The notes under the pieces: model-generated
What the model saw: the letters and a program-made list of their open reading frames with translations, nothing else
Databases searched by the model: none
Told to the model about the DNA's origin: nothing
Origin: a phage
Reading direction: 5' to 3' (one strand)
Length of the DNA stretch: 64,000 nt
Assembly (NCBI GenBank): GCA_027263115.1
Contig: GCA_027263115.1_3656.1
Translations under genes and position numbers: made by a program
In this document: positions 1 through 64,000 of the stretch, in pieces
Layout of the letters: every line of letters starts with the position of its first letter
Position numbering within the stretch: the first letter of the stretch is position 1

Positions 1-263
1 ACACCGATGCGGAAAACAATATCTGCTGGGAGTTCGAAACTGAAGATATCCATAAACTTTTCACCTTCCTAGGTATTAAGGTTGAGGCCAAGTTTGAAGA
101 AGGCGAGTGCGACGATTGTGGATTCTACGAGGTAACAGATTTCTATCTCCCAAGTGGTGAGAACCTTTACTATGAAAGCCACTTCGGCAACTCAAATATG
201 CCACAAGGTTGGGATGAGTTTTTTGAAATTGCGGAAGAGGAGCTGACATACCGTGATTATTGA
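1..263 (+). CDS. hypothetical protein, C-terminal fragment (gene begins upstream of window)
   Basis: Open frame from window edge to TGA at 261-263, no internal stop. Confidence 0.45.
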   Translation, partial: TDAENNICWEFETEDIHKLFTFLGIKVEAKFEEGECDDCGFYEVTDFYLPSGENLYYESHFGNSNMPQGWDEFFEIAEEELTYRDY

Positions 264-711
264 TACTGTAGCGGGAGATTTAATCTCCCTTTTTAAGAGC
301 GGTGCTGGTCACCTGATCCACGGTTGTAACTGCTTTCATACAATGGGTGCAGGCATAGCGAAAGATATTGCCCGTGAGTTCCCTCAAGCACTGGCAGCCG
401 ACAAAGAGACTGCCTATGGTAATCTGGACAAGCTGGGTATGTTTTCTTGTTGGGAGCATTTTGCCAAGAACAGGGTCGTATATGGAATCAACCTGTATAC
501 CCAGTTCTACCCAGGGCCCAATGCTGAATACTTCTCAATAATGAAAGGTTTTGAGCGAGTCAACGAGGTATTCAAAGGTGTGTCATTGCCGTTCTACATT
601 CCTAAAATTGGATGCGGTATTGGCGGTCTAAAGTGGGAACATGTAGAAGATGTAATTAATCTTGCAACCACAGATATTGATGTGGTTGTAGTAGAGTACA
701 AAAAGTGTTGA
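253..711 (+). CDS. macro-domain-like protein (ADP-ribose binding/processing fold)
   Basis: 152 aa, GTG start after GAGGAG; Gly-rich segments HGCNCFHTMGAGIAKDIAREFP and PKIGCGIGG resemble macrodomain loops. Confidence 0.6.
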   Translation: MIIDTVAGDLISLFKSGAGHLIHGCNCFHTMGAGIAKDIAREFPQALAADKETAYGNLDKLGMFSCWEHFAKNRVVYGINLYTQFYPGPNAEYFSIMKGFERVNEVFKGVSLPFYIPKIGCGIGGLKWEHVEDVINLATTDIDVVVVEYKKC

Positions 712-736
712 CGACCATCTTCTGAGGTGATATAGT
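708..736 (+). promoter_or_regulatory. sigma70-type promoter TTGACG-N17-TATAGT
   Basis: Near-consensus -35/-10 with 17-nt spacer, upstream of small ORF 766..936. Confidence 0.5.
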
Positions 737-765
737 TTCCACAACAACTAAGAGAGGAGAGCACT

Positions 766-936
766 GTGGAGACTAAAATCTTAATTCTTGCTGTGGTAGA
801 TACAACCGAAGGAGCTATATTCGAATCTGCAGGGGGGTATTTCTACCTACCATACGGAAAAAGAACTTCCGAGCCAAGTAAAGATTCAATCCTCAAGGTG
901 TTCCCGTGTGCTTTCTGGCTGGAGATTTTGGTATAA
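766..936 (+). CDS. small hypothetical protein (56 aa)
   Basis: GTG start 5 nt after AGAGGAGAG; below 60-aa track cutoff; promoter immediately upstream. Confidence 0.4.
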   Translation: METKILILAVVDTTEGAIFESAGGYFYLPYGKRTSEPSKDSILKVFPCAFWLEILV

Positions 937-962
937 GATTGCAGAGGATTTGGGAGAGAATT

Positions 963-1157
963 ATGAGAAACAAGAAAGAGCTTTACTCTGGTGAGTGGAT
1001 CAACGATCAACAGGTGGGAGAGGTAACCTGCTTCAGATGTTTTACCAGGTACAATCTTAAAACTGCACCAAAAAGTGTTCCAAAGACTGATGGTTATTAC
1101 ATAAAAGAACCTCATTGCCCAAAATGTAAATGCCGATTGTACTGGAGCAATCTGTAA
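963..1157 (+). CDS. small zinc-ribbon protein
   Basis: ATG after GGGAGAG; two CxxC pairs (CFRC, CPKC); start trimmed from track ORF 906..1157. Confidence 0.5.
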   Translation: MRNKKELYSGEWINDQQVGEVTCFRCFTRYNLKTAPKSVPKTDGYYIKEPHCPKCKCRLYWSNL

Positions 1158-1161
1158 GAGG

Positions 1162-1189
1162 TTGACATCTGAAAACTGCAGTGTATAAT
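1162..1189 (+). promoter_or_regulatory. sigma70-type promoter TTGACA-N16-TATAAT
   Basis: Consensus hexamers upstream of ORF 1221. Confidence 0.55.
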
Positions 1190-1220
1190 ATACGCATAAA
1201 CTAACAGAGAGCGATGTATT

Positions 1221-1412
1221 ATGGTAATTTTTAACCGGGATGGTATCATAGTTAGACAGCACCCGTTCCTTGAATACTATCAAATTGAGCAATGGTGCTA
1301 CGGGGATTGCAATCACTCCTATGGGCAAAGTTGGGGATATCGTACAGTTTTTGAATCAACAGATCTTGACAAAGTAAGACAGAGAGTTTTAGAACTTATT
1401 AACAACAAGTGA
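1221..1412 (+). CDS. hypothetical protein
   Basis: 63 aa ORF downstream of consensus promoter. Confidence 0.5.
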   Translation: MVIFNRDGIIVRQHPFLEYYQIEQWCYGDCNHSYGQSWGYRTVFESTDLDKVRQRVLELINNK

Positions 1413-1419
1413 GTATGAT

Positions 1420-1755
1420 ATGGTAACATTAGAAAGACGTAAAGCTATCGCCGCCACACTGGCAGACATCTTTTGGGAGTGCAATTTAAAAGATACCCGA
1501 TATTGTGGCGCATCTGTAGATGCATTATTCCCACGGCCCACTATTGTTGCAATGGGAAACCTGTCAAACGTGGTGTATGGAGCATGGGACAAAGAAGGTG
1601 GATTTTATATCTGGCAACCTGACTACGGGACCTGGAAAGAGGTAAGGGGTGCGGATGACTTTGGGCCTGCAGTTGCCAAAACGATGGATGGCTGGCAAAT
1701 TTATGTTGGAAATGACATGAAGCTGAAAGGCGAGATTGTTTACTGGTTACCTTAA
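1420..1755 (+). CDS. hypothetical protein
   Basis: 111 aa ORF, 8 nt after previous stop (operon-like). Confidence 0.55.
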   Translation: MVTLERRKAIAATLADIFWECNLKDTRYCGASVDALFPRPTIVAMGNLSNVVYGAWDKEGGFYIWQPDYGTWKEVRGADDFGPAVAKTMDGWQIYVGNDMKLKGEIVYWLP

Positions 1756-1775
1756 GAAAGTGCAGGAGATAAAGT

Positions 1776-2021
1776 ATGAACAAAGGGTGGACATTTGTAG
1801 ACGGCGTTGAAAACATGCCTCTAGGAAAGTATATTGTAGCCATGGCAGATGAGAATGGCAAGGTTGATTTCGGAGCTTGCGAGATTGTTCTTGCAGGATC
1901 TGGTGACCATGTGCACAAAACTGGGATAATTAACGGTCATTTCTACTTTGATTACAACCCTGTTGTGGCGTATATGGCTATGCCAGAGTTAGAGCTCCCA
2001 AAGGAGGGTGCAGATGTTTAA
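1776..2021 (+). CDS. hypothetical protein
   Basis: 81 aa, SD GGAG upstream. Confidence 0.55.
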   Translation: MNKGWTFVDGVENMPLGKYIVAMADENGKVDFGACEIVLAGSGDHVHKTGIINGHFYFDYNPVVAYMAMPELELPKEGADV

Positions 2022-2211
2022 GCTTAAATCTGCATGGAACATCGCTGTGGGGGACGAGATCCGCATCCCAGGTGGAAAGACCATTATGAAGATATCACGT
2101 ATCGAGTATGAAGGTGATCGTGTATTTCATATCTTTGCAGAAGATGGTCGAGAAATTTATATACAGGCAGGCTCTCACATCTATATCCATAAGAAAGGGG
2201 ACGACAAATGA
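2008..2211 (+). CDS. hypothetical protein
   Basis: 67 aa, SD AAGGAGGG, overlaps previous stop. Confidence 0.5.
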   Translation: MQMFKLKSAWNIAVGDEIRIPGGKTIMKISRIEYEGDRVFHIFAEDGREIYIQAGSHIYIHKKGDDK

Positions 2212-2540
2212 CAGAGATCATCGTTTCAACTGCAGGGTATGTATTCCTGACAATCATTGCGTTGGCTATTCTGGTGGCGGTGTATGGATTTGTTATCCTG
2301 CCTATTCTTGAGACATTTAGCTTGTGTCGGTGTTGGAGAAAAGCTTACGGACCACAACCGTGGAAAGACTGGTTTCATTTGGTGCGTATAGCGTTCTCTT
2401 ATGCCTATGATCACTCCAGCAGTGCATGCGTAACCGGGTACCATGCCTACAACTGGAACTGGGAAGGGCTGGGGAGATGGACTGTTACAAAAACTATACC
2501 CTTACGGTTGTATAAAGGAAAGAACACACTGGGAGCCTGA
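2208..2540 (+). CDS. hypothetical membrane protein
   Basis: 110 aa, ATGA start/stop coupling, N-terminal hydrophobic helix. Confidence 0.55.
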   Translation: MTEIIVSTAGYVFLTIIALAILVAVYGFVILPILETFSLCRCWRKAYGPQPWKDWFHLVRIAFSYAYDHSSSACVTGYHAYNWNWEGLGRWTVTKTIPLRLYKGKNTLGA

Positions 2541-2850
2541 TATTTTAAGTTATCAGGTTGCCAGAGATCAGGAGGATTTCTAAAATGGATTTCCTCCTTT
2601 TGATATTTTACCTACCAGGATATTTTAAAATCCTTAGAAAATCAGAAAATGGATCGAAAACTAAAATGGATTTTTCAGAGCAGGCACGACGAGATGAACC
2701 ACTCATCCTATCGTCTGCACCATATTCCAGACCACCATTACAGATTTCCCGCACATGCTCACACCCTTCTACTAGAACTTCCCCCACTTACCCTTGACCT
2801 TTTATAGTAATAATCCAACCACTACCTTGAAGTTGTGGCGCAGCTTTCCA

Positions 2851-2938
2851 AGTACTCGATCTGTTTTTCGTTTCAAAGATTGAATTTTCTGAAAATTTTT
2901 CTCGATAAATTTCTCAGTACTCGATCTGTTTTTCGTTT
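2851..2938. repeat. direct repeat pair (22 bp AGTACTCGATCTGTTTTTCGTTT x2) in ORF-poor T-rich segment
   Basis: Identical copies at about 2851-2873 and 2916-2938, surrounded by related tttcgtttt / aaatggattt motifs. Confidence 0.6.
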
Positions 2939-3554
2939 TCTGAATCTGATTTTCTGGAAATCGTTCCGGCTCTCGACCTGAAATTTTTGGGGACGAAATC
3001 GATTTTTCGTTTTCAGAAATGGATTTTTAAAATTTCTATATGGGAATATTTTAGTGGATACTATTTTATAGGAAATTGTTACGGAGGGTAATTAGCGTGC
3101 TAATTAAATTTATTAAATGCGAGGAGTTCTCATTTAGAATTTTGAATGATAATCATTCTCGTTTGCAGAATAACGGGCAGGCCCGGTGATTGTCTCCCGG
3201 CCCCTACTGCCCCGGCTTGTTATTATAGTAACACACAGGACAAAGAAAGCAAGAAGTTTTTGCATAAATTTTTAGACGATAATGATAATCGTTCTCATTT
3301 CATGCAGCGCCCATCCCCGGTGGTTGTCTCCCCCGTCACCGGTGCCTGCCGTCCTTTCGATAGGTATATTTTGCCACCTGGCGGGGCCGCTGTCAACACT
3401 TTTCAAAAAAATTTCTAACCTGATGCGCTGACCGCTGCAACCTGGCGGGGCCAGCCTGGCAGGGCCTAACTGACCAGGTAGGAGAGAATGAAGGCTTGCA
3501 AACCTGGTGGGCCTATGCTATAGGATAGGTAACAATTGAAGAGGAGGTACAAAA

Positions 3555-3731
3555 ATGGAAGGTAATATGATCCCCCTGGAAAATGTAGCTATTAATGACG
3601 CTGAGGCTATCGCCCTGGTTGAAAAGGCTATGGCGGGAGCGTTGGAACATAAAGAAGAGTACGAAAAAATGATGGTTAACCTGGCAGGGGCGGCGGCTGG
3701 AGAATTCTACCCAAAAAATAATTTTAACTAA
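3555..3731 (+). CDS. small hypothetical protein (58 aa)
   Basis: ATG after GAGGAGG; below track cutoff; position confirmed relative to downstream ORF 3817. Confidence 0.5.
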   Translation: MEGNMIPLENVAINDAEAIALVEKAMAGALEHKEEYEKMMVNLAGAAAGEFYPKNNFN

Positions 3732-3734
3732 TGG

Positions 3735-3763
3735 TTGACAGCTCGGACAGTTCTTGTTATTCT
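3735..3763 (+). promoter_or_regulatory. sigma70-type promoter TTGACA-N17-TATTCT
   Basis: -35 consensus, moderate -10, upstream of ORF 3817. Confidence 0.45.
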
Positions 3764-3816
3764 TATCCTCGCAAGGTGAACAACACCACACTAATTAACA
3801 GAGAGGATAAAAAATC

Positions 3817-4014
3817 ATGAACGCCTACGGAATTAAAGTACGTCGCAACACTCGCCAGGTGGTCACCAATCAAGTGATTTGCCGGGTGGATGTAACCATC
3901 AACAACGGGCAAGGCCTTTATAAATTTCGTCGCGGTCATAGCTATACCCTGCAACAGCTTAACCGTTGCGCCCTGACAAAAGGTCAGATCAACCACTGGT
4001 TTAATAAAAAATAA
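3817..4014 (+). CDS. hypothetical protein
   Basis: 65 aa, SD AGAGGA upstream. Confidence 0.55.
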   Translation: MNAYGIKVRRNTRQVVTNQVICRVDVTINNGQGLYKFRRGHSYTLQQLNRCALTKGQINHWFNKK

Positions 4015-4026
4015 TGTTGACATATG

Positions 4027-4055
4027 GTCTGACACAAAATACACTGAAATCGCAA
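4027..4055 (+). promoter_or_regulatory. sigma70-type promoter TTGACA-N17-TACACT
   Basis: Hexamers upstream of ORF 4078. Confidence 0.45.
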
Positions 4056-4077
4056 AAGACACTAAGAGGATAAAATC

Positions 4078-4476
4078 ATGAAAACCACTACCTTTAATTT
4101 TGATAATGCGGACTTTTCTTTTTCTGATGTCAAGAACTGCCGCCGTGATCGTGGATTTTACAAGGCTTATAATCTGGTGGGCCTGGACGATGACAATAAT
4201 TTGCACGAAGTAGCTGAGATCCGGTATTATGCCGCCGCCAGTGGTAACACTCACTACTGCGTGTTTTGGATTCACGACAACAAGAACAATAAGTACGGTT
4301 ATACTGGCGGCAAGGCGAGCGGTCACGGTTACGATAAAGCTAACGCAGCACTTGAGAGTGCATTAAATGCTATGGGGATCACTGCCGACGGCTGGATCTA
4401 CGAAGAAGAGTTTTTGTCGGCACTTGCTGACCACCTGGGCTATAAAAAGCACATTGTGACATGCGCCCACGAATAA
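4078..4476 (+). CDS. hypothetical protein
   Basis: 132 aa, SD AAGAGGA upstream. Confidence 0.6.
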   Translation: MKTTTFNFDNADFSFSDVKNCRRDRGFYKAYNLVGLDDDNNLHEVAEIRYYAAASGNTHYCVFWIHDNKNNKYGYTGGKASGHGYDKANAALESALNAMGITADGWIYEEEFLSALADHLGYKKHIVTCAHE

Positions 4477-4482
4477 AAATCA

Positions 4483-4510
4483 TTGACACGCTGCAAAATT
4501 TAAGTAAACT
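4483..4510 (+). promoter_or_regulatory. promoter-like TTGACA-N16-TAAACT followed by leader hairpin
   Basis: Consensus -35, weak -10; GC hairpin GGCGGGG...CCCGCC then CA-rich leader. Confidence 0.4.
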
Positions 4511-4558
4511 AGACACAAAAGGCGGGGATGTTTCCCGCCAGCACAAAGGAAAAAGATC

Positions 4559-4954
4559 ATGAATAAGAACGTACGCCGCATCATGAACGAACTGGCAAAC
4601 GATGAAAAAATTATTGACATGCATTTATTCAACATTTGCCGCCGTTGTGTAACATATAACAACCGCGCCGCAAAAGCGCGTGAGATGAATGCGAAAGGCA
4701 CCTTAAAGCCCTTTCAGGTGGTTGTAAAATCTATAACCAGTGCAGCAGGCCAGGCGCATGACCACAACAACGAGAGCGCTAATATTGATCCGTCTTACGT
4801 AATGAAACGGATCCGGACTTGCAAGAATAAAGAGCAGGTGTATAACGTCATAGATTGGCTGGACTCCCTGGGTGATGTGGTTTACAATAGGTTTTCTGCA
4901 GCTATCGAGATCCAGCTTGACAGATTGGACGGGAAAGTACTGAAAACTTACTGA
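4559..4954 (+). CDS. hypothetical protein
   Basis: 131 aa, SD AAAGGAAAAAG. Confidence 0.6.
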   Translation: MNKNVRRIMNELANDEKIIDMHLFNICRRCVTYNNRAAKAREMNAKGTLKPFQVVVKSITSAAGQAHDHNNESANIDPSYVMKRIRTCKNKEQVYNVIDWLDSLGDVVYNRFSAAIEIQLDRLDGKVLKTY

Positions 4955-4955
4955 G

Positions 4956-5001
4956 TTTATTTTTAGATGGCCTTGACTCCAGGGCCATCAATAAAGTAAA
5001 C
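4956..5001. repeat. 46-bp intergenic repeat element, copy 1 (TTTATTTTTAGATGGCCTTGACTCCAGGGCCATCAATAAAGTAAAC)
   Basis: Near-identical copies at 5575-5620 and 9310-9355; contains ATGGCC/GGCCAT inverted repeat and TTGACT box. Confidence 0.7.
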
Positions 5002-5033
5002 TAACCACAGTTGAGCGGAAAGGGGGCTTAAAG

Positions 5034-5153
5034 ATGAGTACTACACGCCAGCACACAAAGGTAACTATTATCGTTTGCATCATTGGTTACATCCTGGCGC
5101 AAATGTTGATGGGTAGCGCCAACGGTATCGCAAAATTTTTCTTAAACTTTTAA
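5034..5153 (+). CDS. small hydrophobic peptide (39 aa)
   Basis: ATG after AAGGGGG; single TM-like helix; paralog-like to the 11513 peptide (shared S-x-NGI motif). Confidence 0.4.
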   Translation: MSTTRQHTKVTIIVCIIGYILAQMLMGSANGIAKFFLNF

Positions 5154-5181
5154 TTGACAAGCTAACTTAGATCAGTATACT
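5154..5181 (+). promoter_or_regulatory. sigma70-type promoter TTGACA-N16-TATACT
   Basis: Hexamers followed by GGGAA/TTCCC leader hairpin. Confidence 0.5.
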
Positions 5182-5231
5182 AAACACATAAACGGGAAAA
5201 CTTCCCAGAACACACAAAAGGAGAAAACACC

Positions 5232-5573
5232 ATGACTACTATGACCGCCGCAGAAAAAGCTATGCAGATCGCCGCGCTGAAAAAACAGATCGCAGACCTT
5301 GAGAATAAGATCGATAACTTTGAAATCGACGAGGACAAGTACGACGAAAACTATGATGAATGGTTAGACGAGATCTACGGCGAAATTATGATCGGAAACA
5401 TTTCTTTTCTTCCGTCGCGTATCCTCAAGGAGCTAGATCCTATCGCTTACCGCTGCGGATTTAGCGACTACATCGACAGCTTGGATATTGAGGACGATGA
5501 AGAATACCAGGAATTGCATACAGAGCTTGAAGAAGTGAAAGAAGAGCTTGCAGAACTGGAAGAAAACGAGTAA
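5232..5573 (+). CDS. highly acidic coiled-coil protein (DNA-mimic candidate)
   Basis: 113 aa, SD AAGGAG; roughly one third Asp/Glu with heptad-like N-terminus. Confidence 0.6.
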   Translation: MTTMTAAEKAMQIAALKKQIADLENKIDNFEIDEDKYDENYDEWLDEIYGEIMIGNISFLPSRILKELDPIAYRCGFSDYIDSLDIEDDEEYQELHTELEEVKEELAELEENE

Positions 5574-5574
5574 A

Positions 5575-5620
5575 TTTATTTTTAGATGGCCTTGACTCCA
5601 GGGCCATCAATAAAGTAAAC
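5575..5620. repeat. 46-bp intergenic repeat element, copy 2
   Basis: Identical to copy 1 over about 46 bp. Confidence 0.7.
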
Positions 5621-5662
5621 TTTATACTGTTAACACTGAACTAATGCATAGGAGTTAAAACC

Positions 5663-5908
5663 ATGGCAGCACTAATCACCAAATATTATGCCCCTACCAA
5701 CACCAAAAGCGCCCGTATCATGGTAAAAGGCTTCGGACGTAAAAAGGTTTACACCTGGGATTATGCCTTAGACACGGAAGACAACTACACCAACGCGATG
5801 ACCGATTTTATTAATGACCTGAACACGCGGATCTTGACAAATTATCAAATTACCGATATTGCCTATATAGGGGAAGGCGGGATCTGTTTTGTCGGTATCG
5901 TCAAATAA
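5663..5908 (+). CDS. hypothetical protein
   Basis: 81 aa, SD TAGGAG. Confidence 0.55.
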   Translation: MAALITKYYAPTNTKSARIMVKGFGRKKVYTWDYALDTEDNYTNAMTDFINDLNTRILTNYQITDIAYIGEGGICFVGIVK

Positions 5909-5983
5909 GCTGGTTTTTCGGTGGTCCTGGTAGCAGGGCCATCTATAAAGATAGTTTATCAACACAATGAAAGGAGAAAGTAC

Positions 5984-6331
5984 ATGATCAGCGGGGCTAG
6001 TTTTATTATTGGCGCTATTGCTACGGCTTTAATTGTAAACAAGATCCAGGATAAAAAGGAAAGTACCGCCCTTGCAGAATATCCATTTTGGACATTCAAC
6101 GATAATGAAGATTATATTATAAAGTATAAAAATAAAGAAGGTGACCAAGTAACACCGCGACCGATCCCGGCTTACAAAATGCAGGAAACACTGTACCGCC
6201 TGGAAGCGGGGGGCGCAAAAATTGTAGACTTTTGGGGATACGATCACACAGATCAGGAAGTTATAAAGCGCCGTATCCGGGCTATTCAGGCCAATATTGA
6301 AGTTAGCAAGGGGGGAATATATGAAGATTAA
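5984..6331 (+). CDS. hypothetical membrane-anchored protein
   Basis: ATG after AAAGGAGAAAG (start trimmed from track ORF 5921); N-terminal hydrophobic helix. Confidence 0.55.
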   Translation: MISGASFIIGAIATALIVNKIQDKKESTALAEYPFWTFNDNEDYIIKYKNKEGDQVTPRPIPAYKMQETLYRLEAGGAKIVDFWGYDHTDQEVIKRRIRAIQANIEVSKGGIYED

Positions 6332-6518
6332 TTTTGAGAAGATTGTAAAGCGATCTCATGATTCCGAAGATCTGCCGGAACGACGCCAGCGTAACAATAA
6401 ACTGAATAAGCCAAAAAGATTTGGGAAGATCTGGCGAAATCATTATGATCGTAAACTGCCGGGCCTGCTTTTGGAACGTGAACGACAGGCGGAACGATAC
6501 CGCCACAAAGACAAATAG
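6321..6518 (+). CDS. small basic protein
   Basis: ATG after AAGGGGGG, overlaps previous gene by 11 nt; Arg/Lys-rich. Confidence 0.45.
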   Translation: MKINFEKIVKRSHDSEDLPERRQRNNKLNKPKRFGKIWRNHYDRKLPGLLLERERQAERYRHKDK

Positions 6519-6525
6519 CAACCAA

Positions 6526-6553
6526 CGCCCCGCCATTGTGCGGGGCTTTTTAT
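6526..6553 (+). terminator. rho-independent terminator
   Basis: GCCCCG-loop-CGGGGC hairpin followed by TTTTTATTT. Confidence 0.6.
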
Positions 6554-6698
6554 TTCTATCCCGCCGATAGCGCCCCTGGTTGGCCCTACAAGCGCCATAA
6601 AGGCCCCTACCTATGCAATCCCCTTTATTAACCTGAAAACATCGCCCAGGGCCGTTTTATGGTGTTAAAATATTATTGATAGTTATTTTATTTAAAGC

Positions 6699-6727
6699 TT
6701 GACACCTTGGAATAGTCCGGATATACT
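6699..6727 (+). promoter_or_regulatory. sigma70-type promoter TTGACA-N17-TATACT
   Basis: Hexamers upstream of ORF 6763. Confidence 0.5.
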
Positions 6728-6762
6728 AACCACATCAAAGCAAGAAGGAAGGAGTAAACGCC

Positions 6763-7032
6763 ATGCGTAAATTAAAAAATTTTGATAAAGTTGATATTGT
6801 CCTGAATAATTTTTACTACTGCAATAACAAGGCCGTTTGGTGGCGTGATAGTTCCACCGATAAAGTCAAGGCGCGCTTTCTCCAGGGGCACTGGCAAGGC
6901 CGCCCAGTGATTAAAATCATGGGGCAATTGGTAGCGTTTAAAAATTGCCGCCGTGTTGATGACGTTGAAGAGATTTTAAACATTTTGCGCCACAATAATT
7001 TAAAAATAGTGTTGACAAGTAAATCTCAATAA
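6763..7032 (+). CDS. hypothetical protein
   Basis: 89 aa, SD GGAAGGAG. Confidence 0.55.
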   Translation: MRKLKNFDKVDIVLNNFYYCNNKAVWWRDSSTDKVKARFLQGHWQGRPVIKIMGQLVAFKNCRRVDDVEEILNILRHNNLKIVLTSKSQ

Positions 7033-7039
7033 GTATAAT
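7012..7039 (+). promoter_or_regulatory. sigma70-type promoter TTGACA-N16-TATAAT
   Basis: Consensus hexamers, then leader hairpin GGCGG...CCGCC. Confidence 0.55.
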
Positions 7040-7096
7040 TAAAAACACAGGCGGGAAAACTTACCGCCACTAACAAAGAAAACAGGAGAAAATATC

Positions 7097-7720
7097 ATGA
7101 CCACCGTTAACATTACCACAGGTTGCAATTTATCTTTCGACGTGCTGACCGACGAACAAAAAGAAAAAGCTATTGAAATGGTCCGCGAAAGAGAAGAACA
7201 CAGCGGAGAGGATTTTTTCGCAGAAAGTGTAATTGAATATTATAAAGAACAAGTTTTTCCAGAGTACGGCCTTGAAGATACCGATGTACATTGGTCCGGC
7301 TTTTGGTGCCAGGGTGACGGCGCGTCAATCAGTGCTGAAAACGTGGATTTAGAAAAATTCTTGCGTAAAGTAAAGGCCCTGACCAAGTTCCGATCAATTC
7401 GTCACTTGTTTGGCACAATGCACGATGGCGAGTTATCAGCCAGTATTGAACGCGACAAGTACAGCCATTACAGCCATGAAAACACTGTAAGCGGATACAT
7501 TGATACCACCTGGCTAGATCTGACCGCCAAACAAGAAAACAAAGTGGAAGACCTGGAAGAGCTGATCACCGAGACGGTACGGGAGCTATCCCGCAAGGTT
7601 TACGTAGACCTGGAGGAGGCCTATCTAGAACAGTTCACTACCGAAAACCTGATCGGCCTTATTGAGGCCAATGATTGGCGGTTTGATGTGGATGAATATG
7701 GAGAGATGAGTTTTTCATAA
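7097..7720 (+). CDS. acidic hypothetical protein (207 aa)
   Basis: Largest early ORF; SD CAGGAG; Asp/Glu-rich. Confidence 0.65.
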   Translation: MTTVNITTGCNLSFDVLTDEQKEKAIEMVREREEHSGEDFFAESVIEYYKEQVFPEYGLEDTDVHWSGFWCQGDGASISAENVDLEKFLRKVKALTKFRSIRHLFGTMHDGELSASIERDKYSHYSHENTVSGYIDTTWLDLTAKQENKVEDLEELITETVRELSRKVYVDLEEAYLEQFTTENLIGLIEANDWRFDVDEYGEMSFS

Positions 7721-7728
7721 ATAAAGTG

Positions 7729-7756
7729 TTGCAATAATCTAAAAACCTGCTATATT
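7729..7756 (+). promoter_or_regulatory. promoter TTGCAA-N16-TATATT with leader hairpin
   Basis: Followed by GGGGCAA-loop-TTGCCCC hairpin and CA-rich leader. Confidence 0.45.
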
Positions 7757-7809
7757 AAAACTCAAGGGGGCAAGACGTTTGCCCCACACAAAACAAAGAG
7801 GAAAACATT

Positions 7810-8190
7810 ATGAAAAACACTACTAAAGCTATTGACACCGTTATGTTTAACCTGGTTACCTTTCGCGAGGATATGAAAGATCTTCCACGTGAAACAGTGT
7901 GCGATCACATTGAAAACTATCGCAAACTAATCAAAGAGTTGCCTTTAAAACGTGACCAGTATGCGGCTAACGCTATGCTCAACGCCATGATCAAAAAGAT
8001 GATTCAGTGTGATTTAACCCTGGCCTATGATTATGCAGGTGGTCGTTTTGCAGTATACAATCAGCCCGTGCCTGGTATGGGCACCACCGAAGAATTGCAC
8101 GCGCTCAATCTAAAACAAGACGTGTGGGATAGTATGCCCCGCGTGGTGGTGTGGGCAGAAAGCGGAAAGATTTACGGCGATAATTTTTAA
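7810..8190 (+). CDS. hypothetical protein
   Basis: 126 aa, SD AAGAGGAAAA. Confidence 0.6.
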   Translation: MKNTTKAIDTVMFNLVTFREDMKDLPRETVCDHIENYRKLIKELPLKRDQYAANAMLNAMIKKMIQCDLTLAYDYAGGRFAVYNQPVPGMGTTEELHALNLKQDVWDSMPRVVVWAESGKIYGDNF

Positions 8191-8200
8191 TCAGGTAACA

Positions 8201-8226
8201 GGCGGCATATTTGCCGCCTTATTGTT
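8201..8226 (+). terminator. rho-independent terminator
   Basis: GGCGGCA-loop-GCCGCC hairpin followed by TTATTGTT. Confidence 0.55.
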
Positions 8227-8254
8227 AAACAGAACTGCAAAAGAGGTACATAGA

Positions 8255-8626
8255 ATGGAATTTATTATTTTGGCCGTATTAGTTGCCTTGTTTAACGCCT
8301 GGATCGCTGGCAAGATGGGTAGATCCGCCTTTTTATGGTTTATTATATCTATTTTCCTGGGGGTGGTTTCAACTATTGTACTTGTTATCCTTGCAATTGT
8401 TGACAAAGGTGATAATAGAAAGGGTAAAGTATTTTCCGACCTGTATGACGCGCAAACATTTGTCAACGCCTATTATAGTGATCTTCCAGTCTCCCTACGC
8501 TGCAGCCTTGCACAACAGGTTTTCGATGAAGCTAAAACCAGAGATCACGCCCATGAGATTTGTTTAACTGAGGCGGATCGCCTATTTGAGAGGAATAGAA
8601 AATATGTGGGCCAGCCGTTTAAATAA
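8255..8626 (+). CDS. hypothetical membrane protein (two predicted TM helices)
   Basis: ATG after AAAGAGGTA (start trimmed from track ORF 8222). Confidence 0.55.
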   Translation: MEFIILAVLVALFNAWIAGKMGRSAFLWFIISIFLGVVSTIVLVILAIVDKGDNRKGKVFSDLYDAQTFVNAYYSDLPVSLRCSLAQQVFDEAKTRDHAHEICLTEADRLFERNRKYVGQPFK

Positions 8627-8849
8627 TACCACGTTAATTAATCCCTTTGATGAAGATTTGAAGCCAGCCGCCTGGCGTGATGGATTCAATAACGAACGCT
8701 TTATTTTCAGGCCTGATCTTAAGGAATTTTATAACAATGGATCGAACAACGACAGAGATAATTTTTCTTGTGATGTGCGTGGTGATGGTACTCCTGGGGG
8801 CCATTGTAAACCACGTCACTACTACCAGGATGAAAGGGGGAGACGATGA
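8604..8849 (+). CDS. hypothetical protein
   Basis: ATG after GAGAGGAATAG, overlaps previous gene by 23 nt. Confidence 0.4.
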   Translation: MWASRLNNTTLINPFDEDLKPAAWRDGFNNERFIFRPDLKEFYNNGSNNDRDNFSCDVRGDGTPGGHCKPRHYYQDERGRR

Positions 8850-8965
8850 CAACCAAGGATAAGCCCCGCACCGATAAGGTGCGCCGGGTTATGGTATGGC
8901 TTGAGATCATCGCCCTTGAAATATTGTTAGGCGTAGGGATGTATTTTATCGCTGTAAGTAACTGA
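8846..8965 (+). CDS. small hydrophobic peptide (39 aa)
   Basis: ATGA overlap with previous stop, SD GGGGGAG, single TM-like helix. Confidence 0.4.
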   Translation: MTTKDKPRTDKVRRVMVWLEIIALEILLGVGMYFIAVSN

Positions 8966-8969
8966 TAAC

Positions 8970-9012
8970 GGCCCCCGATCCCTGGGGGCCTAACTTTTTA
9001 AAATTTTTTTTC
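8970..9012 (+). terminator. rho-independent terminator
   Basis: GGCCCCC-loop-GGGGGCC hairpin followed by long T-rich run. Confidence 0.6.
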
Positions 9013-9022
9013 TCCCTGAGTG

Positions 9023-9052
9023 TTGCAATCCGATCCAGAATATGGATAATAA
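9023..9052 (+). promoter_or_regulatory. promoter-like TTGCAA-N18-TAATAA
   Basis: Shares ATATGGATAATAA core with the 10186 promoter; followed by leader hairpin. Confidence 0.4.
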
Positions 9053-9106
9053 TAATCAACGGGGAGCTAATCCCCACCAACACAAAAACCAGAAAGGAGA
9101 AACAAA

Positions 9107-9307
9107 ATGAGCAACAATATCCGCGTTATTAACTTCAAAAAAGAAGAAAAAATTGCCGTGCTGATTGACGGTCAAGAAATCTTCAAGGGCTATTATGAAG
9201 ATCATCAAACGGCGATTAGTATCACTCGCGTGATTGGTTACCATAATTTTTACCCCCAAGGCGCTGAGGCGGCGGTTAAACGAATCAAAGAGATTGTAGG
9301 CCTGTAA
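9107..9307 (+). CDS. hypothetical protein
   Basis: 66 aa, SD AAAGGAGAAA. Confidence 0.55.
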   Translation: MSNNIRVINFKKEEKIAVLIDGQEIFKGYYEDHQTAISITRVIGYHNFYPQGAEAAVKRIKEIVGL

Positions 9308-9309
9308 AA

Positions 9310-9355
9310 TTTATTTTTAGATGGCCTTGACTTCAGGGCCATCAATAAAGTAAAT
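9310..9355. repeat. 46-bp intergenic repeat element, copy 3
   Basis: Two mismatches relative to copies 1 and 2. Confidence 0.65.
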
Positions 9356-9391
9356 TTAAACCCTGTTAAAAGACCACGCAGTTAACAAGGA

Positions 9392-9700
9392 GTGATAGAC
9401 ATGTTTATCCAGGCTAATAATCTTTATTTCTTTGATGGTCAGATCGTAGATGGTGTGGAAGTGGAGATCACCGGGTGCCCTGGCGGTCAGGCTATGACTT
9501 TTCGGAATAATGCCTTTGATGATTCTCATATCGTTATGAGAATGGAAGTTACGAAGCTGGACGACAAGAAAACACTTATTGACTATTCTGTGAAAGATCA
9601 TCCAGACTACCACATGATCTATGGTGATTTGTGCGTTGTTGACCGTGACAAGGTGGGCGGCATTGTGATCGCTATTGTGAACGATGTTTTCTCAAACTAA
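9392..9700 (+). CDS. hypothetical protein
   Basis: 102 aa, SD AAGGAG. Confidence 0.6.
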   Translation: MIDMFIQANNLYFFDGQIVDGVEVEITGCPGGQAMTFRNNAFDDSHIVMRMEVTKLDDKKTLIDYSVKDHPDYHMIYGDLCVVDRDKVGGIVIAIVNDVFSN

Positions 9701-9717
9701 TTTCAGCAGGTGATTTT

Positions 9718-10068
9718 ATGAAAATAAAACTATATTACCTTAATGAGCTTAACCCCCTTGCCCAGGTCCGCGCCATAGCTAATACCTTGATTTGTGAGAA
9801 ATCTGTATATTGTGTTGAGCTTAACGCCATGCGTGAACGTCTCAAAGGTGGTTACTTTGACATCCATACTGCAATCAACGGCCTGAATATGGAATTTATA
9901 CGCTTACGTAACAGCCGCTGGAATCTGGCAAGAATGGAACAAGATCCGGCCTACCTTCGTAAGCTGGTTATTGAAAATCATCTGATGTTTAATGCCGAGG
10001 GTGATTATTACCATTTTCACCGCAGACGCTGGTACCGTGGCGGCAATACAGGCAAGAATGCAAAATAA
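9718..10068 (+). CDS. hypothetical protein
   Basis: 116 aa ORF following previous gene. Confidence 0.5.
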   Translation: MKIKLYYLNELNPLAQVRAIANTLICEKSVYCVELNAMRERLKGGYFDIHTAINGLNMEFIRLRNSRWNLARMEQDPAYLRKLVIENHLMFNAEGDYYHFHRRRWYRGGNTGKNAK

Positions 10069-10103
10069 GGCCCCTAGCAGGGCCTGCAGCAATATAATCA
10101 CAT

Positions 10104-10137
10104 AAAGGCCATGCAACCGCATGGCCTTTATTATTTT
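10104..10137 (+). terminator. rho-independent terminator
   Basis: 11-bp stem AAAGGCCATGC/GCATGGCCTTT, then ATTATTTTGG. Confidence 0.65.
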
Positions 10138-10185
10138 GGCGTTACAACGGCATACGGGGCGCTTAAAAAATTTTTAAAGAAGTAC

Positions 10186-10215
10186 TTGCATCATTCCCGA
10201 CAATATGGATAATAA
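10186..10215 (+). promoter_or_regulatory. promoter-like TTGCAT-N18-TAATAA
   Basis: Paralog of the 9023 promoter, followed by GGGGG/CCCCC hairpin. Confidence 0.4.
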
Positions 10216-10270
10216 GAGTTGTCGAGGGGGAGGCCCCCAATCGTTGACCAGATAGATAGGAGTTAAAATC

Positions 10271-10555
10271 ATGGCTATTGTTACCGCTGGCGATGTAGTA
10301 GAAATGGAAGCAAAATACTTAAAAGCGGGTATGCACATCCTACGGAATGATCAAGAGTTATTATTAACGATGGTTGACTATAATCCCGGCCAGGATTATC
10401 CAAGCATCGACTACTTTTTTGAGTATGTTGATGAAGAGTTGAAAGAGGATGAGGCATATTGCGGTGAGTTCTGCAACTTCTTTTGTCCTGATGAGGTTGT
10501 AAAGGTTATTTATCAACCTGGCGTACCTTTCCCACTGCACGCTATCAATAAATAA
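10271..10555 (+). CDS. hypothetical protein
   Basis: 94 aa, SD TAGGAG. Confidence 0.6.
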   Translation: MAIVTAGDVVEMEAKYLKAGMHILRNDQELLLTMVDYNPGQDYPSIDYFFEYVDEELKEDEAYCGEFCNFFCPDEVVKVIYQPGVPFPLHAINK

Positions 10556-10609
10556 ACCTGGCGGGGCCGAAAAGGCCCCAATTATGAAAATAAAGAGAGG
10601 TAAATCATC

Positions 10610-10843
10610 ATGATGGAACAAATTAAACGCGCTGAGGCTATTAATGGCAATGTGATCTATTTTGTCAGCAAAAACGAAAAAGGCGTACCATATGCGGCGG
10701 TAATAGTACAACCTGACGGCGATTATTGGTTTACTGTGTACGGCGCTTATTCTTTTGGGCGTCCAGTGCATGATAAAATTTTGAAAGTAGCGAACCCTAC
10801 CGGGAAGAATATCACAGCAGAAAAATTTTTTGAAAATAGTTGA
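10610..10843 (+). CDS. hypothetical protein
   Basis: 77 aa, SD AGAGAGGTAAA. Confidence 0.55.
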   Translation: MMEQIKRAEAINGNVIYFVSKNEKGVPYAAVIVQPDGDYWFTVYGAYSFGRPVHDKILKVANPTGKNITAEKFFENS

Positions 10844-10867
10844 CATGACCATATAAGACTGTAATAT
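10840..10867 (+). promoter_or_regulatory. sigma70-type promoter TTGACA-N16-TAATAT
   Basis: Hexamers then leader hairpin GGGGC/GCCCC. Confidence 0.5.
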
Positions 10868-10918
10868 ATAAATCAAAGGGGGCAACAAGCCCCACCAACC
10901 ACAAAGAGGATAAAAATC

Positions 10919-11098
10919 ATGGCTATTATTGCAAAGACTGAGATCGTAGGCTTAGATTCTATTCTACTCGCATATGAGGAAGCTATAGAAATGTATGTGG
11001 TTTCCTACGGTGAATATATCCGTGAATATAAATCTATTGATCTAGCTTTTGAATGTTATATTCGCCAGGTCAATAAAGCATATGATGATTATCGTTAA
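10919..11098 (+). CDS. small hypothetical protein (59 aa)
   Basis: ATG after AAGAGGATAAAAA; below track cutoff. Confidence 0.5.
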   Translation: MAIIAKTEIVGLDSILLAYEEAIEMYVVSYGEYIREYKSIDLAFECYIRQVNKAYDDYR

Positions 11099-11189
11099 AA
11101 TAGTTTGACAACAAACAACCATCTAACAAAGCATAATACATAAGGTGGTAGAATGATCCGCCACCTGGAACAAAGAAGAGGTAAACACC

Positions 11190-11435
11190 ATGAAAAGCAA
11201 TAAAGGTTATAACGGTTACAAAAACAAAACTCATTGGAATGTAAGCCTTTGGATTAATAACGATGAGTCATTGTACCGGTTGGCCCAAGGCTTTATTAAC
11301 GCCAATGCTAATCGTAATGATGCGGCGCGGGATATGATGCTTTTTCTGGAGCTAACCGGACAAGATAAGACCCCGGACGGCTTCAAGTACAGCACTACGG
11401 CGATCCGTGCCGCGATGGTTGGAATGAAACACTAA
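11190..11435 (+). CDS. hypothetical protein
   Basis: 81 aa, SD AAGAGGTAAA; preceded by GGTGG...CCACC leader hairpin. Confidence 0.55.
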   Translation: MKSNKGYNGYKNKTHWNVSLWINNDESLYRLAQGFINANANRNDAARDMMLFLELTGQDKTPDGFKYSTTAIRAAMVGMKH

Positions 11436-11512
11436 AAGCATATAGCCGCCTTACCCTGGGGCCGCTGCTACGGCCCCATGAATAAGGTTACTAACAGAAG
11501 AGAATAAACACC

Positions 11513-11617
11513 ATGAAACAAAAATTAATTGATGCTGTGATCCTGGTTATTGCCTTAGGTATTGGCCTGATTGCAACCATGGCTAATGTGATCTTGTCTT
11601 CCAACGGTATCGGGTGA
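11513..11617 (+). CDS. small hydrophobic peptide (34 aa)
   Basis: ATG after leader hairpin and AGAAGAGAATAAA; TM-like; shares SSNGI motif with the 5034 peptide. Confidence 0.4.
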   Translation: MKQKLIDAVILVIALGIGLIATMANVILSSNGIG

Positions 11618-11626
11618 GGTTGACAA

Positions 11627-11842
11627 ATGATCACTAACAAAACAGGAAAAACAGAATTTTTACGCAACTTACAGATCGGCAAGCCTGAGATCTGGCATTG
11701 CACTAAAACACCACGTGACGAAATGAAAGACTTCACCGCCACGCTGCAACGGGTAAAGATATCCATCACGCAGAAAAAGGCCTTGCTAGTGGTGGAAGGT
11801 GAGATCCCCCAAACCGTTGTTATAGTTGAGCGTACAGCATAG
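11627..11842 (+). CDS. hypothetical protein
   Basis: 71 aa, weak SD GAGGT. Confidence 0.45.
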   Translation: MITNKTGKTEFLRNLQIGKPEIWHCTKTPRDEMKDFTATLQRVKISITQKKALLVVEGEIPQTVVIVERTA

Positions 11843-11933
11843 TTTAATTTATAGAGATACCTGAAAATTAACCAATAAAGCATAAACAGGCGGTTACCGC
11901 CGCCTTAAACGTAGCAGAAAGAGGATAGACACA

Positions 11934-12218
11934 ATGAAAAAGATGATCGCAGTGGTTGCCCTAGTTGTTGGACTTAATGCGCCTGTAATGGCTAAAGAGC
12001 TGGCAAAAGAGGTTAATCTAACGGATATTCATGCCGTCAATCAAATCGGGGTTACTTATCGCTTATGCCTTGCCGCTAAAACTTTTAATGACGGCACAAC
12101 AGAGTACTACGGATTCGAGGGTATCCGGTGCGGTGAGCTTGCTCGCGACCTTAAGGAAGATCCAGATCTGGAAGATCTACCCATCACCGTAAACGGTAAA
12201 GCTTACGTAAACCGTTAA
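11934..12218 (+). CDS. secreted/periplasmic small protein
   Basis: 94 aa, SD AAGAGGA; N-terminal signal-peptide-like MKKMIAVVALVVGLNAPVMA. Confidence 0.6.
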   Translation: MKKMIAVVALVVGLNAPVMAKELAKEVNLTDIHAVNQIGVTYRLCLAAKTFNDGTTEYYGFEGIRCGELARDLKEDPDLEDLPITVNGKAYVNR

Positions 12219-12220
12219 CC

Positions 12221-12355
12221 ATGAGAAAGATAATCATCACCTTGGGGATTGTGGTAGCAATACTGGCGCTCTTTCCCCTTATGGTTAGGTATGTGCTGAT
12301 CAGTGTTGTCCTGATAGTCAGCGATCTATTGGAAACGGTTGGCACCTTGTTTTAA
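12221..12355 (+). CDS. small hydrophobic peptide (44 aa)
   Basis: Starts 3 nt after previous stop, no clear SD, strongly hydrophobic. Confidence 0.3.
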   Translation: MRKIIITLGIVVAILALFPLMVRYVLISVVLIVSDLLETVGTLF

Positions 12356-12368
12356 AGAGCGATAAAAA

Positions 12369-12560
12369 ATGAATATCGAACAAGTTAGAAAGGTATTAGC
12401 GGTACTGCGTTATCATAATCATAGAAAGGTCATAGACGATCCTGATTATGTTGATTCAAGTCTAGAAGAGGATACACTACAAGCCATAAGTAACATGCAA
12501 GAATTGCTAAAGCGCATGACAGAGAAAAACAGACCGGACTACATAGGCGAAAAAATATAA
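12369..12560 (+). CDS. hypothetical protein
   Basis: 63 aa ORF in gene array. Confidence 0.5.
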   Translation: MNIEQVRKVLAVLRYHNHRKVIDDPDYVDSSLEEDTLQAISNMQELLKRMTEKNRPDYIGEKI

Positions 12561-12577
12561 TATTTATAAACTACAAA

Positions 12578-12607
12578 ACAGGGCTTGCAATGGCCCTGTT
12601 TTTGTTA
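12578..12607 (+). terminator. rho-independent terminator
   Basis: ACAGGGC-loop-GCCCTGT hairpin followed by TTTTTGTT. Confidence 0.65.
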
Positions 12608-12687
12608 TACTTATTCTACGGCAGGCACCTGGCGACGGGGGGAGACAATCACCGGGCCTGCCTGTCATACAAGAACTATAAAAACCG

Positions 12688-12716
12688 TTGACATCTGCCA
12701 TGGGGTGGGGTAACAT
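12688..12716 (+). promoter_or_regulatory. promoter TTGACA-N17-TAACAT
   Basis: Followed by GGGCA/TGCCC hairpin and CA-rich leader. Confidence 0.45.
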
Positions 12717-12770
12717 TTATCTTGAAGGGGCAAAAGTGCCCACACAACAACCAGGAGAGAGGAAAACATT

Positions 12771-13043
12771 ATGTCAAGCTGGATTAATCAAGAAGTCGAA
12801 TCACGTTTTAATGCTATATGGGATCTCATCGAAAAAGAGGACGGAACATCAAGCCCCTACCTCAACAATTTGGAATTCCATTTTGTGGAAGCGATGAACG
12901 CAGAACATGATCACGAAGGTGGCGCGGATGAGTTCGCTAAAGGTTATGGCTTTAACAATGCCAACGAAATGATCGAGGCGGTTGTACTCCAGGCTGAGGA
13001 AGATTATCAATTAAAAACGCTTGAATTCTGCCGCCGTAAGTAA
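12771..13043 (+). CDS. acidic hypothetical protein
   Basis: 90 aa, SD AGGAGAGAGG. Confidence 0.6.
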   Translation: MSSWINQEVESRFNAIWDLIEKEDGTSSPYLNNLEFHFVEAMNAEHDHEGGADEFAKGYGFNNANEMIEAVVLQAEEDYQLKTLEFCRRK

Positions 13044-13103
13044 TAAGATAATGACACGGGCCAAAAGGCCCACTAATCAGAACCACACAAAGGGAGAAAG
13101 AAA

Positions 13104-13322
13104 ATGACAACCCGTAAAATTAAAGTTGTTTGCATTGAATCGACTGGGGGCGCTTTTGTAGTTGGTCAGGAATATAATGCGGTTTTAATGGGTACGGATT
13201 GGAAGGTTAAAGGCCTTAATGGTTACGAGTACGGCACTACTTGCGGCTTGCGTGGTCGAATCGGATACGTGAGTTTAGACAATAAAGAAAAATTTGTTTT
13301 CGACACCCTTGTGAGTAAATAG
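13104..13322 (+). CDS. hypothetical protein
   Basis: 72 aa, SD AAGGGAGAAAG; preceded by GGGCC/GGCCC hairpin. Confidence 0.55.
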   Translation: MTTRKIKVVCIESTGGAFVVGQEYNAVLMGTDWKVKGLNGYEYGTTCGLRGRIGYVSLDNKEKFVFDTLVSK

Positions 13323-13400
13323 CATGAATTGCTAAAGACTGATCTGCGAACTGCTGTATTATCAACTAATCAAAACGAACCACATAAAGAGGTAAACATC

Positions 13401-13664
13401 ATGAAACGTCTTGATCAGCTCAAACTAGTTCAGTACATGGCCTACAGAATTCTTGAAGTCCAAAAAGGTAGCAAAAAAGAGGTTTGCGAGAAAGCTTATA
13501 AGATCTTTACCCGCAAAAAAGATGACTGGATGCTACGCCAGACCAAAAAGGCTGACATCTTGGGGTACCTGGAAGAAGAGATCCGCCTTGAAGAGCAAGA
13601 AGAGATCCGCCGCAGTGAAGCAGATTATCAGGCAGCTTGGGAAAACTGGATGAATAACAAATAA
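13401..13664 (+). CDS. hypothetical protein
   Basis: ATG after AAGAGGTAAA (start trimmed from track ORF 13329); Lys/Glu-rich. Confidence 0.5.
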   Translation: MKRLDQLKLVQYMAYRILEVQKGSKKEVCEKAYKIFTRKKDDWMLRQTKKADILGYLEEEIRLEEQEEIRRSEADYQAAWENWMNNK

Positions 13665-13728
13665 TACAACAAGTTACGGTCAGGGGGCAATAAAGCCCCT
13701 TGATCACATAAAAATTATGCTATCCTTA

Positions 13729-13757
13729 TTGACAAGGATCGGCAGTTTTGCTATATT
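13729..13757 (+). promoter_or_regulatory. sigma70-type promoter TTGACA-N17-TATATT
   Basis: Hexamers upstream of ORF 13807. Confidence 0.5.
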
Positions 13758-13806
13758 CTTTTTTAAAGGGAAGTTGTAAGAAAATTAACTAAGAGGTAAA
13801 AACACC

Positions 13807-14226
13807 ATGAACATTAAATCTAATAATCCGGCATATAGCTTTGATAACGCTTTTTGTCACGGTCCGGCGGCGAAAGGATTCGAAATCGATGGTAAACTAA
13901 TTATTGTCAATGTTGACGGGGAAGAGGTTGCAGTATATCCGGTGGCAGACGTAAAAAGCCGTTTACAATGCCGCATTGATGTTACCGCCTATCAGCTTGA
14001 TCCGGTCCGCATAGTTGCCCTGGTCCTGGAAGAAGAAATTAAAGCCATGCACCATAGCAACAGGTTTATTGGTGACGCTCAGGATAATATGAAGGTGTGC
14101 CGCCATAAAGTTAATGAAGTGCTTAAAGAGTACGGCTATAAAGATCTTATGATCAAACGTGATGAAAAATTCCGGTACCGTAACGACCTGGCAAATCGAA
14201 TCTATGAAATATACGAATCATTATAA
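13807..14226 (+). CDS. hypothetical protein
   Basis: 139 aa, SD AAGAGGTAAAAA; last gene of rightward early array. Confidence 0.6.
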   Translation: MNIKSNNPAYSFDNAFCHGPAAKGFEIDGKLIIVNVDGEEVAVYPVADVKSRLQCRIDVTAYQLDPVRIVALVLEEEIKAMHHSNRFIGDAQDNMKVCRHKVNEVLKEYGYKDLMIKRDEKFRYRNDLANRIYEIYESL

Positions 14227-14244
14227 TTTTTTAACTGAATTATC

Positions 14245-14270
14245 AAGGGGCTTAGGCCCCTTTCTTTTTG
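14245..14270 (+). terminator. rho-independent terminator closing the early array
   Basis: AAGGGGC-loop-GCCCCTT hairpin followed by TCTTTTTG. Confidence 0.65.
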
Positions 14271-14877
14271 TCTGATCTTCCCCCTACCATAAACGGCCCT
14301 ACCTGGCAAGTGGAATAATTGACGAGCCATCAACCCCACACACTGTACAAATATACATGTAAAATAACTATTGCATAACTTTTCATTGTGTGGTAGCAGG
14401 GCTATTTTTACCCGTTTTTCCTTCCAAAATTGCACGTAATGCAGCTATTGCACAAAATTTAACCTGATGCATATCTTCAGTGTCTTGTCAACAACTAAAA
14501 ATCTTTATAAGTCATGCACTTACATAACCACAAAAGCGTGCTCTACGTGAAAAATCGAGTATAACTATAGCCGCCAGATCTCAGAATTTACGTACGCTCA
14601 CCATTCTATAGTCTGCTAAGTATTTATTCCAACCATAGAATAACGGAATAGTCAATACCTGCATAAAATAATTATTCGTGTAAACTGCATAACATAAATC
14701 AGCTTAGGTGTCAACATTTTTCGTAAACAGTCTGAAATTATCACGATGAGTTATCATAAACAGAGAAATCTTTAGTCGTCTAATGTTTACTGTACGTTAC
14801 TATACTAACTGAAATCATTAGATGACTAATAGAAAGATAAGAAATAATTAACAATACAATTATTTTATCTGTAACAA

Positions 14878-15165
14878 TAAGGCAACTATGCAAACGAATG
14901 GCATGGCGCGACGGAGTCGCGACATAATATAAAAGCAGTAACCATCACCCCCGTGATAGTTTGTCTGCAATCTATTAATCAGATCATAGTTGCCTTGTAT
15001 TTAGTTAATCATGACATAACAAGCAAGGCAACTATAGATCTGCTAATAGTTGCCCTGCTTTTATATTATGTCATAGGAACGCCCGAAGGGGTGACCTAGT
15101 CACCTGGCATAGCCAGCGAAAGATTATTAACTTGGTAATAGTTATCATGCAAACGAATGGCATGG
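14878..15165. repeat. nested palindromic region: 18-bp inverted repeat (about 14921-14938 vs 15055-15072), 19-bp direct repeat ATGCAAACGAATGGCATGG x2, AGGCAACTAT/ATAGTTGCC inverted copies
   Basis: Reverse complements and direct copies read directly in the sequence; no ORF with a ribosome-binding site. Confidence 0.65.
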
Positions 15166-15179
15166 CTTATCATCTCTGT

Positions 15180-15420
15180 GTAAACAGTCAATCATGTAAA
15201 CTATTAGATATGTAAACAGTAAAGGGCGTGAACAGTAAGCGAGGGAATAGTAATAGCGTGAATAGTGACAGCGTAAACAGTGACAGCGTAAACAGTCAGG
15301 CATGTCAATTATGTCATATTGTGTCACCATTATGTCACTATTGTGTCACCAGTATGCCCAGTATGTCAATTGAGTCTAAAGTGTCAAAGGTGTCAGACAA
15401 GTTTTTCTCCTCTTTGTCAA
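15180..15420. repeat. tandem short-repeat arrays (GTAAACAGT family incl. 15-mer TGACAGCGTAAACAG x2; then 22-bp TTATGTCAYTATTGTGTCACCA x2 with further TGTCA units)
   Basis: Direct reading; track ORFs here are low-complexity artefacts of the repeats. Confidence 0.7.
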
Positions 15421-16866
15421 GTGCTGCATGAAAAATTTACAAGCTTGTATGGTAGCATTTTTGCGGCCCGTTTACATTCAGTGATGTATGTATAACCCTT
15501 GTTGTGTGGGAGTTTAGACGTCTAGACGGTTGGAAGTCTGCAGGTCAATATCTAATCTATCGGCTGCTAACTATATCCCACACAAATAGTAAGAAATATA
15601 ATTGTTATATGTGTAAACAGTAACTCATGTTATCAATCCCTGTATGGATCGCCAGTGGTGCGCATAATGGGTATTATGTTAAATTGCCCGTAATGATAAC
15701 AGTTCTCACAATGATAGGTATTCTCATTCATCCACACAAAATAGGTTGCAAATGTTGTGCCACTGTGTGAACGGCCTGGCCTATTAATTTCTCTCACTGC
15801 CTCGATATTTGAGGATTGTTATAAGAATGAGAAGTATTCCCATTCCGTCCGCCTGGCAGCGCTCCTGTAGGTCCTGCAAGGACTCTAGCTGAAAGCTAGA
15901 CCCTTCGGGCCTCCCTGTAGGTCAGGTCAAAATCGTGGCAGAACTGAGCCTGTTCAGATATTTCTGGCTGACTCTTCAGGTCTGTGTGGGAAAAGCCAAC
16001 CTCTCCGGCGGGGCAGGGGAGGGAGGTAAATTAAAAAATTTACGTGGTGTATGAAGCGCTCTTCAGGTAAGGCAGGTATTATGTGATGAAACCCTCTTCA
16101 GGCAATGATATTTGTGGGTGTGATATTTGCTGGAAAGCCAGATATGACGGGACTCCCGGCGGGGCAGGGGTAGTACAGACGGGGGAAATATGGGGATGTA
16201 GTTGGGGAAATTGATCAGGCAGGTAGAGTATGGAATATGTTACAAGTATGTTAAATATGGAGGTTGAATATCTGTAGGATTTGTGTGTAAAATCAAAGAC
16301 TTAAGTGGTGTTGTGGTATTTTCTATAAATAATTCAAGTTTAATAGGTAATATTTGCCTCTATCCACTTTGTGTGGTAAACAGATTCAGATGAGATTAGT
16401 TTACAAGTGTATACATAATATACAAATTAAAGATACAAGAAACCCCCCTCCCCCCTTCGGCTACCATTCACCTTTTCCTCTGACTGGTACTTAAACACTT
16501 ATTCAGACTCTTCAGGTTATCACCCATATATCATATGGCAGTGACTGGTGTCCTCCGGCCCCTCTTTCGTCACCCGTCCGCTTCGCCATGCTAATGCCAT
16601 AGCTAATGGTTCGGTTGTTCACCCTGTTCACTCAGGTGTATCTCTATACCCCTTCAAACCGAAGAGAACAGAAAACCCGAATTACTCGGTAAAAGAAAAG
16701 AGAAGAACTTAATTTTATCAGGATAGGCAAGAATGTCAAGGCATGACTGCTCACTAAACAAGCAAACAGTCATGTGTGGGAGGTAAGTGATTGTGGTGGT
16801 AGGAAATTTAGTTGAAAGATGTGTTATAGGTGCTTCCAGCACTTTAGCCGGGCAGCTAATTGTGTG

Positions 16867-17082
16867 TCAGTCCAGCGGTTCATCCTCTACTTCACTGAAA
16901 TCAATGTTCATGGTCTCTTCCCAACCATCGATCTCAGCACAAGAGTGGAGTTCTTTAGGGTTTACTCCCAAAGCCTCAGCAACAGAGTCTATATTTAACA
17001 CCTCTGGCAGGTATGATTCATCGAATTCAAGGTAAATCAGGCCACGAGTGTTGTCAGCTCCACCAAATATCTCTATCTTCAT
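16867..17082 (-). CDS. hypothetical protein (distal end of leftward block)
   Basis: 71 aa, ATG preceded by GAGGAG on minus strand; N-terminus MKIEI like several upstream paralogs. Confidence 0.5.
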   Translation of the reverse strand: MKIEIFGGADNTRGLIYLEFDESYLPEVLNIDSVAEALGVNPKELHSCAEIDGWEETMNIDFSEVEDEPLD

Positions 17083-17203
17083 AAAATCTCCTCTGGGAAT
17101 GAAAGTGTGAACAGGGTTTTATACGTTCTAATGCACAGGAATTATACACGTTTGCCTCTTCAGGCCATGCTTTAGCATGAGGAACCTGTGTGGGCTCGGT
17201 GCT

Positions 17204-17416
17204 TCATAGTCTACCACCTCTGAACTCTTCGTGCTCAGGCATAATAGAGAACCAGATATCTACGATGTCCTCCCACGTCAGGTCATCAGCCTCAGGATCT
17301 GTCTGGGACGAAGATGAAGAGTCCTCAGAATCTAAGTTTTCCTCTTTAACTGGCTCATCCAAGGGACATATGGTCACTCCTTCGGATGTCTCTTCAGATG
17401 CATGTGTGTTGATCAT
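17204..17416 (-). CDS. small acidic hypothetical protein
   Basis: 70 aa, weak SD GGGTGG; very Asp/Glu/Ser-rich. Confidence 0.4.
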   Translation of the reverse strand: MINTHASEETSEGVTICPLDEPVKEENLDSEDSSSSSQTDPEADDLTWEDIVDIWFSIMPEHEEFRGGRL

Positions 17417-17776
17417 GTTCCACCCGTGAGTATTCCGGCAACAGCCGCTATGGAAGTAATGATCATCAGGATCACCACTAAAACTTCAGACAATGTTCTC
17501 ATTGTGTATTCCATATTCTCCAAACTGTGTGTGGATACTATCACGGGAGCGGTAATGTGTCAACAGCAACGCCGCGAGGGTTTGGTTAAAATCCGAGCGT
17601 ATGGTGATTTGGGTCAAAACGGACGTGCGTTCTCGCTACGCTCGAAAGAGAGACTTGTTTGTAGAAAGCTCTTAAACGCTCTGTAACGAGATTATCTGTC
17701 CAAGGTATGCAATCGTGCACCAGATAAAGAAAAGGACGCCACAGAGCGTCCTAGGTGTCTTAAATTTGATATTTTG

Positions 17777-18088
17777 CTATACCCATGATGGCTTATCAAG
17801 GTTGGAGTAGCTGAAAGGTGTCAAAAGGTGACTGTCAAAATCTCTCAAACTATCCAGATCTTTTTCCTCGTCCTGACACCATCTGTGCCTGCATTTATTG
17901 TTGTAGTGCATAGAATGCATGGCGTTCTGCAACTTAACAGGCACAAGTGATTCCGGAGTAGATAGTATTGTTGGGTATGCCAGAACCACCTCAAACAGTG
18001 GAAACACATCGAAACTAAAATCTACCTCTGCAGAGGTTGATGGCATGTAGGAGTATTTAGCCGTCTTTGTAGACATAATCCACCTCAC
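17777..18088 (-). CDS. hypothetical protein
   Basis: 103 aa, ATGA coupling with upstream gene. Confidence 0.5.
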   Translation of the reverse strand: MRWIMSTKTAKYSYMPSTSAEVDFSFDVFPLFEVVLAYPTILSTPESLVPVKLQNAMHSMHYNNKCRHRWCQDEEKDLDSLRDFDSHLLTPFSYSNLDKPSWV

Positions 18089-18411
18089 ACAGGTTTGATA
18101 ATACCTTTACCGAATAATTCTTCGTATCTAATCTTATCCGGATCCCACTCTTGGATAATTTCGAAGACAATATCCAACCCAGGGATAATCACTTCTCCAG
18201 TGTCAAGTTTGGCAAGAACAAAACCAGAAGGCTGAATGGTTTCCCAGTTGCGCCGATTGGAATAGAAGACCTCGAAAATATCGCCGACCTTTATCTGTTG
18301 ATCAAGATGTTCAAGATTCTCTTTCATATAGACGCAGCGGATTTTTCGTGCAGGCCATAGACCACCTGCATCACGTTCATTTAGCTCTTTTACAGTAATC
18401 GGTATACCCAT
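18085..18411 (-). CDS. hypothetical protein
   Basis: 108 aa in tiled leftward array. Confidence 0.55.
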   Translation of the reverse strand: MGIPITVKELNERDAGGLWPARKIRCVYMKENLEHLDQQIKVGDIFEVFYSNRRNWETIQPSGFVLAKLDTGEVIIPGLDIVFEIIQEWDPDKIRYEELFGKGIIKPV

Positions 18412-18433
18412 CTCAAATCTCCTTCATAGATAG

Positions 18434-18464
18434 TAAAAAGAGGGGCCCAAGCCCCCCCTCTTTG
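18434..18464 (-). terminator. hairpin terminator (G/C-rich stem, T-run on minus strand)
   Basis: AGAGGGGG...CCCCTCT stem between genes 18468..18773 and 18085..18411. Confidence 0.5.
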
Positions 18465-18467
18465 TCA

Positions 18468-18773
18468 TTATTCTACAGAGCGTTTGAACAGAATGTCTGC
18501 CTCAGACATGTGCTCAACCTCTTCTTCGATTTTAGCGCGACGTTTTTCAGCCTCATAGCGAATATCGAACTCGGTAGCCACCAGAGATTTGATGAATTTA
18601 GGAGAATACAGGTGATCCTGCTTCTCAACGAGAATGATATCCTTAATGGCATCTTTCAGATCTTTAATCTGAAGTTGGAGTTCTACCAGTTCTTCGATTG
18701 TTTTGCGAAGGCGATCACGCTCTGCAGTGTCAGAAGGAAGAGAGGTGAACAGTTCAACTTTAGATTTAGCCAT
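18468..18773 (-). CDS. hypothetical protein
   Basis: 101 aa, coiled-coil-like, tiled array. Confidence 0.55.
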   Translation of the reverse strand: MAKSKVELFTSLPSDTAERDRLRKTIEELVELQLQIKDLKDAIKDIILVEKQDHLYSPKFIKSLVATEFDIRYEAEKRRAKIEEEVEHMSEADILFKRSVE

Positions 18774-18801
18774 AGTAAGAGTCTCCTTATGTTGTTTTAA
18801 A

Positions 18802-19119
18802 TTAACGTTCTACAAAAATACCGTTCAGTTCAATAACCAGGAATTTCTGGTCTTCACTATCGTCTCGTGCCAGCACCTCACAGACGTATCGGTCATCCCC
18901 ATCATCATCGCAGTCAAATACAAGACTGAGGACTTTATCATGGTAAACCTTCGCCACTACCGCCTCGTAAGTATTGCCGATTGTGAATCCAAGATAATCT
19001 CCGATGCATTTGACAACAACATGGTCTCCAGCATTTAAGTCAATCTTCGTCATTACTGCGCTCCTTGGGTAATAATACTGTATGTAAAACTTTAACCAGA
19101 GATGTGAATAACGCCCCAA
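18802..19119 (-). CDS. hypothetical protein
   Basis: 105 aa, tiled array. Confidence 0.55.
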   Translation of the reverse strand: MGRYSHLWLKFYIQYYYPRSAVMTKIDLNAGDHVVVKCIGDYLGFTIGNTYEAVVAKVYHDKVLSLVFDCDDDGDDRYVCEVLARDDSEDQKFLVIELNGIFVER

Positions 19120-19208
19120 AACACACCGATAGCGCTAAAACAGACAAGGCCATCATTAAAGCTTCAGTAAAATCAGTCATTCCTCACCTCTTGTTAGTCA
19201 CTATACTA

Positions 19209-19472
19209 TCATTTATCCTTGTCGTCAAGAACTTTTTTAAATCTTTCAGGGATATCTCCCGTTCTTAGATAGTTCATGACCTCGCAAGGTTCCCACTTGA
19301 ATTTCTTACAGAGCAGGGCGGCTGAGATTGTTTCATTGCGAAAAGAAAGGATATTAATATCCCACTCTGAGAACCCCAACTTCCGAAGGGTAGCTACAGA
19401 AATCCTCACCGCAACCCAGCAGCAAAAACATGCAACAAACGCCACTGCTACAACCCACATCAGGATGTTCAT
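19209..19472 (-). CDS. hypothetical membrane protein
   Basis: 87 aa, N-terminal TM helix. Confidence 0.5.
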   Translation of the reverse strand: MNILMWVVAVAFVACFCCWVAVRISVATLRKLGFSEWDINILSFRNETISAALLCKKFKWEPCEVMNYLRTGDIPERFKKVLDDKDK

Positions 19473-19561
19473 ATAAGCACCTTACTGAAATACAAGACAC
19501 AGTGTTAAGGTTACTGACCAGCAAATAATTAACAGTGCCGTTGCAACCTTGGCAAGATTTA

Positions 19562-19849
19562 TCATAGTGCCTCTAAGATTTCATATCCTTCGGGTCGGAA
19601 TACAAGCCACTCCGTGGCTCCGTTTGGTCGATACGCTTTATACAGAACAACCTGGTCTCGGCACATGCACATGGCTACATAGTTTTCATCCACACCTGCA
19701 GCCTGCATTGCATCTTCTTCTCCGGCAACTGCTTTGCTTACAACTTCCTTGGTAGGCAGGTGTGCGATCAGCTCGTCACCATCATTAATTCCAAAATGGC
19801 TGAGTTCGCCGTTGGTATCTTTAATCTTAATCTTAACCAGATCTTTCAT
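19562..19849 (-). CDS. hypothetical protein
   Basis: 95 aa; stop overlaps next start. Confidence 0.55.
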   Translation of the reverse strand: MKDLVKIKIKDTNGELSHFGINDGDELIAHLPTKEVVSKAVAGEEDAMQAAGVDENYVAMCMCRDQVVLYKAYRPNGATEWLVFRPEGYEILEAL

Positions 19850-20178
19850 TAGTCTTCCCCCAGGTTCAAAGGTCCTAAGATTTCATATGCCAGATTAGAA
19901 GTTACAAGAGGGTCTTCTGCGTCTTTAGTATTATACCACCCGTGAATAACCAGAGTCCCACTTTGTTTCATGTCCAACTGGAACTCTTCTGCCGTTTCCT
20001 CATCCAGCTCCAAGATTTCCATAAGGTATTTGATGTTAGGGAGGTATGCAGCTGTTACAGTCCCCTCTACCAGACCTTCAGGCCAACCTACATCTGGATG
20101 ACAAGTAGGAACCAGGTTGGTCAGCTTAATGGTGTACGCTTTTTCTGCACGAGCCTTCAGTAACGGGTCAATCTTCAT
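19849..20178 (-). CDS. hypothetical protein
   Basis: 109 aa; 1-nt overlaps on both sides. Confidence 0.55.
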   Translation of the reverse strand: MKIDPLLKARAEKAYTIKLTNLVPTCHPDVGWPEGLVEGTVTAAYLPNIKYLMEILELDEETAEEFQLDMKQSGTLVIHGWYNTKDAEDPLVTSNLAYEILGPLNLGED

Positions 20179-20528
20179 TATTCGTCCTCCTCTTCGGTAC
20201 CTGCTTCCAGTAATAAGTTAAGAATATCTTCTGCACAAGGTTCATAGAACTCTTGGCCTTCATTATCGATGATTTTGTAGTCATCTCCACGAATAATCAG
20301 GGGATCACTCTCAAAATTATCGAGACCTTTAACAACGACAACACGATCGATTGCCATCATTGTAAGAACTTTATCGACATCTTCCTCTGCTACACCATAC
20401 TGCAGCAGAATGTCTTTGGTAGGAGGAACAGCATCCACCACAACGCCGTTACCAAAACCTTCTGGAAGTTTAGCTAAAATATCTTCCGGAACCACATTCA
20501 CATCAAAACCGGTAATTTCTACTTTCAT
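20178..20528 (-). CDS. hypothetical protein (MKVEITG paralog family)
   Basis: 116 aa; acidic C-terminus. Confidence 0.55.
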   Translation of the reverse strand: MKVEITGFDVNVVPEDILAKLPEGFGNGVVVDAVPPTKDILLQYGVAEEDVDKVLTMMAIDRVVVVKGLDNFESDPLIIRGDDYKIIDNEGQEFYEPCAEDILNLLLEAGTEEEDE

Positions 20529-20789
20529 TTACAGCACCTCTTCGTCAACTACTTCATAAAAATGGCCTGGGATTGCAATAGCGTTCTCACCTTCACCTAC
20601 AAACACAGTTCCGTCAAGAATCAACATCATAAGAATTTCTGTAATATCCTCTTCCGGAACGTTGCCAAAACCTTTAATCAGCTCGTAGGTTGGAATATTT
20701 ACCTCTAAGATGTCACCATCTTTAGAACGGAAATCAACACCGTCCTGAATCTCTGCCGTTTCAAGGTTTTTCAATTTAATCTTCATCAA
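20529..20789 (-). CDS. hypothetical protein (MKIKL paralog family)
   Basis: 86 aa; minus-strand promoter TTGACA-N17-AATAAT at about 20819-20847. Confidence 0.55.
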   Translation of the reverse strand: MMKIKLKNLETAEIQDGVDFRSKDGDILEVNIPTYELIKGFGNVPEEDITEILMMLILDGTVFVGEGENAIAIPGHFYEVVDEEVL

Positions 20790-20865
20790 TCGGTCCCCTG
20801 TCTTGTTAAGATGAAGGTATTATTTCACACAGGGTTGGCGTTGTCAACACCTGTGTGCAAGAAAA

Positions 20866-21261
20866 TTACTGAAACAGTGCGGATAAATTACCTTCTGGTG
20901 GGAACTTATCTGCCAAAAACGGTGTTAGCACAGTAGCCTTCTGAAGATCTGGGGTCCACTCGTTGTTCAGAACATCCCAGTAGTACGCAATGTTGCTGTG
21001 TGGGTGCCGCATTACGAACTTTTTCCCTTCGTAGTCATCTGAAACCTCTACAGAAGAAATAACAACAGAATCTTCAAGGGTTTCTTCATAGAAAGATCCA
21101 CCTTCAAATTTCCAACGAGATGCAAGAGCCCCTGCCTTGAACGCTGCAGATAACGGACTGTCGGCAAGAACATACATTTCTTGCACTCTGTCGCTGCGAT
21201 CTTTGCTTCTTACGTTGTATACAGTATCTGAGCTATACTCAACACGGTATAGGCTTACCAT
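20866..21261 (-). CDS. hypothetical protein (paralog of 23068..23466)
   Basis: 131 aa; shares HP...YYW...WTP motifs with 23068..23466. Confidence 0.55.
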   Translation of the reverse strand: MVSLYRVEYSSDTVYNVRSKDRSDRVQEMYVLADSPLSAAFKAGALASRWKFEGGSFYEETLEDSVVISSVEVSDDYEGKKFVMRHPHSNIAYYWDVLNNEWTPDLQKATVLTPFLADKFPPEGNLSALFQ

Positions 21262-21593
21262 TACCGCACCTCCTCAATAACTTCCACATCTGAACCTACC
21301 ACAAATGCAAAAGGACAGGTTTCATGAAAGATATCCGGATCGCCGCCAAGCTTGCTAACAATTTCTCCACCACTAATAAACACAAGCTCACCGATATTCA
21401 TCAGATTGCTGAAATAGTACCCATAATGATTAAAGAATGCAGCAGGGTCAGGTAGACTAGTAGCCTCAAGCACTACATCGGTTGAGGTTACTTTCTTATC
21501 ATAACCTCTCGCCTTTTGAGATGCAAGATCTGCAGAATCCTCAGGCGACCGGAGATGCATAGGAATTGTTTCACCAATAAAGCGTACTTTCAT
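21261..21593 (-). CDS. hypothetical protein
   Basis: ATG after GGTGA (track ORF 21261..21620 opens with TTG). Confidence 0.5.
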   Translation of the reverse strand: MKVRFIGETIPMHLRSPEDSADLASQKARGYDKKVTSTDVVLEATSLPDPAAFFNHYGYYFSNLMNIGELVFISGGEIVSKLGGDPDIFHETCPFAFVVGSDVEVIEEVR

Positions 21594-21597
21594 ATTA

Positions 21598-21861
21598 TCA
21601 CCCAACAACCATAGCTTCAAAAGGAGTCATGAACGAATAAACGGCATCATCATCTGCTTCAGGGAATGCTCCCAAAGACTTCATATCTGAGCCCTTGACA
21701 AATACAAGGTTTTGATCAAAGGCTTCTTGGGGGTCAATCCGATACATATTTCGTAAAATATCGCTTACCTCCTCATCAAGAGGTGAGTATGCTGTGCACG
21801 TTTTTCCGATCAAGCTTTGAGAATCAGGGTATCCACCTGAAGTTTTAAAATAAACAATCAT
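21598..21861 (-). CDS. hypothetical protein
   Basis: 87 aa, tiled array. Confidence 0.5.
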   Translation of the reverse strand: MIVYFKTSGGYPDSQSLIGKTCTAYSPLDEEVSDILRNMYRIDPQEAFDQNLVFVKGSDMKSLGAFPEADDDAVYSFMTPFEAMVVG

Positions 21862-21952
21862 ATAGTATCACCTCTGGTAAGAGATTGGGACTCCTTTCCC
21901 ACAAATAATTACAAATCTTCCTTAGCGAGGAAGTATGCTAATCCAAGCAGGA

Positions 21953-22222
21953 TTATTCCTCTACAATCTCATACACATCAGGAGTTACAATCAACTCTTC
22001 TCCGTTACCCGGTGCAACAAACACCACCAAACCTTCAGGTGTGTGCTTTTTAGCCATCTCGATAACATCTTCTCGCAGAGCTGGCTCCATCAGATCAAAA
22101 CCTTCACCTAGGGCATCACGAACCACCTTCATATAGTCCACTGGTTGTGCTTCAACAATCATGCCTTCAACCAGTCCACAATTTTTGTCTGCCAGCTCAG
22201 TTTGGAATAATTTAATTTTCAT
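21953..22222 (-). CDS. hypothetical protein (MKIKL paralog family)
   Basis: 89 aa; C-terminal VYEIVEE. Confidence 0.55.
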   Translation of the reverse strand: MKIKLFQTELADKNCGLVEGMIVEAQPVDYMKVVRDALGEGFDLMEPALREDVIEMAKKHTPEGLVVFVAPGNGEELIVTPDVYEIVEE

Positions 22223-22248
22223 TTAGAGGTCTCCTCAATTATTTGATA

Positions 22249-22350
22249 TTAATAGCCGTAACCTAACACATTAACTACAACTGCGATTGCAAACATAATT
22301 TCAAAGCATGCAATCTCTACACTTGGGACTAATTTCTTAATCACGCCCAT
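22249..22350 (-). CDS. small hydrophobic peptide (33 aa)
   Basis: ATG after GGAGAATGAGGTG on minus strand, just downstream of hpf. Confidence 0.35.
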   Translation of the reverse strand: MGVIKKLVPSVEIACFEIMFAIAVVVNVLGYGY

Positions 22351-22359
22351 TGTAGCACC

Positions 22360-22677
22360 TCATTCTCCAAAGTCAATCTTTACTTTTCCTTTCCCTTTAC
22401 CTTTCTTTCCACCGCATTTAGCCAGCTGACGTGCTGCAACATCTACCATACGGTCAGTTGCCTCGTAAGCATCACTGCCTTTAGCTTTGGCAATAACTTC
22501 TTTTCCAGAAGTGTCAAAAATGAACGCCATAACTTCCTGGTGATCATTTTCAACTTTTACACTTACACGTGCATGATTTACAGAAGGATGTAGACGCTCC
22601 AGTTTTGACATTTTGTGGGAAATGAAAGACACCATACCTTCGGTGATTTCTACGTTGCCAGTAATCTCAATTTGCAT
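22360..22677 (-). CDS. hpf: ribosome hibernation promoting factor (HPF/RaiA family)
   Basis: 105 aa; MQIEITGNVEITEGM...LERLHP...ARVSVKVE...EVIAKAKGSDAYEATDRMVDVAARQLAK parallels E. coli HPF; lysine-rich tail. Confidence 0.8.
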   Translation of the reverse strand: MQIEITGNVEITEGMVSFISHKMSKLERLHPSVNHARVSVKVENDHQEVMAFIFDTSGKEVIAKAKGSDAYEATDRMVDVAARQLAKCGGKKGKGKGKVKIDFGE

Positions 22678-22724
22678 AACGTGTTCCTTTTAAAGAAGAG
22701 AGAATAACTCTCTCTTTGAAAACA

Positions 22725-22753
22725 ATAATACTATAACTGAAGCGTTGTGTCAA
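22725..22753 (-). promoter_or_regulatory. sigma70-type promoter TTGACA-N17-TATTAT (minus strand) for hpf
   Basis: Consensus hexamers, followed on minus strand by an AGAGAG/CTCTCT leader hairpin. Confidence 0.55.
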
Positions 22754-22759
22754 CAGTTT

Positions 22760-23050
22760 TTACAGATTGTTGTCGATAGTATTTAAAATATCTACAGCAA
22801 GATCTGCCATTTTTCGAACATACTCTGCAAACTCAACAGGATCCTTGATCAAAGAATTCACAGGGTCGTACCCTAGAGCGTTTAAAATGGCTGCAGCATC
22901 TACAACCTTCTCATCATTTGCGAAGATCTCTCCGTCAAACTTGTAGGTCCATTTTGAGTCAACCTTAGCAGAGCAGGGTTTGTCCATGCTTGTTACACCA
23001 TCGTCTTTAAACTCTCCTGCGTTATCAATATTTAGAATTAAATCCATCAT
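22760..23050 (-). CDS. hypothetical protein
   Basis: 96 aa, tiled array. Confidence 0.55.
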   Translation of the reverse strand: MMDLILNIDNAGEFKDDGVTSMDKPCSAKVDSKWTYKFDGEIFANDEKVVDAAAILNALGYDPVNSLIKDPVEFAEYVRKMADLAVDILNTIDNNL

Positions 23051-23067
23051 GGTGACACCTCACTGTT

Positions 23068-23466
23068 TCAGTTTAGCTTTTCTTCAACAACCCCATAACT
23101 TGGGGCAGAGTCAAGAGCTTTCTGGTTTAAAAGTGGCGTAGCAGAATCTGCAAACGGTGTCCAAGTTTTTGTTCTGGCATTCCAGTAATGCTTCACTCTG
23201 GAATCTGGATGCACTATAACAAAAACTTTTTCACTTGTCAACACATTAATTTCTTCTACACCCTTGCTGATAATTTCTCCGTCATAGCCCCCAGTCTGGT
23301 ATCCTTCGTACCAGGTTCTTGCATAGGCATAGCCAGCCTGCCAGCATGCAGCCTCCTCCGAGGTGGAGACTACGTAGAAGTCTTTCTCAAATTCTGGAAT
23401 ACGCCCTTGCTTTACGCTCCAAGCCCCGCGAATTTTCATTGTAACTTTAAACAGTTTATTTTTCAC
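23068..23466 (-). CDS. hypothetical protein (paralog of 20866..21261)
   Basis: 132 aa; shared HPDSRVKHYWNARTKTWTP-type motif. Confidence 0.55.
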   Translation of the reverse strand: MKNKLFKVTMKIRGAWSVKQGRIPEFEKDFYVVSTSEEAACWQAGYAYARTWYEGYQTGGYDGEIISKGVEEINVLTSEKVFVIVHPDSRVKHYWNARTKTWTPFADSATPLLNQKALDSAPSYGVVEEKLN

Positions 23467-23478
23467 AACGGTTACCCA

Positions 23479-23733
23479 TCACAGCTCTACAATATCTGCA
23501 TCTGACCCTACCCCAAAGGCATAGTAGGACTCTTCCCCGAAATAATATTCAGGTGCACCAGCGGTGATCAGGTCTGATCCCAAGATAAACACCACGTTGT
23601 GGCCTACATAACTGTGATGTTGCCGCACAGGATCATCCCACGGCAACCCTTCAAAGTATACCGCAGGAACGACCTTTCCATTCAGGAAGGATTGTCCCAA
23701 GTAGACGTTAGAATCAAGAATTTTAACCTTCAT
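23479..23733 (-). CDS. hypothetical protein (MKVK / DLIAAGA paralog family)
   Basis: 84 aa; motifs MKVKILDS, DLITAGA. Confidence 0.55.
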   Translation of the reverse strand: MKVKILDSNVYLGQSFLNGKVVPAVYFEGLPWDDPVRQHHSYVGHNVVFILGSDLITAGAPEYYFGEESYYAFGVGSDADIVEL

Positions 23734-23950
23734 GATCGTCCTCCACTACCTCTACATCCTCACCTAGGGCAAAGTTATAGGTCCACTGACTGTCAAAGCA
23801 TTCCTGAGATGCACCAGCGGCAATAAGATCTGCTCCTTTTATTTTTAAAAGGTCAGGGTAATCTTCGTTAGGGACAGCAGTAAACACTTTTCCTACTAAA
23901 GGCTCCTGACCAATATAGAAGCTTGAATCTAAAACTTTAACTTTCATCAA
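23723..23950 (-). CDS. hypothetical protein (MKVK / DLIAAGA paralog family)
   Basis: 75 aa; motifs MKVKVLDS, DLIAAGA, VEVVEDD. Confidence 0.55.
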   Translation of the reverse strand: MMKVKVLDSSFYIGQEPLVGKVFTAVPNEDYPDLLKIKGADLIAAGASQECFDSQWTYNFALGEDVEVVEDDHEG

Positions 23951-24234
23951 CGGTCTCCATCAGGTGGTTGTGGGACGTAAACACTGTTACGAATATCGTC
24001 AGCAGTGTAGTAATAAGTGGTTCCAACCCTGTCTCGGGCTGCAATGTACTCTGCTATACCAATAAGTGCCATTGATTTGGTGGCGTATCTTCCCAACTCG
24101 TTAGCTCCCCAGTAGAATTTAGACCAGTAGGGAATAAGACCGAACAAATATACCTTTTGACGAACTTCCCAGTAAGTGCCTTTTCCGACAAGTTTAAACT
24201 CTACTTCACTACTGTTAATCTTTTTCATTATCAA
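23947..24234 (-). CDS. hypothetical protein
   Basis: 95 aa, ATGA coupling. Confidence 0.55.
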   Translation of the reverse strand: MIMKKINSSEVEFKLVGKGTYWEVRQKVYLFGLIPYWSKFYWGANELGRYATKSMALIGIAEYIAARDRVGTTYYYTADDIRNSVYVPQPPDGDR

Positions 24235-24527
24235 TCTCCCTCTACCGTGGTCGGATTGTCAGTAAGAAATTGAGCATTGGCTGGAGGCACGCCTGACATT
24301 TTCCACACAACCATAAGTTTGTAACCAGGCACTCTATTAAGTGCAGATCGAGTAGAGTTTGTGCACGTATACTTTCGCTTTCCAAACCCGTTCTCCATCA
24401 TAATCCAGTACCCAGTATCTTTGTCACCAGGTATCGGTAGACCACCTTCATCAACCCACTGAATGGACCACGGCACGATGGCTACAGCTTTATATTTAAA
24501 CTTTTTAAACCACTCAAAAAGTTTCAT
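24231..24527 (-). CDS. hypothetical protein
   Basis: 98 aa, ATGA coupling. Confidence 0.55.
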   Translation of the reverse strand: MKLFEWFKKFKYKAVAIVPWSIQWVDEGGLPIPGDKDTGYWIMMENGFGKRKYTCTNSTRSALNRVPGYKLMVVWKMSGVPPANAQFLTDNPTTVEGD

Positions 24528-24712
24528 AATTCAGCCTCGCTTGGCAACTCTTCTACCTTAACATGCCGAAAAGTGTTACCGTAATGGTTGATCCATGACA
24601 TCAGCTCGCTTTCTTGCTCTTCCTCTGGGATGAACTCTCGAATGCTGACAAGTTTTAAGAAAACCCAATCACAATCTGCACCCATTCTACCAGACAGGCA
24701 ATAGTGCTTCAT
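24524..24712 (-). CDS. hypothetical protein
   Basis: 62 aa, ATGA coupling. Confidence 0.5.
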   Translation of the reverse strand: MKHYCLSGRMGADCDWVFLKLVSIREFIPEEEQESELMSWINHYGNTFRHVKVEELPSEAEL

Positions 24713-24730
24713 AAAACCCTCCTGCCTGGT

Positions 24731-24925
24731 TTAGAATATTGCTTCTTCCATTGCGCCTGAGAGCAACAAAGAGGTGATCTGGCTAACATTCATCTCAGAC
24801 TCTACTTCCTCCCCTTTGAAAGGTTCGCGGCAGAATAGGACTGTTTCAGGACTTTTACTTCGAACAATATAATACAAATCATTCAATGTGTTGTAGTAAT
24901 AAGTGTTAAAACGTAAGTTTTTCAT
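24731..24925 (-). CDS. hypothetical protein
   Basis: 64 aa. Confidence 0.5.
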   Translation of the reverse strand: MKNLRFNTYYYNTLNDLYYIVRSKSPETVLFCREPFKGEEVESEMNVSQITSLLLSGAMEEAIF

Positions 24926-25209
24926 TTTCTAGTCCTCTTCTTAGATTTTTGGGGAGAAACGCTTTCTGCAATACGAGACAGACGTTCTTCTGAAGCCTTA
25001 CCTACTCCAGGTTTTTTGAGTGGATTATCTTTATGACCACAATCCAACTGGATATTGGATACCTCTCCAACTTTGTAAGTCAATTCTAGCAAAAGGTTGT
25101 CGTCCTTGTCAAATGTTTTTACGATAAATTTTTTATCGTTCTCCTGAACTTCATATCTGGTACCTGCAGTATACAGCATGGTGCCATCAGCATAGGATAT
25201 CCAGATCAT
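24922..25209 (-). CDS. hypothetical protein
   Basis: 95 aa, ATGA coupling. Confidence 0.55.
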   Translation of the reverse strand: MIWISYADGTMLYTAGTRYEVQENDKKFIVKTFDKDDNLLLELTYKVGEVSNIQLDCGHKDNPLKKPGVGKASEERLSRIAESVSPQKSKKRTRK

Positions 25210-25553
25210 TGAGCCTCCTTTTGCTGCAACAGCATTAACTCTTTGTTAGAGATCTTTACTGCTGTTTTTATTGTTCCATCTTCACGAAACCACGACCAGA
25301 ACTCTACAGTGTCACCACTATCAAGTAAAGCATGCCCATGGTAAAAATCTTTGTCCTTAGACAGTTTCTCATCTATATCTGCATCAACACATTCGTGATC
25401 CATAGCATTTTGCCTGAACGCATCGGTTATGCCAATGCACGCCTTGCTCTCAAGACTGGTATATCCGATATCTTTTAATTCAGTTTCCCAAGTCCAGTAC
25501 CCTATAAAAGCTAAAACAGCTACCCACAGTAATAACGTTTTAATCTTTGGCAT
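25206..25553 (-). CDS. hypothetical protein with N-terminal signal/anchor
   Basis: 115 aa; hydrophobic N-terminus LLLWVAVLAFIGYW. Confidence 0.55.
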   Translation of the reverse strand: MPKIKTLLLWVAVLAFIGYWTWETELKDIGYTSLESKACIGITDAFRQNAMDHECVDADIDEKLSKDKDFYHGHALLDSGDTVEFWSWFREDGTIKTAVKISNKELMLLQQKEAQ

Positions 25554-25615
25554 TCTCTCTACCTCTTTCTTAGTTTATTTCACTATGGCACATCCTTTGT
25601 GCCATATCTCAACTA

Positions 25616-26086
25616 CTACTTAAATAGTAGTTCAAAATAGTGCAAAATTAACAGAAGTTGAACTACACCTAGTGCAACGGCGAGTATGTTAATCTTAGAA
25701 TCGAAAAACTTCTTAACTTTTACTCTAAAAGGTTCCTTAATGTCCTTTACGATCCTATCTATAGATGACCTCATATCTCTGATTACCATCCTGAACATTA
25801 AAGACGGATGCTCCCCCATCTCTGTAACGGAATCGAAAACATACTCTCTTCGGTCATAAGGGCCGCCAGCTCTGCGTATTAACCTCTCCACAGAGACCTC
25901 GAACGTCACACCTGTAACGTAATCATCTATAACAAGTCGTGACGGGTCTTTACCTTTACTATCAAGAGGTATCAAAGTTATCTTTCCAGATTTTGTTAAA
26001 ATTTCCCCTTTTTCAAGCAAGGTGTACCAATGCTCTCTGCCAAGACTGTTGAGGCACGTTTTTACATATTTAACAAACATCGTCAC
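25616..26086 (-). CDS. hypothetical protein with C-terminal TM helix
   Basis: 156 aa. Confidence 0.55.
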   Translation of the reverse strand: MTMFVKYVKTCLNSLGREHWYTLLEKGEILTKSGKITLIPLDSKGKDPSRLVIDDYVTGVTFEVSVERLIRRAGGPYDRREYVFDSVTEMGEHPSLMFRMVIRDMRSSIDRIVKDIKEPFRVKVKKFFDSKINILAVALGVVQLLLILHYFELLFK

Positions 26087-26286
26087 CCCTCATCGCACGT
26101 CTGATATAACCACTCTATAAAATCTTGATACCATTCGCCCTCTGAGCGCTCCGTAGGCCAATAATCTTCACCCTCTCGTGCATTAAAATCTGAGTATTCA
26201 ACTTTCCACTCCTTTACCAGCTCGTGGAGAAGGTTTTCAGCCTGCTCTAAAGATTTATTTTTTACCATTGCTGTCTCCTTTTTCAA
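26083..26286 (-). CDS. hypothetical protein
   Basis: 67 aa, ATGA coupling, SD AAAGGAGA. Confidence 0.5.
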   Translation of the reverse strand: MKKETAMVKNKSLEQAENLLHELVKEWKVEYSDFNAREGEDYWPTERSEGEWYQDFIEWLYQTCDEG

Positions 26287-26351
26287 GATAGTTATACATC
26301 AGAACTGCACCACCTAAGATGGCTACCAGTAACAATATCCCAGATAGCATC

Positions 26352-26504
26352 TCAATAAACATGGCTTGAAACACTGGAAGGTCTCCCTAAATTAACGCAC
26401 CATTTTAAATACATGCTCTTTTCCCATAAAGGTGCCTGGCTAAGATCTGCGTAGAACGCAATCTCTTTAAGAACAGTATAGATAGTTTTAGGTGCGGTCT
26501 CCAT
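26352..26504 (-). CDS. small hypothetical protein (50 aa)
   Basis: Internal ATG preceded by AGGAAGGAGA (track ORF 26352..26540 trimmed). Confidence 0.35.
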   Translation of the reverse strand: METAPKTIYTVLKEIAFYADLSQAPLWEKSMYLKWCVNLGRPSSVSSHVY

Positions 26505-26715
26505 CCCTACTCTCCTTCCTGATATTCTTGTAGTAATCAACTAGGCACATTATTACGATGAAGATAACAACAGGCCAAAAAGGTGCAGCAGTGATGATGG
26601 TGATAAAATCATCAAACTTCACCCTTCGTCTGGACACGATGCATACACCTGTCAAGAATACCGCTGTTATAACGGACATTACCAGGTAACCTATTAGCAC
26701 AACATTTATACTCAT
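26488..26715 (-). CDS. holin-like small membrane protein (two TM helices, charged C-terminus)
   Basis: 75 aa; two hydrophobic helices and a KESRDGDRT tail. Confidence 0.4.
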   Translation of the reverse strand: MSINVVLIGYLVMSVITAVFLTGVCIVSRRRVKFDDFITIITAAPFWPVVIFIVIMCLVDYYKNIRKESRDGDRT

Positions 26716-26745
26716 TGGTCCTCCCTTTGTAGGTTAAATTGTATA

Positions 26746-27279
26746 CTACAAATGGTCGCTGAGGGTGTCAAGAAAATTATCCCGTTCTTTCTCAGAGTTT
26801 TCATGTGTGTAGCTGAAAAACATATCGAGAATAACCTTATTGATATATTCCAGCTCCTCTGTGTTCAGATGCTTAGCAGGATCTACAATGACATCCCAAA
26901 TATCATACAGACCACACTCATGATACCCATAACGCCACTCAATTGTCAAGCTGAGCGGCAAATCTTTACCTTCACAAACAACCTTCCATCTACATATGTT
27001 GGTATCTGGTCGTACCTGTGCACGGTACACCTGCACAAAATCCAATTTGAATTTGAGGTACTCGTCATACAATTTAAGCACAAAGCTCTCGATTTGTGGA
27101 GACACTTTTGCAGCAAACTGTGCGTATTTGTACTTGCACTGGATGATCTTTCTGCGTTTTGCAGTTAAATTTTTTGCCGCCAGTTGTTCTTCAGTGTATC
27201 TCCACCTACGATCAACAAACGCAACAGGGTCTTTGTCCCCATAGAGGTCTTCCCAGTTAATCAGAAGCATACCTGTCAC
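26746..27279 (-). CDS. hypothetical protein
   Basis: 177 aa. Confidence 0.6.
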   Translation of the reverse strand: MTGMLLINWEDLYGDKDPVAFVDRRWRYTEEQLAAKNLTAKRRKIIQCKYKYAQFAAKVSPQIESFVLKLYDEYLKFKLDFVQVYRAQVRPDTNICRWKVVCEGKDLPLSLTIEWRYGYHECGLYDIWDVIVDPAKHLNTEELEYINKVILDMFFSYTHENSEKERDNFLDTLSDHL

Positions 27280-27509
27280 TCCTCCACAACTTCAAGGCCT
27301 TTACCGCCTCGCTCTGGCAGATTACTTAAAGATAGGTAATACATATAATCAGGAGAGATCCTGCCAGACTCTGCACCTGCAGCTAGTAAATCCTTCCCTT
27401 TAACCAGGACAACATTCTCGTTTGCAGATAGCCGTTTTGCTTCCACAATTTTACCAACACAGTCAACCAAGGAAGGGTACCCTAAATCTGTAAGAAATTT
27501 AACTTTCAT
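27276..27509 (-). CDS. hypothetical protein (MKVK / DLLAAGA paralog family)
   Basis: 77 aa; motifs MKVKFLTD, DLLAAGA, VVEE. Confidence 0.55.
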   Translation of the reverse strand: MKVKFLTDLGYPSLVDCVGKIVEAKRLSANENVVLVKGKDLLAAGAESGRISPDYMYYLSLSNLPERGGKGLEVVEE

Positions 27510-27546
27510 GCTACCTCCTACCTACCGTCCCTGGTAAGATAAATTA

Positions 27547-27945
27547 TTACTGAACAGAGCGCGGTGCTGGGAAGGATAACTCTTCTAAAGAGAAGATTTC
27601 ATTTCCTACCACCCAAGTTGCTGGGTCATCTGGATCAACAGGTTGGATAATCATTACCTCATCCGCCTCGCACACACGTTTCCCACCCATAGTAGCGTCA
27701 GCCACTAACATACGCGGCTCTTCAGAAATGCACAGGTAGCCACCTCGGCCCACTGTTCCTTCCACGGGATCCTGCCCTTTGACCACAATGAATACCTTCT
27801 CTCCTGTGGAGATATTACTTTTCACACTAACAGTTTGACCAACTTTAGATGTACCGATCTTGGTGGCTTCAAACATTAAATCCCGAATTACTGTTGCATA
27901 GTTGCCGGACACTTTCTTACCTTCTTTAGTAATCTCAATCTTCAT
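27547..27945 (-). CDS. hypothetical protein
   Basis: 132 aa, SD AAGGAG. Confidence 0.6.
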   Translation of the reverse strand: MKIEITKEGKKVSGNYATVIRDLMFEATKIGTSKVGQTVSVKSNISTGEKVFIVVKGQDPVEGTVGRGGYLCISEEPRMLVADATMGGKRVCEADEVMIIQPVDPDDPATWVVGNEIFSLEELSFPAPRSVQ

Positions 27946-28181
27946 AATCTAGGCTCCTTAAATGAATCTATGTAATCAATTAAATCCCAAGCATCGCGAT
28001 GGGCTGTCAGAGGGTATACTTCTCCGAGAGGGATCATAGCAATAAGTCTATCAAAAACCCAGTCTGGACGCAACATTTTATGGTGATATTCCCACTCACC
28101 TTCCACAGATTTTTTCTGAGTGATCAGGATCTCTGTGTAGTGTTTCGCCTGTCTTGAGTAGATTGAAAATGACTTGTACAT
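27942..28181 (-). CDS. hypothetical protein
   Basis: ATG after AGAGGGGG (track ORF 27942..28217 opens with TTG). Confidence 0.5.
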   Translation of the reverse strand: MYKSFSIYSRQAKHYTEILITQKKSVEGEWEYHHKMLRPDWVFDRLIAMIPLGEVYPLTAHRDAWDLIDYIDSFKEPRL

Positions 28182-28217
28182 AAATGACCCCCTCTTGTTG
28201 AAAACAACAATACACAA

Positions 28218-28502
28218 CTACCAGGTTACTGTCAAGTAGGCAACCGTATTATTTTTCTCTGGGGAGATGCCAACAACATCTACCTGCAGACCTCCTGCCC
28301 TTAAATCTCCAACAATGTGCGGGAAGTAATCTGAGAGATGCGAGGGTAGATTTATCGAAAATCCGCACCCCAGAAAGCCTGCTAACGCTTTATTTTGTAT
28401 CTCCCCTACAATCGCATCATAAATGGAGTTAAGCTCGTCAGGGAGCGTTACAGGGCGTTTTAGCGCTAGCTGGTGTAATTTGTCCTTAGCACTCATTTTC
28501 AT
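28218..28502 (-). CDS. hypothetical protein
   Basis: Internal ATG adjacent to stop of upstream methyltransferase gene. Confidence 0.5.
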   Translation of the reverse strand: MKMSAKDKLHQLALKRPVTLPDELNSIYDAIVGEIQNKALAGFLGCGFSINLPSHLSDYFPHIVGDLRAGGLQVDVVGISPEKNNTVAYLTVTW

Positions 28503-29032
28503 TTCAGGTCTACCTCTGGGGGTGCCAACCACATAAACGGCGGCAAGTCTAAACGGTTTTTCTTATCCCACACAAAATATGCATATGCTTGCCCGTCAGT
28601 TCTGCCGTTTGATTGAAATGATGGACGCTTAGATATTGTGATCACAGTAGTAGGTGCATTATCAAGCCACCATTCAAATCTGGCTTTGCTTTCCAGAAAA
28701 TTAAGACGCAAAAGCATAATAACTACGTCAGCATCTTTCAACGCCTTGTCTACAAACTCACGAGCCAGGCTGTATGGTGGGTTGGTGATAATACAGTCAA
28801 CATGGTTGTATTCTGTATTCAGATAGTCAACACCTTCTTGTATTTCTCCCCATGCAGATCCTAACGGCATACGGGAGTAGAACACACCTGAGGCACTATT
28901 CCTGCAAGGCTCTAAGTAGGTCCAGTCTTCTGGGAACGGAATAAGGTCATACAGCCCTTCTGCACACCACTCCGGTGTCACATACTCATCGTAGGCGTTA
29001 CGTTGTTCATCAGGTTTTCTAGCACAAGTCAT
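28499..29032 (-). CDS. DNA N6-adenine methyltransferase (small, Dam-like)
   Basis: 177 aa; catalytic IITNPPYS motif. Confidence 0.7.
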   Translation of the reverse strand: MTCARKPDEQRNAYDEYVTPEWCAEGLYDLIPFPEDWTYLEPCRNSASGVFYSRMPLGSAWGEIQEGVDYLNTEYNHVDCIITNPPYSLAREFVDKALKDADVVIMLLRLNFLESKARFEWWLDNAPTTVITISKRPSFQSNGRTDGQAYAYFVWDKKNRLDLPPFMWLAPPEVDLK

Positions 29033-29045
29033 GCAAATCTCCAGA

Positions 29046-29068
29046 TCATAAAAGCCCTCCGAAGAGGG
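29046..29068 (-). terminator. rho-independent terminator (minus strand)
   Basis: AAAGCCCTC-TTCG-GAGGGCTTT hairpin followed by TTTTAT on minus strand. Confidence 0.55.
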
Positions 29069-29083
29069 CTTTAGAATTAATGT

Positions 29084-30133
29084 TTAAGCTTCTTCGACAA
29101 TTCCTGCACCCAGGATTTTTTCATTGAGCTCTTTTGCTGTTTTAATAATATTGTCCACCAGACGCTTGCGAGTCTTATCTTTCACCTTAACCTCTTCACC
29201 GCCGTTCAGAGTAGTCTTCAATTGAGACAGAATATCCTGAAGTTCAACGACAGAGAATCTCTGCAGATCTTCTGAAGTAATCTCACTCAGGGCAATTCTG
29301 ACGGTCTCGCCACTTTCCATCTGCAGATTCAGGAACACAGTGTGAACATCACCTTTCGAACCACCCGCTTTTGCAGATTCAACAGCATGAACTAACTCAT
29401 CTAAAGATGTGCACTGGTGAATCTCCGGAAGACCTGCTTCACCTAACACGCCTTCTTCATCACCTTTTGCCAGAAGCTTTTTCGGTTTTTGTCCGTTCTG
29501 GATGCGTTGTATGTTGCCTTCATCCAGAATAATAGCTCCAGTGCGTGCTGCCAGCTCTTCTCCGTCCAACCACACTTCGCCACCAGCTGTGATGGATGCG
29601 ATCTCATCTTCTGTCAGCACCCCACCGTAGTATTTTTCGATCAGGCGTTCAAAACGTTTTTTCCAGTAGCTGACCTGAGTATTCATGTTCACACCGTTAC
29701 CATAAGTGCCACCTTGATAGTAGTGGAACATAAACTCTGTGTCCGGAGCCACAGTACGTTCTTTACAACCAAGCCATAAGATTGTTCCAGCAGAGCAGCA
29801 CATCCCTTCAGCATGTGCAACAACGCTTGCCTGAGACTCTCGGAATGCCTGCAGATAAGCCATTGCAATGTGCACGCAACCCCCAGGGCTATTGATGATC
29901 ACCCGAATGCTTTCTTCCGGCTGAGCCATACGGATCGTCTGCAGACGAGACATATGATCTTGTAAGTCTTCCAAATCGTCGATATAAAGAACGTGGTCAA
30001 CAACAGGTGTTGGGTAGCTGTATGTTTCCATGATACCGCCCGGCATACCAAACATTTTATTACTCATAGGTTCGAAACCGTTCTGTTTTTCTTTCATGCC
30101 GTGTACCATGGTGCTGCGAGGTGTTAAATTCAT
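29084..30133 (-). CDS. ClpP/S49-like serine peptidase with C-terminal extension
   Basis: 349 aa; VINSPGGCVHIA, GMCCSAGTIL (Ser), FHYYQGG (His) resemble ClpP-family motifs. Confidence 0.6.
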   Translation of the reverse strand: MNLTPRSTMVHGMKEKQNGFEPMSNKMFGMPGGIMETYSYPTPVVDHVLYIDDLEDLQDHMSRLQTIRMAQPEESIRVIINSPGGCVHIAMAYLQAFRESQASVVAHAEGMCCSAGTILWLGCKERTVAPDTEFMFHYYQGGTYGNGVNMNTQVSYWKKRFERLIEKYYGGVLTEDEIASITAGGEVWLDGEELAARTGAIILDEGNIQRIQNGQKPKKLLAKGDEEGVLGEAGLPEIHQCTSLDELVHAVESAKAGGSKGDVHTVFLNLQMESGETVRIALSEITSEDLQRFSVVELQDILSQLKTTLNGGEEVKVKDKTRKRLVDNIIKTAKELNEKILGAGIVEEA

Positions 30134-30193
30134 GAGAAATCCTTAATATTGGAAGTTGAAAGCTATTTATTTAAACCTGATTCACATTTACCT

Positions 30194-30505
30194 TTATTTA
30201 GCAATCACTATGGAATACTTACGATTGTCAGAAGCATCACAGCTCAATGATTGCCAGTCTACCACATACCACGTATCATTGTCAACAATTACTTTATCGC
30301 CTGTTCTGTAGCAGGTGCTGCTTTCAATAATCCGAGACTCGATAAAGAATCTGTGTCGGCGCTCACGTAGCAACGCTAAGTTGATTATATTACCACCACT
30401 GTCCTTGATCCACACATTCTTGGATCCTTTATTTGCCAAAATTGTCTCGCCGTTATAGACAAACAGGCAGTATATTTTATTCAGTCTCTCTTGTATTGTA
30501 GCCAT
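30194..30505 (-). CDS. hypothetical protein
   Basis: 103 aa. Confidence 0.55.
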   Translation of the reverse strand: MATIQERLNKIYCLFVYNGETILANKGSKNVWIKDSGGNIINLALLRERRHRFFIESRIIESSTCYRTGDKVIVDNDTWYVVDWQSLSCDASDNRKYSIVIAK

Positions 30506-30608
30506 ACTATCTCCTTCTCCTTGTCTTGTCCGATAATAATATCTAAAGCTTACCTGTTTGTCAACAACTGTTTTAGATATTTAAGGGTGGAATAACCACC
30601 CTTCTGTA

Positions 30609-31397
30609 TTACTCGGAAACAGGGGTCCAAATATGATTTGCACGATCCTCAATAAGATTGAGTGCAATCTGACGACCCAACCCGGAACGAACAACATCGT
30701 CTGGACTATCAAAGCTGATCATTCCAACCTCAGGGTCTGGATGACGAGTAAAGAAATCCGTCACCCATGCAAGGCCAGATTTACCAGGGATGTCACGTTG
30801 GCTATTATCGCCCATAATTACAAGGGTGGCCTGATCAGAGATCCTTGTGATAATTGACAACATTTCTTCAGGGTTAGTTTGCTGTGCCTCGTCAATCAGG
30901 ACAAAGCATCGCTCATCGAAACTACGACCACGAATGCTTTCAACCTCACAAATCTCGATACGGCTGTTCTGACCGTCTCCCAGCATTGCGGCAAAAGCAC
31001 CTTTGCCAACACGACGACAAATCGTGTCCATCATGCTTCGAAGATAGGGCCACAGTTTCTGCATTGCATTTCCAGGTTTAAATCCTGAAGTCTTTCCTGT
31101 CTGAACGTAAGGACGTGCAACAATGATCTTATCAATCTCGTTCTTACGCAGAAGATCACCTGCATATGCAGATGCCATGAATGTCTTACCGGATCCAAAC
31201 ACACCGTTTACAATGATAATCTTACGTGACCCTAGATAATCAAGATACTTTTGCTGCTTCTTATTCATTGGTCGGAGAGCTGGAGCGGTGTGCTCTCTTT
31301 CGTCAGCAAATTTCTCAGCAGCCTTGCGCAGGCGATCAGATTTGCGAGCCTCTCTAGCTTCATCACGCATGCGTTTTGTTTCTTTAGCTCGACCCAT
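30609..31397 (-). CDS. phoH: PhoH-like ATPase
   Basis: 262 aa; Walker A GVFGSGKTF and PhoH-like overall pattern. Confidence 0.85.
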   Translation of the reverse strand: MGRAKETKRMRDEAREARKSDRLRKAAEKFADEREHTAPALRPMNKKQQKYLDYLGSRKIIIVNGVFGSGKTFMASAYAGDLLRKNEIDKIIVARPYVQTGKTSGFKPGNAMQKLWPYLRSMMDTICRRVGKGAFAAMLGDGQNSRIEICEVESIRGRSFDERCFVLIDEAQQTNPEEMLSIITRISDQATLVIMGDNSQRDIPGKSGLAWVTDFFTRHPDPEVGMISFDSPDDVVRSGLGRQIALNLIEDRANHIWTPVSE

Positions 31398-31435
31398 GTT
31401 GGGACTCCTTTCAGATTGAGATGTGCCAAGTACTT

Positions 31436-31786
31436 TTACTGCAACAGTTTTTCAATAGCCGCTTCCATGCTGCTTGCAACAGCCTGAACTCGGATATTCA
31501 TCTCTTCTTGGTGGATCAGCTCCTTAAGCTCTTTAATGGTAAATTCTTTAGAGAAACCTTCCACCATAATCTTGTGTAAGGCTTCTTGCGTATCTACTTG
31601 CAAGAACTTTTCCAGTTTGTTGGCAGAGGCTTCTAAATCAGCCCGAATGCGAGGGTCATCTGTGCGATTCAGCATTAGGCGTAAGCCATCAAGATTAGTA
31701 GAAATAGCGTCTGCATGTTGAGTAACTAACCGTGGCAAAATGAGATCTACAAACTTATTAGCCAAATCGATACGTTCTTGTGTCAC
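31436..31786 (-). CDS. hypothetical protein
   Basis: 116 aa, GTG start overlapping stop of upstream micro-ORF. Confidence 0.5.
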   Translation of the reverse strand: MTQERIDLANKFVDLILPRLVTQHADAISTNLDGLRLMLNRTDDPRIRADLEASANKLEKFLQVDTQEALHKIMVEGFSKEFTIKELKELIHQEEMNIRVQAVASSMEAAIEKLLQ

Positions 31787-31896
31787 TGTTGCACCCCCTC
31801 TTCATCCTCATGATGTTTCTTTTCACGCTTGTGTTTTTTCTTGAGCTCAAGCGCAATTTCTTTTTTGTACGCCTTCTTCAAGGCTTTTTTAGCCAT
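31783..31896 (-). CDS. small highly basic protein (37 aa)
   Basis: ATG after GAGGAGGTG; Lys-rich; GTGA coupling with downstream gene. Confidence 0.45.
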   Translation of the reverse strand: MAKKALKKAYKKEIALELKKKHKREKKHHEDEEGVQQ

Positions 31897-31960
31897 TTGG
31901 CACCTCCTCTGCTTTCATTTTACGATAATTATACCTATCTAAACAAAGCTTTGTCAACAG

Positions 31961-32434
31961 CTAGTCTACCTGAACCCAACCGCCTGATACTTTTTTAAAC
32001 ATTCTTTGGTTATCACTGCCTCGGAACGGTTTCTTGGTTGGTAAATCTTTTACATACTTACCGTCAATGATGATATCAGCCAGTTTAAGAACATCACTAG
32101 AGATATGGTCAAATGTGAACCCAGTATATACAAGAATAGTTTTCTTGTCACCAAATTTTTCCTTAATTTTCTCCATCAGGCTAATAATATCTGGCTCATT
32201 ATAGTATGCTAAGGGTTCTCCACCCAGCAGAGAGATACCGCACACAGACGGGTTATCTAAATCTGACAAGATTTTTTGCAAGTCTTCTTCAGTAAACTCT
32301 CTCCCCTTATCTTTTGACCAAAATGCCTGATTAAAGCAACCAGGGCAAGCGTGTGGGCACCCAGATACCCATAAGGCAGTTCTAATACCTGGCCCTTCGG
32401 TGTAAGATATTTCTGTGTATCCGGCAATATTCAT
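31961..32434 (-). CDS. nrdG: anaerobic ribonucleotide reductase activating protein (radical SAM)
   Basis: 157 aa; CPHACPGC radical-SAM cysteine cluster; adjacent to nrdD. Confidence 0.85.
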   Translation of the reverse strand: MNIAGYTEISYTEGPGIRTALWVSGCPHACPGCFNQAFWSKDKGREFTEEDLQKILSDLDNPSVCGISLLGGEPLAYYNEPDIISLMEKIKEKFGDKKTILVYTGFTFDHISSDVLKLADIIIDGKYVKDLPTKKPFRGSDNQRMFKKVSGGWVQVD

Positions 32435-32547
32435 AGATACTCCGCATCACATTTAGGGCAATGCCAAATAAAATCGTCCAGTGCCTTGCACCAACGAAGA
32501 TTGCAACGACAACCACACTTGCAAATTTTATAAATACCTGTAGACAT
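32431..32547 (-). CDS. small cysteine-rich protein (38 aa, 7 Cys)
   Basis: ATG after AGGAGGT; ATGA coupling with nrdG start; sits between nrdD and nrdG. Confidence 0.5.
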   Translation of the reverse strand: MSTGIYKICKCGCRCNLRWCKALDDFIWHCPKCDAEYL

Positions 32548-32610
32548 ACTGTACCTCCTAGCTCACTGTGTGTCAATAATATGCCACATCCTTGTGGCTT
32601 TTGTCAAGTA

Positions 32611-34734
32611 TCAGCAACCACAACTTCCGTAGTGCTTAACCCGTTCTATAACTTCCGCTTGCTTACCTTTATTGTAAGGACGGGAGTTTGGACTAGACAG
32701 GTACCCGGATACACGTCTGATCACACTGATCGTTCCCTCTTCATGGTTTCCACACTCTGGGCATACAAAGCCTTTAGCTGTTGCACTAAACTCACCAGAG
32801 AAACCACACTTGAGACATTTATCCACAGGTTGGTTAATACCAAAATACATAATGTGTTTATACCCGAAGTCAACAAGAGCCTCTAAAGCATCCAGGTTGT
32901 TTTTCAGATTTGGTGTCTCTACGTATCCGATGTTGCCACCAGAGGAGATCATAGCAAAACCTTCTTCATACTTCCACTTATCAAAAGGAGAGCTATTGAT
33001 CCATACTGGCTGATGGAAACTGTTGGTGAGATATTCATGCTCGTGCTTCAACACTTCAGGATATTCACGATCCAGACAGGTTGCAGCTTTATAGCATAGG
33101 CTCTCAGAAGGGGTGCCGTACAAGCTAAATGCTAGTCTACTTTCCTTCTTGTATCGCTCACAAGCATCTCTCATGTGCTGAAGGATTCCAAGAGCTAAAG
33201 CCTTGTCACCCTCTCTGCCCAAAATCTGACAGGTTTCATACACACCAATATACCCAATACTGATGGAAGCGTACCCGTCATAGAAGAGTTTATCAATACT
33301 CTCTTCAGGATCCAGGCGAGCAAGAGCGCCTTCACACCACATGATAGGGTTCTGCCCTGCCTTGGTGCCTTTCAGACGGTTAACCCTTACAAGGTGAGCC
33401 TCGTATGCAAGATCCAGATACTCGTCAAGAACGGCAAAGAAATCAACACCTTCCGTCTTAGCTTTTGCCGCAATCATTGGCAGGTTAAGACTAACAACAC
33501 CCAAGTTGAATCTGCCGAGGTATTTCTCCTCGCCTGTTTCCAAGTCATTGTATTTGCTAAGAAAACTCCGGCAACCCATGCTCGTTACTTTACCATCTGT
33601 CGAGCCTGTCACTTTACGATTTAGTGGAACAGAAACAAAGTCAGGATAAATCCGCTCTGCAGAGCATTCCAGAGCTAATCGTTTCAAATCATAGTTAGGA
33701 TCTCCAGGGTTCATGTTGACACCCTCTTCTAGGAAGAACAGCACTTTAGGGAACACAGGTGTGATACGTTCTTCACCAAGACCCATTTTGTGGACTTTCA
33801 AGTAATTTTTGGTAATCATTCTACCAAAGACCGAGGTATCCAGTCCTAAACTTAATGTGATGAATGGAGTTTGCCCGTTGACAGAAGTTAACGTATTGAT
33901 TTGATAGAGCAAAGTCTGCATGCTGTCAAATACGTCTTTATCTGTCATTTGCATTGCAACAGTCTCAGCATCTGGCAACCAATGTTCCTGGCAAAATTTA
34001 AGGTTCTTCTCATAGGTCGCTTCAGCATACTGTGCCAGATAATGATCAATATGGCTCATAGTCTGACCACCATATTGAGCACTAGCTACTGCACTAGAGA
34101 TTTGGCTAAGGATTGTTGTTGCAACCCCTATTGACTTCGGCTTACTGACATGGGCGTTACCAATGTTGAATCCGTTTTCCAACATATCTGGATAATTTAC
34201 CAAACAACAGTTTGTTAACGGACTGATCAAGTAGTCAAGATCATGCACATGGATGAAGCCTCTATTGTGCTCTTCTGAGACACGGTCTGGCAGGATCTGT
34301 GTTGATGCAAGGTGTTTGCTAAGGATGCCTGCAAGCAGGTCACGATGAGTGTGTACATGATTGGTAGGCTTATTTGCGTTTTCTTTTGTAAATTCATCAC
34401 AAGTGCGATCCAAGAAGCCACTAATATCTGCAAGCAGTTTTCCACCTGCCTCTCTATTATTATCTCTTGTCTGCCTATACTGGATGTATTCTCTGGCTGC
34501 ACATTTTAAACCCATATCCATAAGAGCGTCTTCAACAAGGATATGGATATTTTTTACAGAGATCGTGCACTGGTCGGTTGGTAGAGTGTTAGCAACAACT
34601 TCATTAACCGCGCAGGCGATCCGGTAAGCTTCTTCTTCAGTATGTCCAGACTCAAGTAAGGCGGACTCTGCCGCCTTGATCACCTTAATTCCGTTATAGA
34701 CCTCTTCTCTACCGTCCCGTTTTACAACTTTCAC
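32611..34734 (-). CDS. nrdD: anaerobic ribonucleoside-triphosphate reductase (class III)
   Basis: 707 aa; C-terminal glycyl-radical motif RRVSGYL and zinc-ribbon cysteines. Confidence 0.9.
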   Translation of the reverse strand: MKVVKRDGREEVYNGIKVIKAAESALLESGHTEEEAYRIACAVNEVVANTLPTDQCTISVKNIHILVEDALMDMGLKCAAREYIQYRQTRDNNREAGGKLLADISGFLDRTCDEFTKENANKPTNHVHTHRDLLAGILSKHLASTQILPDRVSEEHNRGFIHVHDLDYLISPLTNCCLVNYPDMLENGFNIGNAHVSKPKSIGVATTILSQISSAVASAQYGGQTMSHIDHYLAQYAEATYEKNLKFCQEHWLPDAETVAMQMTDKDVFDSMQTLLYQINTLTSVNGQTPFITLSLGLDTSVFGRMITKNYLKVHKMGLGEERITPVFPKVLFFLEEGVNMNPGDPNYDLKRLALECSAERIYPDFVSVPLNRKVTGSTDGKVTSMGCRSFLSKYNDLETGEEKYLGRFNLGVVSLNLPMIAAKAKTEGVDFFAVLDEYLDLAYEAHLVRVNRLKGTKAGQNPIMWCEGALARLDPEESIDKLFYDGYASISIGYIGVYETCQILGREGDKALALGILQHMRDACERYKKESRLAFSLYGTPSESLCYKAATCLDREYPEVLKHEHEYLTNSFHQPVWINSSPFDKWKYEEGFAMISSGGNIGYVETPNLKNNLDALEALVDFGYKHIMYFGINQPVDKCLKCGFSGEFSATAKGFVCPECGNHEEGTISVIRRVSGYLSSPNSRPYNKGKQAEVIERVKHYGSCGC

Positions 34735-35009
34735 TTTTTCTCTCCAAAACCATTCTTAACAAAAGAGATGAAATCGTCGGCACCGCCTATATGGACACTT
34801 TCAAGATTACTTTCTAAGAAGATCTGCGGCAACGTTCTGGGTACGATTGGACTGCACTTCTCAATAAGCTCTTCTTTTGTGTAACCCTCGCCAAGTGTCT
34901 TATATACAAAAGGCAGACCCTTACTGACTGCAAATTCTTTTGCTCTTACACAATGTGGGCAGTTATCTTTACCGTAAATAATAAAGAAAAAAGATTTTTC
35001 ACAGCTCAT
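34731..35009 (-). CDS. glutaredoxin/thioredoxin-like redoxin
   Basis: 92 aa; CPHC active site near N-terminus; adjacent to the nrd genes. Confidence 0.75.
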   Translation of the reverse strand: MSCEKSFFFIIYGKDNCPHCVRAKEFAVSKGLPFVYKTLGEGYTKEELIEKCSPIVPRTLPQIFLESNLESVHIGGADDFISFVKNGFGEKK

Positions 35010-35012
35010 GTA

Positions 35013-36101
35013 TTAAAACTCCCAAATTTCTTCTTCAGCGTCGTTAACAGTTGTGTTGACGCGGTAGTCAGTGTTCGACATTTCTTGGTTCGCCGTCTGT
35101 TGCAATGAAGGTTTCATCCACACCTGCATAAACGGTAGAGGGTCCTTTGTTGGCGGCACAAAGTCTTTGTCGATGTCGTAGTAATCATAAATCGGTGAGC
35201 AGTTATAGTCAACCCATTCTTTAAGCAACGGTGAGTTAAGACCTATAATCGCTCTTCCTTCGCTGAAAATATAGTCACTCCAACCGTACTCTTTGGTTCG
35301 TACTTCATCAAGAATCTCTTTTAACTCCCCTTTTATCTCAAGGAAGCTTTTCTCCCATGCGGGATCATTAAGCAGGATATCAATGATGGCAAAATCACCT
35401 TTCGAATGTAGCATTTCGTCAAGCATGATTTTTTGAACAAGCTGCGCCACCTGAACAAAGATACCCTGCTCAGCTACTGCGAAAGTGCATGCAAAACTTG
35501 CAATAAACTCAATACTTTCCAGAGCTAAAAGTGCAAAAAGCGCTCTAAGAATGCATTTCCGCACAACATCTTCTTCAACACTAGAAGGATCCAGTCGGTA
35601 TTTTGCACCAATAACCTCAAGCTCTTGCATGTATTTGACAATAACGCCGGATCTGCTCAGAACGTTTTGGTTTTCCTGAATCTCTTCTATAATCTCACGG
35701 GCATTGGGGAGGCATTGTCTAACAATCTCTGAGTAAGTTAGTGCGTGAAGAACTTCAATCTCTGACTGTTTCATCAATAGAGTGAAAAGCTCACTATTGG
35801 TGATAAATGGTGAAAACAGACAAATGATAGATCTTGCCGCAACGCTATCAGCCTCCCATTGCCACATCAAGGTCTGCACCATCACGTCATAAGTTGACTT
35901 TGAGCATGTTACAAAATCTGAAATAGATTGCGACAAATCCACTTCATCCTCTGCCCAGTCTTGTTCTTTTTGTTTTTTGTATAGTTCAAACAGTTGTGGA
36001 TATTTTTTGTTGATAGAGTCGTACATACCCATTTGCTGTCCTAGAAACAGCGGATAGTCACCAGTTTTATGAGCGGTGTTCTCAGCATTAAATACAGCCA
36101 T
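35013..36101 (-). CDS. nrdB: ribonucleotide reductase class Ia beta subunit
   Basis: 362 aa; ferritin-like di-iron protein immediately downstream of nrdA. Confidence 0.85.
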   Translation of the reverse strand: MAVFNAENTAHKTGDYPLFLGQQMGMYDSINKKYPQLFELYKKQKEQDWAEDEVDLSQSISDFVTCSKSTYDVMVQTLMWQWEADSVAARSIICLFSPFITNSELFTLLMKQSEIEVLHALTYSEIVRQCLPNAREIIEEIQENQNVLSRSGVIVKYMQELEVIGAKYRLDPSSVEEDVVRKCILRALFALLALESIEFIASFACTFAVAEQGIFVQVAQLVQKIMLDEMLHSKGDFAIIDILLNDPAWEKSFLEIKGELKEILDEVRTKEYGWSDYIFSEGRAIIGLNSPLLKEWVDYNCSPIYDYYDIDKDFVPPTKDPLPFMQVWMKPSLQQTANQEMSNTDYRVNTTVNDAEEEIWEF

Positions 36102-36107
36102 TATTCT

Positions 36108-36135
36108 AACCTCTAAAATGGGGCCGAAGCCCCTT
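36108..36135 (-). terminator. hairpin (possible attenuator/terminator) between nrdA and nrdB
   Basis: GGGGC-TTCG-GCCCC stem followed by ATTTTAG on minus strand. Confidence 0.4.
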
Positions 36136-36140
36136 TAAAA

Positions 36141-38456
36141 TTATAGTGCACAACTTTCGCAATACTGATCTTCAACTGAACTATCTGCATTCAAAGGATA
36201 GTTCTTTCTGGTTTCATCTTCAGCCTGTTTCTTGGCATGAAGTTCCTCTGCCAAGGAGTCGCCAGCACCAACCCTAGAGTTTAAATAATACCATGTCTTC
36301 ATTCCGAATTTAGTGGCACGGATAAGGTACCCTAGCTGCTCCTTCATTGAAATTTTACCATCTTTCAACTTGGTGTAGTCTATGTACAAATCCGCGCTGA
36401 TTGCCTGACCTGTGAATTTTTGAATCACAGCATACATATCGATCATGTCGTTAGTATCAACGTCCCAAGCCGAAGTGTAATACTCTTTCAACTCATCATA
36501 GTCAGGAACGATAAACAGCACCTGCCCTTGTGGCGACTTTTTAAAGATAATGTGCTCACGGACAGGATAGACCCCGTTAGTGGTGTTTGTTGCCAGCGAA
36601 GAGCTTTCATTAGGCATATATGCTTCAAGAACGCTATTACGTAGCCCACCATTTTCAATGATTTCTTTACGTAACCCTTCCCAATCCTGTTTAAGAGAAG
36701 GATCTTTCACCACGCTATCGACCTCTTTGTTATAGGTGTCGATTGGTAACCAACCTTCTGGATATTTTGTTTTATGCATCCACTCGCAGACACCACGCTC
36801 TTTTGCCAACCGTAAACTTGCCTTATGCAAGCTGTAGCTGTGAAGTTCTGCAAGATCGTGAACGAGCTGTTTACTTTCAGGAGATCCGTAAGTAACCTTG
36901 TGGCTGGCAATAAAATGTGCAACATTGGTAAGGCCAACCCCGATGGATCTGCGTTTTTTAACTGTGCTTTCCATATTTTCATACGGATATGTCATGATTT
37001 CCATAACATTGTCAATCATAAGCACCGTATAGTATGCAACATCCTCATACTCCTCTGGAGTAACCCTCCCAGCTACAAGAGATGACAGGAAGCACAATGC
37101 AACCTCTCCATCATCAGCATCGTACTTGAAGATATTACGCATATCTGAATAGCCTTTTGTCGGGAGGGCTATTTCTGCACACAGGTTACTTGAATAGATC
37201 ACATCTTTAAAAGGTGTATGTCTATTCATCTCATCTGTCCAGTATACATACAGCCTTCCCACCTCAGTACGCTGCGTGATCAGTTCAACAGCAAGATCTC
37301 TGGCCCGGATCCATGTTTTAGGAATACTGTCATCTTTAGCAATACGATCAACCTCTGCATCAAACTCCTCCATAGACATGGTGAAGATACCCTCATGCAG
37401 TTGAGGCGCGTGCTTATAAGAAACAAGCATCCAATCCAAATTCTTAGCCACACGGTTGATAAACGACCTATTAATACCGATGGAGTAGTCCATGGTGTTG
37501 ATTCTTTTTGAAGCAACAGTCATAGGGTTTCTCAAACGGATTAGCTCATCAATCTGCGGGTCTAGTGCAAGAAATGATACTGTTGCAGAACCGCCACGTG
37601 ATTGTTGTCTGTTCTCCTTAACCCCAGCATCAATACCTCGATAATATGGAATCTTACCCATGTGTTTAATAGTGTTACCACGAACACCATCGCCTGCAGA
37701 TCTTGATGATAAATAGTAGCCGATACCTGCTTGGTTAACCGTCATTGTGTACGCAACTTCACGTGCCACACCAATAGATTTTGCTGTATCGTCAGCTTTT
37801 ATTACACAACAAGATGCATACCCTGTCTTACCTGTGCGCAGCCCGTTTAAGTACGGTGTCGGGGCATTGATCTTTAAGTCGGACAGATAAGTGTATAATT
37901 TTACAACATCGTTGATACGACGTTCTTTCGGCATATTCTTCATGACAGCCATTGCTATCCCCATAAACATCATCTGGGGAGATTCAAACAAGGTGTCTTT
38001 AAGAGTATCCTTGATCCCGTATTTGTCGCGAAACTGTTTAAGGACTGCATAGCCATAACCGAGATCTTTACTGTGGTCAATAACAGCGTCTAAAGTGTTT
38101 AGCTCGGTAAAGCTATAGCCCATATCCTCCCAATACCCTTTCTCAACCATGGTATTGTAAAATGATGGTAAGGAAGGGATCTTTGTAAACCCTCCAAAAG
38201 CCTCTTTATAAATCTGACCAATAAGAACACGACCAGCCATACGGGAATGTGCTTCGTCTTTACGGCTAACACAGGAGTCTATGATAGCTTGGTTAACTTC
38301 TTTGGTTGTACATCCATCATACAGTCGTTTGTATGCATCCAGTGCAATATGTGACCAATTGCCGTTACCGTCGTCACCGAAAATAGCTGCCTTATTTAAA
38401 CGTTCTGGATCGAATGCTACCTCACATCCGTTGCTTTTAATTACCTTGGTGATCAA
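36141..38456 (-). CDS. nrdA: ribonucleotide reductase class Ia alpha subunit
   Basis: 771 aa; N-terminal ATP-cone-like region, active-site NLCAEI, C-terminal CESC; TTG start after GGAGGAAG. Confidence 0.9.
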   Translation of the reverse strand: MITKVIKSNGCEVAFDPERLNKAAIFGDDGNGNWSHIALDAYKRLYDGCTTKEVNQAIIDSCVSRKDEAHSRMAGRVLIGQIYKEAFGGFTKIPSLPSFYNTMVEKGYWEDMGYSFTELNTLDAVIDHSKDLGYGYAVLKQFRDKYGIKDTLKDTLFESPQMMFMGIAMAVMKNMPKERRINDVVKLYTYLSDLKINAPTPYLNGLRTGKTGYASCCVIKADDTAKSIGVAREVAYTMTVNQAGIGYYLSSRSAGDGVRGNTIKHMGKIPYYRGIDAGVKENRQQSRGGSATVSFLALDPQIDELIRLRNPMTVASKRINTMDYSIGINRSFINRVAKNLDWMLVSYKHAPQLHEGIFTMSMEEFDAEVDRIAKDDSIPKTWIRARDLAVELITQRTEVGRLYVYWTDEMNRHTPFKDVIYSSNLCAEIALPTKGYSDMRNIFKYDADDGEVALCFLSSLVAGRVTPEEYEDVAYYTVLMIDNVMEIMTYPYENMESTVKKRRSIGVGLTNVAHFIASHKVTYGSPESKQLVHDLAELHSYSLHKASLRLAKERGVCEWMHKTKYPEGWLPIDTYNKEVDSVVKDPSLKQDWEGLRKEIIENGGLRNSVLEAYMPNESSSLATNTTNGVYPVREHIIFKKSPQGQVLFIVPDYDELKEYYTSAWDVDTNDMIDMYAVIQKFTGQAISADLYIDYTKLKDGKISMKEQLGYLIRATKFGMKTWYYLNSRVGAGDSLAEELHAKKQAEDETRKNYPLNADSSVEDQYCESCAL

Positions 38457-38683
38457 TTTGCTTCCTCCACTTCATTAACGTATTTATCAAGGCAGGTATC
38501 AGTATCTTGCTGGATAAAGGTATCCTCTTCTACAGAGATATTTATAATTTTACCTGTATACTCGTCATAATAAACATCATCATACATTTTAATATCGTTT
38601 GTCAGGCCGTTGAACCAAAGCCAACCAACATACTCTGCCCGACTTGCAAAACCAAGATCCTTCCACTTGGAGTTATGGCTCAT
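38453..38683 (-). CDS. hypothetical protein
   Basis: Internal ATG after GGTGGTGAAG; TTGA coupling with nrdA start. Confidence 0.5.
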   Translation of the reverse strand: MSHNSKWKDLGFASRAEYVGWLWFNGLTNDIKMYDDVYYDEYTGKIINISVEEDTFIQQDTDTCLDKYVNEVEEAN

Positions 38684-38693
38684 CTTCACCACC

Positions 38694-39155
38694 TTAGCTT
38701 TCAATACCGAATAATTTTTCCAGGCGATGCAGATCTTCAAAATTGAAAGGTTCATCAACAATATGAATATCTTCAGCCTTTTCAGATTGTTTTGTATACT
38801 TTCTTACATTAACACGATCCTCTACTGGGATATCATACGGGAGATCTTGAACAAGCATTGCCTCACCAGGTGCTTTATCCACATCTAAAATATCTACACC
38901 GTTATACATTTGCGGGTATCTAAAGTCTGCACGCATAACACCAGCAAATACATCTGCCTTTCGATAATGTGTTGGCTTATTTTTGCATCGAACGTTTTTT
39001 CCACGAAGAACATCAATACTTTTTAAATCAAACCCTACGGCAAAGAGTGCAGCTCGGAGACCGTTTCGTGTGCGAACGTTAAACCCAGGGACGGTAGCTA
39101 GGAAATCTAAAGTAACTGAAATAAATGTCTTTTTAGGAATCATAACATTACTCAT
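38694..39155 (-). CDS. hypothetical protein
   Basis: ATG after GGAGA (track ORF 38694..39194 trimmed). Confidence 0.5.
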   Translation of the reverse strand: MSNVMIPKKTFISVTLDFLATVPGFNVRTRNGLRAALFAVGFDLKSIDVLRGKNVRCKNKPTHYRKADVFAGVMRADFRYPQMYNGVDILDVDKAPGEAMLVQDLPYDIPVEDRVNVRKYTKQSEKAEDIHIVDEPFNFEDLHRLEKLFGIES

Positions 39156-39253
39156 ATCTGTCTCCATTTCTGGCTCACCAACAAAGTGAGCCATTATTAT
39201 AGATTATCTGATACTATTAGTCAACACAAAAGTTACCTATCGCTGTGATAGGA

Positions 39254-40237
39254 TTAACCTTTCACGAAGTGGTTATTAAGCAGTTGTCTGTGCTGAACCC
39301 ACCCACAAAAGTTGGCAGACCAGAATTTACCATCACGGTCTTGATGGGTTACACCTTCCTGCCAAACACAGCTGTCTTGTGTGATTTCACATGAAGACAG
39401 GTAGTAGTTTAAACGTTCCATTGCGTTATCGTGATCCATAGGTGTTGCCTGGTGCTCGTAAGGGCTTGCATGGATACGATCCCCACCAATCAATTTTTTA
39501 GCCACACTGTCTGCCTTTTCAAACGTGCTGTCAATATTTCGATAAGATACTTGTGCACAGCAACTAGCACTGATAGACAGAGCTTCTTTAGTATCGAGAA
39601 TGCAGAGCTTTCCTTCTGTGTCACGTACAGCGTAGTTAAACTCTCCGTCCAAATAAACGTGCTCTACATATGGAGTGTGCCATTGCCCTGGTTTAAGGAT
39701 TTCAGGAGTGCTATTCACAAGAGCTTCCCACATACAATTAGCCAACATCTGAATCGTAGGATCCGCATCGTGCCAGCAACGGAGATGGAAAAAATTATTC
39801 CACTCTGTGCTTGTTACAACTGTTTTCATGCGCTGAAACGGCTCCACTAAGCGGTTACATACTTGTTTATGGTAACCAGCAAGGGCGAACTTCTCTGCAT
39901 GCCAAGCGGCGTTTTTTGCAGCTTCTTTCCAAAACTCTTCAGGGGTTAGCTCCATGTCAGTGTACTCTACACGGATCTTTTGATCGTGTTCTCCACCATC
40001 TTCCATACCTCGCTTATTTACACCGAAGCGAACTGGCATTGCCGGATTCTCCACAATCTGTTGCAGCATCTTGCCGACAGGTACTGCACGGGAAGACATG
40101 GCGTTTCGGCTGAACACTCGGTGCGTCATAAGCTCTGAGTGAATAATTCGAGGATACTCTAGTTCAAAAGTGGTGATACGCTTACCTTTCTCGGAAATGC
40201 TGTCAGCAATAATCTTTGCAGTGCACAGTTTTAGCAT
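39254..40237 (-). CDS. thyX: flavin-dependent thymidylate synthase-like protein (ThyX family)
   Basis: 327 aa; THRVFSRNAMSSRAVP matches the ThyX RHRxxSxxxxSxR signature except first Arg is Thr; SD AGGAGA. Confidence 0.7.
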   Translation of the reverse strand: MLKLCTAKIIADSISEKGKRITTFELEYPRIIHSELMTHRVFSRNAMSSRAVPVGKMLQQIVENPAMPVRFGVNKRGMEDGGEHDQKIRVEYTDMELTPEEFWKEAAKNAAWHAEKFALAGYHKQVCNRLVEPFQRMKTVVTSTEWNNFFHLRCWHDADPTIQMLANCMWEALVNSTPEILKPGQWHTPYVEHVYLDGEFNYAVRDTEGKLCILDTKEALSISASCCAQVSYRNIDSTFEKADSVAKKLIGGDRIHASPYEHQATPMDHDNAMERLNYYLSSCEITQDSCVWQEGVTHQDRDGKFWSANFCGWVQHRQLLNNHFVKG

Positions 40238-40437
40238 TATTTAGCTCTCCTTGTTTTAATTTTGGAAATTTCGTCTGGGTTTACGTTGGCCTTAAATGCA
40301 AGGTATCTGTTGAACATGTCAGAGCACATATCTTGGGTGATCCTGGAGGCATACACTAGCTTACCTCCTAGATCATACACCTCTAGCCAGTCACCGTATC
40401 TGACTACAGGATCGCCACCTTTAGAACATCTGCCCAT
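40237..40437 (-). CDS. hypothetical protein
   Basis: 66 aa. Confidence 0.5.
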   Translation of the reverse strand: MGRCSKGGDPVVRYGDWLEVYDLGGKLVYASRITQDMCSDMFNRYLAFKANVNPDEISKIKTRRAK

Positions 40438-40438
40438 T

Positions 40439-41032
40439 TCAAATACCTTCTAAAAATTTTCCTATTTTATACCAGCTATTAGCGGTATAGTCAACACTGA
40501 CCTTTAACTCCTCGAATTGCTCATAAGGTGTATCTTTTAGGATTTTAATAACTTCAGGTCGTGAAGCGAATTGGTTCAGGTATTCATGCCTGTCGTCAAT
40601 TATAACATCTACAGCCACATTCCCTTTGAAATGTGTGGCGTAGAAGCCGTGGCCCTGGGTGTGATCGTCCAGATCCATAAAATCACTGGTCCAACGCTTT
40701 AAGAACCTTGATTTAGATGCAAGGTGACCTTTCTTGCATACCGAGATAAATGCAAGCTTGTGACCACGAGCCACCAAATCTTTCATAACCTCAATAGCCC
40801 CCTCTTCAGGCTTAAGAAAGTCGTAGAGGAACGGATCACTCCAGAAATCAAAAGGTCCTATGATGTTTTCTTTGGGGCGATCAGGCCAATACTTTGACAG
40901 ATCGTAATACATCAGCCCATTAGAAGGTTTAACGACTGTCTTACTGGCTGGACCATACAAACGCTCCAACCACTCCCACCATGCTGTTCCTGAATCTACC
41001 AGTGTCAAATCTACATCAATTCCGATTAACAT
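40439..41032 (-). CDS. HAD-superfamily phosphatase (5'-nucleotidase-like)
   Basis: 197 aa; N-terminal IGIDVDLTLVDS (DxDxT motif). Confidence 0.6.
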   Translation of the reverse strand: MLIGIDVDLTLVDSGTAWWEWLERLYGPASKTVVKPSNGLMYYDLSKYWPDRPKENIIGPFDFWSDPFLYDFLKPEEGAIEVMKDLVARGHKLAFISVCKKGHLASKSRFLKRWTSDFMDLDDHTQGHGFYATHFKGNVAVDVIIDDRHEYLNQFASRPEVIKILKDTPYEQFEELKVSVDYTANSWYKIGKFLEGI

Positions 41033-41640
41033 TCTTCTTGGGCCTCTTTAGCATCAATATACTTGCACACAATCTCCGATGCACATTCCCAAGGTGCACC
41101 TTCAGGATTTACAACATCGAACTCAATCCCTTTTATTCCGTTATTTTCCAGACTTAGATAGGTTCTGGAATCATTTCCCCAGTCATATCCGACACGGTGA
41201 ATACGGAACAACAACAGATCTCCACCTGTGCTGTATGCGTACTCGCTAAGGCATGCCAGCTCCTCTTTGAATCCCCCATCGGAGTAAACAATAACCCCTT
41301 TACCTTCAGGGAAATCTTTCTTCAAAGATGCGACTGCGGCTTTACCGAAAGCATCTTCACCAAAGATAGGTTTAATCAGATTTTCACTACAATGGATCAT
41401 CCATTCTCGCGGAGAAACATGCTTGCCGTCTATCATTAAGAAAGGGCAAGGCTCTTCTTTGTAGTGGCGGTCATAAAGTGCATTCCAGAGTTGAGGAGTT
41501 ACACCAGCTGCCTTAATTGCCACACTGAAGAGCATTTCCTTAACCTCACGGTGGTGTGAGTTAGGAATAGCTTCCAACAAGAGATCTGCAATGTGATCCT
41601 TACCACTGCTGGGTGGGGCGTTAAGAACAATAATATCCAT
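41026..41640 (-). CDS. P-loop nucleotide kinase (dNMP kinase-like)
   Basis: 204 aa; N-terminal LNAPPSSGKDH P-loop. Confidence 0.5.
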   Translation of the reverse strand: MDIIVLNAPPSSGKDHIADLLLEAIPNSHHREVKEMLFSVAIKAAGVTPQLWNALYDRHYKEEPCPFLMIDGKHVSPREWMIHCSENLIKPIFGEDAFGKAAVASLKKDFPEGKGVIVYSDGGFKEELACLSEYAYSTGGDLLLFRIHRVGYDWGNDSRTYLSLENNGIKGIEFDVVNPEGAPWECASEIVCKYIDAKEAQEEC

Positions 41641-41843
41641 TAAAAACCTCCGTGGTATTCTTCAACTGCATCAATAATACTTTTACACTTATCTACCAGC
41701 TCGTTAGCCACTACAGCATCGTCTTCCCAAACAGCCTCCTCAATCTGATCAAGCAATGATCGCATCTTACTCATCATTTCTGGGATAAAGTTTTCTGAAA
41801 AGCTGTCTGGAATTGTTAACTCTAGTGTCATTTCGGTCTCCAA
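41640..41843 (-). CDS. small acidic hypothetical protein
   Basis: 67 aa. Confidence 0.5.
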   Translation of the reverse strand: METEMTLELTIPDSFSENFIPEMMSKMRSLLDQIEEAVWEDDAVVANELVDKCKSIIDAVEEYHGGF

Positions 41844-41858
41844 TCATACTATGCGTTA

Positions 41859-42317
41859 TTAGAAGTTTGTTTTTACACGTCCCTTCTCATCAACCTCGTT
41901 GTTAGCTAAAAGCGTTACAAAGTCTGTGAAACGAACATGAAGAACCCTTTTCTTATCAAGGTATCCTAAAGCCACCCCTGAGAAATTTAGCATCAAAGGG
42001 GCTAAAGAAGCTCTGGCACTGAAATGCTGTTGTTCTACCCTTCCAACACCCTTAGTGTAGGATGGGTTAAGATTGTAAGTTCTGAATCCCAGTTTTGTTG
42101 GAGCTTTAGAATTAAAAACGACTTTATAGCGTTTCTTACTCAACTTATGCTCCAGGATAAGCATTCCCTTATCACCTTTGATAAGTTGAAAATCTGTAAA
42201 GTGCTCTTTTAAGACGAAAGGTAGTGCCAGTCCCATCGCCTGTCCTCTTTGTACCGCTGTCTCACCAAAAGCTTTTGCATCAGTAAGTTCTTTGGTCAAG
42301 TCTATGCTTTTGATCAT
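41859..42317 (-). CDS. hypothetical protein
   Basis: 152 aa. Confidence 0.55.
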   Translation of the reverse strand: MIKSIDLTKELTDAKAFGETAVQRGQAMGLALPFVLKEHFTDFQLIKGDKGMLILEHKLSKKRYKVVFNSKAPTKLGFRTYNLNPSYTKGVGRVEQQHFSARASLAPLMLNFSGVALGYLDKKRVLHVRFTDFVTLLANNEVDEKGRVKTNF

Positions 42318-43128
42318 ACCTGGTCTCCAAAATGTATTGTAGTTCTTTCTTACCTATACTCTTCATTCCAGCAGTCTTACCTGCTTCTTCTTGAAAAGAA
42401 GAATAGCATTCAGCAAACACTCTGTCAACACCGTTAACTAAAGATTTTATGAAATATGTTGATTCTTCAGATTTTGGGTCATCATCCCCCAATACTTTTC
42501 CAGCATTATACCCAACACGTCTTACACAGAAGTCGTAGTCATCTGGTGTGCTAAAAGAAAATAACTTATTCTCTCCAATCTCTACAGGATCCCTATTGCA
42601 CGCCTTTTTCTCCCAAATTTGGAAAACACATGGCACGTCATAAGGTTTGCCATTAAGTAAAAACGAATTCTTAGGGCACCTTTCGCTGTAGACAAGGTGC
42701 ATCGACATGTCCAGTTTGTTTGCAAAAAATATTTTTTCAAATGTCCGTGGCAAGATGAAGGCTATAGCCCCTCCAAGCTCTAGCAATGATGCACAATGGT
42801 TAAAGAATTTGCAAGCTAAGGATGAATTCTTGCCAAATGGTGGGTTACCTATGAAGACATCTGCCTTGGGATGCACCTCCAAGAAGTTTGCCTGAATGCA
42901 CGGTGTTGGTCCTTCAAATTCAGGATCTGGTACTAAATCGTACGACAGTATCTCTGAAAATAGTTTTGAAAAAGAACCCCTTCCAGCAGAAGGCTCAACG
43001 TATGCACAATTCCCATACTTATCTTTTACTTTACCAACAAGATATTCTGCATACTCAGGGTTTGTGTAGTATTTGTCGTTGGACTCTTTCTTGCTCAAAG
43101 TGCCTCCAAAAGGAAAAGGGAGGCGCAA
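42280..43128 (-). CDS. DNA methyltransferase (N6-adenine/N4-cytosine type)
   Basis: Motif I YVEPSAGRGSF and motif IV FIGNPPFG; true start probably TTG at 43098 after GGAGG. Confidence 0.7.
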   Translation of the reverse strand: MRLPFPFGGTLSKKESNDKYYTNPEYAEYLVGKVKDKYGNCAYVEPSAGRGSFSKLFSEILSYDLVPDPEFEGPTPCIQANFLEVHPKADVFIGNPPFGKNSSLACKFFNHCASLLELGGAIAFILPRTFEKIFFANKLDMSMHLVYSERCPKNSFLLNGKPYDVPCVFQIWEKKACNRDPVEIGENKLFSFSTPDDYDFCVRRVGYNAGKVLGDDDPKSEESTYFIKSLVNGVDRVFAECYSSFQEEAGKTAGMKSIGKKELQYILETRYDQKHRLDQRTY

Positions 43129-43143
43129 GCCTCCCTATAATTG

Positions 43144-44127
43144 TTAGATTATCTGAATCAGGGTATTTTTCATTTCTTCTCTGGTGCGGATGTTGTTACG
43201 GTCACGAACAACAGATCCACAACCTTCGCAGCGGTATGTTTTAAATGCACTCAGTTGAGTATACGCCAAAGCTTCTTCCTCGTGAAGGTGTTCTCCACCA
43301 CAGCGTGGGCAACGAACTTTTGGCTCCTCATCCTGGTAGTACAATGACATGTTGGGGTGCTGCTTAGCAAACGGGCGAGCCAGCAAATACAGGCCTTCCA
43401 GAGATAGGATATCGCCAACATTGTACTCCCGCATCTGTTTAAACGCCTCAAGATCACCGTGAACACACTTGATCCACATTTCAAATGTGTGGTCAATCAG
43501 TTTCTGTCGGGCAAGTTGGAAGTATTTGCATGCATACTCCAAAGTGTTTGCATTCAAACGGAATGCCTTCTTGATCATTTTAAGGGTGTCAACCTCTTTG
43601 TAGGGGCTTGTTGGAGGCAATCCGTGAAATGCAAATCGTTGGTTGGCCCACCCACAGTCAAAACCTGAATTGTGGGCTACTGCGACATCACATTTATCCA
43701 GATAATACCACAAATCCTGAATCAATTCGAGATCATTGTGAATATCCTCATCCCACATTTTGTAATCAGGAAGAGCGCAGTCAACCACACTAGGACTGTC
43801 TAACCACTTACCTGCGAAAGTTAGCATGTAGGGCATAATTTCAATACCGCAGGTTTGAATGTTGGTCTTATAGTGCCCAAAGAACCAGCCGTTTGTTGGG
43901 GATGTCTCTGTATCATACACCCAAACTTTAGCACCTTTGTGCTCTTCAAGGAAGCGCTCCGTTGCTTCTCCTACAATCTCTGACATATTCTCTTGTGCAC
44001 GTTTAAGCTGTAGTCGGATCCAGCTCTCACGTGACTCACGGCCTAAAAATTCACGAGCAATTTGTCTATTAGTGTATCCTTGTTGCTTTAGTGTTAAAAT
44101 TTGCTCAAGAGTTAACTTTGTCATCAT
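43144..44127 (-). CDS. DnaQ-like 3'-5' exonuclease (DEDD) with N-terminal HTH and C-terminal zinc ribbon
   Basis: 327 aa; VYDTETSP, AHNSGFDCGW, YNVGDI motifs; CPRC...CEGC. Confidence 0.6.
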   Translation of the reverse strand: MMTKLTLEQILTLKQQGYTNRQIAREFLGRESRESWIRLQLKRAQENMSEIVGEATERFLEEHKGAKVWVYDTETSPTNGWFFGHYKTNIQTCGIEIMPYMLTFAGKWLDSPSVVDCALPDYKMWDEDIHNDLELIQDLWYYLDKCDVAVAHNSGFDCGWANQRFAFHGLPPTSPYKEVDTLKMIKKAFRLNANTLEYACKYFQLARQKLIDHTFEMWIKCVHGDLEAFKQMREYNVGDILSLEGLYLLARPFAKQHPNMSLYYQDEEPKVRCPRCGGEHLHEEEALAYTQLSAFKTYRCEGCGSVVRDRNNIRTREEMKNTLIQII

Positions 44128-44139
44128 CGTTAAGATTCC

Positions 44140-44361
44140 TTAGTAAAACTGAAGAATGTCTTTTAAAGCGAAGTCACGATATTCGCCCTTGTCTACATCG
44201 AAGGCACGCATCAACCACTGCTCTTCTTTATGATACTCTGTAGAGCCAAACCATAAATTAGGCTCAGTAACGCAGCGATCTGCAACAACACCTTTCCAGT
44301 TACGGTATTTCATCCTGATCAGGACTGAGTCGCAAGGATTGAATACCTTTTTCATCCCCAT
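44140..44361 (-). CDS. hypothetical protein
   Basis: 73 aa. Confidence 0.5.
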   Translation of the reverse strand: MGMKKVFNPCDSVLIRMKYRNWKGVVADRCVTEPNLWFGSTEYHKEEQWLMRAFDVDKGEYRDFALKDILQFY

Positions 44362-44905
44362 AGAAATCTCTCTCCTCAGTTTTCTTTATAAACTCCTGCA
44401 TGTAGAGCTCAATAGCCTCATGCTTGGTGCACTCTGGATTAATGACAAGATTGAGATCTGATTCTGCTCGTGCAATAATCGTAGCTTTAGAGCATCTCCT
44501 CAAGAACTTTGTCATATCATCTCTGTAGTTTTTGTGGAGCGGGAAGTCGCTGTAGTCTTTCTCCAAATAGTCAGCCATCCGGCGCAACGCCTCTGATAAA
44601 CTGCAATCTGTATACTCGTTACAGTATTTCATCCAGTATTTAAGCACATACCCCTCAAAGGTATTAGTGCATTGAGACAAAACACCCCTGCAACGACCAG
44701 TCAGATGATCATGATCTAAACAAGGCTTACGAAGTGGCTCGCACAAGATCGGATCAAGACCATCCTGCTCCTCTGACAATTCTTTTCGAAAGTTGGCTAT
44801 GTCCTTAGAATCTTTTAACCACCCGTTATGAACTGGGGCTTTGACAGCTTTCTTTCTTATTTTACGCTTTGCGATAATCCCTCCAGATGAGCCCTGCCTA
44901 TCCAA
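44300..44905 (-). CDS. endonuclease VII-like nuclease
   Basis: PCLDHDHLTGRCRGVLSQCTN matches the endonuclease VII signature; start uncertain (49-nt overlap). Confidence 0.55.
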   Translation of the reverse strand: MDRQGSSGGIIAKRKIRKKAVKAPVHNGWLKDSKDIANFRKELSEEQDGLDPILCEPLRKPCLDHDHLTGRCRGVLSQCTNTFEGYVLKYWMKYCNEYTDCSLSEALRRMADYLEKDYSDFPLHKNYRDDMTKFLRRCSKATIIARAESDLNLVINPECTKHEAIELYMQEFIKKTEERDFYGDEKGIQSLRLSPDQDEIP

Positions 44906-45486
44906 TAAGCATCTGCGAGATCGGCCTTACCTTGTACCAAATTGATCCCGTCTAGGAACCCAGGTTCAGATACTTCGCAGGCCTTAACCATCAACTTTTT
45001 ATCCATTGTAACAGGTTTCTTCACAGTATGCTCTTTACCTGTCTTTTTGTCAAGCTTTTTCTTCTCCTCAAAAGCAAGTTCTTCAGGAAGATGACTACGA
45101 GCAAACTTTTTGGCAGTTGTTGGTGTCACTGTGTGGACCTTAAACAGGCCGTCATTTTCACAATCAGCTAAGGCATCCCAAAGCATAATTTCAAGACCGT
45201 AAAACAACCCAGCCAGTTCACGTGTGGCATCCCCGCGTGATCCAAAGGAAAGCCCTTCCATAACCACGGTGTCAACGTGATGCGTGTGGATATAATATCT
45301 GACCTGTTTGCAGATCCAGTCAATACGCTCAGCAGCTGTTGCAAAAGAAACCGTCCCTGGTTTCTTCTCTTTTGCAGATGAGCTTTGAGTTCGTAACACA
45401 ACCTTATGAACAGGCTTTCCATCGTCCCATACAACGCAAGCTGTGTGTGTCAACGACTGGTCTATGGATAATAGACGCTCTCTCAT
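44857..45486 (-). CDS. RuvC-like Holliday junction resolvase
   Basis: 209 aa; LSIDQSLTHTACVV (Asp), MEGLSFG (Glu), ADLADAYWIG (Asp) in RuvC-like order. Confidence 0.55.
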   Translation of the reverse strand: MRERLLSIDQSLTHTACVVWDDGKPVHKVVLRTQSSSAKEKKPGTVSFATAAERIDWICKQVRYYIHTHHVDTVVMEGLSFGSRGDATRELAGLFYGLEIMLWDALADCENDGLFKVHTVTPTTAKKFARSHLPEELAFEEKKKLDKKTGKEHTVKKPVTMDKKLMVKACEVSEPGFLDGINLVQGKADLADAYWIGRAHLEGLSQSVK

Positions 45487-45818
45487 GCTTCCTCATCCTC
45501 CTCTCCTTCATCAGGAGCATAAGCCTTATCTTTGAACAAGACGAGAGAGCAAAGCTTAACATCTGTTTCCACACTGGTGAACATGCATAACCGCTCGCCC
45601 TCAATCAACTCACAATCCTCTTTTAAAACAGCAGACCATACACGGTCATCTGCGTAATCATCTGTGTACAGGATGTATGAAATAGTGTCATCTTCATACA
45701 ACCGCCACATACCTGTGGCAACAACGAATGTATTTTTTGTTTTAAGTGTCCCTGTTGTGTGATCATCCTCAAAAACAGCTTCCATAATTGCGTTATCTAC
45801 AGAATTTTTAGTCATCAA
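45483..45818 (-). CDS. acidic hypothetical protein
   Basis: 111 aa, ATGA coupling. Confidence 0.5.
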   Translation of the reverse strand: MMTKNSVDNAIMEAVFEDDHTTGTLKTKNTFVVATGMWRLYEDDTISYILYTDDYADDRVWSAVLKEDCELIEGERLCMFTSVETDVKLCSLVLFKDKAYAPDEGEEDEEA

Positions 45819-46954
45819 ATTGCTCCAACATTTCTAAGAACGTTAACAAGTTTTGTTTGATCATTGAATGTTCGCTTCATATACAAACAGTCAAAAATTA
45901 TACTCATCCATTGACCTACGGAGATTCTACGATCAATACCATTGAAGTCAGTATACTTAACAACACCTTTCGGGAACCACTTCTTGTACTGATCAATAAT
46001 AGCCACCCACATCTCCTTTGGAGTGCTGCACTGAGACAGTAGGTAGAATGCTGAGGCATCTCCGAACTTACCCTTACCGATAAGTCCTTGATACGGCTTG
46101 ATGTTGTCAGCAGAGTCACCACACAGCATTTGGTATCCGAAGAACAGCATTCCGTAACCACCAACCTCTCCATTAGGCTTCATGAAGATGTTCCCCATAC
46201 CGTTATCGATCAGCATAGGGGTTTCCCTTACAAAATCTCCCTTATCGTTTCGCATGGGATCGAACACAAGCCCCGGTAGTGTTCTTTGGTCCTTATCAAT
46301 AGAGATAATAAACTTGTTGAACTTACCTGTTTTTTGGTAGTGGTTCCAACCTTCAAATTGCTGGATAGCTAACCAGTCATCAGCCTCGATACCGTTGATC
46401 ACTTGAGCATTATACTGCTTTTGGAGATACTGTCTTGCATCTCCAAGCAGCAGTGGTCGAAGAGTATTGTTACGGTTGGCTTTATATCTTTCCGGCATGG
46501 GAAGATCTAGTCTGAAATTACCTGTGCCTCCAAGTACCCCCACGCACCGATCTTCCGGAATACCGAGATAATTAAGGACTGCATTAGCTTTACACTTAAT
46601 TGTGTGCAAGCAATTCTCTACAGGATCAGGGGTTTGGATATCCAAGACATCGAAATCTTCTCGTGTCCACGGAATAAACTCCTTGCCAGCCTTTTTACAT
46701 GCAGCTTCACGGTTGGTATTCTCAGCTTTTAACCAACCACCAACGGTGTTCTTCTGCCGCCCCCAGAACTCTGTTCGTGTTTTAAACATCTTCTTACGTC
46801 CGGAGGCTTTGTGTGTTACCTCAATTGTCCTTTTTTCACAACTTGCTGCAGCTTGATATGCAACCTGATCGAAGTCATAATAAACTATAGCGTCAGGTTC
46901 AAGAAGATCAGCCAGACAATCTATGGACTCAATAAGTGGATATTCTCTACTCAA
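45815..46954 (-). CDS. 5'-3' exonuclease / flap endonuclease (FEN family)
   Basis: 379 aa; GIEADDWLA and CGDSADNIKPYQGLIGKG helix-hairpin-helix-like motifs. Confidence 0.65.
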   Translation of the reverse strand: MSREYPLIESIDCLADLLEPDAIVYYDFDQVAYQAAASCEKRTIEVTHKASGRKKMFKTRTEFWGRQKNTVGGWLKAENTNREAACKKAGKEFIPWTREDFDVLDIQTPDPVENCLHTIKCKANAVLNYLGIPEDRCVGVLGGTGNFRLDLPMPERYKANRNNTLRPLLLGDARQYLQKQYNAQVINGIEADDWLAIQQFEGWNHYQKTGKFNKFIISIDKDQRTLPGLVFDPMRNDKGDFVRETPMLIDNGMGNIFMKPNGEVGGYGMLFFGYQMLCGDSADNIKPYQGLIGKGKFGDASAFYLLSQCSTPKEMWVAIIDQYKKWFPKGVVKYTDFNGIDRRISVGQWMSIIFDCLYMKRTFNDQTKLVNVLRNVGAI

Positions 46955-47255
46955 AGACCCTCCTGTTAGTTATTCTGCAAGATGGTTGGATGCTGTAATG
47001 GAATGCATCATCACTCTCTGCAATAAGTGACTCAACATCCCAATACTTTTCAAAAAGGAACGGATTAGACCCCCAGTGGTGGGTTATTTTCATCAAGGAG
47101 TCTGGTATCATATAACCACAGATCTTAATTACATCGCCAGGTTGAATTGTGTTTTCATGAAGGTTACTTGCCTTCTTCAGAATCATACCTTTATGATTCT
47201 CGTTTGCATACAACTGGACAATATCTTTATCTTCAATAATAAAAATTTTAAGCAT
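46947..47255 (-). CDS. hypothetical protein
   Basis: 102 aa. Confidence 0.5.
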   Translation of the reverse strand: MLKIFIIEDKDIVQLYANENHKGMILKKASNLHENTIQPGDVIKICGYMIPDSLMKITHHWGSNPFLFEKYWDVESLIAESDDAFHYSIQPSCRITNRRVFE

Positions 47256-47314
47256 ATCTGGTTCTCCTAGTTTATAGATATCTGACCGATAATATCAGAT
47301 TAATAACACTTTTG

Positions 47315-47608
47315 TCAAGACTTTTTAGTCTTTCTTGGAGAGCTTTTTGTTGATCTTTTCCTTTTGTGGTAGATTCCAAGTGCAGCGTTTTCTTGGGCGC
47401 ACGTTTTAACAGTTCTCAGACAAGAACTTTCAGCTTTAGGCAGGTTTAACTCCCACCAACCAAGCCAGTAAAGTTCTGATTCAGACAACTGCTCAGATTC
47501 AGCCTTCCGATACAAGGCTTGCATACCTCTGATGATATCGTCCAGAGGTGTATCGAATACAAAAGCTGTCTTATCGAATTTCTCTTTTACAGGTCTCTTA
47601 GCCATCAA
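47315..47608 (-). CDS. hypothetical protein
   Basis: 97 aa, basic C-terminus. Confidence 0.5.
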   Translation of the reverse strand: MMAKRPVKEKFDKTAFVFDTPLDDIIRGMQALYRKAESEQLSESELYWLGWWELNLPKAESSCLRTVKTCAQENAALGIYHKRKRSTKSSPRKTKKS

Positions 47609-48062
47609 GGTAACCCTCTATCCACGAAAAGTCAGTCTTCCATTCTGGAACTTTACTAAGCTCACGCCACTCTGCAAAGCAGTCTCGGTAATACGCCTCT
47701 GCCATACCTTTGGTGATCTTATTCACCTTAGCCAACTGATTAACTGCCTGAGCATACTTTCCACGGATATTTGCTAACCCAGGATGCACCGATGTGTGAC
47801 AATCTGGGCACAACGCTATCAGTCCGACAAGCCGGATCACTCCCTCTTCGAAAGTGTAAAGTTCATGACACTCCACTGGGTGTTTGCTGCCTTTACCGCC
47901 GCACACCTCACAGGTGTAGTTGGCTTCTCTATAGCACTTCTTGCGGATCTTATCCCACTCACTCTTCTTTACAGCGTTTCGGAGGTTATTATACCAAGCT
48001 GTTTCTGGGATCAGTTGCACAATAAGCCTGCGTTCAGACTTCATTAAACGTCCGTCTTCCAC
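47598..48062 (-). CDS. zinc-finger protein (possible HNH-like nuclease)
   Basis: 154 aa; CEVCGG...CHELY...CPDCH. Confidence 0.4.
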   Translation of the reverse strand: MEDGRLMKSERRLIVQLIPETAWYNNLRNAVKKSEWDKIRKKCYREANYTCEVCGGKGSKHPVECHELYTFEEGVIRLVGLIALCPDCHTSVHPGLANIRGKYAQAVNQLAKVNKITKGMAEAYYRDCFAEWRELSKVPEWKTDFSWIEGYLDG

Positions 48063-48071
48063 GTATTCTCC

Positions 48072-48278
48072 TCATTCAAAGAAATGGGTGCGAGGGCAGG
48101 AACCTGCCTCTCCTTGTTTCACAAGTTCGTAGAGCTCACCTTGGCTTGTCTCATAAAGGCAAATACGTTTACCATTGTCCCGATATACATCGACAAGATA
48201 CGCTGTTTCACCTGCAGACACGACACCACAGGCCAGACATGCCGCCATGAACAAAATTGCCAACAGAAAATCTTTCAT
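48072..48278 (-). CDS. small secreted or lipoprotein-like protein
   Basis: 68 aa; signal-like MKDFLLAILFMAACLACG; immediately downstream of endolysin. Confidence 0.5.
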   Translation of the reverse strand: MKDFLLAILFMAACLACGVVSAGETAYLVDVYRDNGKRICLYETSQGELYELVKQGEAGSCPRTHFFE

Positions 48279-48341
48279 GGTTAAACCCTCTCAAACATTT
48301 TATGAGGTGACAATACCACGTCCGTGTGGTTATGTCAATGA

Positions 48342-48812
48342 TCAATCCAGGACAACACCGCCTGCCTTTTTAAACACCTCGATCAACTTCTCGATCTTCT
48401 GTTCATGCTGACCATATCCAGCGCCGGGTAACGAAGCCCAGCGGGAACGGCATTTGCGGATAGCTTCGTGGATACGCCCTTCGTCAATGTCGGCGAGAGC
48501 CTTGCACTCACGGATCAGTTGCAACGCAATCTTGTCCTGACTGGCAGGGCCAAAATCTGGTAATCCTAACTGTTTCATGTAGTGTTTAGCAAACTTCTCC
48601 AAAACCTGGTAACGCCCAGCAGCGGAGGAGGTAAGTTTAGCATTTAGCTTAACGTAAACACCTGGATGCTTGCTGTAATCGCTGAACAGCTTGCCGCCGA
48701 CTATGACATCGTACCCCCGATCCTTGGTAGGTTGTCTACCATTATCTGTTCCTTCCGAATATGCGATCATATCCAAGAAAGCTTTTCGTTGAACATTTTT
48801 ATCAAGTTTCAT
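48342..48812 (-). CDS. endolysin, lambda R-like lytic transglycosylase
   Basis: 156 aa; near-colinear with lambda R (QRKAFLDM...SEGTDNGRQ...GYDVIVGG...WASLPGAGYGQ). Confidence 0.9.
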   Translation of the reverse strand: MKLDKNVQRKAFLDMIAYSEGTDNGRQPTKDRGYDVIVGGKLFSDYSKHPGVYVKLNAKLTSSAAGRYQVLEKFAKHYMKQLGLPDFGPASQDKIALQLIRECKALADIDEGRIHEAIRKCRSRWASLPGAGYGQHEQKIEKLIEVFKKAGGVVLD

Positions 48813-48936
48813 TTTTCATACTCTCCAGTTTACTCATAACTAACCCGATCAACAACACTGCATAGTGTGGTTATGTAGGTGCCAATTGAAAAACCATCAT
48901 TCAATTGGCTACCGTTACCTACTAAACCATCCTACA

Positions 48937-50220
48937 TCATTCCAGAACCTCCCAAGTGTCTGGGTTAACATTTCGGACGCAGATACCGACAGGGAATTGG
49001 TAGTTGTTGTCTTCTGTCCTTGCTTGATATTTGAAGGTGACAAACTTGCCGATCATTTCCTGCATCCTGTCATAGCTACGCTCCTCGTGCGTGCCTTTCA
49101 TCTTCATTTTAACAACAACACCTTCCTTGTCAACACAGATAAGAACACCTTCATCATTCTTATCTTTCTCAACGTCAATAACTTTCACCTCTGCGTCGTT
49201 GAACTTTTTCCATTTCAATGCTTCAGATGTTCGCTGACCATACTCATATTTACCACAGAAGTTACGCATAATGGTACCTTCATATCCCTCAGACATAAAT
49301 ATACCAACAGACTCTTCGCACCGATCAACTGTGTATGCAATCTCTGCATCAACAACCTTAATATGATCAAGCATCAAAGAAGCAATAGCACCATTTGCCT
49401 CCATAAGATCCTTACAGCGTCCAGACTCTGTTTCAGGATCCCACCACACCTTATCGCTAGGAATATCGAAAATATGATACTCTAAGTCGTAGCTGCAGTA
49501 CCCTCCGTAACGCAAATCATCACGAACAGGCTCAACATCAACAGGAATGTCCATCTTGTTGAAGTTTTTGTATGTTGCTAAACCTGCTTTAATCGCAGCC
49601 TGACGGCGTTTTTTATCTGCCTTGTAGTCTTTATCGATCTCGGCCTGAATTTCTTCCTGTGTGCGCCACCGTTTAGCAAGAGACACTATTTTCTGCAGAG
49701 GCAGACCATGAATATAGAGCTCTCCGTCGAGCTGTTTAATCCCGGTGGTTAGGTGGAAAGAGCGAAGTTGCTCCAGAAGCTTCCCTTGAATAGGGTAGGA
49801 CTTATTACCACGGGAAATAAATTTAGGCTCACCATTCTGGAAAACAACAAGTAGACGAAGGCCATCTAACTTACGCAAGATCCAGCAAGGTAATTTAAGT
49901 GCCTTGCCACGCTTCAGGTAGTCATGCACCAACATGGGTAAAAGATCAACACCTTGCTCACAATCTTCCATACTCTCCACGTACCCGAGTCGGACCTGTT
50001 TTTCCCACTTACTGATCGCTTCCAGCTCGGCCTGTTGCTCAGCTGTAGTTTCATTAGCGCGACCCACGTTCTTAGGTGTGCAGATCGTCTCTTTGTATTG
50101 CAGTTTACCATCAAGCTTGCCAAACTCTACGATAACCTTATCACCATCCGTGAATACTTTCCACTGTTGGTGGCTGCCATCTTTGTTCAGTGCGTACAGT
50201 GTTGTTTTGATCTGATGCAT
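48937..50220 (-). CDS. ATP-dependent DNA ligase
   Basis: 427 aa; motif I KLDGLR, motif IV EGYEGTIMR, motif V LKWKK. Confidence 0.7.
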   Translation of the reverse strand: MHQIKTTLYALNKDGSHQQWKVFTDGDKVIVEFGKLDGKLQYKETICTPKNVGRANETTAEQQAELEAISKWEKQVRLGYVESMEDCEQGVDLLPMLVHDYLKRGKALKLPCWILRKLDGLRLLVVFQNGEPKFISRGNKSYPIQGKLLEQLRSFHLTTGIKQLDGELYIHGLPLQKIVSLAKRWRTQEEIQAEIDKDYKADKKRRQAAIKAGLATYKNFNKMDIPVDVEPVRDDLRYGGYCSYDLEYHIFDIPSDKVWWDPETESGRCKDLMEANGAIASLMLDHIKVVDAEIAYTVDRCEESVGIFMSEGYEGTIMRNFCGKYEYGQRTSEALKWKKFNDAEVKVIDVEKDKNDEGVLICVDKEGVVVKMKMKGTHEERSYDRMQEMIGKFVTFKYQARTEDNNYQFPVGICVRNVNPDTWEVLE

Positions 50221-50489
50221 TACTCGGCCTCTTCCTTAAAAATGTTAAACATCTCTTCTTTACTCATTACCAGCCAGTCCCCCATAAAATCAACAAGCCA
50301 ATCACCCTGGTACAAGACTAGGTTACCAAACGGCTCTACAAGCTCACACATGCGACGAAGATCTCTGGTCCGAACAGGTGACGATGTAAACACACCTGTA
50401 TCAATCCACCGTTGCAGATCAGATACTGATGAAGAGCTTCCGTCAAACTGGTGTGCTTCTACAGGTTTAGCAAGATTAAATAATGGCAT
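50220..50489 (-). CDS. hypothetical protein
   Basis: 89 aa. Confidence 0.5.
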   Translation of the reverse strand: MPLFNLAKPVEAHQFDGSSSSVSDLQRWIDTGVFTSSPVRTRDLRRMCELVEPFGNLVLYQGDWLVDFMGDWLVMSKEEMFNIFKEEAE

Positions 50490-50784
50490 TGCAGTCCTCC
50501 TTATCTAATAGGTCTTTTATCGGGTAAACAAGCAGGTGTGGATCGTAATAATTTATAGTTTTATTCTGCCACACTATGAACTTAATTACAACTAAATTTA
50601 CCACATCTTTATCTCCATGTAGTCCAACACACAGATTTGTCCATATTTTGTGGTTGAATACTTTGCTGTCGATGTAGATTTTAGTGTCAAACTTATCCTC
50701 TATCCTGCCTATGAGTTTAACCAACTCTTTCATCTGATCCCCAAACACAGCATCGTTTTCAAGATCTCTAGAGTGCTTGTACAT
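50476..50784 (-). CDS. hypothetical protein
   Basis: 102 aa. Confidence 0.5.
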   Translation of the reverse strand: MYKHSRDLENDAVFGDQMKELVKLIGRIEDKFDTKIYIDSKVFNHKIWTNLCVGLHGDKDVVNLVVIKFIVWQNKTINYYDPHLLVYPIKDLLDKEDCNAII

Positions 50785-50809
50785 AACTAACTACCTCACT
50801 GCATACTTT

Positions 50810-50840
50810 CCATAATAAGTAAAGCCGGGTAATCCCGGCT
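50810..50840 (-). terminator. hairpin terminator (minus strand)
   Basis: AGCCGGG-ATTA-CCCGGCT stem followed by T-rich tract on minus strand. Confidence 0.45.
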
Positions 50841-50846
50841 ATGTTG

Positions 50847-51560
50847 TTAAATATACTCTGTTACATCCTTGAAGCTCGAAGGCTTCATGATCTTACCTTT
50901 ACTGTCAAGGAATATGATAACTTTATTACCGTTGTAGAATTCTTCCTTGGCAACAAAACCTTCATATCGACCATCAAAGCGTCGTTCAAGATCTTTAATC
51001 TCCAACTCGATTAGTTGTTCAGCAGGCATATCTGCACTGGCACCGTGTGAATACTGTAGATGGTTGACCCGTGCAAACTTGCTGTCATTCGATTTGAGAA
51101 CCTTACGCATCATCCCGCACACATCGCCGCGAAGCTGGAACAGTAAAGCTGTTGACAACTCCGCTAAGCGGTAAGCTGACGCTCTTTGCTTAGATGTGTT
51201 TTTAGCAGCGATCAGTGTATCATAGAACTCACCGATCTTGAACTTAAGACCTCGTGGATTATCAAACAGGTTTGACCACTTTTCGTGATTGTCATTAACA
51301 AGATAAGCGGCATAACTTGTGACAACGTGAAGATCGCAGGCCTCTTTTAGCAGGTGATCTCCACCATCACCTTTCTCCAGCTCTTCCAAAACTTCATTGA
51401 ACTCTTCCTCAATGAAGCTAAGCTGTAATTCGAACGGTGTGTATGATTTTTTCACTTTAGCTGCCACACGGTTCCAGTTTTCCACCCAGTTGGCAGACCA
51501 AAGGTAGTTTTCAGGTTGGGACAGTTTTTCCAGGTTGTCAATTAATTTGGTATTCAGCAT
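50847..51560 (-). CDS. hypothetical protein (possible MazG-like NTP pyrophosphohydrolase domain)
   Basis: 237 aa; acidic helix FIEEEFNEVLEELEKGD...LKEACDLHVV. Confidence 0.3.
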   Translation of the reverse strand: MLNTKLIDNLEKLSQPENYLWSANWVENWNRVAAKVKKSYTPFELQLSFIEEEFNEVLEELEKGDGGDHLLKEACDLHVVTSYAAYLVNDNHEKWSNLFDNPRGLKFKIGEFYDTLIAAKNTSKQRASAYRLAELSTALLFQLRGDVCGMMRKVLKSNDSKFARVNHLQYSHGASADMPAEQLIELEIKDLERRFDGRYEGFVAKEEFYNGNKVIIFLDSKGKIMKPSSFKDVTEYI

Positions 51561-51573
51561 TAAAGGTCTCCTT

Positions 51574-52335
51574 TTAAAGTTCCATAAAGTTTTCTACGGT
51601 CTCAATGAATGTTTTATCAGAGAAAGCGTCAACCGCCCCGTTAAACCAAACTGGGATGCCGCGATCCTCATACTGGTAAATATCACTACGTGAAATGCCA
51701 TTCTCCTCTAGATGCTGTGAGTCGTATTTGTTAACGATCAGCAGTTTGGTTCCCTTATTGCAGGCAGGGAATAGTTCCCAGTTAAAATTGATAACTGTGT
51801 TGGAACAACCTACAAGGATAACCATATCATTGCTAGTGAGAGAAGTCAACAGGTCATACATGTCTGTATACTTCGGAGCTACTTCTCCGAAGAACACCAC
51901 ATTAGGCTTAACCCAGATATACTTTCCTGCATCTACCTCAGAGTATCCAATGTCCCTAATGACGTTACTTCCTTCATCGTCATCATAGACTATTTCTGGC
52001 AAATACCCGTGGACATGTAGAATATCTTCATGTTTTACACCAGCACGCTCCAGCAAATCATCTACATTGGTGGTAAGATTGATCACACGGCCAGGCCAGC
52101 GGGAATACCACTCAGCGATCCGGAGATGCGCAAGGTTAGGATCAACACTGCCCAGAGCTACACGGCGTGCATTGTAAAAGTCATGCACCTTATAGTAGTT
52201 CTTGGCAAAGGTGTGGATGTTGCACACCTCATCGATGCTGAAATTCTCCCACATTGCAGTGCTACCAGATCGGAAAGTGGGAATACCAGATTCAGCGCTC
52301 AAACCAGCACCGGAGATAATAATCAGTCGTCGCAT
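51574..52335 (-). CDS. Sir2-family NAD-dependent deacylase / ADP-ribosyltransferase
   Basis: 253 aa; GAGLSAESGIPTFR, LTTNVDDL, LHVHGY; no obvious zinc-binding CxxC pairs. Confidence 0.8.
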   Translation of the reverse strand: MRRLIIISGAGLSAESGIPTFRSGSTAMWENFSIDEVCNIHTFAKNYYKVHDFYNARRVALGSVDPNLAHLRIAEWYSRWPGRVINLTTNVDDLLERAGVKHEDILHVHGYLPEIVYDDDEGSNVIRDIGYSEVDAGKYIWVKPNVVFFGEVAPKYTDMYDLLTSLTSNDMVILVGCSNTVINFNWELFPACNKGTKLLIVNKYDSQHLEENGISRSDIYQYEDRGIPVWFNGAVDAFSDKTFIETVENFMEL

Positions 52336-52343
52336 AAGTGTCC

Positions 52344-52694
52344 TCAGTAGATGTTTTGTTTAATCTCTATTCCAAACTTTTTAAACGAGTCAGCTGCAAG
52401 CATGAATTTACGAGCCGCTGATGGATTAGAAGTATGCACGAAAATCTTCACGTTGTCAACTACAGGAGGCTTACCAAATACAAATTTTTCCTCTAACATG
52501 CAGAAACAGTCGTACCCTTCGAAGACTTCTCCTAAATCGCTGTCAAAATGCCACTCAGAAACGCGCCTGTAGAGCTTTCTATTATCGTTAATAAAATCCA
52601 TGAACTCAGAAGAGTTCTTCAGCCAAAGAGCATCTTGGATTCCGTAATTTGACGGATCTCTCAAGTCATCCAGCCACACAATCAACTTCTTCAT
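52344..52694 (-). CDS. hypothetical protein
   Basis: Internal ATG (MKKLIVW) with ATGA coupling to upstream gene. Confidence 0.5.
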   Translation of the reverse strand: MKKLIVWLDDLRDPSNYGIQDALWLKNSSEFMDFINDNRKLYRRVSEWHFDSDLGEVFEGYDCFCMLEEKFVFGKPPVVDNVKIFVHTSNPSAARKFMLAADSFKKFGIEIKQNIY

Positions 52695-53608
52695 TGCATA
52701 TAGTCCTCGTTGTGAAAATAGCAATCAAGTATCTCACGGCGTTCCTGCTCCAGGAGGCAGTTCCACACATCTTCTGTGTAATTGCTACGAATGAAGTTTA
52801 CCATTCCGTAAAACTCTTCGTCAATACGTTTAAAGATATCATCATCCCAAATCTTCCAAGCTTTACCCCTCATTACGGCCTTCCGTGCCAAATAGTATGG
52901 AGACTTGATCTTCAGCTGCAGGTCATAAGGGTAGTAAGGCTTACGGATCATATACCCTTCGCCCATTGTTTCTGCAGCTAATTCTTTTGCATAGCTGAAC
53001 GGGATTTCACGCACAGTGTGAGGACGTTTTGCACCAAGGTATTTGGCAATCCCATCTAAAGCTGCTTCTGGTAGCATTATTCCAGAATCATTATATCTGC
53101 AACCTATCAAATATGCGCCATGGTCTTCTTGAACAATATGCGGATCTGAAGGGTGACAAATTTCAAACATGAATGTCATGTTTTCATTGCCCATAACCTT
53201 CTTGATAAGATCTAAATTACCACATTGCTCCCTGATGGTTTCTTTTGCGAGGTTACAATATGGGGAATCAAGAGACCCGGTTGTTGAGAACAATAGTTCA
53301 CCTTTATGAGATGATACCACACCGAGGAATCCGTTCTTTTTCTCTACCGCAGTAACAAGTTTACTGTCCGGTAGGTTGGTGGAGTTTTCTCCTAAGTTGA
53401 ATACTTTTGTGAAAGGCCATGCCACAACATTCCCCTCATTGCCAACAACAATACCTCGGCACTCCAGTAAACGCGGAGACAAATGCCACAGATCGTTGTA
53501 GAATACTTTTCTGGCATATTTATAGATCTTTAATCCAAGATCTGGATAATACCGACTGGTTACAAGACCTTTGTCTACTAGGTCATCTGCATTAAAATAC
53601 TTCATCAT
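52691..53608 (-). CDS. RNA ligase (Rnl2-like nucleotidyltransferase)
   Basis: Motif I KKNGF, motif IV EGYMIRK, motif V LKIKS; first ATG at 53626 lacks SD, ATG pair at 53608/53605 follows GAGGAA. Confidence 0.65.
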   Translation of the reverse strand: MMKYFNADDLVDKGLVTSRYYPDLGLKIYKYARKVFYNDLWHLSPRLLECRGIVVGNEGNVVAWPFTKVFNLGENSTNLPDSKLVTAVEKKNGFLGVVSSHKGELLFSTTGSLDSPYCNLAKETIREQCGNLDLIKKVMGNENMTFMFEICHPSDPHIVQEDHGAYLIGCRYNDSGIMLPEAALDGIAKYLGAKRPHTVREIPFSYAKELAAETMGEGYMIRKPYYPYDLQLKIKSPYYLARKAVMRGKAWKIWDDDIFKRIDEEFYGMVNFIRSNYTEDVWNCLLEQERREILDCYFHNEDYMQ

Positions 53609-53669
53609 ACGTTCCTCATTTGTCATTTTGTCAGTCTATCCTGCCACACAAATAACCTAGTGTCAACAC

Positions 53670-53698
53670 TTGAAATTAACAAAACAGTTAGGTATACT
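53670..53698 (+). promoter_or_regulatory. sigma70-type promoter TTGAAA-N17-TATACT
   Basis: In the 100-bp divergent region, upstream of the kinase gene. Confidence 0.5.
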
Positions 53699-53726
53699 AT
53701 CATTAAAATTAAAACGGAGGATTGCT

Positions 53727-54050
53727 ATGTCTAAAATGCTATATATCGTGCGTGGTCTGCCAGGGTCTGGCAAATCAACACTGGCAAATGCGCTATCTTT
53801 AGAAGGTCTGTATCCACATTTTGAGAATGACATGTTTTGGTATGACGATGACGGCAATTACAACTGGGATGCAAGTAAAGTAACACTCGCAGCAAAATGG
53901 TGCAAAGATAACGTAGAAGATATGATGCGTATGGGATACGACCGTATCGTGGTTGAAAACCGCCACGGTAATAAAAGCATTCATGATGTTCCAGACAAGG
54001 TTGTGGATCGTATGGAACGCCAGCTTAAAAACTGCATTAAACTTAAATGA
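53727..54050 (+). CDS. polynucleotide kinase-like P-loop kinase (T4 Pnk kinase-domain-like)
   Basis: 107 aa; N-terminus MLYIVRGLPGSGKSTLA parallels the T4 Pnk kinase P-loop; SD ACGGAGGA. Confidence 0.7.
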   Translation: MSKMLYIVRGLPGSGKSTLANALSLEGLYPHFENDMFWYDDDGNYNWDASKVTLAAKWCKDNVEDMMRMGYDRIVVENRHGNKSIHDVPDKVVDRMERQLKNCIKLK

Positions 54051-54057
54051 GGAATGT

Positions 54058-54612
54058 ATGAAATACTTTGTAACAAGCGATACGCACTTTCTCCACCAGC
54101 GGGTCATGGAGTTTGATTCATGTCAAAAACACAGATCTCAATATGATCACAATCTTGACAGTATGAATGCGGGAATCATCACCGAGTGGAACTCCGTTGT
54201 GTCACCTGCAGACACTGTGTTCCACCTGGGAGATATTGCGTGCACTAATGATAAGAATATCAACAACTTACTTCCAGATATTCTAAATATGTTGAACGGA
54301 CATATTATTCTTGTTCGTGGCAACCATGACACAAGGACGACTGTCAGAATTATGAAAGAGTTCGGTCATGAGGTTGTAGATTATTACGAGCTTCGCCACA
54401 ACAAGAATTTGATCTGTATGAGCCATTACCAGTTTGCAAAGTGGAACAGAAAGCCTCACGGATCAGTCCAACTGTTCGGTCATGCTCACGGAACCACACA
54501 ACAGTTGTTTGGCAGGCAGCTTGATGTCGGTTGGGATGTGTGGGGGAGACTCTTACCATTAGAAGAGGCATACCGTATTGCAATGAGTTTTGATATTGAC
54601 AGCAGGGAGTAA
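54058..54612 (+). CDS. calcineurin-like metallophosphoesterase
   Basis: 184 aa; motifs SDTHF, GDIA, GNHD; SD GAGGAA. Confidence 0.75.
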   Translation: MKYFVTSDTHFLHQRVMEFDSCQKHRSQYDHNLDSMNAGIITEWNSVVSPADTVFHLGDIACTNDKNINNLLPDILNMLNGHIILVRGNHDTRTTVRIMKEFGHEVVDYYELRHNKNLICMSHYQFAKWNRKPHGSVQLFGHAHGTTQQLFGRQLDVGWDVWGRLLPLEEAYRIAMSFDIDSRE

Positions 54613-54659
54613 TCCCTGCTATTTTAAAGAAAATTGCCACACAAGGAGAATCAGGAGAT

Positions 54660-55010
54660 ATGAAAGATGGGGATAAGCTGCTATATCTTAAAGTCCCCCT
54701 TGAAATACTATCTATGTCAAAAGTTTTGAATGACACAACTGGGGAGGTTGTTGTTCTTGACTTGTATGACAAGATTGTATACTGCTACCTGCACAACTGG
54801 TATAAGCTTGGAGGAAATTCCCGCTTCACACCAAGCACAAGGAAAATTGCAGCAGATGTTGGGATAAAGAAAACAAAAGCAGCAGCGTGCGTTAAAACTT
54901 TAGAATGTGCAGGAGTGGTTGAAACATCCACACAAGGGAGAGGTAAAAGATGCACATTTTCCAAAGTTTTGCCACCAGAAGAAGTTATTCGAATGTCAAC
55001 AACTGGTTAG
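54660..55010 (+). CDS. putative winged-helix DNA-binding protein
   Basis: 116 aa; SD AAGGAG; HTH-like TRKIAADVGIKKTKAAACVKTLECAGVVE; iteron array directly downstream. Confidence 0.5.
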   Translation: MKDGDKLLYLKVPLEILSMSKVLNDTTGEVVVLDLYDKIVYCYLHNWYKLGGNSRFTPSTRKIAADVGIKKTKAAACVKTLECAGVVETSTQGRGKRCTFSKVLPPEEVIRMSTTG

Positions 55011-55083
55011 ACCAGTAAAAACTTAAATATCTGTACTATAAGGGTTTGTATGTTTTATGTTCACCATGGAACAGAAACTATTA

Positions 55084-55167
55084 ACTGTCCGTGATACGGA
55101 CACCACTGTCCGTCACGCGGACACATCTGCCCGTAATACGGACACTAACTGTCCGTGATACGGACAC
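55084..55167. repeat. four tandem 21-bp palindromic iterons (core GTCCGTnAYRCGGACAC)
   Basis: Each unit carries GTCCG/CGGAC inverted half-sites; followed by AT-rich palindromic DNA. Confidence 0.75.
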
Positions 55168-55649
55168 ATAAAGAATATAACTAAAATAACTAAATAATAA
55201 AAAATAAAAGATCTAGTACTTATGGTACTAAGTACATATACTTAACTTATGTAGAATATACTAGATCCTAAGTACCATGTTTTAAATTTATTACTTTCTA
55301 TAGGTAGTGTCGGCCCTTCATTGGCACTCGCCTACGAGGGGCGAGATGCCGGGCCTCCATAGTGCACACATGCAGGTCTGTTAACATGTGTGGGAGCGAA
55401 GCGGCGCAGGCCAAAGGCCGAGCACTAATGTGGACCACCGACGAAAGCTTGCCAGCGCCGTAAGGAGTCGGTTGAGAGCCTCCCGCGCGAGTTTGGATAA
55501 AGTTTATGTGTGGAAACGGACAATGAGGCCCCTAAATCGCTCCACAGCCATATAAACTATACCAAGTAAGGCAATCGCACCAGTTTGATAGAAAAGCTCG
55601 TTACAAAGCGATACAGCGAGTTTTTCTATAACTTGAAGAGGAGGCAGCT

Positions 55650-56228
55650 ATGAGTCCACGCAAAGATGACCGTGAAAAGATTGCAAAACGTTATCAGAAT
55701 GAAGAACAGATGGAGAAAACTTTCAAGTGGAAGCCAGGTTTCCAGCGTAATCATTCTAACGCTCGTGATCGTAAGCATCCGGATAAGTGGTTAACACCGC
55801 CAAATGATGGCATGCAGGTTGGTGATGAGAAGGAGCTGTCACCTGGAAAAGATGGCAACTACATTCGCACTAAGGAAGCAGGTCCAAAGGATGACAGCTA
55901 TCTTGTAGATAAGGTTCTTGATGGTATTGATGTGGATGTTGACACTGCACGAAACCTTTTTCTTGGTTGGTATCGTACAGGGTTTTTCGACATCAAGGCT
56001 ATTCGTCGTGTTTGCGATATTAAAAAGTCTGCCTATGATGATGACTCTCTACATCGCACTCTGAGACAATACTCAGAGAGATACGGTCATCCAGTCATCA
56101 CTATTGACGATATTAACGAAGTGATGTATCATGCAGAGGTTGTTGCAGGTAGATTCGGTGATGCATATCTCGGTATTCTTTCTGCAAAAGATGAGGTAAT
56201 GTTAAATAAAATTTACTATGAACGCTGA
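55650..56228 (+). CDS. hypothetical protein
   Basis: 192 aa, SD GAAGAGGAGG. Confidence 0.65.
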   Translation: MSPRKDDREKIAKRYQNEEQMEKTFKWKPGFQRNHSNARDRKHPDKWLTPPNDGMQVGDEKELSPGKDGNYIRTKEAGPKDDSYLVDKVLDGIDVDVDTARNLFLGWYRTGFFDIKAIRRVCDIKKSAYDDDSLHRTLRQYSERYGHPVITIDDINEVMYHAEVVAGRFGDAYLGILSAKDEVMLNKIYYER

Positions 56229-56238
56229 GGAGCGCTTA

Positions 56239-56427
56239 ATGAACAACCCGGTAGCAAAGAACTGTAATAAGTTCAACAAGTCTGCAATTCACACTGACAG
56301 GAAAAAGAGCTGGTCTCCTGACATTGACGAGGAGCTTGAGAGTTACTTTGAAGACCTGGTCACTAATGCAGATGAGGTTGCGATTAAAGAATACGCAGAC
56401 AGGAAGGATAAGGCCGGAATCTGTTGA
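56239..56427 (+). CDS. hypothetical protein
   Basis: ATG after GAGGAG (track ORF 56218..56427 trimmed). Confidence 0.45.
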   Translation: MNNPVAKNCNKFNKSAIHTDRKKSWSPDIDEELESYFEDLVTNADEVAIKEYADRKDKAGIC

Positions 56428-56452
56428 CAAAAATAGTGTTACCTGATAAGAT
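56424..56452 (+). promoter_or_regulatory. promoter TTGACA-N17-TAAGAT
   Basis: Hexamers upstream of ORF 56504. Confidence 0.45.
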
Positions 56453-56503
56453 CTGCAATATGATGTGATGCAATTTTAACTTACGAGGTCTACAGGTAAT
56501 GCT

Positions 56504-56746
56504 ATGTTTAAGGTTAAGCTCGTTTTTCGTTCCATGAATGAGGATTATTTAGAAGATGAAGGTGAATTTCGTGCACTGGATGATGCAATAGATTTTGCCA
56601 ACGACTTAGCTTGTATGAATACAGGTTATGGGCTATGCTGTTGGGATGGTGGTGTTCAGATCGGTGATAGCAAGATCTTCTACTTCTACCCTGAGCCCGA
56701 TAACAAACAAATTAAGTATGTTTTATTTATTTGTGCTTTACAATGA
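56504..56746 (+). CDS. hypothetical protein
   Basis: 80 aa. Confidence 0.5.
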   Translation: MFKVKLVFRSMNEDYLEDEGEFRALDDAIDFANDLACMNTGYGLCCWDGGVQIGDSKIFYFYPEPDNKQIKYVLFICALQ

Positions 56747-57034
56747 GGTTGTTTTCGTGTATCATGATGAATATCCAATTTAAAGATGAATTTGATGGAT
56801 TTATCTCCGGATGCTTTGAAACAGGGTTCGGAGAAGACTGAGTTCCCCTTAGAGGGCTTGATAGTGCACCACACTTAAAATGGTAGGGGCAGCCAGCACA
56901 TGACGATGTGACCCCAGCCAACCTGTAATAAGGTCGAGCCAGAGCGCGGTAATGGGTATCTGGTAACCCACTTGTTGGGTCTTGCTGGTCCAGGACGCTG
57001 GGCAAGTCGCAGGGAATACCACCCTGCGGCGAAC

Positions 57035-57063
57035 TTGACAATCAGTATTTGCCGTGATAAAAT
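57035..57063 (+). promoter_or_regulatory. promoter TTGACA-N17-TAAAAT with extended -10 TG
   Basis: Upstream of ORF 57092. Confidence 0.5.
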
Positions 57064-57091
57064 CCACCTATCACGTGATAATGGAGGAAAC

Positions 57092-57430
57092 ATGGCGGAT
57101 ACAACTAAAAAGCGTCGCCGTAGAGGCAGACCTCTGAAAGAGGAGTCCAACGCCATTCAGCTAGAGAAGAACATTCTTGATATGAAGGAATCTTTTATAG
57201 CGATGGTTCCAGAAGCTCACAAAGTTTTAAGAGAGCTGATGTTGGACCCGAAAACCAAACAAAATATTCGTCAAAGCATTGCAGAGTATGTTCTTGATAA
57301 GGCAGACCGAATGCAGGAAGAATATGATGAGATGTTTGGTGAAGAGGAAGAGGTGGTAGTAGAAGAGGCTGAAAAACCAGCACCTTTTATGCCATTTACC
57401 ACAGAAATACAACCTGTTAGCAATAGCTAA
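57092..57430 (+). CDS. hypothetical protein with basic N-terminus and acidic C-terminus
   Basis: ATG after GGAGGAAAC (track ORF 56972 trimmed); KKRRRRGRPLKEE N-terminus. Confidence 0.55.
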   Translation: MADTTKKRRRRGRPLKEESNAIQLEKNILDMKESFIAMVPEAHKVLRELMLDPKTKQNIRQSIAEYVLDKADRMQEEYDEMFGEEEEVVVEEAEKPAPFMPFTTEIQPVSNS

Positions 57431-57526
57431 AATATTTTCTTGACAAACTTTGCTTAACAGTGTAATATTGTAAACATGGTCTCCCACCTTTTCTGGCGGC
57501 TAAGGTGTAAAAGAAAGCCACCCAGT

Positions 57527-57601
57527 GCCCTGTTAGCTTAGTGGATAAAGCAGCGGCCTTCTAAGCCGTTGACACTGGTTCGAGTCCAGTACGGGGTGCC
57601 A
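57527..57601 (+). tRNA. tRNA-Arg (anticodon TCT)
   Basis: Hand-folded cloverleaf: 7-bp acceptor, D-arm GCTT/AAGC, anticodon loop CTTCTAA, T-loop TTCGAGT, encoded CCA. Confidence 0.75.
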
Positions 57602-57605
57602 AATT

Positions 57606-57692
57606 GGGGAGTTATCCCGTAGAGGTAGCGGTGTAGACTGTAAATCTATTGTCATTGCGACTCGGGTGGTTCGACTCCACCACTCCCCACCA
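57606..57692 (+). tRNA. tRNA-Tyr (anticodon GTA), long variable arm
   Basis: Acceptor GGGGAGT/ACTCCCC, anticodon loop CTGTAAA, T-loop TTCGACT, CCA; 87 nt. Confidence 0.65.
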
Positions 57693-57805
57693 AATTTATA
57701 TTTTAGATGCATAAATAATACAGATAATGGCATTGATATTTATCGTCGTTTATACTAGTCACTAACTGCTCGAAAATCAGTGTCATTATCAGTATAATTT
57801 ACAAA

Positions 57806-57896
57806 GGAGGGTAGGGAGCAATGGTGCTCAAGCGGTCTTGAAAACCGTCCCATTGAGGATGACTCGATGATGGTTCGATTCCATTACTCTCCGCCA
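57806..57896 (+). tRNA. tRNA-Ser (anticodon TGA), long variable arm
   Basis: Acceptor GGAGGGT/ACTCTCC, anticodon loop CTTGAAA, T-loop TTCGATT, CCA; 91 nt. Confidence 0.65.
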
Positions 57897-57994
57897 CATT
57901 GTTGACCTTGTAATTAAGCGAAAGCCGGAAGCAGAACCGGATTATCAAATGTTACAGTCGTCATCGCCGACTAGCAACATGGTCAACATACTGA

Positions 57995-58093
57995 GCTAGG
58001 TAAGCCCTTTGGCAAGGGCGAGGATTTTTAATCCTGAAAATAGACGAGGTAGTCGTTGAATACATAGATGGTTCGATTCCATCACCTAGCACC
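57995..58093 (+). tRNA. atypical tRNA-like element (possible tRNA-Lys TTT with about 25-nt insertion, or pseudo-tRNA)
   Basis: Perfect 7-bp acceptor GCTAGGT/ACCTAGC, canonical T-arm GATGG-TTCGATT-CCATC, D-arm GCCC/GGGC, TTT-containing loop; about 99 nt; no encoded CCA. Confidence 0.35.
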
Positions 58094-58098
58094 TTTTT

Positions 58099-58174
58099 GC
58101 TGATGTAGCACAATTGGTAGTGCAATTGATTTGTAATCAATAGGTTGCAGGTTCAAGTCCTGCCATCAGCACCA
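58099..58174 (+). tRNA. tRNA-Thr (anticodon TGT)
   Basis: Acceptor GCTGATG/CATCAGC, D-arm GCAC/GTGC, anticodon loop TTTGTAA, T-loop TTCAAGT, CCA. Confidence 0.75.
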
Positions 58175-58175
58175 T

Positions 58176-58250
58176 GGCCCTGTAGCTGGAAGGTTCAAGC
58201 AAGCGACTCATAATCGCCAGACGGTGGTTCAATTCCACCCAGGGCCACCA
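58176..58250 (+). tRNA. tRNA-Met or tRNA-Ile2 (anticodon CAT), elongator-type
   Basis: Acceptor GGCCCTG/CAGGGCC with paired 1-72, anticodon loop CTCATAA, T-loop TTCAATT, CCA. Confidence 0.65.
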
Positions 58251-58261
58251 AATAGTAGATA

Positions 58262-58338
58262 CTCCGCGTAGCTCAGCTTGGTAGAGCGCCTGATTTGGGA
58301 TCAGGAGGTCGAGTGTTCGAATCACTCCGTGGAGACCA
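58262..58338 (+). tRNA. tRNA-Pro (anticodon TGG)
   Basis: C1-G72 acceptor, D-arm GCTC-AGCTTGGTAG-AGC, anticodon loop TTTGGGA, T-loop TTCGAAT, CCA. Confidence 0.75.
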
Positions 58339-58384
58339 CTTTCAGTTATACTTTAAACATATACAAACAAAAGGAACCTTTAAA

Positions 58385-58654
58385 ATGTATACACTTAAAA
58401 TTGTAGAGCGTGTGAATCCAACCCATACCGTAGATTTTCGTGACGATTTCAATCCTCTGGCTGTAAATCTTCGAGAGTCATATCATGAACTCAGCTGCGA
58501 TGCAGTGGTGGTCTTTTTTGAAGACAACTCTGAAGGGGCGGTAGCTTGTGTTGTTGATAGTGAGCAGAAGTTTTATATTTACAGAGATGTAGATGCATAC
58601 TTGATGAATGAAAATGCAGTTACTGTTAGAATCATCCACCGAGTGCCTCGATAA
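58385..58654 (+). CDS. hypothetical protein
   Basis: ATG after AAAAGGAACC (track ORF 58295 trimmed). Confidence 0.5.
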   Translation: MYTLKIVERVNPTHTVDFRDDFNPLAVNLRESYHELSCDAVVVFFEDNSEGAVACVVDSEQKFYIYRDVDAYLMNENAVTVRIIHRVPR

Positions 58655-58707
58655 GTATTAGTCTCCTTTTAGTTAGTTTCGATCTATTTAGGTTACTCAA
58701 TTTTAAC

Positions 58708-58745
58708 CCGCCCCGTTAGCTGTATAGCTGCGGGGTTTTTTCGTT
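58708..58745 (+). terminator. rho-independent terminator
   Basis: CCGCCCCG...CGGGG hairpin followed by TTTTTTCGTTT. Confidence 0.6.
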
Positions 58746-58759
58746 TCTGGAGCCTTAAA

Positions 58760-59158
58760 ATGATTTCAGGTTTAACATGGCTGAGTAGGTATAGAGGGAT
58801 CATAAAAGGTTTAGTTTTTGCAGCGGCTATAGGTGCAGCTTATCTTGGGGCCGTGTATTGGTTTAACTCTAAGCTTAATGATGCCTACCAAGAGGGTGTG
58901 TCAGCAACAGAGTTAAAGTGGGAACGGATCCTTGATCAGCAACAAAAGCAGGCCGACAAAATTAAAATGGGCCACGCAGAGGAGGTTAAAAACCTTGAAA
59001 AATCTCTTTCTGATTTGCAGGATAAATTAAATATAGCTGAGAGGGCAGGTAGAGAAAAGCAGATTATTTACCTCCAATCACCTGAAGGTAAGAAGTCAAC
59101 ACTTCCTGATCAGCTTATAGATATTTATAATGAGAGTATCAATCAGGAGGATCGATGA
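58760..59158 (+). CDS. i-spanin (Rz-like: N-terminal TM helix plus coiled coil)
   Basis: 132 aa; TM segment LVFAAAIGAAYLGAVYWF then helical region; ATGA coupling with next gene. Confidence 0.6.
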   Translation: MISGLTWLSRYRGIIKGLVFAAAIGAAYLGAVYWFNSKLNDAYQEGVSATELKWERILDQQQKQADKIKMGHAEEVKNLEKSLSDLQDKLNIAERAGREKQIIYLQSPEGKKSTLPDQLIDIYNESINQEDR

Positions 59159-59442
59159 GAGTTGCTACACTGTTTATTGCGTGCTTGTTATTATGCGGGT
59201 GTGCAACCAGTGTTGAGAAAGAATACAAGATTGACCCTCCAGATGTAGGAAGGTTGATTGTTAAACCCCCAGAAGGTGCCATGAAACCACCTGCTAAAGC
59301 TATGCCTTTGAAGAAAGGTGCGCCAGATGCAGTGAACTCTGGCATTATGAGGGATAATAATCTGTCTTGTAGCAATGATAGAGCTAAATTGATCATTTTG
59401 CAAGACTATATTAGAACACTGTTTCCAAAGGAGAGAGGTTAA
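59155..59442 (+). CDS. o-spanin (Rz1-like proline-rich lipoprotein)
   Basis: 95 aa; signal with LLLCGC lipobox-like site; Pro-rich DPPDVGRLIVKPPEGAMKPPAKAMP; SD CAGGAGGA. Confidence 0.6.
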   Translation: MRVATLFIACLLLCGCATSVEKEYKIDPPDVGRLIVKPPEGAMKPPAKAMPLKKGAPDAVNSGIMRDNNLSCSNDRAKLIILQDYIRTLFPKERG

Positions 59443-60989
59443 TGTCTAAGATTTACGGACCGTGTTCTGAAAAGCAGAAGATGATCCTAGAAAACGATGC
59501 AGATATTTTGGTAATCGGCGGTGCCGCAGGGTCTGGCAAGTCGTTCCTCTTGCAGTTGATGCCACTTAAAATTATTGATGACCCCCACAGCTCTGTGGTT
59601 ATGTTCCGAAGAACAACCCCACAGTTGGAAGGTGAGGGTGGACTATGGCCTAAAGCAGTAGCTATTTATAGTGATCTGCCTGAAAACATTAAGCCAAAGT
59701 TCAGAGAGAAGGATCATAAGTTCATTTTTCCACGGTTTGATCCGAACACTGGCAAGTGGGATAGGAGCAAAAAGGGAGCTGTTGTAAAATACTGCCACAT
59801 GGAGTATGTACAAGATAAGCTTAACCATCAAGGGCTTGAGTACACCATGGTTTGCTTCGATGAGGGAACGCAGTTCGAATGGGAGCAGATAGACTATCTG
59901 ATGTCTCGTCTGCGATCTCAGTCAAAGTATCCATCAAGAATGGTTATCAGCTGTAACCCCGATTCAGAACACATGCTTGCCAAACTGGTTAGATGGTGGT
60001 TGGACGATGAAGGGTATCCAGATCCGGAGAAATGCGGTAAGAAAAGATATTTTATCCGACGCGACGGTGAATTTATTTGGGGAGACTCTAAGGAAGAGTT
60101 GATAGAGAAATACACCACGGTTAACGGACTGGGTGTAGAGATCAAGCCAAGACCGTTGTCATTCTCGTTCATAGGCGCAACAATATTCGATAATCCTGTC
60201 TGTTTGAGAGACAACCCAGAATACCTTGCTTTCCTCGAAGGTCTACCAGAGCTGGAAAAAGCTCAGCTTCTCCATGGTAACTGGTTTGCAAAGCCTGAGG
60301 GTGCAAACTATTTTCAAAGATCTTTCCTTCGTGATGCCGATAGAGTACCCCTTGGATCAGTATCTTGCAGGGCATGGGATAAGGCAGGAACCGAGAGAAC
60401 TTCCGGCAATAAATTTCCTGACTTTACTGCCAGTATTAAGGTAAGTAAAGATAGCGACGGCTTTTATTACCTGTCAGGGGATTATTGTCCTGAAAACGTG
60501 GATGACGGGAGGTATTCCACAGGTCTGGAAGGCAAGTTCTGTAAAAAGGCTGGTGAACGAGATGTGATCATCAGGAAACAGGCGCAGTTTGATGGTGATG
60601 ATTGTATAATCGTATTCTCTGTGGACCCCGGTCAGGCAGGTAAGAGTGAGTTCTTAACCTCATCCAGATCCTTGCTCGCAGAAGGGTTCAGGGTTGAAGA
60701 AGATCCAATGCCTTCCAACAAGTCTAAACTGACAAGGTTCTCACCTTTTGCCAATCTTGCCCAACAAGGGATGGTGAGGATTGTAAAATCCAGTTTCCAT
60801 CCTGATACTCTGGAAGCATTTCTGACCGAACTTGAAAAATTCAACGGGGAAAGATCAACATTTAACAGAAAAGACGACTGGGCTGACTGTGTAGCTTCTG
60901 CAATTAATTTCCTGGAGAAAGAGGAGGTAGCACTTCCTTGTGTGATTCCATCAATCTCATCACCCTCTATGTTCAAGCGTTTTATCTAA
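59442..60989 (+). CDS. terminase large subunit
   Basis: 515 aa; N-terminal Walker A VIGGAAGSGKSF; position before portal gene; ATGA coupling with o-spanin. Confidence 0.8.
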   Translation: MSKIYGPCSEKQKMILENDADILVIGGAAGSGKSFLLQLMPLKIIDDPHSSVVMFRRTTPQLEGEGGLWPKAVAIYSDLPENIKPKFREKDHKFIFPRFDPNTGKWDRSKKGAVVKYCHMEYVQDKLNHQGLEYTMVCFDEGTQFEWEQIDYLMSRLRSQSKYPSRMVISCNPDSEHMLAKLVRWWLDDEGYPDPEKCGKKRYFIRRDGEFIWGDSKEELIEKYTTVNGLGVEIKPRPLSFSFIGATIFDNPVCLRDNPEYLAFLEGLPELEKAQLLHGNWFAKPEGANYFQRSFLRDADRVPLGSVSCRAWDKAGTERTSGNKFPDFTASIKVSKDSDGFYYLSGDYCPENVDDGRYSTGLEGKFCKKAGERDVIIRKQAQFDGDDCIIVFSVDPGQAGKSEFLTSSRSLLAEGFRVEEDPMPSNKSKLTRFSPFANLAQQGMVRIVKSSFHPDTLEAFLTELEKFNGERSTFNRKDDWADCVASAINFLEKEEVALPCVIPSISSPSMFKRFI

Positions 60990-61089
60990 GTGTTGCCAAT
61001 CTTAATTAGATGTGGTACAATAAAGTAATTGGAGATACTAGCCCTCTGACGAGGGCTATTTTGTTATACTGTTTTGAGGGGTAAAGCTT

Positions 61090-62646
61090 GTGTCCAAAAA
61101 GAACCGCAGGAAACACAACGCCACAGCCAAAACTGTGAATAAATCTGGGAACGCAGGCGCACCAACTCATAATGTTCGTATGAGTGAGATCGGTTCTGGC
61201 GCACTTTCCCAAATTATGGCAGAATCGCAATCTATGATGGTTGAGGAATTGCGTTGGCCTCAGCTGATTGCCACAGTGGAGACTATGAAATGTGATTCCA
61301 CAGTTGCTACTGCCTTAGATACAAAATATGTTTTCATCACGAAAGCATTCAATGATTTTAAGATCCTTTATAATGTTAAAAGTGAAGACTCTAAGAAAGC
61401 TGCCGAGCTTATAGAGTATTCTTTGCGTAATTTGGCAAACCAACAAACCCTTCGGGATATTGCAAGAAGCGCAGCTACCTTTAACGAGTATGGTTTTTCA
61501 CTGTTTGAGAAAGTATACCGCAGAGAGAAAGAAGGTAAATATGCCGGGATGCTTCTTATTGATAAAATTGCATTCCGACCTCAGGCCAGTCTGTCCAGAT
61601 CAGAGCCGTTTGTCTTTGACAAGAATAGTAGAACACTGACAGGTATTTATCAGTCACCTAATGCATTTCTAAACACTCAGAATGCACGCTGGGCTGGACC
61701 TCTTGCTGCAATGCCTTCAAAAGGCTTTAATGAGCCTGAAATTTTCATCCCTGCTAAAAAGCTTATGCTCATGACCCTGTCAGGAACAGAATCTAACCCT
61801 GCAGGTGTGTCACCTATGATAGGTTGCTACAGATCTTTCCGTGAGAAAGTTCTGATTGAAAACCTTGAGGTTGTTGGCTGTTCCAAAGACCTTGGTGGTG
61901 TGCTTGAGCTGAAAATTCCTTCCAATATTTTGAACAAGGCCAGCATTGATCCGAATTCAATGGAAGGGAGAATGGTTGCAGACCTTATGCTTGACGCAGC
62001 AAACGCCCATAGTGGTGAGCAAAGTTTCTTTATACTTCCGTCTGATAGAGATAAGTCTGGTAAAGAGCTTTACTCCATGACCCTGAAGGGGGTTGACGGT
62101 ATGGGTAAGCAGTATTCCACTAAAGATTTGATTGATGCCCGTAAGAAGGCGATTCTTGACCGTTTCGGTGCTGGCTTTATTAACCTCGGTAACGATAACG
62201 TTGGATCCTTCTCTCTGTCTGAGTCAAAACAGTCTATCCATGGTCATTTTGTTCAGCGTGATATAGATATTATCACTGAAGCCTTCAATAAAGATCTTAT
62301 TCCACAGCTTCTGGCATTGAATGGTATCATCCTTGAAGATGATGATATGCCTAAACTGAAACCTGGTCTGATTGAAGAAGTGGATATGGAGAGCTTCTCC
62401 AAGTTTGTCCAGAGGATCGGTGCTGTAGGTTACTTGCCAAAAACTCCTGCAGTAATTAATAAGATTCTTGAAGTAGGTGGGTTTGATGAAAGATTTGACG
62501 AGGACATGGATCAGGAAGAGCTGATGAAGCTCTTGGGCCAGGACATTAGTAGAGCTGGTGATGGAATGGCTGCAGGATCCACTGGTAACGGCACTTCTAA
62601 GATGTCATCAACCAGAGATAATTCCATATCCAACATGGAAAATTAA
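61090..62646 (+). CDS. portal protein (putative)
   Basis: 518 aa, GTG start; size and position immediately after terminase; no motif-level confirmation. Confidence 0.55.
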   Translation: MSKKNRRKHNATAKTVNKSGNAGAPTHNVRMSEIGSGALSQIMAESQSMMVEELRWPQLIATVETMKCDSTVATALDTKYVFITKAFNDFKILYNVKSEDSKKAAELIEYSLRNLANQQTLRDIARSAATFNEYGFSLFEKVYRREKEGKYAGMLLIDKIAFRPQASLSRSEPFVFDKNSRTLTGIYQSPNAFLNTQNARWAGPLAAMPSKGFNEPEIFIPAKKLMLMTLSGTESNPAGVSPMIGCYRSFREKVLIENLEVVGCSKDLGGVLELKIPSNILNKASIDPNSMEGRMVADLMLDAANAHSGEQSFFILPSDRDKSGKELYSMTLKGVDGMGKQYSTKDLIDARKKAILDRFGAGFINLGNDNVGSFSLSESKQSIHGHFVQRDIDIITEAFNKDLIPQLLALNGIILEDDDMPKLKPGLIEEVDMESFSKFVQRIGAVGYLPKTPAVINKILEVGGFDERFDEDMDQEELMKLLGQDISRAGDGMAAGSTGNGTSKMSSTRDNSISNMEN

Positions 62647-62713
62647 AAATTATCAACACAGGGGGTTGCAAAACCTCCTTTGGCGTGATAAAATAATCCA
62701 CATGGGGAATAAG

Positions 62714-63133
62714 ATGCCACAGGAAGAAATGATTTCCTACGAAATCATCTACGAGCCTGACACTAAAGATGCTCACGGTGAGTGGATGAGTAAAGACACC
62801 ATCAAAAAGGCTAAAGATAACTGGGACGCAGCATACGCCGCAGGACTAGTTTCTGAAAACCTTTTTCACTTGACCTCTACAGATGCTTTCACCATTGAAA
62901 AGACGTGGATTCAAGAAGAGTTTGATGTTGTAGTGATTGGCACTGAGCAGGTCATCAAGGCTGGCTCTTGGGTTGCTAAAGTTAAATACAATAATCCTGA
63001 ATTATGGGAAGCTAAGAAGGCTGGCATTGTTGGTGGCCTAAGCATTCAGGCAACAGGTAATGTTGATGAAGAAACTGGTGAAATTACCAACGTAAACTTC
63101 GGGATCAGTGTTGTAGAAGAGGGCAATGAATAA
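62714..63133 (+). CDS. head morphogenesis-associated protein (unassigned)
   Basis: 139 aa from internal ATG of track ORF 62558; between portal and scaffold-like gene. Confidence 0.4.
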   Translation: MPQEEMISYEIIYEPDTKDAHGEWMSKDTIKKAKDNWDAAYAAGLVSENLFHLTSTDAFTIEKTWIQEEFDVVVIGTEQVIKAGSWVAKVKYNNPELWEAKKAGIVGGLSIQATGNVDEETGEITNVNFGISVVEEGNE

Positions 63134-64000
63134 TGTCTGAAAAAACGATTACTATTAAAGAGAAGGGGATTGCCCTGTGCCACAAGGCGCAAGGCTATAG
63201 CGCTAACAACAGACCTGTATCTCTTTTGATGAAGAGTGATCTTAATCCTGAGCAGTTAACAGACGATATTGTTAAGGCACTTCGTCAAGTTACTGTGGAG
63301 CTTAGTTTTGAAGAATACCTGCGTCGTTTCTTCGATATGTGGTATGATGATGCTAAAGCACTTGCACACATGCTTGGCTTTGAGATTGAAGAAGAGGCTT
63401 GGGCTAAAGAGCATCCTGATTGGGAATGGGCGCAAGCTGACGCAGAGTCTTGTATTGCATGGCTGGAAGAGCGTTGTGATAACGTGACCATTCATAAAGC
63501 TGCAAAAGAAGGCAAGCAGCTTAGTGTGGTAGATCAATACAGTCTGTTAAAAACACAACAGATTTTTGAACAAGTAACCGCTGATCTCTTCGATAAAGAA
63601 GGGAACCTGATTAAGGCGGTACAGGAACCTGCTGAGGTGGATAAAACTACCAAGGTGGATGATATTGAAAAATCCGCAAATACCGAGGAGAATCCGGTGG
63701 ACGTAACCAAAACCAAAGAGTACCTGGACCTGCTGAAGCAAGTAGAAGAGCTGAAAGCGACCCAGAGTAAAGCTGAAGAAATTATTAAGGCCCAGGTTGA
63801 AGTTGAAAAAGCTAAAATGCTGACTAAGGCCCAAGCTTTAAGCTTTGTCGGTGAAGAAGATCATGCAACCTTGGTTGACTTCATGCTGGAAAAAGCTAAC
63901 GAACCTATCGTAGCTATGCTGGAGAAAGCTCAAGCACGCATCGCAGAGCTGCAAGCTGAAGTTGAAAAAGCTAAAGAAGAGTTTGCCACTACCGAGCACG
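63133..64000 (+). CDS. scaffold-like coiled-coil protein, N-terminal part (continues past window end)
   Basis: Open frame from ATG at about 63133 to window end without stop; Glu/Lys/Ala-rich helical repeats. Confidence 0.5.
   Translation, partial: MSEKTITIKEKGIALCHKAQGYSANNRPVSLLMKSDLNPEQLTDDIVKALRQVTVELSFEEYLRRFFDMWYDDAKALAHMLGFEIEEEAWAKEHPDWEWAQADAESCIAWLEERCDNVTIHKAAKEGKQLSVVDQYSLLKTQQIFEQVTADLFDKEGNLIKAVQEPAEVDKTTKVDDIEKSANTEENPVDVTKTKEYLDLLKQVEELKATQSKAEEIIKAQVEVEKAKMLTKAQALSFVGEEDHATLVDFMLEKANEPIVAMLEKAQARIAELQAEVEKAKEEFATTEH

Follow-up and report, generated by a model that had tools for sequence, protein, structure and literature searches.

Twelve small genes of an rV5-like Vequintavirus that infects E. 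coli, all located on the minus strand, form three old families of paralogs; they are host-specific accessory genes and plausibly have a counter-defence function. They lie in the leftward block of a 64,000-nucleotide stretch of phage DNA (the window), which is 99.5% identical to phage Murica. In the following, genes are designated by their first position (Table 1). Family A comprises 27276, 23723, 23479, 21598, and 21261, family B comprises 23068 and 20866, and family C comprises 21953, 20529, 20178, 19849, and 19562. Smith-Waterman comparison with 2000 shuffles yielded z-values of 4–23 within the families, and similarity across families was at the chance level. A sequence-only reading of the window had proposed a paralogous expansion in this block. 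The paralogy is real, as similarity in an all-against-all alignment exceeded that due to composition (z up to 23) and profiles picked members only; the list of members, however, had to be corrected. The starts of the family genes are preceded by ribosome-binding sites. The ATG codons at 23947, 21593, and 20786 are the probable true starts, and are preferred because of these sites and the N-termini of homologs.

Table 1. Family genes, promoter-like sites and deleted segments in the window.
Feature	Position	Strand	Description
Family A, solitary copy	27276..27509	-	77 aa; rV5 ORF127; bas54_0166; PHROG 5009 and profile match
Family A, cassette 1 gene 1	23723..23950	-	74-75 aa (probable ATG 23947); rV5 ORF140; bas54_0159
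Family A, cassette 1 gene 2	23479..23733	-	84 aa; rV5 ORF141; bas54_0158
Family B, cassette 1 gene 3	23068..23466	-	132 aa, or 123 aa from ATG 23439; rV5 ORF142; bas54_0157
Family C	21953..22222	-	89 aa; rV5 ORF146; bas54_0153; leave-one-out E 2.2e-3
Family A, cassette 2 gene 1	21598..21861	-	87 aa; rV5 ORF147; bas54_0152; profile E 1.9e-6
Family A, cassette 2 gene 2	21261..21620	-	110 aa from probable ATG 21593; rV5 ORF148; bas54_0151
Family B, cassette 2 gene 3	20866..21261	-	131 aa; rV5 ORF149; bas54_0150
Family C, first of four-gene tandem array	20529..20789	-	85 aa from ATG 20786; rV5 ORF150
Family C	20178..20528	-	116 aa; rV5 ORF151; leave-one-out E 3e-8
Family C, absent from earlier list	19849..20178	-	109 aa; rV5 ORF152; leave-one-out E 1.8e-4
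Family C, absent from earlier list	19562..19849	-	95 aa; leave-one-out E 2.6e-5
Non-member of A, B and C	16867..17082	-	own PHROG, 12108
Sigma-70-type promoter-like site	22725..22753	-	11/12 consensus matches; annotated as P144 in rV5 record
Sigma-70-type promoter-like site	20819..20847	-	11/12 matches, extended -10 TG; P150 in rV5
Segment absent from contigs L012 and L013	23577..23806	.	tandem A genes 23723/23479 fused to a 70-aa chimera
3.72-kb segment missing in viable EduardKellenberger (Bas59)	23154..26873	.	removes 23723, 23479, 23068 and nine more genes

The core of family A, which the earlier reading had recognized, consists of 23479, 23723, and 27276. Pairwise comparison of these proteins gave blastp E-values of 1.8e-14, 7.7e-7, and 4e-3, z-values of 23, 13, and 6.6 (2000 shuffles), and hhalign P-values of 6e-25, 2e-14, and 8e-7. 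The motifs are present as described: an MKVK start, a DL-I/L-x-AGA core, and a VE-V/I-VE end. PHROG 5009 (related PHROGs 13367, 7345, and 8603) is matched end to end with E-values in the order of 1e-32 to 1e-38; over the whole profile, they amount to 4e-32 for 23479, 2e-38 for 23723, and 8e-36 for 27276. Distant relatives in other phages also match PHROG 5009, to which PHROGs assigns no function or fold. Two true members had been omitted. Searching the 545 six-frame ORFs of the window with the family A profile identified 21598 (E 1.9e-6) and 21261 (E 6.5e-5), the next ORF having E>2. By hhalign, 21598 is related to 27276 (P 1e-6) and 21261 to 23479 (P 2.5e-6). The match of 21598 to PHROG 5009 is weak (E 1.2e-4) and 21261 is absent from the PHROG 5009 matches listed; PHROGs places both in families apart from 5009 (phrog_13920 and phrog_13661, respectively). 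A further homolog, P0032, with 309 member sequences, occurs in lambdoid prophages of E. coli in the slot between the antiterminator Q and the holin; its closest relative in the window is 27276 (46% identity). In unrelated phages, too, family A proteins are multi-copy or internally repeated.

The proposed second pair, 20866 and 23068, is likewise homologous (blastp 6.8e-10, z=16.9). Both proteins contain the HP..YW..WTP motifs and cover positions 1–131 of the 131 positions of PHROG 7379 (E 2e-66 and 4e-74, respectively). By contrast, 20529, 20178, and 21953, previously listed as looser relatives of the first family, are not recognized by the family A HMM (E>2; shuffle z 1.0–1.7). Instead, they join 19562 and 19849 in a separate third family. 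In leave-one-out profile searches of family C, each omitted member was the best non-training match, with E from 3e-8 to 2e-3 compared with about 1–4 for the ORFs that ranked next. The hhalign alignment of 21953 and 20529 covers 77 columns. PHROGs assigns each family C gene to a separate PHROG (12794, 12457, 12155, 12359, and 11868), so that the classification does not contain family C as such. In the rV5 record, 19562..19849 is split into ORF153/154. The presumed relative 16867 belongs to none of the three families (z<=1.0; E 4.1 with the family C profile).

For both family A (pLDDT 93) and family C (pLDDT 87), AlphaFold predicts SH3-like small β-barrels, whose five-stranded topology superposes on solved SH3/KOW domains. 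The barrel of family C carries a two-helix insert, and 23479 has an insertion separating strands 2 and 3. Sequence identity to the Sho1 SH3 domain (2vkn), the Spt5 KOW domain (4zn3), and PsaE is only 10–17%; the resemblance is one of fold class and not membership in a functional family. Families A and C might have a common ancestor. At the sequence level there is no link between them, and the feature in common is the predicted fold class only: hhalign comparison of the two profiles gave a probability of 13.7% (P 0.002) over 31 N-terminal columns. No informative structural match was found for the two families, and searching solved structures by profile returned nothing significant. Pfam searches gave no match at E<=1 for the family A or C members tested, and NCBIfam gave nothing above noise. 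Several members have a net charge of -7 to -21, 20178 having about -21. Acidity alone does not establish DNA mimicry, and the fold-search matches listed contain SH3-like barrels and no DNA-mimic protein of the Ocr/ArdA type.

The gene order A-A-B occurs twice, from 23950 to 23068 and from 21861 to 20866, which suggests a duplicated three-gene cassette. The cassette may have been duplicated as a unit; since the two A genes of cassette 2 are barely alike (hhalign P 0.057), this is not proven. Four of the family C genes lie in tandem, with a promoter-like site of their own, 20819..20847, in the gap preceding the array. The second site, 22725..22753, is located upstream of a gene for a ribosome hibernation factor homolog (22360..22677), and the run downstream comprises 21953, 21598, 21261, and 20866.

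Purifying selection acts on all three families. The dN/dS values are 0.09–0.22 for A, 0.03–0.07 for B (0.03–0.06 for 23068), and 0.04–0.12 for C, compared with 0.13–0.19 for neighbouring genes. The five family A genes have positional orthologs with 45–80% identity in a divergent contig (L011). The duplications are old and arose within the Vequintavirus lineage. Six genomes with the full block were compared, and all have A/B/C copy numbers of 5/2/5. The exception to this stability is the spot 23068–23950, where allele replacement, a chimera, and deletions occur and copy number varies among phages. Here, 23479 is an allelic hot spot, with 79% amino-acid identity in phage naswa compared to about 100% for the adjoining genes. 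The junction of the chimera (Table 1) lies in the conserved D-L-I-x-A-G-A core and matches window positions 23551–23576 and 23807–23832. Truncated or fused variants of 23068 occur, and the gene is missing in Bas59. As for the arms race suggested earlier, a fast one is not supported: dN/dS values not above those of the neighbours, the positional orthologs of all five A genes in the divergent contig, and a stable copy number give no hint that one is under way. The rV5 genome paper does not mention paralogs or duplications. T4-like large virulent myoviruses (pf16 and others, PMC5587285) likewise contain small hypothetical genes duplicated in tandem or close by, but their protein families differ from A, B, and C.

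Phenotypes were taken from the HIDEN-SEQ transposon map of phage Bas54 (10.1101/2025.11.20.689424, Data S2), whose genes were mapped to the window by sequence identity. The Bas54 orthologs of the family proteins are 98–100% identical, and the four discussed below 99–100%. On E. coli K-12, nine of the twelve members are non-essential and three, bas54_0151-0153, are intermediate; the ortholog of 20866 is among the non-essential ones (10.1101/2025.11.20.689424). On the uropathogenic clinical E. coli CFE311, orthologs of 21598, 21261, 20866, and 23068 were strongly depleted (10.1101/2025.11.20.689424). Insertion counts dropped from 142.2 to 0.0 for bas54_0152 (log2FC -7.16), from 71.0 to 0.0 for bas54_0151 (log2FC -6.17), and from 108.3 to 0.0 for bas54_0150 (log2FC -6.77); for bas54_0157, the log2FC was -2.14. 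All four adjusted P-values are shown as 0. The change for bas54_0153 was not significant (log2FC -2.78) and bas54_0166 had no phenotype (log2FC +0.72); altogether, eight of the twelve members showed no phenotype on this one strain. Upstream, insertions in 0155 and 0154 were without effect, the transposon was made without a terminator, and the authors argue against widespread polar effects (10.1101/2025.11.20.689424). Local polar effects in 0152->0151->0150 are possible, however, and perhaps 20866 alone is needed. Family members are only marginally enriched among the 27 CFE311 hits (P=0.04; P=0.33 when the three neighbouring genes are counted as a single event). The four depleted family genes are not discussed in the preprint (10.1101/2025.11.20.689424).

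It is therefore plain that the genes are accessory and that four of them are conditionally needed, which agrees with part of the earlier proposal of a host-range or anti-defence role; eight, however, lack a phenotype and no defence system was matched. Neither the nine family members compared with PADLOC models nor the neighbouring 17777..18088 gave a match at E<=0.01. The latter gene, also part of the leftward block, has as its ortholog bas54_0140, which was validated as needed against the defence system DS-28 (10.1101/2025.11.20.689424). Like the family genes, bas54_0140 belongs to a block of small genes, is dispensable on K-12, and is depleted on CFE311; its sequence is unrelated to the families (PHROG 12072), and work on it extended to the identification of its target in the host and the test of a knockout. 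According to BASEL data, Bas59, which lacks 23723, 23479, and 23068, does not differ from Bas58 in its plating on the 11 defence systems tested or in its lysis pattern on six hosts. For Vequintavirinae, an exceptional sensitivity to restriction-modification systems has been described, which also speaks against a counter-defence role.

Among the alternatives, modulation of host transcription, translation, or metabolism that matters only in hosts unlike K-12 is the best surviving one, albeit at perhaps a one-in-five level of belief. Sigma-70 promoters, co-transcription with the hibernation factor homolog in a unit that opens with nucleotide-metabolism genes, the intermediate class of bas54_0151-0153 on K-12, and a stable copy number under strong purifying selection, which is what conserved host targets would entail, are all consistent with it. 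The effect on CFE311 is, however, all-or-nothing, as is more usual when immunity blocks growth than when fitness is adjusted, and immunity is far more variable than metabolism among E. coli strains according to the authors (10.1101/2025.11.20.689424).

It is improbable that the proteins are assembly helpers or chaperones for one alternative lateral tail fibre required on certain hosts. The lateral tail-fibre and baseplate genes bas54_0028-0031 and 0041 were conditionally essential on CFE311 in the same experiment (10.1101/2025.11.20.689424), so that a role in virion assembly is conceivable, and small acidic proteins can act as chaperones. However, a distance of about 40 kb or more separates the family genes from the structural module, they follow early-type promoters, Pfam, PHROG, and NCBIfam searches found no similarity to known tail-fibre chaperones, no member is mentioned among rV5 virion proteins, and the prophage homolog of family A resides away from tail genes. 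A host-range role via adsorption is not indicated.

We give equally little weight to weapons against competing phages or mobile elements (superinfection exclusion, anti-satellite), where the requirement on CFE311 would stem from a prophage or satellite residing in that strain. As a wild isolate, CFE311 probably harbours prophages, and the lambdoid slot from the antiterminator Q to the lysis genes, in which P0032 is found, often holds exclusion or other accessory ("moron") genes. There, P0032 is a single copy without a family B partner, unlike the family A copies of the virulent rV5-type phage, which are part of an early or middle transcription unit. Moreover, this explanation overlaps with counter-defence if the host determinant is prophage-encoded immunity. 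That the similarity merely reflects the compositional bias of short, functionless ORFs is refuted, although acidic proteins starting with MK-I/V-K/E are common in the block, families resemble each other at the chance level only, and 16867 was a false member: within-family shuffles, profile and leave-one-out searches, confident models, dN/dS far below 1, and transposon phenotypes all contradict it.

The explanation that we favour, with about an even chance of being correct, is that the three families are small, mostly acidic, cytoplasmic accessory proteins that stem from old duplications and neutralize a strain-specific host factor, most probably of the immune system. They would be made by the host polymerase from sigma-70-type promoters. 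Growth on E. coli K-12 does not depend on them, whereas some are required on particular wild hosts. On CFE311, these are cassette 2 (21598, 21261, and 20866) and to a lesser extent 23068, and the host factor involved may be a defence system, which the phage proteins would neutralize by protein binding. Proteins of families A and B may act jointly; more generally, the diverged paralogs would cover different targets or act together.

All-against-all blastp of the 36 leftward ORFs yielded three clusters, whose genes are named here by their start coordinates. Family A has a core consisting of 23479, 23723 and 27276 (E 1.8e-14, 7.7e-7 and 4e-3). A profile of these three genes was applied to the window's complete set of 545 six-frame ORFs and additionally picked 21598..21861 (E 1.9e-6) and 21261..21620 (E 6.5e-5); beyond these five, no ORF was found below E=2. 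Exactly the same five genes occur in the whole genome of Escherichia phage Murica. By means of hhalign, which was applied to a subset of the family pairs, all five were joined, with shuffle z-scores of 6.6-23. The two members of family B, 20866 and 23068, match each other with E 6.8e-10 and z=16.9; the genome contains no third member. The homology that the sequence-only reading had proposed for the A core and for the B pair is thus confirmed by blastp, by shuffle z-scores and, for A, by hhalign. The pairwise alignments do not reduce to compositional bias: the family genes are conserved accessory genes and not compositional artefacts. The same reading had regarded 20529, 20178 and 21953 as looser relatives of the core. 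The family A profile does not match them, but they are homologous among themselves, and they align collinearly over long stretches with one another and with 19562 and 19849. These five genes constitute family C. In leave-one-out searches with family C profiles, the omitted gene was each time the top non-training ORF (n=545; E 3e-8, 1.7e-7, 2.6e-5, 1.8e-4 and 2.2e-3), and the next ORFs followed at E 1-4. The likewise listed 16867..17082 was rejected as a member by the leave-one-out profile search and by the shuffle test. At the sequence level, a union of A and C in one family was also rejected; their profiles align over the N-terminal strand only (P 0.002, 31 columns). The grouping is known only in part from PHROGs, which places the A core in phrog_5009 and the B pair in phrog_7379 but splits 21598, 21261 and each C gene into separate families.

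Three further observations concern related sequences. Outside the window, the Murica genome (L002:9233-9759) carries in another small-gene block two paralogs of 87 aa in tandem, which share 39% identity (E 1e-9) and are followed by a third gene of equal length at 9759-10022. In the rV5 record DQ832317 (L018:9102-9372), the gene orthologous to 19562..19849 is divided between ORF153 and ORF154, which is due to a frameshift mutation or else to an error in sequencing. The 98-aa protein P0127 from a 657-bp contig is a chimera of a 19849-type family C C-terminal half and an unrelated N-terminus matching Pfam PF24132.

The AlphaFold2 model of 23723..23950 (34-sequence alignment, pLDDT 92.9) is a small barrel of five strands with a single short helix. 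The model of 20529..20789 (32-sequence alignment from five C groups, pLDDT 87) shares these five strands and additionally has two helices inserted after strand 2 and before strand 3; the A members 23479, 21598 and 21261 have insertions at this same position. Judged by these models, A and C thus appear to belong to one fold class, which is SH3-like. The predicted likeness is compatible with a remote common ancestry of A and C, of which it is no proof. In both families most proteins are acidic, with a pI of 4.1-4.7 and a net charge of -7 to -21. None of the family members scored above noise in Pfam, NCBIfam and PADLOC scans, and the A, B and C profiles had no significant match among solved structures. 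A Foldseek search of viral predicted structures (BFVD) with the family A model returned uncharacterised phage proteins only and no functional lead.

Window positions 19562-27509 are 99.5% identical to Murica and match 122 phage records, essentially all from the genus Vequintavirus (rV5-like virulent myoviruses), in which nearly all genes of the block are annotated as 'hypothetical protein'. Eighteen GenBank records named 'Campylobacter phage' (MG065635, MG065653, MG065658 and others; host Campylobacter jejuni) share 98-99.5% identity with this E. coli rV5-like block and are probably mislabelled or contaminating coliphages. A long leftward transcription unit opens with nucleotide-metabolism genes, then passes PhoH, a ClpP-like protease and a methyltransferase, and has the block as its distal part. 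The order A, A, B is seen twice, in 23723-23479-23068 and in 21598-21261-20866, which suggests that a three-gene cassette was duplicated. This suggestion is tentative, because the A genes are mutual closest relatives in the first set but hardly resemble each other in the second. All C genes except 21953 form a tight tandem array right behind a promoter-like site. ATG starts are preceded by ribosome-binding sites, which favour 23947, 21593 and 20786 as true starts.

Regulatory and neighbouring features of the block, and family genes of phage Bas54 depleted of transposon insertions on E. coli CFE311 (mean counts)
Feature	Coordinates	Strand	Context	K-12 -> CFE311	log2FC
Sigma-70-type promoter-like site	20847-20819	-	Directly ahead of four-gene C array; annotated P150 in rV5		
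Sigma-70-type promoter-like site	22753-22725	-	Ahead of hibernation-factor gene; annotated P144 in rV5		
Ribosome hibernation factor homolog (RaiA/HPF, Pfam Ribosomal_S30AE)	22360-22677	-	Own sigma-70-type promoter; between both A-A-B sets		
bas54_0150			Ortholog of 20866	108.3 -> 0.0	-6.77
bas54_0151			Ortholog of 21261	71.0 -> 0.0	-6.17
bas54_0152			Ortholog of 21598	142.2 -> 0.0	-7.16
bas54_0157			Ortholog of 23068	255.9 -> 57.4	-2.14

Among 5.8 billion proteins, homologs of the three families occur almost only in rV5-like contigs; family B amounts to just 6 clusters, all of them rV5-like. With the family A profile, HMMER detected 45 clusters at E<=1e-3 in a full scan of 1.84 billion representatives; most are of 63-87 aa, and a few contain the domain two or three times in tandem. 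Two family A copies are also present in other phages (L020, L022). Searches with single members by tblastn against 50,697 phage records hit the genus Vequintavirus only, and the syntenic 32-kb regions of Seunavirus, Mydovirus and Henunavirus, three other genera of the Vequintavirinae, contain no A, B or C member. The homologous protein P0032 (309 member sequences, 46% identical to 27276) is encoded in E. coli lambdoid prophages between antiterminator Q and holin; the adjoining genes are unrelated to the other genes of the window.

In the divergent rV5-like contig L011, 21953, 20866 and all five A genes have positional orthologs, those of the A genes with 45-80% identity; the flanking genes are 29-89% identical. 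The duplications are therefore older than the split from L011. The dN/dS values were first determined against Murica, L012 and L013, which was uninformative because of too few substitutions, and then against more distant genomes. Pooled values against FV3, Aya, naswa and bov10K2 were 0.09-0.22 for A, 0.03-0.07 for B and 0.04-0.12 for C, compared to 0.13-0.19 for the other genes of the block. The copy number of A/B/C is 5/2/5 in six genomes with the full block, despite the split 19562 ortholog of the rV5 record. All three families are under purifying selection and have no arms-race signature; neither the rates nor the copy numbers bear out the arms race that had been read into the expansion.

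Plasticity is seen at one spot. 23479 shows allele replacement, with 79% identity in naswa next to adjoining genes of ~100%. L012 and L013 lack window 23577-23806 and encode one 70-aa chimera of 23723 and 23479 with its junction in the conserved DLIxAGA core; truncated or fused variants of 23068 also occur. EduardKellenberger (Bas59) lacks window 23154-26873 (3.72 kb) and MaxBurger (Bas54) lacks 24292-26050 (1.76 kb). Given these two independent natural deletions, the region of 23.1-26.9 kb is dispensable and plastic. The gene at 25616-26086 (-), the ortholog of rV5 gp133, which is reported to be among the predominant proteins in virion mass spectrometry, is deleted in both phages, which are viable. 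Bas59 and its comparison phage Bas58 have an identical lysis pattern on six hosts; on EcoPI, Bas58 forms no plaques and Bas59 has an EOP of ~1e-3. Their group is described as exceptionally sensitive to restriction-modification.

Functional data are available from the HIDEN-SEQ preprint, in which transposon insertions were mapped in Bas54 (10.1101/2025.11.20.689424). Between Bas54 and the window, the family proteins share 98-100% identity. On K-12, insertions were tolerated in all 12 family genes; nine were classified as non-essential, and the orthologs of 21261, 21598 and 21953 as 'intermediate' (10.1101/2025.11.20.689424). K-12 and uropathogenic CFE311 are compared in sheet Data S7 (10.1101/2025.11.20.689424). 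There, four family genes are depleted on CFE311 (Table), for each of which the adjusted P is given as 0. The value for the 21953 ortholog (log2FC -2.78) is not significant, and Data S7 lists no effect for the other seven members or for the upstream hibernation-factor gene, which is non-essential on K-12. A subset of the family genes is required only on a particular wild host. An enrichment of family members among the 27 significant CFE311 genes was marginal and too weak to be claimed. The authors, whose transposon carries no terminator, argue that polarity is not widespread (10.1101/2025.11.20.689424); a local polar effect on 20866 within the depleted run may nevertheless contribute. In supplementary file 9 of the same work, the table before Data S7 (by position Data S6, K-12 versus CFE303) contains numbers identical to Data S7.

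The authors make no comment on the four depleted genes; only bas54_0063 and bas54_0140 were validated against a defence system, DS-28 (10.1101/2025.11.20.689424). bas54_0140, which is needed to overcome DS-28 of E. coli CFE311 (10.1101/2025.11.20.689424), has its ortholog (98% identical, PHROG 12072) in the leftward block at 17777..18088 (-). Where the rightward and leftward units meet, a non-coding stretch of ~1.7 kb (window 15100-16860) contains three adjacent tandem-repeat arrays at 15179-15368 with periods of 15-16, 15 and 11/22 bases. Since the equivalent ~2-kb region of Bas54 tolerated no insertions (10.1101/2025.11.20.689424), this stretch is probably an essential cis element, for example an origin.

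The most economical explanation of the CFE311 phenotype would be that the small proteins bind and neutralise a host factor specific to the strain, an immune system being the likeliest candidate. The genes of an A-A-B set may act together, as judged from their adjacency, repeated order and common phenotype. Alternatively, the proteins could be helpers for an alternative tail fibre, in line with several fibre genes that are likewise CFE311-specific; the family proteins are absent from the virion proteins named in the rV5 proteome. They could also be modulators of physiology, or else act against resident mobile elements. In a bolder form of this idea, the repeated A-A-B set could be a new counter-defence module, in which two SH3-like adaptors and a B protein disable a putative immune system of uropathogenic E. 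coli. A and C would together make up one repertoire of ten SH3-like binders, which the phage diversified to act on different targets in its hosts. We consider this combined reading speculative and rather improbable as a whole.

Small phage accessory proteins with a host-specific requirement are of a well-known kind. The rV5 genome paper does not mention any paralogs. We found no paper in which the fold, family C or the repeated order is described, and none on a phenotype of these genes on CFE311. Large virulent phage genomes are to a great extent filled by genes of unknown function, and rV5-like phages serve in E. coli biocontrol and therapy. One such block is now organised into three families, two with a predicted SH3-like fold, and an A-A-B order that occurs twice; published data show a requirement on a clinical isolate for one of the A-A-B sets and for the other B gene. 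This leaves four genes and one host strain with which a new phage-host interaction can be sought by standard genetics. Should the target be an immune system, the family proteins would be new inhibitors and a marker of host range on clinical strains.

Follow-up and report, generated by a model that had tools for sequence, protein, structure and literature searches.

The closest described system to the locus analysed here is that of coliphage rV5, one of the rV5-like myoviruses of ~136 kb that make up the genus Vequintavirus. In the rV5 record (DQ832317), the equivalent positions are annotated as 'Sigma70-type promoter; P144', 'ORF 144 sigma 54 modulation factor' and 'ORF 145', and 33 sigma-70-type promoters have been described for this phage (Kropinski et al., 2013; PMC3606486). 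The presence of hpf in five gut rV5-like phages has also been reported (Mathieu et al., 2020; PMC6969025). In the most detailed treatment, the hibernation-promoting factors (HPFs) of the rV5 group were listed and placed among gammaproteobacterial sequences, and it was suggested that a phage HPF might compete with host factors and thereby prevent ribosome dimerisation (Mizuno et al., 2019, Nat Commun 10:752; PMC6375957). When the same authors expressed rV5 HPF from pBAD24 in E. coli, the protein was found in the crude extract but was not detected in purified 70S or 100S ribosomes, and 100S levels remained unchanged. Pelleting had been done through 500 mM NH4Cl, with ribosomes from uninfected late-exponential cells at an OD600 of 1; growth phase, stripping by salt and a true loss of binding were offered as explanations, and the result was termed inconclusive (PMC6375957). 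In the literature searched, we found neither functional work on phage HPFs after Mizuno et al. (2019) nor transcript data for rV5-like phages.

The HPF gene, its promoter, the downstream ORF and the idea of interference with ribosomes are, in other words, already known. The observation is real, ordinary, already annotated, published and partly tested, and the gap to be filled is an experiment rather than a discovery. To this earlier knowledge we add the near-universality of the gene in its genus, the strength of selection acting on it, the nature of its C-terminal tail, the variability of its leader hairpin and the losses seen in a sister lineage. Few phage genes are connected with the translation machinery, and the present one shows strong conservation throughout a common group of coliphages that is used in therapy.

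The window, that is, the whole 64-kb stretch of DNA that was analysed, comes from a Vequintavirus whose closest phage is DrSchubert (Bas50). For a 3-kb stretch around the HPF gene, matches were found in 121 phage records, with identities of 90-99%; almost all of these are Escherichia phages of the genus Vequintavirus. Searching the phage collection with the gene itself recovered it in 119 of ~121 genus records, and no HPF match of comparable similarity was found in the collection outside Vequintavirus. The 105-aa product is 100% identical to DrSchubert bas50_0153, which is labelled 'ribosome hibernation factor'. When 1.84 billion cluster representatives were searched exhaustively, a single further close cluster came up (P0004, 64-65% identity), and beyond it ordinary bacterial HPFs at no more than 44% identity and with E-values of 3e-9 or weaker. 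The P0004 copies are syntenic and lie on metagenomic contigs of 125-137 kb that belong to a diverged relative of Vequintavirus, hereafter the sister lineage. A word-indexed protein search gave just five near-identical matches, the isolation of the lineage becoming visible in the exhaustive search of representatives; a scan of IMG/VR yielded two loci only, insufficient for covariation analysis. The features of the locus are collected in Table 1.

Table 1. Features of the HPF locus, in window coordinates.
Feature	Coordinates	Strand	Description
Sigma-70-type promoter	22725..22753	-	-35 TTGACA (22753..22748), 17-nt spacer, -10 TATTAT (22730..22725); equivalent of rV5 P144
Leader stem-loop	22692..22717	-	AAAGAGAGAG-UUAUU-CUCUC(U)UCUUU in the 5' UTR; candidate mRNA 5' stabiliser
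HPF ribosome-binding site	22684..22689	-	AAGGAA; 7 nt (ACACGTT) from GGA core to ATG
HPF-like gene	22360..22677	-	ATG start, 105 aa; HPF/YfiA core at residues 1-89; equivalent of rV5 ORF144
Second promoter-like site	22349..22376	-	TTGACT-16-TACAAT, TG extended -10; 10/12; inside HPF 3' end
Micro-ORF	22249..22350	-	33 aa, hydrophobic, MGVIKKLVPSVEIACFEIMFAIAVVVNVLGYGY; rV5 ORF145; phrog_15151
ORF146 gene	21953..22222	-	89 aa; rV5 ORF146; phrog_11868; next in putative transcription unit; genus-restricted like HPF
Terminator-like hairpin	21917..21933	-	CTTCCTCGCTAAGGAAG then ATTTGTAATT; pattern match only, weak T-run

The initial annotation, made from the letters alone, had described the central ORF as HPF/RaiA-like, and profile searches bear this out, showing that the phage protein genuinely belongs to the HPF/YfiA family. 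First, it matches Pfam PF02482 (Ribosomal_S30AE) over profile positions 1-83 of 88, with an E-value of 4.4e-13 and 50.2 bits, where the gathering score is 23.7; it also passes TIGR00741 (NCBIfam) with 50.0 bits against a cut-off of 40.9. Second, its nearest relatives of known structure are the E. coli HPFs 2RQL, 4V8H and 6H4N (E ~1e-12, best 1.5e-12, residues 1-89), together with the HPF of Vibrio cholerae. Third, blastp gave 42% identity to the short HPF of E. coli and 24% to RaiA. Equivalog models refine this placement. The model for gammaproteobacterial short HPF (NF007780) scores best, yet its 57.5 bits lie below the cut-off of 125, whereas the RaiA/YfiA model (NF007654) reaches only 20.3 bits of the 158 needed. 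By these values the protein resembles HPF and not RaiA, the RefSeq name 'RaiA' being merely a family-level label given the 24% identity and the unreached RaiA equivalog, and it is a divergent HPF below orthologue grade.

We also compared folds, using an AlphaFold2 model built from 36 sequences (mean pLDDT of 82.6, and ~90 over residues 1-88). The model has the topology beta-alpha-beta-beta-beta-alpha (E2-7, H13-29, E33-43, E46-55, E60-67, H70-89), and the 37 best PDB matches returned for it by Foldseek are all HPF, YfiA or pY; 4HEI leads with an rmsd of 0.9 Å and a TM-score of 0.94, and 6H4N, the E. coli HPF bound to the ribosome, has an rmsd of 1.1 Å. In an alignment of about 27 diverse relatives, every column conserved at 90% or more is kept, namely, G7, K22, E43, G58, A63, D69, Y71, D75 and Q84. 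The departures from the family are a first loop that is shorter by one residue, which Murica-type variants restore as 'NN', and a helix 2 in which the consensus DMYAAID.L.DKL has become DAYEATDRMVDVA, with loss of the Lys of DKL. At 105 aa and lacking the C-terminal domain by which long HPFs dimerise, this is the short form (typically about 95 aa), with nothing but a disordered tail beyond helix 2.

That tail is the most distinctive part of the protein. Residues 89-105 are rich in Lys and Gly (GGKKGKGKGKVKIDFGE) and extend 16 residues beyond helix 2, so that in place of the usual KHKEK end there is the longer CGGKKGKGKGKVKIDFGE. The segment is predicted to be disordered (pLDDT <50) and carries a charge of +3.8 (E. 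coli HPF: +1.8). The sister lineage, too, has a basic tail, but one that is unrelated in sequence (SKSKGIDKRTAKWDY), and in the Murica record a 1-nt deletion within an (AAAGG)n repeat shortens the HPF to 99 aa. The Lys/Gly-rich tail is lineage-specific. Polikanov et al. are said to have reported in 2012 that the tail of YfiA blocks the RMF site, preventing both RMF binding and 100S formation. The phage tail leaves helix 2 at a position comparable to that of YfiA, although the two sequences are unrelated.

As proposed from the sequence at the outset, a minus-strand promoter of the form TTGACA-N17-TATTAT precedes the gene. It occupies part of the 82 nt that separate the ORF at 22760..23050 from the HPF gene, and it agrees with the sigma-70 consensus at 11 of 12 positions. 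Sites of at least 11/12 number 17 on both strands of the 64 kb, against ~0.85 expected naively, and between 14 and 32 kb all eight of them are on the coding (minus) strand; the promoter class is therefore clearly far above chance. Among 10 genus members the -35 hexamer is invariant and the -10 is either TATTAT or TATCAT. The -35 with its AAACTG prefix is invariant even when the sister lineage is included, AAACTGTTGACAC is also kept in that lineage (L005-L008), and PhagePromoter predicted the P144-equivalent promoter in MT682716. The ribosome-binding site of the HPF gene has an annotated equivalent in phage Murica.

The leader between promoter and gene is a different matter. Its stem-loop has a predicted energy of -9.8 kcal/mol in a 40-nt frame, the minimum free energy of the 53-nt leader being -11.3 kcal/mol, but 20 of 200 dinucleotide shuffles are equally stable (z = -1.5), because one arm is homopurine and the other homopyrimidine. 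The stem persists within the genus: relative to the window, the rV5 stem (AAGAGGG/CCCUCUU) shows one A-U to G-C double change, while the stems of DrSchubert and A51.2 contain an A·C mismatch; altogether, mismatches occur in two of five variants, and folding z-scores in four relatives are -0.2 to -0.5. In the sister lineage the leader is short and has no hairpin, and an Rfam scan of 21800-23200 (E<=1) found no RNA family at the hairpin or around the micro-ORF. A conserved regulatory RNA is thus unproven, given the weak z-scores, the mismatches and the absence from the sister lineage, and the hairpin would at most be a generic 5' stabilising stem such as occurs in other bacterial and phage mRNAs. 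The initial annotation had seen in it the leader-hairpin architecture of the early genes. Such an architecture does exist at five plus-strand promoters (4483, 5154, 7012, 10840 and 12688), where a GC-rich 5' hairpin is followed by an A/C-rich spacer and a ribosome-binding site, but it is not shared by most minus-strand promoters near the HPF gene.

Downstream of the HPF gene, the hydrophobic 33-aa micro-ORF that had been noted is indeed present, with its strong Shine-Dalgarno sequence, GAGGTG, 5 nt ahead of the ATG. The micro-ORF starts nine bases past the HPF stop codon, and its ribosome-binding site (22361..22356, minus strand) overlaps that stop codon, an arrangement that suggests translational coupling of the two genes. 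It belongs to phrog_15151 with an E-value of 4e-25 and is labelled 'putative membrane protein' in A51.2. The frame runs uninterrupted through its 33 codons in every one of 118 phage records (identity 88-100%), which is a better argument for coding than the substitution counts (three synonymous versus two non-synonymous among 11 sequences, not significant, p ~0.07). In the sister lineage the micro-ORF is absent, and the spacer between HPF and ORF146 has instead a hairpin together with a promoter-like element, AAACTGTTTACA-17-TACACT, at the place corresponding to the second promoter-like site of the window; the micro-ORF is therefore no obligatory partner of the HPF gene. The second promoter-like site of Table 1 spans the micro-ORF ATG and is predicted by PhagePromoter in Gotham. 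Coding and promoter constraint overlap in its conservation, and the site, if active, would serve ORF146 and not the micro-ORF.

The label 'sigma 54 modulation factor' given to ORF146 in some records might suggest a second HPF. However, this protein has no Pfam match and no blastp similarity to HPF, and the label is therefore an annotation error. The terminator-like hairpin beyond ORF146 could possibly mark the end of a unit made up of promoter, HPF, micro-ORF and ORF146. With PADLOC, no defence-system similarity was found for HPF, micro-ORF or ORF146, and HPF matched no defence or anti-defence model; a Cas11a match of the ORF at 22760-23050 (E 0.008) was discarded as noise.

Within Vequintavirus, HPF has a dN/dS of 0.04-0.08 at a dS of ~0.25; between the genus and the sister lineage, dN is 0.29, synonymous sites are saturated, and 64% protein identity and synteny are kept. 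These rates reflect strong purifying selection. Taken together with the saturated synonymous sites, they make an old capture from a gammaproteobacterial host, now a core gene of the genus, the best explanation, rather than a recently acquired passenger, and conservation of this strength means that HPF is very likely useful to the phage. The HPF cassette has a copy of a duplicated three-gene block on either side, and the marks of an auxiliary 'moron', that is, an own promoter, a host-derived gene and insertion between phage genes, are all found, with the terminator at pattern level only. We found no genomes that carry the neighbouring gene but lack HPF; the entire region is genus-specific, and the insertion is for this reason not datable through such genomes.

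What the protein does can be approached by combining these data with the published test. The initial annotation had proposed that it could dimerise, silence or protect ribosomes, and had named a failure to bind ribosomes or to alter 100S formation as refuting this. The only published test addressed these two points and did not support such a role, although its authors regard the negative outcome as inconclusive (PMC6375957). Our main reading, which we hold at slightly better than even, is that of a Vequintavirus homologue of short HPF, transcribed early by the host sigma-70 machinery, that binds ribosomes and parks or protects them in the manner of YfiA. In this scheme, host sigma-70 RNA polymerase would transcribe HPF, micro-ORF and ORF146 as a polycistronic mRNA, probably early, as the host-type promoter would suggest. 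The protein would then bind vacant host 30S or 70S particles in the decoding channel, along the path of mRNA and of A- and P-site tRNA, as cellular HPF and YfiA do, and its basic tail would leave helix 2 where the RMF-blocking tail of YfiA does. On these grounds, a weak, salt-labile parking or protection of 70S monomers seems more likely than promotion of 100S dimers, and the lack of a 100S rise upon expression (PMC6375957) fits a role other than promoting dimers. Three points weigh against the main reading. First, HPF peptides were missing from purified 70S and 100S ribosomes despite their presence in the extract (PMC6375957). Second, the scores are far under the equivalog cut-offs (57.5 versus 125 and 20 versus 158 bits) and helix 2 deviates from consensus. 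Third, an early block of vacant ribosomes brings no obvious gain to a lytic phage. Ribosome binding as such, with the anti-hibernation variant discussed next counted in, we would rate from just above even to reasonably probable.

That variant, which we regard as possible though improbable, makes the protein a competitor of hibernation. It would occupy the HPF/YfiA site, or its basic tail would occupy the RMF/anti-Shine-Dalgarno region, so that locking of 100S ribosomes by RMF and HPF is averted or their release eased, and ribosomes remain available in starved or dormancy-inducing cells. The idea was already put forward by Mizuno et al., whose expression experiment did not raise 100S levels (PMC6375957). 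It also draws on the tail, strongly basic, exceeding the E. coli HPF tail by 10 residues and leaving the fold where the RMF-blocking tail of YfiA does; and on the absence from the 64-kb window of an RMF homologue (tblastn E>2), which would leave the phage without a dimerisation partner of its own. However, ribosome binding is still needed and went undetected, and no decrease in 100S was reported either, from a late-exponential harvest in which there is little 100S (PMC6375957). Moreover, the two phage lineages have different tail sequences, and the Murica record carries a truncated protein of 99 aa.

It is tempting to take this one step further, and to speculate that the phage HPF is a tail-dependent antagonist of host ribosome shutdown, which either excludes RMF or shields the decoding centre from the ribosome-targeting toxins and RNases of abortive infection. 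We consider this unlikely as it stands, but if true it would let the phage multiply in starved or defence-activated cells, and the 33-aa putative membrane peptide, probably translationally coupled, might act together with such an antagonist. The published test bypasses this reading, since its cells were uninfected and in late-exponential growth and its ribosomes had been washed at high salt.

A further explanation, to which we likewise give a low probability, is that the HPF fold has been neofunctionalised: stable ribosome binding would have been lost and some other RNA or protein would be bound instead, for example a host factor, a defence component or, through the basic tail, phage or host mRNA. 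The failure to find the protein on ribosomes despite its expression (PMC6375957) speaks for this explanation. The isolation of the lineage, in which P0004 is the sole close cluster and everything else is at most 44% identical with E-values of 3e-9 or weaker, points the same way, as do the scores below equivalog cut-offs, the helix-2 substitutions and the novel tail. Yet every highly conserved column of the family is kept, the core superposes on ribosome-bound HPFs at ~1 Å, and no defence or anti-defence model is matched. Furthermore, high-salt washing is a standard way to strip loosely bound factors from ribosomes, and salt stripping makes a negative binding result the expected outcome even for a functional HPF. 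Finally, a dispensable, host-derived passenger with its own promoter and no role in infection is very improbable, for although the promoter and the position between duplicated three-gene blocks resemble an inserted cassette and no phenotype is known, the gene has a dN/dS of 0.04-0.08, is present in ~119 of 121 genus genomes, has been kept in the sister lineage past synonymous saturation and, at ~40% identity to host HPF, was not captured recently.

The phage protein can be set against four known systems. Its nearest solved relative is the short HPF of E. coli (YhbH), with which it shares the short form, the fold (rmsd 1.1 Å), 42% identity over 88 residues and the conserved K22, D69, Y71, D75 and Q84. 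It differs from it in a first loop shorter by one residue, in altered consensus residues of helix 2 and in its end, KHKDKLKQH in E. coli giving way to the longer CGGKKGKGKGKVKIDFGE, with an overall pI of 8.7 instead of 6.5. The two also differ in regulation, a constitutive-looking sigma-70 promoter contrasting with host stationary-phase control, and in behaviour: short HPF turns RMF-induced 90S dimers into 100S, and for the phage protein the one published test saw neither 100S promotion nor ribosome association (PMC6375957). With E. coli YfiA/RaiA (protein Y; 1N3G, 4V8I) it has in common the fold and a C-terminal extension past helix 2, but identity is only 24%, and the tails differ, that of the phage protein being basic and rich in Gly and that of YfiA ending in an acidic run. 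Other phage HPFs, such as that of Cronobacter phage GAP32, a large myovirus (phrog_8990), share the Pfam domain with the rV5 type but form a separate PHROG family, the HPF of the window matching phrog_12469 with an E-value of 3e-69 and phrog_8990 with 9e-7; the rV5-group and GAP32-type HPFs are reported to be phylogenetically separate acquisitions (PMC6375957). Lastly, gp144 of rV5 (ORF144, ABI79209) is the same gene, flanked by the same P144, 33-aa ORF145 and neighbours, and encoding a 97% identical protein with three amino-acid differences (V33A, H35Y and T56N). Outside the coding sequence, the window and rV5 differ in the -10 hexamer, TATTAT versus TATCAT, and in the leader stem, AGAGAGAG/CUCUCU versus AGAGGG/CCCUCU.

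The HPF cassette, which comprises the hibernation-factor (HPF) gene, its promoter and the genes that follow it, is flanked by a paralogous three-gene block present in two copies on the minus strand, at 20866-21861 and 23068-23950. First, using blastp, the genes at 23723-23950 and 23479-23733 were found to be similar to those at 21598-21861 and 21261-21620, with E-values of 3e-4 to 4e-3 between blocks and of 7e-15 inside the upstream pair. Second, the gene at 20866-21261 is similar to that at 23068-23466 (E 2.5e-10). Paralogous blocks on either side of the cassette suggest that a segment was duplicated and that the HPF module was either inserted or retained between the copies.

Several GenBank records (MN850642, MN850646, MN850578, MN850626) name the counterpart of rV5 ORF146 (21953-22222, minus strand), which comes after the micro-ORF, 'sigma 54 modulation factor'. 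The gene has no Pfam match and does not resemble the HPF gene, so the label is an annotation-transfer error. Some records (OR062530, MT884009), in turn, give the HPF gene itself the label 'ATP-dependent protease La Type I'. Separately, 18 records of 'Campylobacter phage' (host C. jejuni; MG065635, MG065653 and 16 others), which carry no annotation, are 98% identical to this region of the E. coli phage; they appear to be Vequintavirus sequences that were mislabelled or are contaminants.

Promoter and leader sequences of common design were located elsewhere in the window, as listed below.

Near-consensus sigma-70 promoters with a 5' stem-loop
Feature	Position	Strand
Promoter + stem-loop	4483-4550	+
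Promoter + stem-loop	5154-5220	+
Promoter + stem-loop	7012-7080	+
Promoter + stem-loop	10840-10910	+
Promoter + stem-loop	12688-12760	+

Each of these five promoters is followed, within about 10 nt, by a GC-rich stem-loop (example arms, GGCGGGGA...TCCCGCC), and an A/C-rich spacer separates the stem-loop from a ribosome-binding site. A 5' leader of this design thus recurs in the phage. A non-coding, repeat-rich stretch at ~15250-15390 (minus strand), with several GTGACA(C/T)AAT units, CTGTTTACGCTGTCA units in tandem and overlapping promoter-like sites, may have an origin-like or regulatory role. At 57527-58338 (plus strand) there is a cluster of seven tRNA-like genes (Arg-TCT, Tyr, Ser, Thr, Met and Pro being named); one of them, of 99 nt (57995-58093), is reported by ARAGORN as 'tRNA-???' with a four-base anticodon (atcc).

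The HPF of the relative Murica (NC_041871) is cut to 99 aa by a one-base deletion, at about 22375-22395 in window coordinates, in the (AAAGG)n repeat that codes for the Lys/Gly tail; this represents either a sequencing error in the repeat or natural, slippage-prone tail variation. Metagenomic contigs (L005-L008; 124-126 kb and shorter), which were not found in the phage collection searched, encode at 4001-4312 an HPF 64% identical to that of the window. They lack the leader hairpin and the 33-aa ORF, gene order is unchanged, and they constitute an undescribed sister lineage of Vequintavirus.

Follow-up and report, generated by a model that had tools for sequence, protein, structure and literature searches.

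Two solitary adenine methyltransferases of an rV5-like phage, one methylating GATC and the other most likely GTAC

Escherichia phage WalterGehring (Bas51, MZ501111) encodes a small adenine methyltransferase, bas51_0176, which triggers retrons Asa1 and Squ1 and in which the mutations D69G, D79G and T83P abolish function/retron triggering; the DNA of this phage also carries m6A at GTAC, a mark that was left without an assigned enzyme (PMC12548924). Methylation of the adenine in GATC is carried out by the orphan enzymes EcoDam and T4 Dam (alpha-class, PF02086, about 260-280 aa), while M.TaqI (about 420 aa in full) acts on TCGA. The known GT(m6A)C enzymes are M.HpyAXII, M.PabI and M.CviQI, which are only 15-18% identical among themselves, and HpyAXII and PabI are paired with “half-pipe” glycosylase-type restriction enzymes.

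The DNA analysed here, a stretch of 64 kb (hereafter the window), belongs to a Vequintavirus (an rV5-like E. coli phage) and matches many Vequintavirus records at 98-99.5% nucleotide identity. An earlier note made from its letters had claimed two DNA methyltransferase genes, here called MT1 and MT2, and both were borne out by their ORFs, by a catalytic motif IV of the (D/N/S)PP(Y/F) type (NPPY and NPPF respectively) and by matches to phrog_799 and PADLOC MTase_II. The two ORFs lie on the minus strand where that note had placed them and are real and conserved far beyond chance, MT1 being present at a protein identity of at least 99% in 109 phage records and MT2 at a minimum of 95% in 105. They are already known as putative N6-adenine methyltransferases in the annotations of rV5 and the BASEL phages, having been annotated since publication of the rV5 genome, and stand-alone methyltransferases are commonplace in large lytic phages, which leaves little weight to the finding as first stated. 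What remains is the fully penetrant GTAC m6A mark in the published Bas51 methylome, for which a specific and cheap hypothesis is available, namely that it is made by MT2 and not by a third enzyme, MT3. Our overall account, to which we give a probability of about 0.68, is that in this rV5-like phage MT1 methylates GATC and MT2 most likely GTAC. The features of the MT1 gene are as follows.

28499..29032, minus strand: MT1, a minimal N6-adenine DNA methyltransferase of 177 aa with an ATG start and NPPY at residues 84-87; ortholog of bas51_0176 of Bas51
29042..29039, minus strand: GGAG Shine-Dalgarno of MT1, 6 nt before its ATG (read from the sequence)
29072..29051, minus strand: terminator-like hairpin AAAGCCCTC-TTCG-GAGGGCTTT with a T run, after the ClpP-like gene (read by eye from the sequence)

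MT1 comes closest to phrog_799 (“DNA methyltransferase”, E=8e-67) and to PF05869, the phage Dam family, where its 19.2 bits fall short of the 28.1 required; EcoRI_methylase (20.1 bits) was also a Pfam match below threshold, TIGR01712 phage_N6A_met scored 16.1 bits against 97, and for PF02086 (MethyltransfD12, the EcoDam/T4 Dam family) neither MT1 nor MT2 produced a match at E<=1. Besides being shorter than EcoDam and T4 Dam, MT1 differs from them in having motif I before NPPY and in lacking a separate recognition domain, and it is a functional analogue of these enzymes, not a member of their family. Its SAM-binding motif I is degenerate (LEPCRNSASGVF), and the need for D69 and D79 seen in the Bas51 mutants is consistent with cofactor binding (PMC12548924); D69, D79 and T83 occur together, among the Bas51 methyltransferases, in the MT1 ortholog only. 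This ortholog is identical to MT1 in 176 of 177 residues and has the same neighbours, and the sole difference, V174A, is not expected to affect function; MT2 differs between Bas51 and the window phage by 2 residues.

The methylation calling on phage DNA that the earlier note had proposed as a check was published in 2025 for the MT1 ortholog, as a point-mutant methylome in which nanopore m6A counts were 1405 at GATC, 509 at GTAC and 576 at other sites for wild-type Bas51, and 35, 511 and 349 respectively for the T83P mutant (PMC12548924). Since GATC occurs 703 times in the Bas51 genome (1406 adenines) and GTAC 258 times (516 adenines), both motifs are about 99-100% methylated in virion DNA; MT1 is thereby proven, in its Bas51 ortholog, to methylate GATC, and because the mutant keeps its GTAC m6A this second mark is independent of MT1. 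No GTAC methylase is known from E. coli K-12, and therefore the GTAC mark must be phage-encoded. The suggestion of self-methylation with two specificities thus stands as far as the marks are concerned, m6A being present at essentially every GATC and GTAC of Bas51 virions, and only the assignment of MT1 to GATC is proven. Two enzymes for two motifs is also an incomplete inventory, because rV5-like genomes encode, outside the window, a third adenine methyltransferase (MT3) and a short C5-cytosine methyltransferase. Mechanistically, MT1 flips out the GATC adenine and methylates it, and host Dam cannot stand in for it because all but about 2% of GATC adenines lose their methylation in the catalytic mutant; MT1 and MT2 would work in trans on phage DNA as it replicates, and packaged genomes would then be fully methylated at two 4-bp palindromes.

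The MT2 gene and its surroundings have these features.

42280..43098, minus strand: MT2, a predicted gamma-class (M.TaqI-like) N6-adenine methyltransferase of 272 aa with a TTG start (longest ORF 42280..43128)
MT2 residues 8-14, DKYYTNP; 35-43, EPSAGRGSF (motif I); 85-88, NPPF (motif IV); 193-196, RRVG, in a small conserved C-terminal domain
43103..43107, minus strand: GGAGG Shine-Dalgarno of MT2, 4 nt upstream of TTG 43098
43117..43136, minus strand: intrinsic-terminator-like hairpin AGGGAGGC-TTGC-GCCTCCCT with a T run, after the DnaQ-like exonuclease gene (terminator scan)

The start of MT2, which had been left ambiguous between TTG 43128 and TTG 43098, could be settled for the latter, where homologues start with MSKK and which GenBank uses; it is preceded by GGAGG, and TTG 43128 falls inside the loop of the terminator-like hairpin. 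An FxGxG motif had been claimed for this gene along with NPPF, and only the NPPF was correct, the actual SAM motif being of the xAGxGxF type. In an alignment of 55 homologues GNPPFG is invariant, as are the E, P, A, G, G and F of motif I (EPxAGxGxF), and MT2 has the linear order of the gamma class, from motif X through motif I to motif IV with the conserved C-terminal domain last. No Pfam or NCBIfam model reached threshold for MT2 or for those of its homologues that were tested; it is matched by phrog_5172 (“unknown function”, E=4e-129) and, over its full length, by PADLOC MTase_II PDLC03255 (E=3e-34).

An AlphaFold2 model of MT2 had a mean pLDDT of 92.9, and Foldseek matched the catalytic domain to TrmN, M.TaqI, CamA and M.BseCI, the best hit being TrmN (E=9.7e-8), by a narrow margin over M.TaqI (E about 2e-7, 19-20% identity and a TM of about 0.4 over only about 200 residues). 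TrmN is a tRNA m6A enzyme, records name MT2 and its homologues “RNA methylase”, “predicted RNA methylase” or “ribosomal RNA large subunit methyltransferase”, and one homologue has a weak match to the RrnaAD Pfam family, all of which could mean that MT2 acts on adenines of tRNA or rRNA and not on DNA. This is very improbable, however, as the fold matches span only the Rossmann core common to all these enzymes, type II DNA methyltransferase models match MT2 over its full length, and 30 bacterial and metagenomic loci pair its family with a PD-(D/E)XK-fold protein. Taken as a DNA enzyme, MT2 shares with M.TaqI an xYYTP N-terminal motif, EPxxGxGxF followed by NPP(F/Y), and the catalytic Rossmann fold, whereas its C-terminal domain of about 100 aa is much shorter than the M.TaqI recognition domain and has no match in the PDB, and the specificity of the two differs. 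Our account gives MT2 a catalytic domain like that of M.TaqI and, at the C terminus, a small domain for recognition, and makes the adenine of GTAC its most likely target.

Homologues of MT2 number 794 or more. In 17 of 82 bacterial loci the homologue adjoins a protein that is conserved and about 215 aa long, at a spacing of -39 to +10 nt (measured in these 17 genome loci), and the two are adjacent in 13 of 14 metagenomic loci, a set found by way of the partner protein and hence selected on it. The partner has a PD-(D/E)XK restriction-enzyme-like fold and is a putative restriction endonuclease; it has 909 homologues, and of the 120 that were listed one is misnamed and the others bear the label “hypothetical” or no name, such that an unannotated restriction-enzyme-like family is now available for characterisation. 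Because of the PADLOC MTase_II match, the gamma-class motifs, the catalytic-domain matches and the operon-coupled partner, MT2 is, as judged from its sequence, a DNA methyltransferase of type II restriction-modification ancestry, and it would descend from the methyltransferase half of such a family. We lean, at somewhat better than even odds, towards MT2 being the phage-borne solitary member of an uncharacterised type II family which joins a GTAC gamma-class methyltransferase to a previously unannotated PD-(D/E)XK endonuclease, the methyltransferase half having been captured by rV5-like phages to neutralise GTAC-cutting defences.

In both independent sets of methyltransferase-nuclease loci GTAC had the lowest observed/expected ratio of the 16 palindromic tetramers (0.56-0.63 and 0.57; 0.57 for the two together, 27 of the 30 loci falling below expectation), as computed from no more than about 250 kb of flanking sequence, and it was also depleted (0.79) around solitary MT2 homologues; by z-score GGCC was more significant than GTAC, and GGCC was equally depleted in controls. 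Because the restriction-modification pairs of its family sit in GTAC-depleted DNA, MT2 is, on this analysis, the probable source of the GTAC m6A of Bas51. The GTAC m6A enzyme M.HpyAXII belongs to the M.TaqI-like gamma class too, and its catalytic Asn is residue 87, compared to 85 in MT2 (PMC2588503). The product proposed for MT2 is the same as that of M.HpyAXII, M.PabI and M.CviQI, to which it is likened by description and not by sequence, and its family differs from HpyAXII and PabI in being paired with a PD-(D/E)XK-fold protein.

The GTAC mark could instead be made by MT3 (the bas51_0070 ortholog), in which case the specificity of MT2 would lie among the “other” calls or MT2 would be poorly active in the laboratory. 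MT3 is a 441-aa beta-class DNA N6/N4 methyltransferase (PF01555, E=1.7e-31, with DPPF and FGGSGTT motifs) encoded by Bas51 and most relatives, and there are 349-576 m6A calls outside GATC and GTAC (349 in the T83P mutant). Its architecture resembles that of a type III Mod subunit, however, with an N-terminal LxWxGK and motifs IV and I separated by a long insert, and as asymmetric sites of 5-6 bp are the usual targets of type III Mod-like enzymes MT3 would be the better fit to this “other” class. It is also found in only about 88 Vequintavirus records compared to about 121 for MT2, and the GTAC depletion around the MT2 family pairs again speaks for MT2, so that MT3 seems quite unlikely to be the GTAC enzyme.

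That neither MT1 nor MT2 has an adjacent restriction endonuclease, as the earlier note had said, was confirmed by neighbour scans, PADLOC and the partner profile. A Pfam and PHROGs scan of 10 neighbouring ORFs found no restriction nuclease signature, the functions recognised being those of replication and nucleotide metabolism only (DnaQ-like exonuclease, dNMP kinase, NT5C nucleotidase) or none, and PADLOC, run on five further proteins of the window or locus, gave nothing for the two ORFs overlapping the methyltransferase 3' ends. None of the six reading frames of the window matched the profile of the partner nuclease, to which the 152-aa ORF that overlaps MT2 also bears no relation. This direct scan covered the window alone; in annotated relatives the nucleases listed are of homing, recombination and replication types only.

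On general knowledge, the likely benefit of the two marks is predicted to be immunity to enzymes which act on unmethylated GATC (MboI/DpnII type) or GTAC (RsaI, KpnI and PabI/HpyAXII types) sites. For therapy with, or engineering of, rV5-like phages this means virion DNA fully methylated at GATC and GTAC, and therefore predicted to resist MboI/DpnII- and RsaI/KpnI-type cleavage and to be sensitive to enzymes needing methylated sites, e.g. DpnI. The Vequintavirinae were nevertheless “exceptionally susceptible” to the restriction-modification systems examined (Maffei et al., PMC8594841). This susceptibility, together with the lack of GATC avoidance in the phage genome (observed/expected 0.99-1.09) and the clustering of 5 GTAC sites at 55216-55290, between genes and in what looks like a regulatory region, could indicate that the methylation is real but mainly serves another role, such as keeping GATC methylated against MutH nicking, marking DNA for replication or packaging, or regulating promoters. 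In P1 and Mu, phage Dam enzymes do take part in packaging or regulation, but we consider this unlikely to be the main role here, as no phenotype of that kind has been reported, the relatives of MT2 belong to restriction-modification systems, and the phage has far fewer GTAC sites than expected (0.59-0.62), a classic signature of restriction pressure on this site.

Protection against restriction is thus the benefit that we favour, and the one phenotype demonstrated for MT1 is a cost, the triggering of retrons, which makes it a liability against retron-carrying hosts. MT1 also methylates the retron msDNA and so sets off abortive-infection retrons, as happens with the phage Dam/Dcm triggers of Retron-Sen2 and Retron-Eco1, where modification of msDNA by a phage methyltransferase leads to abortive infection. 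The retrons that respond to MT1 are different ones, Asa1 and Squ1, and Asa1 is also helped by a nearby “glycosidase” gene.

The two methyltransferase genes, referred to here as MT1 and MT2, both encode N6-adenine methyltransferases and are located as follows.

28499..29032, minus strand: MT1, 177 aa, with NPPY at residues 84-87
42280..43098, minus strand: MT2, 272 aa, with EPSAGRGSF and then NPPF

MT1 matched phrog_799, labelled "DNA methyltransferase" (E=8e-67), with sub-threshold matches only in Pfam and NCBIfam (EcoRI_methylase, phage Dam PF05869 and TIGR01712). MT2 matched phrog_5172 (E=4e-129), labelled "unknown function" by PHROGs, and also phrog_799 (E=2.6e-13); no Pfam or NCBIfam model was above threshold, and the PADLOC type II methyltransferase model PDLC03255 spanned it end to end (E=3e-34). 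PF26055, precomputed for some MT2 homologues, was not matched at E<=0.01 when five of them were rescanned, and neither MT1 nor MT2 had a meaningful sequence match in the PDB. The two enzymes are only distantly related, sharing 27% identity across 89 residues in the region of motif IV. Copies at least 99% identical to MT1 were present in 109 phage records and copies at least 95% identical to MT2 in 105, and these are therefore real, conserved genes. The 16.5-kb stretch around them shared 98-99.5% identity with over 100 rV5-like (Vequintavirus) genomes, including slur16, rV5 derivatives and BASEL phages, and the window aligned to Bas51 at 80,281-140,659 and then across the record ends to 1-6,112 (by locus tags, Bas51 is WalterGehring, MZ501111, and Bas49 is EmilHeitz, MZ501062). 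Records named "Campylobacter phage C15", "A12a", "C7" and similar (MG065654, MG065666 and others) were likewise 98-99.5% identical to this rV5-like coliphage, and probably either their Campylobacter host labels are wrong or the lysates were contaminated.

Bas51 mutants escaping the retrons Asa1 and Squ1 have been isolated, and the engineered substitutions D69G, D79G and T83P each abolished defence (PMC12548924, PLoS Biol 2025). Bas51 has three adenine methyltransferases, of which the MT1 ortholog is the only one to carry D69, D79 and T83, and MT1 of the window is one residue apart from it (V174A). Nanopore 6mA calls on virion DNA, from the data behind Fig 4f of that study (PMC12548924), numbered 1405 at GATC, 509 at GTAC and 576 at other positions in wild-type Bas51, and 35, 511 and 349 respectively in T83P. 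By our count, GATC occurs 703 times in the Bas51 genome (1406 adenines) and GTAC 258 times (516 adenines), and because the calls approximate these adenine numbers, both sites are methylated essentially to completion. GATC methylation needs MT1, and the contribution of host Dam is therefore almost nil; GTAC methylation, kept in full in T83P, is independent of MT1. MT1 expressed alone is toxic, and it suppressed the growth of Serratia quinivorans only in the presence of that strain's own retron (PMC12548924). The sole phenotype demonstrated for MT1 is a cost, the triggering of retrons.

The earlier note had hesitated over the start of MT2, which is now settled as TTG 43098: homologues begin "MSKK..." precisely there in the alignment, all annotations use this 819-nt version, and GGAGG lies 4 nt upstream. 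The rival start, TTG 43128, lies inside the four-base loop of a hairpin, found by terminator scan, which closes the upstream exonuclease gene.

43136..43117, minus strand: terminator-like hairpin, AGGGAGGC-TTGC-GCCTCCCT followed by a T run

Upstream of MT1, a terminator-like hairpin and then GGAG, as read from the sequence, resemble this arrangement. A search at E<=0.001 gave 794 MT2 homologues, in which D8, T12, E35-P36-x-A38-G39-x-G41-x-F43, G84-N-P-P-F-G89 and R194-x-G196, among other residues, were invariant, and the motif order (motif X, motif I, motif IV, C-terminal domain) is that of the gamma class. By the mechanism common to enzymes such as MT1 and MT2, SAM would be bound, the target adenine flipped out and the methyl group passed to N6 via the NPP(Y/F) loop. 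The AlphaFold2 model of MT2 was confident (mean pLDDT 92.9), and in Foldseek only its Rossmann core was matched (TrmN, M.TaqI, CamA, M.BseCI and type I M subunits, TM ~0.4), with no PDB counterpart for the C-terminal domain of ~100 residues.

The bacterial relatives of MT2 are often accompanied by a second gene. We analysed 82 bacterial loci (78 of 80 from a genome scan plus 4 from an exact-protein look-up), and in 17 a conserved ORF of ~215 aa, called the partner here, directly followed the MT2 homologue on the same strand, the two being separated by -39 to +10 nt. Searching metagenomes with the partner, using a narrower alignment, gave 14 more loci, 13 of them with an adjacent MT2 homologue, and the family was absent from the plasmid collection (the partner-family set comprises loci L015, L018, L023, a subset of L047-L095, and L100-L113, and proteins P0121-P0240). 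The members tested had no match in Pfam, NCBIfam or PDB sequences, and the match to PADLOC REase_II was weak. The partner has 909 homologues; of the 120 listed, all were either named "hypothetical" or unnamed except for one evident misannotation, and because of this, and of the missing NCBIfam or Pfam name, its specificity cannot be read from annotation. Conserved motifs include QxHGKxFE, PTSIK, SDARxF and QRRLQCS, and a PD-(D/E)XK restriction-enzyme fold is predicted. The partner is probably a new family of type II restriction endonucleases. We rejected a PabI/HpyAXII-type GTAC glycosylase, as there was no PDB sequence match and the predicted fold is PD-(D/E)XK rather than a half-pipe. The operon-coupled partner places MT2 on the methyltransferase side of a type II restriction-modification family, of which the phage copy is a solitary derivative. 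Distant partner homologues (25-31% identity; H206-H225), annotated as hypothetical, were also seen in T4-like cyanophages that infect Synechococcus and Prochlorococcus, and that of Synechococcus phage S-SSM5 (39819-40412) adjoins a DNA methyltransferase gene.

The claim that both methyltransferase ORFs of the minus strand stand without an adjacent restriction endonuclease held on every search. The neighbours of MT1 are a gene for a ClpP-like protease and a 94-aa ORF that shares ATGA with the MT1 stop at its start. Those of MT2 are a gene for a DnaQ-like 3'-5' exonuclease and an ORF of 152 aa overlapping it by 38 nt, beyond which are dNMP kinase, NT5C-type nucleotidase, ThyX and ribonucleotide reductase genes. 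No restriction-enzyme signature was detected in ten neighbours scanned against Pfam and PHROGs, nor by PADLOC in the two ORFs overlapping the methyltransferases, and a profile of the partner family found nothing in a six-frame translation of the window. The 152-aa ORF at the 3' end of MT2 was considered as a hidden nuclease and rejected, having no Pfam or PADLOC match and bearing no resemblance to the partner family in a profile comparison. Such nucleases as lie near MT1 and MT2 are replication, recombination or homing enzymes. As no nuclease partner was found, "orphan" is correct for this window. An ORF at 26746-27279 (minus strand), ~1.2 kb downstream of MT1 and transcribed in the same direction, is orthologous to bas51_0171, a "putative glycosidase" of Bas51, and nrdD (anaerobic ribonucleotide reductase; 32611-34734, minus strand) is intact at 707 aa in the window and interrupted in slur16, Bas49 and Bas51 by an insertion encoding an HNH homing endonuclease.

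It is common for the recognition site of a restriction-modification system to be scarce in the genome that carries the system. In a first set of loci with the partner (16 non-redundant loci, 105 kb), GTAC had an observed/expected ratio of 0.56-0.63, the lowest of the 16 palindromic tetramers, and was below expectation in 14 loci; random sets of 16 solitary-methyltransferase loci gave a value this low in 0.8% of draws. An independent metagenomic paired set (141 kb) gave 0.57, rank 1 of 16, and both sets together gave 0.57, with 27 of 30 loci below expectation, compared to 0.79 for solitary loci. GGCC, which is more abundant, exceeds GTAC by z-score, yet is equally depleted in controls. With a small DNA sample and mild depletion in controls, the GTAC deficit is a suggestive pointer to the site of the MT2 family, and the putative partner nuclease is possibly GTAC-specific. 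This deficit, the Bas51 GTAC mark that has no assigned enzyme, the absence of any known GTAC methylase in E. coli K-12, and a likeness to M.HpyAXII lead us to propose, with a probability of roughly 0.65, that MT2 methylates GTAC. M.HpyAXII, a GTAC m6A enzyme, is small, gamma-class and M.TaqI-like with a catalytic Asn at residue 87 (PMC2588503), and MT2 is likewise gamma-class and M.TaqI-like.

The earlier suggestion of two specificities agrees with the m6A at GATC (MT1-dependent) and GTAC in Bas51 virion DNA, but it is incomplete, as rV5-like genomes carry two further methyltransferases outside the window, neither of which was matched anywhere within it.

Bas51 64456-65781: MT3 (bas51_0070), third adenine methyltransferase, 441 aa, DPPF then FGGSGTT (beta-class order), PF01555 E=1.7e-31
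Bas51 67042-67806: C5-cytosine-type methyltransferase, 254 aa, FPPC and ENP motifs

MT3, found in ~88 Vequintavirus records, could itself be the GTAC enzyme, but it resembles type III Mod subunits, which would rather point to an asymmetric site, perhaps one among the 349 other calls in T83P. MT2 is our preferred candidate. The C5-cytosine-type enzyme had no Pfam match, and its Bas49 copy adjoins an HNH-AP2 homing endonuclease gene.

Enzymes that need unmethylated sites include MboI and DpnII at GATC; at GTAC they include RsaI, the glycosylases PabI and HpyAXII, and six-base cutters whose sites contain GTAC, such as KpnI. Full GATC and GTAC methylation would be expected to block such restriction enzymes. 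The reading in the earlier note, self-methylation that may be protective, is largely right, yet incomplete. GTAC is scarce in the phage (observed/expected 0.59-0.62 in the window and Bas51, tied with CTAG as lowest palindromic tetramer) though ~99% methylated, which fits past GTAC-directed restriction; GATC is at expectation (0.99-1.09). Vequintavirinae have been described as "exceptionally susceptible" to restriction-modification systems (Maffei et al., PMC8594841), which counts against a broad protective role, but the systems named in the available text of that paper are EcoRV and type I systems, none GATC- or GTAC-specific, and so this susceptibility is not directly relevant to these two sites. 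Methylation could also serve in MutH escape, packaging or regulation. Literature searches found nothing usable on RsaI/KpnI digestion of rV5-like DNA or on other Vequintavirus methylomes, and nothing on the MT1 and MT2 genes in the Druantia, Zorya, Eco2 and Eco7 papers mentioning Vequintavirinae. Both methyltransferases and the GATC and GTAC marks are already known from literature and databases, the label "putative N6 adenine methyltransferase" being carried by bas52_0174 and bas52_0194, by bas51_0176 and bas51_0200 and by both genes of rV5 itself; what is new here is a testable assignment of MT2 to the orphaned GTAC mark and an unannotated restriction-enzyme family, its nuclease role putative, partnering the relatives of MT2.

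At a transcription strand switch, an intergenic region of the window (55080-55290, plus strand) holds an operator-like array of four tandem inverted repeats, GTCCGT-N5/6-ACGGAC. Directly after it comes an AT-rich stretch in which GTAC occurs 5 times within 300 bp, against a window mean of 0.57, with AGATCT and AGATCC on its flanks, and from this layout the array and the GTAC cluster together could be a methylation-sensitive regulatory region.
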